Shown piece by piece: positions 1-64,000 of a stretch of 64,000 nt of DNA. Below the pieces are notes generated by a model that had not been told where the DNA came from, did not search any database, and was given only the letters and a program-made list of their open reading frames with translations. Source of the DNA: Glycera tridactyla. Lineage: Eukaryota. The stretch spans positions 130,510,001-130,574,000 of the forward strand of contig OZ286459.1 in assembly GCA_965644265.1 (NCBI GenBank). The letters are read 5' to 3'. Position 1 is the stretch's first letter. Every line of letters begins with the position of its first letter. A program made the translations under genes and the position numbers.

Positions 1-3000
1 CTTCGAACTGACTCTGATATTGAAGAGCATCAGTATACACACAGATAGGTGTTTGTATGTGAATGTCTGTGCGAGTGGGTGAATACGTTTGTGTCTTGAT
101 GCTGCTATATGCCAGATACAGGTATGAGAGGCGGCATACACACACAAAGAAACGACGGAACAGGATCATGCATCCATGAACACGGACGACCTACTTATTC
201 ATATAGAAACATTTTGTCTATCAGATATATGTCTAGTAATCGGACAATTTGTCCTTCTGTTTCAGAACAGCGGATACTTTACTTCGACGGTAGGTAATAC
301 TCATCTCATCACTAGAATTGATCAAATCTGCTAGAGAGACCACCTCTATGCGAATGCTTTGTTATGAACGGAAACAACCACTCCTTAAAGAATAAAAGGC
401 CTACATTTCACAATGAGTGTTTTGATGCGGGGAGGTATAGTCTTTGTAAGCAGGTTTGACAACACTTCTCAATCATACTCCTAACCTCAGCAAATCCCTC
501 ATCTAGGCAAGTAAGCACGATGAGCAATTTTCACTCTGGCCACATCTCTAAATATAGCACATTGGACTTCACAATGTCAACTTGGCATGGCTACGTGTAT
601 ACATGCATTGAATAACGCCTTCCTTCTTCCAGACCAATTCTGATTTGCCTCTTTACTAATGGTCGATGCTCCGGAAACCCATTTCATCCTGATTGAACGA
701 ATTCTCCACTAAATTATCGACTTCGGAATCCATATTTAGATGAATCAAAGTAGTTGTACAACGCCCATACATCGGGTAGGGGCCGAGGGACATGAAGTGA
801 GTCCTGAATAGCAGCACCTGACGTGAGGATCGTCGAACGATGGGGGAACGTCTAAGCCATCCGGGATGCTGAATGAACGACCTTGACGTCAAATATACGT
901 TCTCGACGTCTTTCAGACGTTGATTTTTTATGTGCGTATCATCCACGTGACTAATCACGTAATTCCCACCATGGTGGGTTATGCTGCGAATCTCTGATTA
1001 GATAATTGGGGTATTGATCTCAGACGCAAATAATCAGCATCACCCCCACCCCCAAACACGGCCTTCTAACCCTCCCTTCACAGCCGCACCTCTCAGAAAA
1101 AAAAAAAAATTAATCACTGCCACCATAGCTAGTGGTTCATTTCTCCCAAACTCAACCTCTTTCGGATACAATGAGAGGCGATTCTGAGCTAACTGCTCCC
1201 GATTCACGTCTGGAAATAGCACCAACTCGGAGTTGTTGCTGGCTGTTCAGATTTCAATGAACCGATAATTGTCAGGCTTGGCCGATACTCACTGCCAATT
1301 TAGTGACCTCATTGAATTCAGAAAATATTGCAAAATTCATAGGGTCCGTCCAAGGGAAAAAACTATGTTTGATGCACGTTTTATGCATGGCAAACACGAG
1401 AAGACCATGTGTTTGTGAAGATATTTGGTATAATTCTCCAAGAAGAGCGAGACGACGCGAGTGAAATAGATTTATTGAAGGCTGGCTTTTTATCAGCGCC
1501 TCTTCCAATTAGACGGTGATTACATGCCTGACTGTTCGAAAACATCCACCAATCATCGGCTCAATCTCGATTCGGGGAAGAATAATATGAAATTAGGGGC
1601 AATTAGAATGATGAGAGAATGTGTGCGGGTAGAGAATCAAAATCTGACGTATATGTAGAGGATGTGTAGGGGAAAAAATAAATCTGTGGATTGAGATCGG
1701 TAGTCCAAATAACCTATGTGTGTGGATAATATGAAGTTTCTGTTATCTTCATGCATTTCAGTCTATTTCAAAAGCGAAGATTACTGATTTAACATTAGGT
1801 ACTTCCCTAGACATAATGAGCTATGTGTATTTCGAATCTCACTGTTGAATTCGCCTCCATGGACTGGATCTTCACTAGTATGAGATATATGGGGCTAAGA
1901 TCAAATAGCATGATTTTGTTGAGCTGTATTCAGTGTCTAGGCGTGTACTCAAACACACAGCTTATCGTGTGCCGATTTAGCCTTCATTTGCGACCGGCAC
2001 CAGGAATAGTCTTCTTCCGATGCGTATATATGGTGCCTTCATCTTCGAATAATCCTGCCTGTGGTGACGATACGTTGAGTCCAACTCAATCATTCTACGA
2101 TTCAAAACCATTGTGTTGGGAGGGGCTGCTGAAGATGATAGAAGGGATGAGAGTGGCAGATAAGCCAAGCTGGACTGACAAAACAGCAGCCTGAAGGAGG
2201 GGACATTTTAAATTGATAGTGATTTGACGAAATTGACCAGCCGACCGAAGGACTGAAAGTGAGGGGGTTGGGCCAAACGGGACCATAATGAGGGGGTAAT
2301 CAGCTACATGAAAGGTAACACCAACGAGTGTTCCGCATTTCCATCCATGCCATTATACCCGCTTACAGAATACATCAAAAGAACCTTATCATCATTGTAT
2401 TACTCTCGATAGCTCGAACTTCTGCCTGAGCACCTCACAAAATTGATAGATTGCAACATTCAAATAACCTTCCGATGAAATCGGGGGTCTTCCTTGCACG
2501 ACAGAGTAGATGAAGATAAAATATGAAGAAACCATTCTTGTGTGTGACGAGATTGATTACATAATGATATTTCACCACAAGCGACAGTGACAGTGAGTTG
2601 TGGTACCTTTAGTCTGTATTTGCTAATTGTATTCTATGGATTAGCCTAATTTACGAGCTGGTGTCTGGCATGTACATCATGCCGTTCAACCCGTCACTTT
2701 CTCATAAATGGGTGACCACAAGTACAGGGGTCTCCAACGTATTGTCTCGCCTTAGTGGACTCCGCTGTTTCTCAATAGTAACGAATTAACCCCTTGTAGC
2801 GAAAAAGAATTTGCTTCCCTTGTGGCAAACTAGAAAGATATTTGAGATATGGGTGGTGGTACGTATGAATTCACACCATTCGGCATGCATTCACTTCTTT
2901 TGAATAATTGTAGACCAGTTTCTAACAAGTAAACTAAGCTAGTATGGTATTTTCTGTCCTTGTTGCCATCGGTATTTGACCATTGCGATGTTTGGAATCA

Positions 3001-3259
3001 TCTCCATCATTCTGGCTCTGCGGCTGGCGGAAGGGCTGTACGTCGGCAGCCTTCATATCCAATTCATGCAAATCGGATGTTGGTTGAGGTTGATTGTATT
3101 TGGTGTGCGGTGAGAGCAGGAGGCAGGCACAAGTCGCCAGAATCAGTGTAAGCTCCCAATTATGCTAATATCTCCATCCCTGACTTATTGATTCTGGCTT
3201 CCGTCTGGCCGATCACTGCGATGAACTCTGGGTCCACTCATACCACAGACAGCTTCAGT

Positions 3260-3560
3260 ACGTATGGTGTCGTATAGTATGATATGGTATGGTTCCATGT
3301 GATGTGAGGATGGCTTGGTATGATACAGAAAGGTAGTGTATGATAACGTATGCTATCGTATGCTACTGTATGCCATTGCATGTCATTGTACTGTATAGCG
3401 AGGGACTCAATGGTAAGGCACGGTATCATGTGTCGTAGGGATTGTCATGGTATGATAAAATGAGAGTACTGTTCTGTGTGGTGTTATAGTATGGTATTGT
3501 ATGATGTTGTCTGGCAAGGTACCTGTAGGCATTAGATATGGTATCTTGTGGTGTTGGGTG
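3260..3560. repeat. Degenerate pentamer satellite (GTATG/TGGTA-like)
   Basis: Recurrent gtatg/atggt/ttgta pentamers. Confidence 0.7.
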
Positions 3561-6404
3561 GTGTGTGGTAGGCTATTGGATTGGGTTTTCAGCAGCCTTG
3601 GATTATATTGGACTGAAAAGAAGAGAAGCACCGCTACCGAGGGCCTTTCCAACCTTTTGTGAAAGACAGAAGTGGTTCTTCTACGTGCACACAGAAACAG
3701 ACTCCTATATACACGGCCGACCTTCGATATCCCAGTCAGCAAGCACTGGGTTATCGTGCATTCGATTGAGATTTTGATTGAGCAGGCAAGTGTGGGATAG
3801 GATTTGACATGGTATTGAATGGTACAGATGTAGGGAATTCAGTATTTCATGCTTTCGATTAGTAAAAGTTCTGTGTTCTGTTTTGTTCCTCAAGGCACTG
3901 GTGACAACACACTTGAAAATGAACCCTCTGCATGGCTGGCCCAGCGCACACACGAGTTGGCCATGAGCATCAATGAAGATCACACGCCAGAGATATCAGG
4001 TGTGAATGGGCAAAATTGGTTTCACACTTCTCCCGAAATAGCCATATAGACCGACGGCGAGGACGCAATCTGTGAAGACTTTTCTTGCATCGCTCTGTTT
4101 ATCTATCGACACCACTCACTCAGATGAACATCCGCGTTTCATCCGCGTTTTGACATTAGATCTTACAAAGGACATTCGAGCTACTCCTGGTGCTGTTAAT
4201 ACAACTGAGGTACTCCTTCATTTTGGGATGTCCGCTCTTCGTCGCTATCTCGTTCAATACTTGGTTATTCATTTGATCAAAAGCTTTGCTTTGTTTTGTG
4301 TGAATATATTGATGCTGATATCCAGAGGGATTGTGTATACGATGTGTGGAATTGCTCCCAGGGGAGGGTATTCATGCTGAGGTGCAAGTCAGGGGAAATA
4401 TTAGTGTCGCTTGAGTAGACAGTTTAGTGTGGTGGTGTTGTCGCGATGGTCGACCGCAAGTCAGTTGGTAAATCCGCAGCCCTGCCGGGAGGCAGGTCCA
4501 TCCAATATTGATAAAGCGCTGGCTGACACAAATATGAGTCTACTATCTCTGCCAGGATACACATAATGGTGCCATAAAAGTCTGTCAACAGAAGCAGTTA
4601 TAATGCTGTGAAGATGGCAATGTTGACTTTATCACGTATACTACTGAAATCACCACACACCACTGAAATAAACAAGCTATACACCATTTCATACAATACA
4701 AATAGCCGAGATAAGCAGCTTATGGTTTTTACGAGCATATTAGAGTATGTGATATATTCTACAACTGACCCCTTCATTGAAAATCAATAGGAAATAGTAT
4801 ACGGTAAAACAGCTTTTTCCACCCTTTTAGCTCAAATCCTGTTAAATGCAATCACACTCGTCAGGTTTATCAAGCTGATTCTACTGATGTTAATCGACTG
4901 ATTCCTAGGGTTTGATATATCAGTCGACCGGATGTCACTACGTAGTCGGAGTCCCTCATGATGGGAAGACGTTCATCAATGCCATGTTTACATGCTTATG
5001 TTTTTTGCCTCGTTCCAGTATAAAAATGAAGGAACATTCCATGTGTTTACATTGATGCAAGCCATCAGCGAGTGGAACACGATATTAATGCATCATTCAA
5101 CTGCATAGACATGTCCGCCGATCGGTAGTTATCAGAATCCTAGGTTTGGAGTTTTTCTCATTCAAGTTGCCTAGCTCAGACGTTGAATGTAAAATATTCT
5201 CTCAACATGTAGTGCAGGCATGCTGTGNNNNNNNNNNNNNNNNNNNNNNNNNNNNNNNNNNNNNNNNNNNNNNNNNNNNNNNNNNNNNNNNNNNNNNNNN
5301 NNNNNNNNNNNNNNNNNNNNNNNNNNNNNNNNNNNNNNNNNNNNNNNNNNNNNNNNNNNNNNNNNNNNNNNNNNNNNNNNNNNNNNNNNNNNNNNNNNNN
5401 NNNNNNNNNNNNNNNNNNNNNNNNNNNNNNNNNNNNNNNNNNNNNNNNNNNNNNNNNNNNNNNNNNNNNNNNNNNNNNNNNNNNNNNNNNNNNNNCCACC
5501 AATTCATCCATTCATATATTCATTCATTTTATCCCGAAATTTGTAAAACCATATGTCGGCCAGAAGTTTTTAGCAGGGAGGGTCATCATGCGGAACTCAA
5601 CCTCAGCATCTGAGGATTATATGTAATCCTAATTGACACAGAAACTGGGGAATGTATGAAGTGATTTGGATTGTTCCATGCAAAGTCGTTGATCATAAAG
5701 AGGTAGGTTGACGTTTCGCTTGGTTAGGCGTTCTTGTAGGCGTGGTCACATTCTGAGCACGTAAAATCAAGGCGACCGGTCGAGTCGGGTCGGGTCAGGA
5801 GAGGTTGGCGATGAAATGTTAAGAAAATTGAATTGCTTTCGTCCTTCTAGTCGCCAGTCGATAGTATTGAGCGCACGCACAGAAGACTGCTTCCGTTCAA
5901 GGCACAATTATGTTGAATGGATCTAAGCTAGTTCATTGATTTAACCAGCAGTCGGCTACATTTGGAGCGAAACTGAAACCAGCCAGCATCAAATAAGAAT
6001 CATCTACTCACTCTGGACTCCAAATGGCATACAATTGTCAGTGTTGTCCCCTCAAAGCACATTGTGATGATGCGATGCTATTCGTCTGTCCGCATGTTTG
6101 TCCGTCTCTCCGTCTGTCCGTCTCTCCGTCTGGATAACTTTTCGGTGTTAGAAAACCTCTCAAAAACATGATCGTCCAAGTGGGGTTCTGACGATCAGCA
6201 TGAAACTGAAATCCAACAGGGTCCTCACTAGACAGAACATGATAAATGACTTCCATGTTCAACATTATATGTTCAGCTTTGCCGTCCGCAACAGGGGGTT
6301 GACTCCAGGGATATGGCACACTCTGGTTATCTATCTATCCATCCATCAATTCATCTATCCATCTAGTCAATAGCCTGTCGGTCGGTCGGTTAGTCCATCT
6401 GTTC

Positions 6405-6439
<35 letters not shown>

Positions 6440-9400
6440 AGTCTGGTGGATTATCTGCATGTCTTTCCACCTATTTGTCTGCACGTCGATCTGTTCATCG
6501 GCCCGCCTGATATCTATCTAGATGTGTGCGTGATTATCTGTTGGACTGAATCATCTTTGGCTCTTGAAGTCTTTCGATTCAAAGGACTAGTCAGAGGACT
6601 AATAAGCAACACCCCTTTACCAGATACTGGTGGTGCCCAATCTGGTACATATGTTTTCCGAACAATGTTGCCTGTTTAAAGATTCTTATCGATATTGAGT
6701 TATCGAAAAAGGACAACTTCTCCAGAACACTATATTGAAGAGGGTTGAATCGGGTAAATACAAGTTGATATGCCTATTTGTGTGCAGTCATTGCCTTGGC
6801 CATCAAGATGGAACAAGGGCGCCAATGTCCACATTGAGGAATTTGCTCACCATCTGTCTCAAAGACCAATAAGATGGCTCTACTCCACCATTTGGAAGAC
6901 AATTCAACATTTCAATTCTATTCAGTTGTCAGTCCATGTTATCAAATTCCTTGGAAATCATGGCGATTTCAATCATCCAAACAGAATAGTTTTTCACTGT
7001 ATTCATAAACCAATACTCAATGAAGTCCAGAACAAAAGCTGCTGATACTCGGCGATTGACCTTCCAGTTCAATGAAGTAGCAGAATCTATTTCAAGGTAT
7101 TCATTCGCACATCCCCAGCGATACCATTAGCTACCTCCACTAATTCGAAAAAAAAAAACAGAAACAGTCCGAACATGACCCGAGACCGATTGAATGAAGA
7201 TTGGATAGAAAAACTCATATTTCACTCGATAGTCCCACCACAGAATCTTATGAGGCCCCAATAATATGGATATGAGCAGAAACACTAGTTGGAGAACCGT
7301 GTACTTCGGTAATCGGCACGAAAATCCAGATGGTCAGTGGATCTACTTGTTTTAATTGGCAGTTGGCCTAATCATCACCATCAGCAGCAGCAGCATCACC
7401 ACCAAACTCCGCTTCACCAAAAACATCAACAATACCACTACCATCACCAACATCAACGCCAGCTTCACCACTAGTATCACCACCACCATCGTCACCATCA
7501 TTGATAACATTAGTTGGTCTTGCTGTTGACGTTGATGTTGGTGCTATAGATACATTGGCGAACTGAGATACTTTATCCGCGGATGTCAGGAACCCATAAG
7601 AAAATCGGAGGGTGGGAGTTCAACCACACGATGTGAAATGCTTATTTGATGTTTACTTGATGACTTCAGTGAACGAGAGATGGTATTGTGTTGGTTATTC
7701 TCCAGTGGGAATTGCATCATAGTGCCCTGCGTTTAGATTGATAAATGCAAGCTTCATGTAGAGAAACTCCGTGGGACCATGGTGATTCCTTCTGAAATCG
7801 CACTGCTCTGTTAGATAATCACAACAGGGAGTGCTAGATCATCATCATCATTCAGTCAAGAACTTCCTTTCATTGTAGAAAAATGTCTTGGCCAGTAGCT
7901 TGACATCAACATAATGGATATCTATAGCAACATCGTATCCGATAGGAACGCGTAGCATGATAATTGTGAAGGATGATACGTGTGATGAGTGGGCCAGTGG
8001 CAACCCAAGTCTTGCTGCCTTCCTCAGAAGACCGTCCCAGGAATACTGACAATGATTCCTCAAAGTGGGAATGACACTTTGATGACCTTCATAGCAATTT
8101 GAGATCATTTACGTTCAACATAACACATTGTGGGTCAAATGAGATTTTCTCCCCCGCGTCAACCCTCCCTCTCATTTGTCTGTTTGTCTGTCTGTAAAGT
8201 AGACTGTCAGAGAATATGTCCGCCAGAAAGCTGGAGTCAACCTTGTGGGACGTGTCAACAAAACGTATGAGCTACCTTAAATTTCCCTTCCGCGTAATTG
8301 GGATGGTTGTCATCATGTCGAAATCGCACTCACAATATGGGCGAAATATCTCAATGGCCAATCGGTGTAAGATTTCTCCCATGGAATACATAGTACTGTC
8401 AGAGCATGTGAAAAATTCCTGCCATGTGTTACCTCACATTGGCTGTTCTAGGCCTACCACCGAAACATTCTTGCCTTAGAATAGTTTACACTAGCTGAAC
8501 TCTTCCGGTTTAGGGTACGTGATCGTGTCTGTCTCTTACTTGTGGGTCACACAATGAAGTATTTCCCTTCTTGAACACCTCAAATATTCAATAGATATGG
8601 AATGCTTTGATGCGCAATTTGTGCATGCCAGACCTGACAACAGAACGCCATATAATGTTCAAATGCGAACACAAAAAAAGACAACATACAACCTATGCTA
8701 CGTAAATAGACGAATACTTACAAGTATACATACAGAGGAGATCATAATATAACGTGGAACCGAGGTGACGTCACTAATTTTAGAAGTATCGGATGATGTC
8801 CCCTTTTGTTTGTGACTGTTTACTCAGCTTTGCATCGGAGAGTTAAAGCTTATATTCAGTAGCAGTAGGACCAGGGATGGTTGATGAGTGCTAGTCACTG
8901 ACTAGAATTATACTCTCCAGATTAGGACTGCAGGCGAGTGGCTTGATTCGGCCCATCACCATCCCCACATCCCGCTGTGAGATGAGGAGGCAGGGAGCCT
9001 GGGAGTGAGGTGATGATATTGATGGCAACCCTGATGTCTAGATGAGGTCGAGCCAACAGAAGGTCAACGTGAATGATGATAATAGCCTTGTACCATTTTT
9101 ATACCCTTCAATAGACCTAGCTCCACTTTCTCTGGATGTCCACTGAGGTAAAAGAGATGGTGGCTCGGGCCTCGCTTGGCGAGGCGTTTGAATAATTGAA
9201 TGTGTTCAGGCCACCTCACTGCCCAAGTTTCCGCGTGCATATGAAGCTTTTCATAGTACACACCTTTTATCAAACGACTGCATGCGAGCCAGCATTCTCC
9301 AAACAGACCGTTGGTTGCAGAGTAAATTTCCAATTGGGTCATCTACAATGCTCGCGTCGTTGTGGTGGTGATTTCACCGTGAATTCCTATCAGATCTGCT

Positions 9401-12375
9401 GCGCTATGACACTGTGGATATTTCATAAGAAAACTTAAGAAATTACACTCATTTTTGTCACGTGACATTTCTAAGTAGCTGATATCAACTTCACAGGTCG
9501 TGCCTACTTCTTTTAGATGAGGAAGGTCAAGCATACCACTCATACCCATCTCTTCCCTGGCACTGTCAGAGGGAAACTTTTTTCATTGTTGACAGCCGCG
9601 CTGGAAGGCCTGATACAAACAACTTTTGTCTCCTCTCCTATCCGACACCATGGAGAACATTCCCGAAAAATCAGGTGATGTTCTTCGTGAGCTGTGACAG
9701 CATTGGAGAAGTTCTTCGGTCAGCTTACAGGAGATCCTCTTATTGTGGGGTAGAATGATATCACGTCTCAACATGGTAACCAGCCGGTACTCAAACAGGC
9801 CCATAAAATACAGAAATATACAAGCCAGTCGGGTATTTAGATTATCATTCCACGAAAAGAACTTTCTTGGTGAAGTGATACTGTGCTTTTCGGGCATTTT
9901 AGTATGTACCTTCGTTGATATGGCATTGATAGGTGTCTTCTAGTGAAACTATATTGATGAGGTTTGGCATGTAGGCTGATGCATGAGTGAATAGTACTGA
10001 CCGCGACAACTGTATGTTTGAATCTAGCTCTTCGATGATGCCCATGCCTTGGTACTCCTGATTAGATTGATATCTTCATGTGATTGGCTGGCTTTCTTTC
10101 ATTAATTGATTGATTGACTGATTGAATAACTGATTGATTGATCAATTGAGTAATGTGTCGCTTGTTCCACAAGCAGGAACATATGAGCGGATGGAGATCA
10201 GTTTCTTCTCAAATGTATTGTCTGAAAAATAATGGAAAATGCATTACAAGTTGCGTTTCTCAGCTGAAGGAGGAATCAGTCTTGCCGAGGGGTTTTATTT
10301 TGGGATGGCTTGCTCGAAGACTCAAAGGAACAATCATGCATGCGGGCCTTCGATTACGAGGTTTCTAGCACTGACTAGTCATGCCCACATTTGCCATGGA
10401 AATCCTTCATTGATTTGAGGCTACTGACCAAAAATATTCACCAGGTAAAGGGTGAAGTTGAGATGAACAACTCTATATTCTGATATGAGATTCGTTGGAT
10501 TTTCTCAATGTGACTTTCACTGAGGAGTAGAAACCGACTGATGTTTATCAAGTGGGTAGACTGTGTATCGGTTCGCAACGATTTGTTGTTCTTTGCAGGT
10601 AAAACATGAAATCATCGTATTAGTAATTGTCTGTGATTCATTCATGACGTTGCAACTCCGTTGTTGTACACACGTAGGCAATACTAGCAAATTCTGGTAT
10701 AATATAGTCAACGCTGGCAAACTGGAAGCTTTGTCGAGCATTCGTTACTTCCTACTTGACCGAGGTGTTGACATGAATTCCACATTTAACGACTAATAAA
10801 TGCACGCAACTGTCTTTGAGGGTATGTGACCAGATTTCAGAACGGCCTCATTTGAAGAAAACTGTACGTGAATGTGATTGATGATGATATAGCGCCATCC
10901 TTACCCACCCATCATGTCGAACACTACCAGCTGATATGTCATATATACGAACTAAGGCTGGTCTAGACCGTGCTGGAATCGATGGATCGAGTATTGTTGA
11001 ATTGTTTCTCCAACCATGGTTGGACCCTTGACGTAAGCGGATAAAGTTTCAAAATAGTCATCTTTCATTACGTGCGGGCATCATGGCGCAGCACAAATAA
11101 TGGAATTGCTTGCTATGCCACCCGTGGTTGAGGCAATAATACACATCAAAACGGTATGATCGTTATACATAGAGTATCGAATGTTGTATTCACCAAGCAG
11201 GACTACATTGCAAGACCAGGATTCATCCAGTAGTCTGAAAGTATCTATCGACCCACCTAGAGTAGGGATGGAGGATGATCACATAATATGACCTCACCAA
11301 TGCCATTCGGAGGGTCATCTGGAAATGGATCACGTAATGCGGATGATACGAGAAACAGTTAATCAACAAACTATCCACCATGGTCGCAGGTGCTTAAACG
11401 TTGTCATTTGACAGCATGCCGGTACAACCTGAAGGTCACACAGAGGTCCCACACAGAAAAACCAGATCTGTGTAGGAGTTAACCAGGCTAGAGGATGATG
11501 GGTTAGTTGTGGTTGTCAATGAATGTCAGCGTCATTCGCTAGACTATGACTGAATTGCAATAGGAATGGGCGGAATCCTTCGCTACTTCTCCTTCCTCTA
11601 TGCAAATTCTAATCGCTTGTTCATGAGTTTTTTCCACGTTCTCGCAATCCTTGCCCTGATCATCATTTTGCATATTTAACAGCAGCATATGCATCAGATA
11701 CTTCATTCACTATGTCTCCGTCTCTCGCCGGCGGTCGAGTAAATATGCTACGATTTTTATTCCATGGCCACCAAATATCTTCAATCTCGGAGAAGGGTGG
11801 ACACGCGAGAGGTATAAATCCAGGATGTAACTAGCTTAATAGTTCCGCTGTGCTCACAGACTGCATGTTGATCAAGTTTCCTGATGGCCCAGCATCAGCC
11901 ACAAAGGCACCGCTTTATTGACTGCTAAGTGCTGTCGAATCAGACGCTGGGTGCTTGTGAAAACACCCTGAATAGAGGGTTATCATCTCCACCACCACTA
12001 CTGCTGCAATCACCATGCTTACTTCCATCAACCTTAGAAACATGGACAGCCTACACCAACAAATAAAAATCATAACAACTATGGGAACAATATCACCTCA
12101 AGATCACATGCCCATGAGATCATCATTTGGACGAGAATTGCGTCCAAGGCAGAAAGATAATGAAATCTGCAATATCATGAATCTTCACTTGTACACTGTC
12201 TGAACAAAGCAAAAACATACATCACGAATAATGACATATCGCCACTGCAGACACCTCAGCCAATTGTGACGAAGTTGTTTGATTGAACAACAAAGGCATG
12301 AATAAAAACCACCAATGGAAAAAAAGGAAAACGACCCCTGCATTCTTGTTCGTGTAGCCGCGTCCGCCACTTTTT

Positions 12376-12545
12376 CCTCCTCCTCCTCCTCCTCCTCCTC
12401 CTCCTCCTCCTCCTCCTCCTCCTCCTCCTCCTCCTTCTTCTCCTTTTTCTTCTTCATCTTCTTCATCTTCTTCAATTTCTTCTTCTTCCTTTTCTTCTTC
12501 TTCTTCTTCTTCTTCTTCTTCTACTTCATCTTCTTCTTTCTTCTC
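12376..12545. repeat. (TCC)n/(TTC)n microsatellite
   Basis: Directly visible. Confidence 0.95.
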
Positions 12546-13929
12546 TCTGTATTATCTTTTTCTACCTTGGTCTATTCTCCATTCTCTGGCGTTCTTGATG
12601 CTTCCTTCCCTTCTCATCCTTATTTTTATTCTGTTTCACGTTTTTAAGGATTTCTGCCTTGTGGGCATCCTTCTTCTTTCCACTTTCATTTGGGACTGCA
12701 GTTTAGATGACAAAAAATGGCACAAATTTTGATAGTTTTTTGGGGTAGCTGATTGAAGGTGATAAACTGCTCCGATTTCCATGAATTCTTGTATGGTTGT
12801 TGTGAAGGCATGTCTGCTTTGTATGGATCACTTGGAAAGCTCATAATGAATCTACTTTTTCATGAAAATGGCTCCTGCTTCTAGGAATTTCCTGCCAGTT
12901 CATGATTGATGTTGTCTCTCTATCAGGTTTGATACTGCTAATGATATGAATACTCTCTACCTTTTATCTTATTTTACTTTATTTCATTTTGAACTGATGT
13001 TTAATTGCACATTATGGGTATACATTGAAGCATTCTAATCTTGGGAGGCATTGAAGCATTTGATTGTATAATTAAGTGATTCATAAGTGAAATTCACATT
13101 TGGTTTTGAGAATAAGATATCCCTATCCTGGCCATTTATACACAGTGAGCAGCAGGTGGACTGGATGAATGTGGCGCCCACTTGAATGGCGGGAAATTCG
13201 AATTTATTTCTCTCACAATCACCAGCAGAGGTGATGTGTGTTACCAGGCATCCTTTTTTCGGCATACATGCCTAGTTCCACCTCGTCCTAAGCTCACCCT
13301 AATATTCTTCTCCTTCAATCATCTCCCATCCCCCCCCCCCTTGCAGATCCCTGTTACCTATGTGTACTTGGTATATGGTCATAATAATATTGTCATACAT
13401 GATAGTCTGTGCTTACCTCGTGTATTTATGTATCAGGCTAATCGATGGGGATACTGGGTCATAAAGCTCATCACTGTAATGAAGTGCTCATCTATTTCTC
13501 GTGGCAGGAGCGTGTAGGTCACAGGGGTGACATCTGGGTGAACCCGATGACAGCGCTTCTAGGGAAGAAATCACCTGTCATACATCAGCAGAGTCGTTCA
13601 TGCTTCCATTATGCAGTCACCATTCTGTGAGCAAAACTGGACTTCTGGGGGACATCAAACTGGACAGTTATCAATCCCAGACTTTCATGTGAGAAATGAA
13701 TGGCTTCGCCTAACTAGCATTGTTCATGACCTGAGAACGTAATTAAATGATTATGAATCTGGTGGTGAGTGTTCACTGTTAATCACAATGATTGAGTGGC
13801 TAGAATCCCTCTCCCGTCGCATGTGCTTTTCAAGTAGCATATGCAAACCATCTTTCGGTCATTGATTACATCGTTGATGGTCTATACAATGGCCATCCCT
13901 GAATTAATCGAGGATACAAGAATGTAGAA

Positions 13930-14430
13930 TGATGTGAGTCTGTCACAGGTGACATGAGGCTATATATGACACTTCGAATTCATGTTATTGATTGGTCATT
14001 CGTCAAAAGCGGGTTTCTCGGCGAGATTCCACCATCAGTTTAATAGTAGCAATGCTCTGACTCCGGTAAGTGCAGGTATTCCATTAGACAAGTGCCTGGC
14101 CTCTTGATGATGTCAATCTTATCCCTTCTCGAGGAATGTATTACCTCCGGATCTAAGTATGCATTCTCCCAGTATTCTTTACTAATACACCAGAAACCTG
14201 AAACGATATTGAACCGTCTATGGCTCATAGTGAAATTATTTTCATGGACAACAATTCTGTGTACCAACACCGGAACTCCATTGTTCGGACTACAATACCT
14301 CATCACCAACGAAACACACTTCGCCCTTTTCATGAGCAACACCACTACCTCTTTGAAGACCGCTCCGCTATCGATTAAGGCTCATGGCGGATGGTTGACA
14401 GCTTCTGGTGATGAACATGAAGTCACATGA
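13930..14430 (+). mobile_element. Possible decayed LINE RT remnant
   Basis: PVSAGIPLDKCLAS resembles VTSGVPQGSCLGP, and the downstream KYAFSQYSL falls at the YADD position. The match is weak. Confidence 0.2.
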
Positions 14431-38125: not shown

Positions 38126-41100
38126 ATGAAATTTGAAGACGTCAGAATTTATTTTGTTTTATTTTATTTGTTTCAGTTCTTCCCCGACTCATTTTCTGAT
38201 CAGACTGGAGGTGCTCAAACACGATCTCAGGCAAGACAAACTCGAGCTCGAACACGACAGAGAGGAGGAATATCCCATTTTTGGATACGATCTTCTGCAC
38301 GTGGTTCAAGAGACAGAATTTCAGCACCTATCTCATCGCGATCTCCATCACAAGCTATCACTCAAGTCATTCCTGCTCAGAATGCTCATCCATCACCGAG
38401 GAGAACTTCGCTCACACATGGTCAGATTTCTCCTTCTCCTTCAGTATCACATAGTGACATTTCTGATTCTCATCATGTACATTCACCATCTGCCTTAGAA
38501 TCTGATTCACATACTGTTGATTTTCCGCCACCTTATGAAGAGTCTCAACCTGATTTATACACGGAAATTTCACCTGCATCACCTATTGTTCCAAGACTTA
38601 TTTCAGATCTACCATCTGATATTCCGGATAACTCTCCTGACCTGTCTCCAGACAATATTCCTGTCAATATTACTAATGATGATCTTGGAGATGTTGATGA
38701 TCTCAATTTCACTGATGAAGATAGAGATTTGTTCCATATTTTGAAGATATCATATGATGGATTTCATGATGATCTTGTTTCAGGTTCTATGTTCAAAATT
38801 TCCCCCCAAGAAGGGTTTCTGAACACGTTGTCACCCATGAATATTGTTGAGATTGAAGAGATAATTAGATCTATATTCGAGAAAATTTTAGAAGCTGTCT
38901 CAAAAATATGCAGACCTAGAGATTATGTAAAGATTGTCATTGATCAGGACTCTTTGGATAGCCCCATTATAATTCCCGTAACTCATTATGAAAACATAGA
39001 TGTGGAATCAGTGTTGGCAAGAATTGGCGTTGTTCTTCAGTCAAAAAAAGATGTGAAGGTGGATCATTCATTTTATGTTTCTATTTGTGTCCTCAGAGTG
39101 CTAGATGGGGGTGGAGGGGTTGGGAAGGAAACAATTTCTCTGTTAACAGATGATCTGTATTCTCTGTATTCCAAAAGAAGTATCGTTCGCATTCGAAACG
39201 ATGGAGATAAGACCTGCTTGCCTAGATCTATTCTTGTTTCGTGGGCATATGCTGTCCAAATTAGTAAGATTAAATTTGATGATATGAAGTCTGAAGATGA
39301 TCACAGTAACATTGATACAGTTTTCCGATGTTTAAAGACTTGTCCATCAGTTTATAAATCGATTAGAGAATGGAGAGGCAGGACCCAGGATAGAGCAATT
39401 CAAAAACTCTTGACATTAAATGGTCTGCATGAAAAACGCGAGTTCGGGATTGAAGACATAGAGAAAATTGAAAATGTTTTGAAATGTTGTGTATATGTGA
39501 TATCTCAACTTGGCGGAAACAAATTCATTAGAAAAACATCAGAACATATGAAAGAAATGGGGTGGGTGAAAGTGTATGTATATCATCATAGATTAGATCC
39601 TGGTGATTTGTTATCACCATTTCATTATGACGCCATCACCAAGCTCAATGCTTTTTTTGACAAAAAATCCATTTGTGGAGAATGCTGTAAGCCAAAGAAG
39701 CACAACTCTAGCCAATGTTGCATCCCACAGGCATGTTTGAAATGTAAGTCTCACTATTGCACAAATGTGAATGATGGTGAATTGATATCTTGTCGAACTT
39801 GTACAACATCATTTGGGAATATGGATTGTTATGCCAGACATTCCAATTCCTTCTGTTCAAAGTGGTGGACATGTGTAAAATGTGGGAAAATTTTAGAACT
39901 CTCGAAACGACCACGATTATTGCATAAATGTGGGGAGTACTATTGTTTCAGGTGTGAGCAATTCTTTTGGGAACGTCACGAGTGTTATATCAGGGCCAAA
40001 AAGTTAACCAGCTCTAAATTACAAAATCAGAAAGACAGGGTGATAATTTTTTTTGACATTGAGACACGTCAAGAAACTCGTGTTCAGTGTGGATCTGGAT
40101 ACAAACCATCTGGCAATAGATGTGATAATTGTAAGGATGACTCTTTCCCCTGTTCTGTTTGTGCAAAATGCATCAGTTGTAAGTCATCTTCGTGTGGAAC
40201 CTTCAGACATCAAGCAAATCTTGTTGTTTCACAAAAAGTATGTGATGAGTGTATAGAATTGCCATTTTCTTCTGATTGTGAATGTCACCGGTGTGGGGAT
40301 AGATGTGGTTTAAGATGTAAACTTCATGCTAAAAAAAAACCTATCCGGGAGTATCTTAGAAAATTGTGTTGTGAGAATGATAGATGTGGAGTTCGAGAAC
40401 ACACATTCTGGGGGGATGATTGTTTGGAACTGTTTGTGGATTGGTTGGTCTCTGATCAACATGATGGGGCAACAGTGATTTCTTACAATGGGAGCGGGTT
40501 TGACCATATTTTGGTCCTTCAAGAACTATTGCAAAGAAAACGACTTCAACCGGCTGATGTGATTTTCACTGGAACCAAATTGATATTTATGGAAATACAA
40601 AATCCCATAAACATGAGGTTCATAGATAGCTTCAAGTTTTTAGCTTACTCGCTCAGTGCTCTTCCCAAAGCGTTTGGTATATCGGAGAGTGATGATGATT
40701 GTGAAATTGACAGTACTCTGAGCAAAGGGTATTTCCCACATTTTTTCAATACAGAGGAAAATGAGAATTATGTGGGTCCATATCCTTCACCCCGATTTTA
40801 TGGAATGTCATCCATGAAACCTGATAATGCAGAGAAATTTTTGTTGTGGCATTCCCAAAAAATTGCTGCGGATGAAATTTTTCATTTTAGAAAGGAATTG
40901 TTGGCATATTGTGTGAATGATGTGACTATTTTGAGATTGGTGTGTTTGAAATTTCGGCATCATGTTCAGGAATTGACTGGAATCGACCCGTTCGAGAGAT
41001 GTATCACACTAGCCAATTTGGCTATGCGAATATTTCAATCTAATTTTGTTACAGAGAAATTGAGTGTAACGTTAAAGCATGATCCAGTCTTTCCTGTTAG

Positions 41101-43288
41101 TGAAGACATTGCTGATCTTCAATTATTTCCTGCAGTGGAAAGAGGGGGGAAAGTGAAAGTTGATCTACTTGATGGGGAGGGGATGAGGTCTTCACACGAT
41201 TTGCCTCAAGGGTATTGCATTGATAAGAAAAAATTCATCTCCACTGGACTGGGGAGAGTCCAACCTGGTGGGTATAGGCGATATCTTCATGGGAGTAGTA
41301 AGATTGCCCTACAGTGGTTGAGCTATATTGCACATTCTCAATCACTGCATATCTATCATGCAGGAAATTGGTCAGAAGTTGGTGTCAGGTTAGCAGATGG
41401 CAGACTAGTTTATTGTGACGGGTTTGTTACAGGAGATAATAGAAAACTTCCATTGAAACCAATTGTTTCTTCACCACAGCCAGGTGATGTTGTTTATTTC
41501 TTTCATGGGTGTTGGTTTCATGCGTGTTTGAAATGCTTTCCAGTAGGTCGTGACGAGATTCAGTGTCAAAGGACAAATCGCACTTTCAATGAAATTTATC
41601 GCAAAACAAAAGATATTGAGTCTCTTCTTTCATCATTAGGGTATGAAGTCAAGGTCATGTGGGAACATGAATTCAGACAACACTTGAAGTCTAATCCATT
41701 AATTCAAGTGATTGTTGAATCTATTTTGGACTATGAAGACCCGCTTGATCCTCGAGATGCCTATCATGGTGGAAGAGTTGAGGTATTTCGGATGTCAAAT
41801 TCTGAAAGTAATCATCAGTTTGATGCTCAAAATCAGGGTGACACAAGTGCACAAGATGAGGTTTTCCCAAGAGTAGAGTATGTTGATGTAACTTCTCTTT
41901 ATCCATGGGAAATGAAAACCAAAAAATTTCCAGTTGGACATCCAGAAGTTATCACATGTGGTATGATTGATGGTGATTTCGATTTTTCTCTTGATTCTTA
42001 TTTTGGGGTTGCCAAGGTAACAGTGATTCCTCCAAGAACTTTATTCCTTCCAGTTCTTCCATTGAGAGCAAGAGACAAATTGCTTTTTGCCCTGTGTAAT
42101 TCTTGTTCTCAGATGAATGAACCACCAAGATTTTGTGATTGCAGTGATCAAGAGCGTGCCATAACAGGTACATGGGTGACTCCTGAACTGAAATTAGCGA
42201 TTTCCAGGGGGTATTCAATTCAAAAGATCCATGAAGTTTACCATTTTCCTGATGATTCAGAGAACACCTGTGACCAATTTACTGGAGACAGCGCCAACTT
42301 TTTCAGAGATTATGTTAATTTGTTTCTCAAGATAAAAACAGAGGCTAGTGGTTTCCCCTCTGATTGTAAATTTCCCCATCAGAAACATGAATTTATTCAG
42401 AATTTTAAGGAAGTTGAGGGGGTGGATCTTGACTACCAGAACATGAAATTCAACCCTGCTAAGAGGAATATGGCTAAGGTTATATTAAATAGTTTATACG
42501 GAAAATTAGCGCAACGTGTTGGGAAGTCACGTACAAAAATTATAAATGGGGAGAATCCAAGTGAATTATACAAAGTTGTCTCAGACGCAAGAAGTGACGT
42601 ACTTGATTTCAACATTATGGACAGTGATACTCTTCTGATTGAGTATTGCAATAAGGGTGAGACTCTTCATTCAGGTTCTACAGACAATGTGATCATTGCC
42701 TCGTTTGTTACTGCTTATGCTCGAATGCATTTGTATTTCCTAGCAGAGAAATGTCAGGAACGTATTTTTTATTGCGATACTGACTCACTTATTTACCGGG
42801 CTGATTGTCCTGAACAATGTCTCGAATTAGGACCATATCTCGGTGACCTAACTTCAGAGATTCCTGAGAATACCAGAATTATATCTTTCTTGTCTACAGG
42901 ACCGAAAAGTTATGGATATGTTTTGTCCAATGGAGAATCAGAAATAAAATACAAAGGATTCACCTTGAGTTTAGACGCGTCAAATTATATGAACCTTCGG
43001 GCAATGAAAGATATGATTGATGAATATGCTAAACGAATATCTAATTCAATTGATAAAGAGACTGATTCTTGCGAGAATTCACTGGTGGGGGATCTCATTG
43101 ATGATCTCCCTCTGAAATTTGGAGTTGAGGTGGTTGTTACCAATCCTCAGATTTTTCGTGTGAAGCGAACACTTTCAGTAAACACCAAACAGCAAACAAA
43201 ACGATATCGCTTAAGTAGTGACAAAAGGGTATTCAATCCAGACCTCACTTCTCATCCGATTGGTTATCAATCTCCTGTATTTTCATGA
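38126..43288 (+). CDS. pPolB: Protein-primed family B DNA polymerase (Maverick pPolB); the main exon probably starts at 38177
   Basis: ExoI FFDIET, ExoII YNGSGFD, ExoIII YCVNDV, and polymerase motifs DVTSLYP, KVILNSLYGK and YCDTDS. The N-terminal OTU-like elements are DKTCL and HYDAI. A Vsr-like insert reads FHGCWFHAC...VMWEHEF. Confidence 0.97.
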   Translation: MKFEDVRIYFVLFYLFQFFPDSFSDQTGGAQTRSQARQTRARTRQRGGISHFWIRSSARGSRDRISAPISSRSPSQAITQVIPAQNAHPSPRRTSLTHGQISPSPSVSHSDISDSHHVHSPSALESDSHTVDFPPPYEESQPDLYTEISPASPIVPRLISDLPSDIPDNSPDLSPDNIPVNITNDDLGDVDDLNFTDEDRDLFHILKISYDGFHDDLVSGSMFKISPQEGFLNTLSPMNIVEIEEIIRSIFEKILEAVSKICRPRDYVKIVIDQDSLDSPIIIPVTHYENIDVESVLARIGVVLQSKKDVKVDHSFYVSICVLRVLDGGGGVGKETISLLTDDLYSLYSKRSIVRIRNDGDKTCLPRSILVSWAYAVQISKIKFDDMKSEDDHSNIDTVFRCLKTCPSVYKSIREWRGRTQDRAIQKLLTLNGLHEKREFGIEDIEKIENVLKCCVYVISQLGGNKFIRKTSEHMKEMGWVKVYVYHHRLDPGDLLSPFHYDAITKLNAFFDKKSICGECCKPKKHNSSQCCIPQACLKCKSHYCTNVNDGELISCRTCTTSFGNMDCYARHSNSFCSKWWTCVKCGKILELSKRPRLLHKCGEYYCFRCEQFFWERHECYIRAKKLTSSKLQNQKDRVIIFFDIETRQETRVQCGSGYKPSGNRCDNCKDDSFPCSVCAKCISCKSSSCGTFRHQANLVVSQKVCDECIELPFSSDCECHRCGDRCGLRCKLHAKKKPIREYLRKLCCENDRCGVREHTFWGDDCLELFVDWLVSDQHDGATVISYNGSGFDHILVLQELLQRKRLQPADVIFTGTKLIFMEIQNPINMRFIDSFKFLAYSLSALPKAFGISESDDDCEIDSTLSKGYFPHFFNTEENENYVGPYPSPRFYGMSSMKPDNAEKFLLWHSQKIAADEIFHFRKELLAYCVNDVTILRLVCLKFRHHVQELTGIDPFERCITLANLAMRIFQSNFVTEKLSVTLKHDPVFPVSEDIADLQLFPAVERGGKVKVDLLDGEGMRSSHDLPQGYCIDKKKFISTGLGRVQPGGYRRYLHGSSKIALQWLSYIAHSQSLHIYHAGNWSEVGVRLADGRLVYCDGFVTGDNRKLPLKPIVSSPQPGDVVYFFHGCWFHACLKCFPVGRDEIQCQRTNRTFNEIYRKTKDIESLLSSLGYEVKVMWEHEFRQHLKSNPLIQVIVESILDYEDPLDPRDAYHGGRVEVFRMSNSESNHQFDAQNQGDTSAQDEVFPRVEYVDVTSLYPWEMKTKKFPVGHPEVITCGMIDGDFDFSLDSYFGVAKVTVIPPRTLFLPVLPLRARDKLLFALCNSCSQMNEPPRFCDCSDQERAITGTWVTPELKLAISRGYSIQKIHEVYHFPDDSENTCDQFTGDSANFFRDYVNLFLKIKTEASGFPSDCKFPHQKHEFIQNFKEVEGVDLDYQNMKFNPAKRNMAKVILNSLYGKLAQRVGKSRTKIINGENPSELYKVVSDARSDVLDFNIMDSDTLLIEYCNKGETLHSGSTDNVIIASFVTAYARMHLYFLAEKCQERIFYCDTDSLIYRADCPEQCLELGPYLGDLTSEIPENTRIISFLSTGPKSYGYVLSNGESEIKYKGFTLSLDASNYMNLRAMKDMIDEYAKRISNSIDKETDSCENSLVGDLIDDLPLKFGVEVVVTNPQIFRVKRTLSVNTKQQTKRYRLSSDKRVFNPDLTSHPIGYQSPVFS

Positions 43289-43305
43289 ATCTGAACTTAT
43301 TGGCT

Positions 43306-44570
43306 TGAAATGACACCTGTGAGTGTCTGTGAATTTCTGTACATATTATTTGTCTTTTTTTTCAGGATTTTTTGAAATGACACCTGTGAGTGTCTGTGAA
43401 TTTCATATCATTTTGAAATGACACCTGTGAGAGTCTGTGAATTTCATATCATTTTGAAATGACACCTGTGAGTGTCTGTGAATTTCATATCATTTTGAAA
43501 TGACACCTGTGAGTGTCTGTGAATTTCTGTACTTATTATTTGTCTTCTTTTTTTCAGGATTTGTTGAAATGACACCTGTGAGTGTCTGTGAATTTCATAT
43601 CATTTTGAAATGACACCTGTGAGTGTCTGTGAATTTCTGTACATATTATTTGTCTTCTTTTTTTCAGGATTTGTTGAAATGACACCTGTGAGTGTCTGTG
43701 AATTTCATATCATTTTGAAATGACACCTGTGAGTGTCTGTGAATTTCTGTACTTATTATTTGTCTTCTTTTTTTCAGGATTTGTTGAAATGACACCTGTG
43801 AGTGTCTGTGAATTTCATATCATTTTGAAATGACACCTGTGAGTGTCTGTGAATTTCTGTACATATTATTTGTCTTCTTTTTTTCAGGATTTGTTGAAAT
43901 GACACCTGTGAGTGTCTGTGAATTTCATATCATTTTGAAATGACACCTGTGAGTGTCTGTGAATTTCTGTACTTATTATTTGTCTTCTTTTTTTTCAGGA
44001 TTTGTTGAAATGACACCTGTGAGTGTCTGTGAATTTCATATCATTTTGAAATGACACCTGTGAGTGTCTGTGAATTTCTGTACATATTATTTGTCTTCTT
44101 TTTTTCAGGATTTGTTGAAATGACACCTGTGAGTGTCTGTGAATTTCATATCATTTTGAAATGACACCTGTGAGTGTCTGTGAATTTCTGTACATATTAT
44201 TTGTCTTCTTTTTTTCAGGATTTGTTGAAATGACACCTGTGAGTGTCTGTGAATTTCATATCATCTTGAAATGACACCTGTGAGTGTCTGTGAATTTCAT
44301 ATCATTTTGAAATGACACCTGTGAGTGTCTGTGAATTTCTGTACTTATTATTTGTCTTCTTTTTTTCAGGATTTGTTGAAATGACACCTGTGAGTGTCTG
44401 TGAATTTCATATCATTTTGAAATGACACCTGTGAGTGTCTGTGAATTTCATATCATTTTGAAATGACACCTGTGAGTGTCTGTGAATTTCATATCATTTT
44501 GAAATGACACCTGTGAGTGTCTGTGAATTTCATATCATTCTGAAATGACACCTGTGAGTGTCTGTGAATT
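43306..44570. repeat. Structured tandem array: 25 copies of a 32-bp core (TGAAATGACACCTGTGAGTGTCTGTGAATTTC) with two alternating spacer types
   Basis: Counted by eye: 15 short spacers (ATATCATTT, 41-bp unit) and 9 long spacers (TGTACWTATTATTTGTCTTC(T)nCAGGATTTGT, about 69-bp unit). The middle has about 110-bp and 220-bp higher-order periodicity. Confidence 0.95.
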
Positions 44571-44781
44571 AATTGTATTGATTTCTGAACAGATCAATTT
44601 ATTTCTGACATGTGTTCCATAATGTCTTGTTGAAGTATCCAAAGGTTCTCCAAGCATCTCCTTGATGATTGTCACTCGCCGAATTTCTCCCGGCCAAGTG
44701 CTGTCCTGTCCTGATGTCTCTCATTGTGTACTCCATGATGTCTTTGTTCCAATCTTTTGCATCTGATTGGATTGGGTCCTC

Positions 44782-44897
44782 CTCCTCATTCTTCCACACG
44801 CAATCACGATAGATGTCACTCGTGTGTGTTCCTGAATGGCTCCTCATTCTTCCACACGCAATCACGATAGATGTCACTCGTGTGTGTTCCTGAATGG
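44782..44897. repeat. 58-bp direct tandem duplication
   Basis: CTCCTCATTCTTCCACACGCAATCACGATAGATGTCACTCGTGTGTGTTCCTGAATGG occurs twice. Confidence 0.9.
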
Positions 44898-46317
44898 AAC
44901 TCATGATGATGATGAATGTCACTCGATATGTGTTATTGACTGTGTCGTCTCTGGTGATGGGACATAATGATGAAAACAAATGCATCTGATGTTTGATGAA
45001 TGCTTTCTTGTGTTTTGATCATTTGATGTGTTGTTCTTATTCATGGTGTATGGTGATGGGTTCCCCTGTCATGCGGAAAGGTCTTTTTCTTCTGTGAACC
45101 CATGGCTCAGTCCACTTACCAATAATTTTCATTGGTCTGAAGTCCGATATTTTCTGTGAGCCCAGCTCAAGTCCACCTGCCAATTCTGTGACCCCAGCTC
45201 CAGTCCACCTTCTAACGTTGTGTGCATTTCTTGGATCATGAGCTCGCGTTAATTCTGCACGTGACTAGTCGGATTGATGAAATCAATTTTCAGCCTTCTT
45301 TGCTTCCATACTGTCCTGTCTTTTCAATTCTTGCTGAGTGATCTTTCACAATACGGTTCATCAATTTCAGATGAATTGGGTCGATGAAAAAAAACAAGAA
45401 TGATAATCGATAAAAAACAGGGATGATAATAATATCATTTCTTGGGATTTGGTTTTTGATGAGAAGAACCAGCAGGGATGAATGCTCAGCATTAGTGAAT
45501 ACTTCGATTACACATCAGAATGATATATTCATAATTCAATCATATATAAATATATATAGATAGATGTACGACACATGATATATTACAAATACATTCGCAT
45601 ATATATATTACAAATACATTCGCATATATATATATACATATACAATACATTCGCATATACATATACATATATTTCTATATATAACATATACGAGATTCTC
45701 ATTCAATGTAACATACTGTCCAAATCGCCCTCGGCACAGTAGGTTCCATGGTATTAAGTTCATGTACTGTTTGTTCATGCACAGTAGGTTCCAGGGTATT
45801 AAGTTCATGAACTGTTTGTTCATGAATAGTTCATCATGAATAGTTTGTTCATGATGTGAGTGGGGTATACATCTTCACCTTGTCTGGCATGTATCTGACC
45901 TTGTCTGAAATGATAAATCATTCTCAACCTTCTCTTTCACACTGTCAATGTTTCTCACAAATGTCACAATGAAGCTGAGTTTTGATGTGAAACACTTGTG
46001 GGGGGAGCTGGTGTGCTGAACACCTGCTGCATCTCTGGTGTGAATCCATGGGATTGGTCTGTTGAATCCATACATCTCTGATGTATGCTCTTGTATGGCT
46101 GTTCACCCGTGCGTGTTCCCAAGAACCGTCTGAAAAATCAATGTATGCTCTTGCATGGCACAATGTATGCTCTTGTATGGCACACATTAGTCTCATCCCA
46201 ATCAAGATTTGAATAAAATATCATGCTTGTAGAATTAAAATGAATATTTTGTTGGAGTTCTATTTTCATGGTGTTTCAATTAATCACACGCATGAAACAC
46301 AAGACACTCACTCTCAC

Positions 46318-46335
46318 GTACACACACTCTCACGT

Positions 46336-46366
<31 letters not shown>

Positions 46367-46410
46367 TACATACACACACACATACACACACACACACACA
46401 CACATACATG
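46318..46410. repeat. (CA)n microsatellite upstream of the ATPase
   Basis: Directly visible. Confidence 0.9.
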
Positions 46411-46598
46411 CATGCATGTATGTATGCATACATGCACTCCACTCTCTCATCCATAGGAGGAAATGATATACTTCACCAACCCATTGATGACCATTCACGT
46501 AACCACTAATTCTCCCAACATCAACAACAACAACACTACCACCAACACCAACACCAGCTCTGTCACCAGTGACACGTTGCTGACCGATCACTCCAAAA

Positions 46599-47303
46599 AT
46601 GAACGTGATCAAAGTTTCAACAAGAGCAGTCGATGGGAAAAATGGGACATCACGTCTCCAGTTTAAGGAAAACTCAAGTTTTATAATTTGTGGAAGATCC
46701 GGAAGTGGGAAATCAACTTTTATATATAATTTGCTGAAGAATGTGGATGAAATGTTTGAGAACGAAAACAGAAGAAAATATATTATTTTGTACTGTTACT
46801 CAACCGACCAGCCTCTCTTCAAAAAAATGCAAAAAGAGATTGATAATATAACATTCAAGAAAGGATTACCCACTGATGCTTTACTAGAAAAAATGATCTC
46901 CCCTGCTAAACATCATCTTCTCTTGATTGTTGACGACCTAATGAGCGAAGTCGTATCCTCCAAAATGATTTTTGATTTCTTTACAATTAAGGCTCATCAC
47001 ATGGGTGCATCTGTATTTTACGTCTCCCATAATTTATATCAACAGGGGAAATTCAGCAGGGCGATAACCTTGAATGCCTCATATATTTGTTTGTTTCAAA
47101 ATGCTCGAGGAGCTGATCAAATCAATACGCTCAGTAGACAGATGTTCCCTGGACCACATAACATCATTCCTCAAGCTTATAACATGGCTATGAAAATTGG
47201 TCAATATGGGTATCTTGTGATCGATATGACAGCAAATGTTGACGATAATCTCAGGATACGCACTCAGATATTTCCAAACGAGGTGAGCAGATTCTATACA
47301 TAG
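46599..47303 (+). CDS. ATP: Genome-packaging ATPase (FtsK/A32-like)
   Basis: Walker A GRSGSGKS, Walker B LLIVDD, and Polinton-type downstream motifs AHHMGASVFYVSHNLY and RAITLNASY. Confidence 0.95.
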   Translation: MNVIKVSTRAVDGKNGTSRLQFKENSSFIICGRSGSGKSTFIYNLLKNVDEMFENENRRKYIILYCYSTDQPLFKKMQKEIDNITFKKGLPTDALLEKMISPAKHHLLLIVDDLMSEVVSSKMIFDFFTIKAHHMGASVFYVSHNLYQQGKFSRAITLNASYICLFQNARGADQINTLSRQMFPGPHNIIPQAYNMAMKIGQYGYLVIDMTANVDDNLRIRTQIFPNEVSRFYT

Positions 47304-47321
47304 AATGAGAACTAAATCTGA

Positions 47322-47732
47322 TTGCATAGGAACATGAGAAGAAGGACTTTTTGGGAACTCATGCCATCCTCATTTCAGATAGTGAAGGGTGAACGTCCTT
47401 TTTTCTTTGCTCTACTCAATGCGCCTGATGACAAAGAACTCCAGAAAAAGCTTCTGCAATGTATGTCAGTACCTCAAGCTAAAGCTATAGGAGCTATTGC
47501 CGCAAATGTGCTTTATGGAACAATAGGAATAGCCAAACAGAAGAAAGATCAGCTCAGGCCTTATAAAAAATTTCTGAGATCAATTTCCGATGATAATGTA
47601 GGTCCACGAGTAAGAAAAAAAATACTATTGACTCATCCATTGGAAACAATCGGTTTTATCAAGATAATTTTTAAGAATATTGATTTCTTGATATGGAGAG
47701 ATCATCGAAATCAGAACATGCGACCAAAGTGA
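47322..47732 (+). CDS. Small basic protein of the type usually next to the ATPase in animal Mavericks
   Basis: The segment AIAANVLYGTIGIAKQKKDQLRPYKKFLRSI...RKKIL resembles, from recall, the conserved N[IL]LKG.VPL...K..L..YK..LR.L pattern. Confidence 0.7.
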   Translation: MHRNMRRRTFWELMPSSFQIVKGERPFFFALLNAPDDKELQKKLLQCMSVPQAKAIGAIAANVLYGTIGIAKQKKDQLRPYKKFLRSISDDNVGPRVRKKILLTHPLETIGFIKIIFKNIDFLIWRDHRNQNMRPK

Positions 47733-48043
47733 GGGATTTCTTCCTGATCCCATTTAGTAAGCTAGATGACTTTGTTCAAAGTGAAATGCTCCCACCAGAA
47801 ATAGCGACAGAATCTTTGGAGTCAACATCAGGGAGTGCTGAACATGAAATAAATACTGCTCACAAAGAGGAAAACAGCGAGTCTCCAACGGAAGGTTCAG
47901 GGGGTAACACCCATTCGCTCACTTCGAAGAATTATCAATCGACAGAGACCACAATCAACGGATCTCGGAATTCATCAGAGTCTCAGGAAGCCCGTCTTTC
48001 TACAAATTCTGATCATGGAACTTCGAAAAAAATCAACTCATGA
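47693..48043 (+). CDS. Short Ser-rich ORF (116 aa), possibly a truncated conserved Maverick gene
   Basis: It overlaps both neighbours in an operon-like manner. The N-terminus is HATKVRDFFLIP, then low complexity. Confidence 0.4.
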   Translation: MERSSKSEHATKVRDFFLIPFSKLDDFVQSEMLPPEIATESLESTSGSAEHEINTAHKEENSESPTEGSGGNTHSLTSKNYQSTETTINGSRNSSESQEARLSTNSDHGTSKKINS

Positions 48044-48656
48044 CGAAAATTGGGAGGAATTCATGAGAGACGGAAAAAGTTACGTAAACTGTGGATCAAT
48101 ATTTAACACAGAGGTACTGTGTACAAATGTATTGTGTGCTGCATTCACAGGGTGTCCAATCAACCTTCAAGCCTTGGCTAAGGAACTTGTGAATTCTGAA
48201 TTCAACCCTTGTAAAATGAAGTGTATTATATGGCGTCATAGAAAGATAGGTGAAGGGAAAGCAGTAGCTCTGATATTTAGTTCAGGATATATATCCGTCA
48301 ATGGAAACAAAACCATATTGGAAGCCAAAGCAAACATTCGTAAATTCGTTAGAATTCTACAAAAAAAGGGGTATAATTGTTCCCTTAAATGCATCAATAT
48401 TCAAGCAATTTCAGCTTCGGCTAAAATTCTGAAAAATCACCATTTATCAATCGAGAATATTGTTTCTGTTTTCAATGCATCCTTTGAGCCAGAAATACTG
48501 CAGGCTGTTCATGTAAAAAGGGGGTCTATCTCGATGTTGGTCTTTCCATCGGGAAGGGTCGTCATTACTGGTCTAAAACCATTCAAGTCATCCTTGAAAA
48601 TTGTATGTGACTTTCTCACTGAATTATGTATTCTTTGCTCAGATACAACACCATAG
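48015..48656 (+). CDS. Divergent TATA-binding-protein (TBP)-like protein
   Basis: Both TBP repeats are recognisable. NVLCAAFTGCPINLQALAKELVNSEFNP aligns to [28 protein letters not shown], and ALIFSSG is identical. RKFVRILQKKGY aligns to RKYARVVQKLGF, FEPEI to YEPEL, and LVFPSGRVVITG to LIFVSGKVVLTG. Confidence 0.9.
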   Translation: MELRKKSTHDENWEEFMRDGKSYVNCGSIFNTEVLCTNVLCAAFTGCPINLQALAKELVNSEFNPCKMKCIIWRHRKIGEGKAVALIFSSGYISVNGNKTILEAKANIRKFVRILQKKGYNCSLKCINIQAISASAKILKNHHLSIENIVSVFNASFEPEILQAVHVKRGSISMLVFPSGRVVITGLKPFKSSLKIVCDFLTELCILCSDTTP

Positions 48657-48689
48657 GAATAAGAAGAGATAATTCAATTCAACGAGAAT

Positions 48690-49154
48690 ATGGAAAGCAT
48701 CCGAATTGAGCACCCCTTGTCAATGGGCATCGGGACACCTGATTCTAACTCAGTCTCTCGCTCAACGAGTTCATCAGATAATCATATTAATAACATAGGA
48801 ACAGATGGTGGAATCTCAAAAAATTCTGACAGATGCTCTGTTGATGGGGATATTACCAATAGAGTTGATGGGTCGCCGAGCCTTTCTCTCAGATCGAGTG
48901 ATGTTCAGTATCCTGCATTGTGCATAAAAAACAAAGTATTCTCCAAAGAATCATTTTATGCCCAAGCACTGCTGATATATATTATCTGTATTGCTTGTAT
49001 CATAAATTTAAGTACAGGCTCGGAACATACGTCTGTCTGGATCTCCCTATTATCGGCTAGCTTAGGCTACATTTTGCCATCACCAAAGATTCGAGGTGCC
49101 CAAAAAAATACAGTAGTTGGAGTGACCCGTGATGTGGTACCAGCAGACAGATGA
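48690..49154 (+). CDS. Small membrane protein (two C-terminal hydrophobic segments)
   Basis: QALLIYIICIACIINLS and VWISLLSASLGYILPSP. Its stop overlaps the integrase start (ATGA). Confidence 0.75.
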   Translation: MESIRIEHPLSMGIGTPDSNSVSRSTSSSDNHINNIGTDGGISKNSDRCSVDGDITNRVDGSPSLSLRSSDVQYPALCIKNKVFSKESFYAQALLIYIICIACIINLSTGSEHTSVWISLLSASLGYILPSPKIRGAQKNTVVGVTRDVVPADR

Positions 49155-50521
49155 AGTGGCGAAGATATTTGCGAAATATTTACAGAAATTTGAAGAAAGG
49201 AGGAAGTTATCAATCTGCTGATAAGCTCTATCATACAGTTCAAAAAGAAAGGAAATTTGATATCTCTTTAGCTCAAATCAAAATTTTTTTAGCATCAGAA
49301 GAGACTTATACCCTCAACAAGGAGGTCAGGCGAAGATTCAAAACTAATCACATTGAAGTCACTTCATCTGCCAAGCTTTTGGAATGTGACTTAGCTGATC
49401 TCCAAAAATATATCAAGCACAATGATAGGGTTCGCTATCTTCTCGGAGCAATTGAAACATTTTCACGTAAACTTTGGATTCAACCTCTGAAAACTAAAAG
49501 TGGAAATGAAACCGTGCAAGCCCTCAAAGTTATATTCAGACAGTTAGGTGAAAATCCGAGATCAATCAGAAGTGACAGAGGAAGTGAATTCACCAATTCT
49601 GTAGTATCTGAATTCCTTTCATCTCAAGGAATTGGACAAACATTCACCTCCAATTTAAGTCAGGCAGCCTACATAGAAAGAACTTGGAAATCGATCAAAA
49701 AAAAAATGATAAAATACATGCATGATCGACGAACATCAAGATACATAGACATTATCCAGGATCTTGTTACAGGGTATAATAACACTTTTCATTCTTCTAT
49801 TGGGATGACACCAAATGAAGCATTTCAAGCAAACCCAATCAAGGTTGAAATAAATCAATTAGCCAATAGACAAAGAAGGGAAAAAAGGTCGAACAAAAAT
49901 CCTGAGACTTCAACATCCGTGAAAAAGGAGCAGGATGTGAATGCCACCGATCTTGTTCAGCATCAGCATCCAAGGGGTCATCAATTACCCTCTGCTGAAG
50001 GTCACACAGATGAGATTAATATGAGTGATAGGACTCCCACTGAAATTCAAAGAGACAACCCTCATCTTCAGCAAAATCAAGCAGAGATTGAAGAAGCCAA
50101 CCAACGGAAGAAAGATGAAAGGAGGACACAGATGCGAAAAAAGAATAAGTACAGATTTACAATCGGGACACCGGTTAGAATATCTAAAGTTCCCCAAAAA
50201 CTTGATAGAGAATACACTGAGAAATGGAGCAAAGAAATTTTTTCTATTCATTCCAGACGATTCAGAGAAGGAATTCAAGTTTATAAAGTCAAGGACTCTG
50301 AAAATGAAATTCTCATAGGAACATTTTATGCTTCTGAGCTACAAAAGGTTTCAATTCCGAAGAAATCTAAACTTTATGACATTAATAAGGTGATCAAAAC
50401 CAGATCTGTTTCATTACCAAACGGAAAATCAAAACAAGAAGTTTTTGTCAGTTTTGTTGGGTTCCCGGCTAAATTCAATCAGTGGATTCCAAAATCAGAC
50501 ATCAAACAATTTGGAAATTGA
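49151..50521 (+). CDS. INT: Retroviral-type (rve, DDE) integrase with C-terminal chromodomain
   Basis: D in ECDLADL, D in SDRGSEF, E in IERTWKSIK. The region after the core reads KYRFTIGTPVRISK...YTEKWSKEIF. The chromodomain ends VSFVGFPAKFNQWIP. Confidence 0.96.
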   Translation: MKWRRYLRNIYRNLKKGGSYQSADKLYHTVQKERKFDISLAQIKIFLASEETYTLNKEVRRRFKTNHIEVTSSAKLLECDLADLQKYIKHNDRVRYLLGAIETFSRKLWIQPLKTKSGNETVQALKVIFRQLGENPRSIRSDRGSEFTNSVVSEFLSSQGIGQTFTSNLSQAAYIERTWKSIKKKMIKYMHDRRTSRYIDIIQDLVTGYNNTFHSSIGMTPNEAFQANPIKVEINQLANRQRREKRSNKNPETSTSVKKEQDVNATDLVQHQHPRGHQLPSAEGHTDEINMSDRTPTEIQRDNPHLQQNQAEIEEANQRKKDERRTQMRKKNKYRFTIGTPVRISKVPQKLDREYTEKWSKEIFSIHSRRFREGIQVYKVKDSENEILIGTFYASELQKVSIPKKSKLYDINKVIKTRSVSLPNGKSKQEVFVSFVGFPAKFNQWIPKSDIKQFGN

Positions 50522-50524
50522 AAT

Positions 50525-51022
50525 ATGAATCAAAGAGAAGAAATAAGCTTCAACATTCACATTTCAAGTACAGATAGTTCCCAGACCTATCCATCAAATC
50601 GTGCATTTGACTTCATCTGTGATTTTCCTTATCCATTACATTTTCCAGGGGAGTGGTTCTGTTCTGTGGAAGGTATTTTAGTTCACATTAACAATGACAA
50701 AACTGAGGACCCATTAAAAAAAATCAAATTACCACCATGTGTTCATATCGTCCTGGATTGTATTCACACTTCAATTGTGAATGGAACTGAAGCAAGAATA
50801 TGTGCATCTTCATTCATTGAGAATGAAGAATCAGAGGAAGATAGGATGTTACTCCCGATCATAGGAGATGGACATGTTCTCCTTGATAAGTCTAGATTTT
50901 CTAGAATCAGGATTCAACTCGTCGATGAACAATTGGAAAACTGTTCTATGTTTCATAAAAGAACATTTGTTGTTCTGAAGTTTCTATGTAAAGTATGGCC
51001 TCCTGGACGAAAGGACAAGTAG
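50525..51022 (+). CDS. mCP: Minor capsid protein (penton, single jelly-roll), compact form
   Basis: The N-terminus FNIHISSTDSSQTYPSN...FPYPLHFPGEW and C-terminus RIRIQLVDEQ...FVVLKF fit the Polinton mCP pattern. Its position between integrase and MCP agrees. Confidence 0.8.
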   Translation: MNQREEISFNIHISSTDSSQTYPSNRAFDFICDFPYPLHFPGEWFCSVEGILVHINNDKTEDPLKKIKLPPCVHIVLDCIHTSIVNGTEARICASSFIENEESEEDRMLLPIIGDGHVLLDKSRFSRIRIQLVDEQLENCSMFHKRTFVVLKFLCKVWPPGRKDK

Positions 51023-51357
51023 GCCACTTTGAACGCCACTTCAATGCACAGTCAAAAGGACATATACCCTACTCACCAGGATTCACAATAGTCGGAAAAA
51101 TTGGTGGACGTCCAAATTACCCCCACCATCCTTCACCTGATACACCGCAGATAGCATCTATTTCCCCAGCGATGGCAGCCGTTGAACAAGCCTCAGACGT
51201 CATCGGAGCAGGTCATAGGAGACGGAGAAGATCAAGAAAGAAAAGAACAAGGACAAGATCGAAAAGACACGTGAAGAAAAAAAAGTCATCTCGTTCAGGA
51301 AGAAGAAAGAAAAAGTGTTCATCATCAAAGCGTAGACGAAGGAGCGAAGCATTCTAA
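50995..51357 (+). CDS. Arg/Lys-rich putative DNA-condensing core protein
   Basis: SPAMAAVEQA is followed by RRRRRSRKKRTRTRSKRHVKKKKSSRSGRRKKK. It lies directly upstream of the MCP. Confidence 0.75.
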   Translation: MASWTKGQVGHFERHFNAQSKGHIPYSPGFTIVGKIGGRPNYPHHPSPDTPQIASISPAMAAVEQASDVIGAGHRRRRRSRKKRTRTRSKRHVKKKKSSRSGRRKKKCSSSKRRRRSEAF

Positions 51358-51367
51358 AGGAACTAAC

Positions 51368-52737
51368 ATGGAGATGGAGACAACAGGGTCAGGGGGTGAA
51401 GAGGTTCCACCCGGGACGGATACCAGATATGGATATCCGTCAGAGTGGGAGCTTTTCACGTTACCACCACAAGACATCTCAAGGGAGAAAAGTGTTGTTA
51501 TGAATTTTTCACCGGTCGCTCAATTACGAGCTGGTGCACCAATTGAATTTAACATCATGCCTAACTCACTGATGTACATTGATCTCAAAAACATCAGATT
51601 ATACTTGAAAGTAAAAATTACAAAAGCAAATGGTGATAACATTCCAACTGCTGACCTACATGGGTTTATCAACTATCCAATTGCCACTATTTTCAAACAG
51701 GTGGATCTATATCTACAACAGCAAATTGTCAATTCATCGGGGTCAGCTTATGCTTACAGGAGCATCATCGATGTTCTTCTCGAGAGTGACTATAATGATA
51801 TATATGGATATCTCGGAGAAGGTCTTTTCTTTGCAGACAGTGCTGGGACGATGGATAGTGTGCTGGCAAGCGGAGATGGGACCAACAGTGGACTCATTCA
51901 AAGATTGACTCGAAAGTGGTGGAACTGATGGGAAAAGTCCATTTAGATCTCACTTGACAAGAAAGATTACTCCTCAATGCAGTTCAAGTCACACTTAAAT
52001 TCACCCAAAACCAAGACAATTTCCGTATTATCAGACCAACACCAACTGCAGCGACAGGTGAAACAGCTCCAGCAAATAACTACAAAGTGGAGATTTTGAA
52101 TGCAGCTTTGAAGGTACCAATGATCAAACCATCACCAGCCATGATTCTAGGTCACAATACAGGACTCTCTTCAGGACCTGCCTTATACCCATTTGAAAGA
52201 ACAGAGATAAAAACGGCAGCGATTCCTTCCGGAATGACACAATGGCCGCTAGATAATCTTTTCCTCACAGCCCAACCAAAGAGACTTGTTGTGGCCATGG
52301 TCTCTTCTACAGCCTTCAATGGTGACTACACTAAAAATCCATTTAATTTCCAGCACTTCAATTTGAATTATCTCTGTCTCACAGTTGATGGCTCATGTGT
52401 TCCCTCTCAGGCGTTTCAACCCAATTTCTCAGAGGACTTGTTTTTGGAGGCATATGATTCTTTATTCTCGTTCACTCAAGATGAAGCTTTAGGAAAAACA
52501 AGGAAAACAACAACAATAAAGAGATCTGAGTATGCCGGAGGGTTTACTATGTATTTGTTCAATCTAGATGGTGGTGCTCAGGGTGAACCATATGTGAACC
52601 CACAATCCATCGGCCTCAGTAAACTCGACATCAAATTCTCTTCACCATTGACTGAATCTGTAACAGTTATTTTATATGCAACTTACAACGCACTATTTAG
52701 AGTCGATGGTGCACGAAATATCAAGATAGATGGGTAA
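51368..52737 (+). pseudogene. MCP: Major capsid protein (double jelly-roll) disrupted by a frameshift near 51905 and an in-frame TGA at 51955-51957
   Basis: The N-terminal part (51368-51928) has SEWELFTLPP, PIEF, YIDL and YAYRSII. The shifted frame reads DSKVVELMGKVHLDLT*QERLLLNAV, then continues into ORF 52087-52737 (PKRLVVAMVSSTAFNGDYTKNPFNFQHF). Confidence 0.9.
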
Positions 52738-53248
52738 ATTTAACACATCAAACTCATTCGGTGTATTATCTACGTCTGATATTTTCAATGCACTTCAAAA
52801 ATTCAATAAATCTCATATCTTCAAGTATATTGAAGTTTGTGCGGTGAATGAACTTCCTCATTTTTTCATTGTTAAAAGACCAGCACTTCTGATCATCAAC
52901 ACTGATCCAAAGTTCAAAGGCGGGTCTCATTGGATATTAGTGCATTTACAAAAATGTAATTTATCATTGCATATCAGTTACGACGCATTCTTCTTTGACC
53001 CACTAGGATTCCCACCATCCTTTTATGGGGTTGAATTCGTTCAGTTTCTCCGAAGAAATTCAGTCTATGACTATAAGTTCAATTCTATCCCTCTTCAACC
53101 CAATCTTTCAAACTCTTGTGGATTTTATTGCTGCCTATTTGCCAAAAAACAATGTGAAGGAATGAAAATCCACTGGGACATAGTTTCTTACATTTCCACC
53201 AAATCAGAACATCAAATAATACAAGAAGTAATCAGTATCACGGAATGA
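52730..53248 (+). CDS. PRO: Adenain-like cysteine protease (capsid maturation)
   Basis: His in GGSHW, Asp in FFDPLG, and Gln/Cys in LQPNLSNSCGFYC. Confidence 0.93.
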   Translation: MGKFNTSNSFGVLSTSDIFNALQKFNKSHIFKYIEVCAVNELPHFFIVKRPALLIINTDPKFKGGSHWILVHLQKCNLSLHISYDAFFFDPLGFPPSFYGVEFVQFLRRNSVYDYKFNSIPLQPNLSNSCGFYCCLFAKKQCEGMKIHWDIVSYISTKSEHQIIQEVISITE

Positions 53249-53324
53249 TCAATGATGACGGTGATGATGATGTGATCAGGATGATCATGACAATGTACAT
53301 AATAATTGTGACGATGATATTTGC

Positions 53325-53346
53325 AATGATGATGATGATATTTGCA

Positions 53347-53418
<72 letters not shown>
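53325..53418. repeat. (GAT)n microsatellite downstream of the protease
   Basis: Directly visible. It explains the poly-Met ORF 53245..53490. Confidence 0.95.
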
Positions 53419-53420
<2 letters not shown>

Positions 53421-53804
53421 TTTTGTCTGGGTATTATATCACTTCATAAGATGGAATCTATTTAATCTTCAAAAGTCGTTCTGCGAGTGAATGATTTGTA
53501 ATTATATATCAAGTAGGTCGAATTATCAAGAATTATAGGGTAGGGCTCATTTCACCCAGATCAAATCTCTTGAAATAATACACGCAATCGCATAGTTGAG
53601 AGAGAACGGAAATATCATCTACTCAGGAATTGTGTCAAGAGTAATAAAACAAGTGTCATAAATTTAGCGAACTGACACATCAACAACAAACACATGCGGA
53701 ATTATCGTCAGCGCCCAGCAGCACTTGAGTGTTGGATCCCTTCCCGCTCATCGTTGCGAGGAACGCTACCCAAGTGATCGGGGATTCTATGAACCATTAT
53801 CAGG

Positions 53805-54602
53805 ATGGTGGTATGTCTGTATTCACCATGGTGTAACTGTTTTATGTCGCGGAAAGGAGCGTCCATGTTTTGCAACAAACACCCACCGAACGTGCGAAAA
53901 GGGTGGGGTCGGTTCGCGAAGTATATCGAGGTTGATGGGGTTTGGTGGGGACCCGAGGAGTCCGGTGAAACCACCTATGCATCGCCACGGATGGATTCGA
54001 TGGGGAACTATTGGTCTAGCACCAATCCGCTAGAGTCCGCCACTTCACCAATTTGGTCGCCTTCAGTTTTGTCCACCGCCGGATTGCCCAATGATGAAGA
54101 AATCTCATCCACCACTGAAAACTTGTCCATCACTGAAAACTTGTCCACCACTGAAAACTTGTCCACCACTGAAAACTTGTCCACTGAAAACTTGTCCACT
54201 GAAAACATGTCCACCACAGAAAACACGCCCACCACACTCACCACAGAAAACACACCAACCACAGAAATCACCACTGAAATCACTTCCCTCTCGGCTGATG
54301 GATTTTCGGATGACGAATCTTCCCCTTACGTAACCGAGGATTCAGATAGGAAGATAGAGTTTCCGCATCTCTATCATAATTCAACAGAGGCTATCTTTGG
54401 ACCAACCTCCACAGCAACTACCTCCATATCATCAACCACCACCTCATCATCGACCACCACCTCTTCAAATTCCAACTCTATTGACATCTCCAGTGTGGCA
54501 TCGGGCTCACTCGCAGGATCCTCACTCATTGGGATTATTGTCGGCGTCGCCATTGTTCTGGGTATGGCACTCGCAATCTTCCTCCTCTACAAGCTCGGTT
54601 AG
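53805..54602 (+). CDS. Mucin-like type I membrane glycoprotein, ectodomain/TM exon (coding probably to 54597, then spliced)
   Basis: TENLST repeats carry N-x-S sequons, followed by a Thr/Ser stalk and a TM segment LIGIIVGVAIVLGMALAIFLLY. The donor G|GTTAGT is at 54598. Confidence 0.75.
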   Translation: MVVCLYSPWCNCFMSRKGASMFCNKHPPNVRKGWGRFAKYIEVDGVWWGPEESGETTYASPRMDSMGNYWSSTNPLESATSPIWSPSVLSTAGLPNDEEISSTTENLSITENLSTTENLSTTENLSTENLSTENMSTTENTPTTLTTENTPTTEITTEITSLSADGFSDDESSPYVTEDSDRKIEFPHLYHNSTEAIFGPTSTATTSISSTTTSSSTTTSSNSNSIDISSVASGSLAGSSLIGIIVGVAIVLGMALAIFLLYKLG

Positions 54603-54826
54603 TACTTTTTTGGTACATTTCTGTCATAATTTATACCATGTCTGAATTGATATATTTTCAAAACAGAATCTTATTCTGATGACATCACAATTGAGCAGTC
54701 ATCATCTCAAATCTTTTATTTCTATTTCTTGATCCACATGCATTGGACTGTCAAATTAATGTCTATGTCTACCAAAATTTCAGTTTTTTAACCAATTTGA
54801 AATGGTCTTGAATTGATGTATTTCAG

Positions 54827-55014
54827 GTCAACCGTTGCTGGACAGACTTTCGGAAGCCTTCGCCAGAGTGGAGAGACGAAGACATCGAAACACGGAACCA
54901 ATGACAGTGACAAACCCAAACCCGATATTCACGATTGAAGATGGACAGAGTGTGTCATCTCTCCTTCGATCACAAAATCTTGGACAATTCCCCTCAAGAA
55001 ACATAGGATCTGCA
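54827..55014 (+). CDS. Predicted exon 2 of the membrane protein (juxtamembrane basic cytoplasmic segment)
   Basis: The acceptor tttcag at 54826 is phase-1 compatible with the donor at 54598. It yields GQPLLDRLSEAFARVERRRHRN. Confidence 0.55.
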
Positions 55015-55379
55015 GTAATCATGACTTTTTTGTACATTTCACATTTGGATCCCCATTGACTTAGTCTGTCTACTTGTTCGTTCGTTCGTTCGCTCGTCTG
55101 TTTGTTCGTCCGCCCAACCAATCTGTCTCACCGCTTCTGTCCANNNNNNNNNNNNNNNNNNNNNNNNNNNNNNNNNNNNNNNNNNNNNNNNNNNNNNNNN
55201 NNNNNNNNNNNNNNNNNNNNNNNNNNNNNNNNNNNNNNNNNNNNNNNNNNNNNNNNNNNNNNNNNNNNNNNNNNNAGTTTCGTAACTGACTGACTGACTG
55301 ACTGAAAACATAGAAATTATTCACTTTCGTATAATTTTTAATGCACCTTTTAAAATTATTGCACTGTGACATTTTTCAG

Positions 55380-55997
55380 GTGGCAGAAAATCAAGCTGAT
55401 CCCACTCCTGTTGCCTTGAGACCACAAACAGACGCATGTGGAGAAGAGAGTATGGAAATGAGTGTGTTCAATCCGCGCTCATATTCAACCCCGCTTCCAA
55501 AATCCACCCCGCTTCCAAAATCCACTCACCGCTTCAAGGAGACACACATGCACATCTCACAAATACTTGAAGAAAGAAGCGAGAAGGAGGATGAAGACAT
55601 CGTTTTTGATCAACAGACATGGGTGATCAATCAACCGAAATCAATGACAATAAATAAAAATCGATCTAGGGAACCTGAACCAATGAGATCGGATAACCCA
55701 GAAAATGACAAAATGAAAGATATCAAAGAATTTCTTTCAGGATACCCACCCCATTCTCCGCAATTTCATGTCTCTTTTCAGGATGTTCAAGATGAGTCTG
55801 ATGAACTTGATGAGATCATCAACAGACACCGAATCCCGATGAACACTGGTATTCCAAATAACGACTTTGACCAATTCAAAATGAAGTCCGAATCAGGCTC
55901 TTCAAATACAGAAACTGGGTGGTGGAAAGACCGGTCTGCTGAACCATCCATCTCACCATCCAATTATCAATCTTCAGACAATGACATCCACAAGTAA
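55380..55997 (+). CDS. Predicted exon 3 (disordered cytoplasmic tail); track ORF 55341..55997
   Basis: The acceptor atttttcag at 55379 is phase 0, matching the donor GCA|GTAATC at 55015. The frame stays open past the TAA into a poly-Pro tract. Confidence 0.5.
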   Translation: MAENQADPTPVALRPQTDACGEESMEMSVFNPRSYSTPLPKSTPLPKSTHRFKETHMHISQILEERSEKEDEDIVFDQQTWVINQPKSMTINKNRSREPEPMRSDNPENDKMKDIKEFLSGYPPHSPQFHVSFQDVQDESDELDEIINRHRIPMNTGIPNNDFDQFKMKSESGSSNTETGWWKDRSAEPSISPSNYQSSDNDIHK

Positions 55998-58491
55998 TTA
56001 TTCACAACAGGACATTCCACCCCTCCACCCCCTCCACACGCTGCCTTCTCTCCACCTCCACCGCCACCACCGTCATCGCCACCACCACCACCACCACCAC
56101 CACCACCACCACCACCACCACCACCACCACGCTCTCAAACACCACCACCATCTCTACCTGAATCTTCTCCACTCACTTGTGATTCTGGTTGCGGTTCCAC
56201 AAAGCTACACTTCAGATGGTTCACAGGAACAGCACTCTCTTGGAATTCTTTCCATAAATTCCATCGATGACTCATTGTCCACCCACAAACAAGAAAATTT
56301 GACAGATCCTGTTGAACAGATTTCATTCGGGGTACAAGTCTCTTTCAGCTCCGATTGTGGCTCTCCTTCATCTGGGTCCCCCACCAAGCTTTCCCTCCCC
56401 CGTCCTACATGGAACAGAGAGCATCACCCCTCACCATCTGAGATTGCCTTATCACAAATGTTCCAAAGACCGAGTGGTGAATCAGCAGCATCCCGCCTTT
56501 CTCATCTCCATCATGAAATTCAAAAGAAACACCCTTCTACAACCATGACCCTGCGATCGAAAAACAAAAAATCAAAATAAAACTTAATTTTAGGTGAATT
56601 TTATTCAGATTATTCATGGACATTTTCAAGGACAATGTAACAATCAATACAGCACGAATGAAAGCAAAAAAATTACAAATCTTTCACATCAGAAAATAAA
56701 CACATTCTATATTCAATACACCAATGAGCGTACACATCAAAGATGTGATGTGATGTCATTTGTGAATGACTTGTAATTGTTGTCATTTTGGATAATGACT
56801 TGTAATCAATGGGTAATTGTTGTAATCAATGTGTAATTGTTGTCATCTTTGATGATGACTTGTTATTAATGTAATCTCGGAGGTTGATGTATCTTAGTAA
56901 AAAAACATATCAGATATGCAATTACTTTCTATCAGACCTGATCAAGTCTGAAAATATTGTGTTTCTCGATAATTGAAATTGTGGTAATTCATCATTGTCA
57001 GTGTAATTGATGTAATTTTATGTACTCCGTGTAATGGTGATACTCTCCTCGTTTTTTTTCAAGTATTACTTCATTTACTCAATTCAAGTATTGCACAACG
57101 ATATTGCAAGGAATCAAAGATCGCATGATTCATATCCAGTAATTGCCGTAGTCAGGGATGTGATTCTTCCGCGGATCCATGGATTTCTGTGTTTTTGCTG
57201 AGAACCAGCAAGACATGCACATGGCAGCAAAGAGTGTTCCCTGCTGATCATTTTGTTTTTTAGATCATGAAAATCGGACCATTATTAGTGGAGATAGAGC
57301 ACAATGTTTGTATGAAGTTTTAGTAGCAATCAGTCACCAGTTATTTGGGTTTGTTGACCAACAATATCTTGGTAGAGGAGCTCCCGCTCAGGTTTTCAGT
57401 GTTTTTTGGTTCACATCCCTGCGTAGTAGATAGCGTTCATGATACATGGGTATTACATCCAATCTAGGGTTGGTAAGTATTCAAAGTGCGACAAGATGCC
57501 ATCCCAACCTACCCCATGCAGGTAGATTTCCAAGGGGTGTAGGTTGATTTCTGAAAACATACTTTCCAGTCAAACATGATAATAAATGCAATGAACACAT
57601 AATGAAGTCATGCTGAATTTTTGAAGGAAGCAGGTGGGTTTGAAGATTGACCTGCCCACTGAGCAGGTGGATAATTTTGACGTCGTCGTGTCCTGCAGTG
57701 ATTTTCCATGACCCGCAAAAAAGAATGATCAGCATGTATTACCGCTGATATGGTAGACAAAAGCGCTTGCATCTAAACAGCGACAATCTGCGGAATTTGC
57801 GGGAACTATCACGAATAGACGGTTTCAATGGGGTTGGGATGACGGTTTCCACGGAGTCGGGGTGACGGAATCGAGCGGATTGAATTTATAGTGATTTCAT
57901 CATCCCCGATTCTAGAAATCATCGGATCAATGATTTTGAATGATCAAAATCACATAAAGATACGATCGATTTCATAGTAAATTTCAGTTCAAATGAAAAA
58001 AAAGAATTAATGGAGGGAAAACGGGACGTACTGTAATTTATTCCGTGAATACCCCCAGCGTTGGATGGGTGAGTAGTAACATATAAGGGTGAACTTTTTC
58101 CTGATCGATTCAAATACTATGCCCCTGGTCTTTGCCGACTTGGCAAAAGGTCCAATTTATGTGGGCCCCCTCGGATCTGAACAAGAACGAGTGGGGCCGG
58201 AAATACAATCAAATAAAGAAAGAGTAGAGAGTTCTAATGAATGTCTACTGCTATTTCTATTTTGATGGAACTGAATTGGACACAGGATTGATTAAAATGT
58301 TCATACAAGTGATCAACCACGCAGACTTCACCTGTGGTATATTGAGACATCCGTTAGTTCATGCATATATCACAGATTGTCGCTATCGATTCTGTTTCCG
58401 TATAGACTACGATGGACATCTTACTGTCTAGTCTCCAAGAGAGATAATCTGCCTGAATTGACGTACTTCAGACGTCTTCCCGTAGTGTCAC

Positions 58492-64000: not shown

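Follow-up and report, generated by a model that had tools for sequence, protein, structure and literature searches.

The window (the whole 64-kb stretch of DNA analysed) contains a full-length Maverick/Polinton element of 31.7 kb, whose ends read AGTAGT...ACTACT and which is bounded by a 6-bp target-site duplication at 29041-29046 and 60707-60712, read directly from the sequence. Pfam matches within the element cover a protein-primed DNA polymerase B (pPolB), an ATPase, an integrase, a protease and TBP. Terminal inverted repeats (TIRs), AGT-type ends and a 6-bp target-site duplication are Maverick features according to PMC8097293. The Maverick context assumed by the original prediction for this locus is thus confirmed by the Pfam matches, the duplication and the ends. 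The main features are as follows.

29047..60706, no strand: full-length Maverick/Polinton
29047..29548, + strand: left TIR of about 500 bp, with its partner at 60205-60706
38126..43288, + strand: pPolB, 1720 aa (PF03175, E 4.8e-40)
43306..44570, + strand: repeat array of 25 cores (32 bp), 15 short and 9 long spacers
44599..44985, - strand: putative 128-aa ORF converging on pPolB, with a perfect 58-bp tandem duplication at 44782-44897
44600..46600, no strand: repeat-rich degenerate stretch from the array to the ATPase, 25% tandem repeat
46599..53248, + strand: core module of packaging ATPase, TBP-like gene, integrase, major capsid gene and protease
48015-48656, + strand: TBP-like gene (PF00352, E 1.4e-24), between the ATPase block and the integrase
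49151-50521, + strand: integrase (Pfam)

The array fills the tail-to-tail gap between pPolB and the minus-strand ORF, leaving 17 bp to the pPolB stop codon (which ends at 43288) and 28 bp to the stop codon of the minus-strand ORF. The latter ORF has no relatives among 1.84 billion representatives and a Pfam match below threshold only, and tblastn of its region against 43 pPolB loci returned nothing. There is no plus-strand ORF of more than 50 aa within 44570-45500. The first AATAAA on the plus strand lies 2,923 bp past the pPolB stop, and none of the 13 poly(A) hexamer variants sought on the plus strand of the array was found. A promoter and terminator scan was empty, although its models are bacterial and not apt for this host, an animal and probably an invertebrate. 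Tandem repeats make up 8.5% of the element without the array, 1.6% of the flanks and 25% of the 2 kb to the right of the array.

Several further observations concern the element and its surroundings. The major capsid gene (51368-52737), located by tblastn with the protein of a relative, is broken in two at a frame change near 51905, which reflects either a defective copy or an assembly error. Two large accessory ORFs (35647-38034 and 53805-54602) contain Ser/Thr-rich tandem repeats with 21/42-bp and 18-bp units; the second ends in a transmembrane stretch and has a weak sialomucin match. The TIRs (29103-29310, mirrored at 60440-60657) hold a 36-bp G-rich duplication, and their long (GGA)n tract has the potential to form G-quadruplexes. 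In the host flank, 600 bp left of the insertion, lies a MITE-like inverted repeat (28310-28451), whose 61-bp arms (87%) enclose a loop of 20 bp. A 229-aa minus-strand ORF at 58492-59181 is PC4-like by ESM Atlas only (0.88 to a cluster with 31% PC4); it has no Pfam or PDB match and no tblastn match in the 43 loci, and the PC4 label is a lead only.

Anatomy, folding and homogeneity of the array

The array consists of 1,265 bp of head-to-tail units of 41 and 69 bp (S and L), in which the core is followed by a short or a long spacer, and is free of N. The cores are identical across all 32 bp in 23 of 25 cases; that of unit 3 has one substitution and that of unit 25 differs in its last two bases. 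All short spacers are 9 bp long and 13 of the 15 are identical, whereas the nine long spacers comprise seven of 37 bp, one of 35 bp and one of 38 bp. The numbers of cores and spacers, the order of L and S units and the distance to the pPolB stop were exactly as the original prediction had them. Scanning the window for the core with up to three mismatches gave 25 matches, all inside the array, and none in 100 shuffles; a search of the rest of the window for similarity to the array gave a best E of 0.28. The following elements of the array and its edges are used below.

43286..43301, + strand: apparent decayed left-edge copy, resembling the core end and the start of the ACTT long spacer, and containing the pPolB stop codon
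43373..43413, + strand: example S unit, 41 bp
43606..43674, + strand: example L unit, 69 bp, reading on the plus strand as a 49-nt GT...AG intron-like and a 20-nt exon-like part
43496..44156, + strand: three higher-order blocks (L-ACTT, S, L-ACAT, S) of 220, 220 and 221 bp
43347..44369, + strand: nine 3'-acceptor-like sites (pyrimidine tract and CAG/G), with AG ends at 43365, 43557, 43667, 43777, 43887, 43998, 44108, 44218 and 44369
44581..44606, + strand: apparent decayed right-edge copy, similar to the first part of the ACAT long spacer

The 9-bp spacer of S matches positions 6-14 of the long spacer at eight of nine bases, so that S is possibly a deletion derivative of L. The L unit corresponds to 23 codons, and three of its six frames are open in tandem, among them a 23-codon minus-strand frame containing Pro-Glu-Lys-Lys-Lys. 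The 220-bp higher-order unit that had been proposed is real for three copies (43496-43715 and 43716-43935 are identical, and the third is one base longer), but the underlying alternation of ACAT and ACTT spacers, in the order A,T,A,T,A,T,A,A,T, amounts to seven of eight possible switches and an exact p of 0.071. A CRISPR-like array was ruled out, as there are two spacer types instead of unique spacers of even length. The unit also matches a site just ahead of the pPolB start (38112) at 18 of 21 bases, which is chance level, as 7 of 40 shuffles score as high.

The units contain a 33-bp imperfect inverted repeat with a 5-bp stem, a 5-6-bp outer stem and a 5-nt bulge. Its GACAC/GTGTC stem, the basis of the hairpin described in the original prediction, appears in every fold of array units, but the stability of the folds is modest. 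As RNA, z is -1.87 for the core, -0.87 for the 41-mer, +0.59 for the 110-mer, -0.43 for the 220-mer and -1.71 for a run of short units; as single-stranded DNA the core reaches -4.3 kcal/mol and z -2.87 (2 of 200 shuffles). An iron-responsive element has a CAGUGN loop and an unpaired C 5' of a 5-bp stem. The core has the loop CUGUGA, a U before the stem, its bulge on the 3' side and no Rfam match, and this candidate was rejected.

Mean pairwise differences are 0.27% among cores, 1.5% among 37-bp spacers and 3.0% among short spacers, compared with seven differences among 498 aligned sites (1.4%) between the two TIRs. The claim that the array is far more homogeneous than the TIRs therefore holds for the cores but not for the array overall, in which there are 3-5 private substitutions against 8.9 expected from the TIRs, a difference that is not significant (p=0.09-0.24). 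Judged by this comparison, recent expansion of the array is plausible rather than shown. Expansion with homogenisation of the inner copies is backed by decayed copies at the edges. On the left, 15 of 18 columns align to the core end and the ACTT spacer (shuffle p=0.028, post hoc); on the right, the likeness to the ACAT spacer has a shuffle p of 0.04 (post hoc), and the copy extends over the stop codon of the minus-strand ORF and the AATAAA (44598-44603) with which that stop codon overlaps. These are two of four post hoc comparisons, of which the two cross comparisons gave p values of 0.29 and 0.41, and the apparent likenesses of the edges to long spacers are weak.

Occurrence in related elements and public sequencing runs

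A protein search yielded four related pPolBs (P0001-P0004) at 46-49% identity and a tail of further matches at 28-43%. No pPolB relatives came from viral contigs; in metagenomes, where the alignment of these proteins was used, 43 of 291 candidates were confirmed as pPolB loci. The close set comprises 12 loci with at least 45% pPolB identity (45-53%) and 649-5,997 bp of sequence past the stop, all from one short-read assembly; L003, with 61 bp past the stop, was used for tandem-repeat finding (TRF) only, and 22 other loci for all-loci scans only. Neither the core nor such an array follows pPolB in any of the 12 close relatives or of eight more distant loci. Across all 43 loci, no stretch comes closer to the core than 9 mismatches in 32, and exact scans for the core and its variants found none in viral contigs, metagenome contigs or prokaryote genomes. 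In the comparison with other elements that the original prediction had called for, the array is absent from 12 of 12 close relatives, which represent distant families. Because these families are distant and come from one assembly, this absence does not amount to absence from the family of the window. A likeness to the region past the L009 pPolB stop (76% over 42 bp, E 0.82) was set aside.

The gene module is common to the window and its close relatives. Other tandem repeats lie within 1.5 kb past the pPolB stop in three of 13 relatives, and an AATAAA lies within 250 bp of it in nine of 12, the other three lacking one like the window (the distance in L007 was scored as 76, about 12 bp too short). 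In L001, L007, L008 and L011 a gene converges on pPolB, yet there is no array. A TBP-like gene at 39-43% identity is present in seven relatives (L001, L002, L004, L006, L008, L016 and L024); within the core module it is conserved throughout this Maverick clade, and it is possibly of more interest than the array.

The relatives also show features of their own. Families of the clade differ in the orientation of the structural module with respect to pPolB, some having it inverted; L001, L007, L008 and L011 stand on one side and L002, L004, L005, L006, L016, L024 and the window on the other. Directly past its pPolB stop, L002 has a (CA)n tract and four 71-bp hairpin-like repeats (5845-6670) at 163-226-bp spacing, which share no sequence likeness with the array of the window. 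A common purine-rich word of about 15 bases, recognised by eye, lies 250-450 bp past the pPolB stop in L004, L005, L006, L016 and L024; in L006, L016 and L024 it falls within a small coiled-coil ORF.

Sister copies of the family of the window are known as contig fragments only, none of which spans the array. We compared contigs of four public sequencing runs with positions 41500-43400, a region that reaches into the array as far as the greater part of the second core and so includes one complete unit. Run X3, which may be RNA, did not cover the array. No contig consisted of array sequence alone, but with every record at least 151 nt long this does not count as evidence of absence. In run X1, pPolB contigs about 98% identical to the window covered 24 of 30 bins, and thus the same family is present there. 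A contig of run X2 matches 43308-43347 without difference and then continues at 44605 onward at 26/30, joining the core and the start of the long spacer straight to the minus-strand ORF and bypassing the right edge seen in the window. The right end of this sister copy therefore differs, and the array junction varies between copies. This contig breaks off exactly 30 bases short of the first spacer base, where at k=31 a break would fall if the core had two different followers in that sample. On the evidence of one contig, this suggests that the core is repeated there too, and the family as a whole may carry the repeat as a lasting feature.

Runs X1 and X4 each yielded one contig in which the core is one base shorter (base 43319 is missing). 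The last 30 letters of their core flanks (169 and 255 letters) show no relation to one another or to any part of the window, with 11-12 mismatches in 30 at best. In both, TG precedes the core, as at the long-to-core junction, and in X4 a word resembling the short spacer comes after it. The core thus occurs also in other contexts. The original prediction had regarded dispersal of the repeat outside Mavericks as a reason to abandon it; a near-identical core does stand beside two unrelated flanks, but these, judged from 30 letters, could belong either to a dispersed host repeat or to other Mavericks. Absence from related families and the presence of the core beside unrelated flanks lean against a function of the array.

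Origin and possible roles of the array

Minisatellites, or VNTRs, are arrays of 0.5 kb to a few kb made of head-to-tail units of 10-100 bp, a description that the 41- and 69-bp units over 1,265 bp fit. The array is probably a lineage-specific composite minisatellite that arose by slippage or unequal exchange and has no sequence-specific job. This reading is supported by the absence of such an array from the relatives, the repeat-prone nature of the element, the repeats in relatives, the decayed edges, the variable junction, the shortened core beside unrelated flanks, the modest folding and the antisense account of the T tract given below. Against it count the distance and single origin of the close relatives, the chance that the whole family carries the repeat, the greater uniformity of the cores than of the spacers, the rarity of the acceptor-like site described below, the lack of a canonical poly(A) signal near pPolB and the weak, post hoc nature of the edge likenesses.

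We infer the following course of events. The starting point would have been the local duplication of 69 bp where pPolB and the minus-strand ORF meet tail to tail, a place that would tolerate insertions. A 41-bp derivative would have followed, probably through a deletion between short stretches of identical sequence, and polymerase slippage or unequal exchange would then have copied units and blocks of 41, 69, 110 and 220 bp. Protein-primed replication proceeds by strand displacement, during which the small hairpin on the displaced single strand could aid copying. Inner copies would be kept homogenised while edge copies decay, and the array would persist because it interrupts no core gene. The core itself could come either from the junction of the element or from a dispersed host repeat. 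If the minisatellite reading is right, the array is of little import beyond serving as a marker that separates Maverick copies and as an example of a repeat-prone element. Were the array instead a barrier to transcription or a set of splice cassettes, as discussed next, it would bear on the processing and control of Maverick transcripts, which are almost unstudied.

The array could be a transcription barrier, or reiterated termination zone, that spaces convergent 3' ends and limits read-through and double-stranded RNA. The near-exact fit of the array into the gap between the two stop codons and the AATAAA of the minus-strand ORF at its right edge speak for such a role, and in pseudorabies virus, according to PMC4487798, untranscribed repeats lie between distant convergent genes and had earlier been predicted to be insulators. 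Yet the four relatives with a gene converging on pPolB do without an array, the array carries none of the poly(A) hexamer variants on its plus strand, and the minus-strand ORF has no homologue, which makes convergent transcription putative only. On balance this explanation is unlikely.

The acceptor-like sites, which the original prediction did not mention, suggest another role. Fifteen of the 16 positions before CAG/G are pyrimidines in eight of the nine sites and 14 in the first, and a GTGAGT stands in the next core, 20 nt past each CAG/G on the same strand. Such a site was found in none of 5,000 dinucleotide shuffles of a 78-nt unit content and at none of the 366 other CAGG sites in the window. 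Equally strong sites occur once in about 121 kb of window and 16 times in 441 kb of loci, and the chance of one in such a unit is about 0.6%, before correction for the several motif types examined. The long units could accordingly be read as splice cassettes in the pPolB 3' UTR, with up to nine introns and 24-25 U1-type sites, laid out as 49-nt introns and 20-nt exons or as 90-nt introns and 61-nt exons. They would tune the export, NMD decay or poly(A) choice of an intronless polymerase mRNA. If so, the array would be a repeat-encoded splicing dial, in which unit number tunes how the host handles the mRNA (export, decay, poly(A) and silencing). The branch-point consensus is yUnAy, and a word of this type lies 23 nt upstream of the acceptor in the ACTT variant. 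The absence of AATAAA for 2.9 kb also fits, and the array may accordingly lie in a 3' UTR, as the original prediction had considered.

Much else speaks against splicing, and we consider it quite improbable. The thresholds were set after the site had been seen, and the donor alone appears in 6.9% of shuffles. What the X1 and X4 cores lack is the donor G, the first base of its GT, the X2 copy has no acceptor past its last core, and the spliced products would be closed in all frames. No splice joints were found over 41500-43400 in the four contig sets, none of which is recorded as RNA. Past pPolB the acceptor is not conserved, as one of 12 relatives has a 14/16 site within 600 bp. The same letters would be yielded by antisense Pro-Glu-Lys-Lys-Lys codons: in X2 the minus-strand ORF continues in frame into the open frame of the L unit, so that the T tract there would be the antisense of Lys/Glu codons, and 9 of the 16 background acceptor-like sites lie antisense to an ORF of at least 100 aa. 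Antisense Lys/Glu codons would also explain the intron-like look of the L unit. In the literature, repeated splice boundaries known as mirages leave splicing undisturbed (PMC3087553), a small artificial intron gave no HUSH protection in human cells (PMC8770142) and no introns were observed in vertebrate Mavericks (PMC8097293). An array of coding micro-exons was rejected.

Acceptor-like T-rich CAG tracts also occur in the left arm of the element (38100-38180, 35642, 33343 and 34131), just ahead of or just within several ORFs. One of these is pPolB, in which the opening 17 codons resemble an intron. Splicing of the left arm may therefore take place in the manner of adenovirus E2. A count of acceptor-like sites at 12/16 gave 38 on the plus strand and 30 on the minus strand, which does not support enrichment.

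The original prediction had proposed an iterated protein-binding locus (an enhancer, origin or packaging signal comparable to baculovirus hr regions), possibly bound by the TBP- or PC4-like proteins; host factors would be other candidates for binding. A near-invariant core with variable spacers would suit such a locus, as would the folding of the imperfect inverted repeat as single-stranded DNA (z -2.87), and the core holds what we take to be a CACCTG E-box and a T-box-like half site. The units of hrs are 64 bp long with a 24-bp imperfect palindrome, but hrs recur around the genome, both according to PMC4535591, whereas the array stands at one locus. A TBP site was rejected, there being no TATA in the array, and the seven relatives with a TBP-like gene have no array. 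The base missing in X1 and X4 also destroys the E-box. According to PMC8097293, priming of Maverick replication is expected at the ends of the element. An hr-like, TBP-bound or origin role is unsupported on three counts, namely the single locus, the lack of TATA and the absence from all 12 close relatives, and an iterated protein-binding locus is as improbable as splicing.

That assembly has partly shaped the length and unit order of a genuine repeat is very improbable. The window has seven N runs, those inspected all lying within simple repeats, the length of the T run varies among long spacers, and the array was not spanned by a read here. Against this, the array has no N, its irregular order and private variants are unlike a collapse, and the core was found at the same junction in an independent run.

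A small-RNA precursor (which the original prediction had entertained), a structured non-coding RNA or an array of Pumilio sites is extremely unlikely: the GACAC/GTGTC stem is present in all folds and the Pumilio-like word UGUACAUA, which we take to be a Pumilio motif, stands in five of nine long spacers (1.3% of shuffles), but it is disrupted in the other four, the array has no long stem (220-mer z -0.43), and its Rfam matches stay far from the gathering scores (mir-2 at 18.9 bits against 45.5, STAXI at 16 against 40.5).

Comparison with known systems

In the literature searched, which did not extend to Repbase or most subscription papers, no Maverick was described as having such an array. In the individual sources, 'tandem repeat' occurs in PMC8097293 only among the references, 'splic' is absent from PMC8502044, and Polintons or Mavericks are not mentioned in PMC9659126, PMC10218199 or PMC12628747.

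The central repeats of Helentrons and HINEs in Crassostrea gigas (PMC7492417) form short dispersed arrays, and the core likewise occurs beside other flanks. However, the array has no left or right modules: neither a subTIR, inverted repeat or microsatellite on the left nor a subTIR and palindrome (about 60 bp) on the right is present. Its 17- and 28-bp flanks look like decayed units and align to the long spacer. A HINE with central repeats was rejected as an identity for the array. Baculovirus hrs (PMC4535591) share with the array an AT-rich makeup, a repeat size of 40-70 bp and an imperfect inverted repeat, but they occupy several loci, are found family-wide and have shown origin and enhancer activity. 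All 25 matches to the core lie in one array, which the relatives lack. The candidate counterpart of the long (24-30 bp) imperfect palindrome of hr units would be the 5-bp stem with its 5-6-bp outer stem and 5-nt bulge.

The intergenic repeats of pseudorabies virus (PMC4487798) resemble the array in filling the gap between converging ORFs of a double-stranded DNA virus, although they belong to another virus group and number several against one here, where the convergent partner is putative. By this analogy, the array might at most work like a viral intergenic repeat.

Parallels for a minisatellite come from amphioxus and plants. The 'mirage' minisatellites of amphioxus Adh3 and globin (PMC3087553) have AG/GT units, concerted evolution and decayed edges; concerted evolution from which the edges are excluded is described there for minisatellites. 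The units of the array likewise contain splice signals, and its inner copies are homogenised and its edges decayed (edge p 0.03-0.04, post hoc). Mirages copy a real host intron-exon boundary, whereas none was identified here and the array lies past the stop codon of a virus-like element. The PisTR-A and Gmr9 minisatellites of Ogre elements (PMC9659126), like the array lineage-specific and downstream of the polymerase gene of an autonomous element, lie in the 3' UTR of plant LTR retrotransposons.
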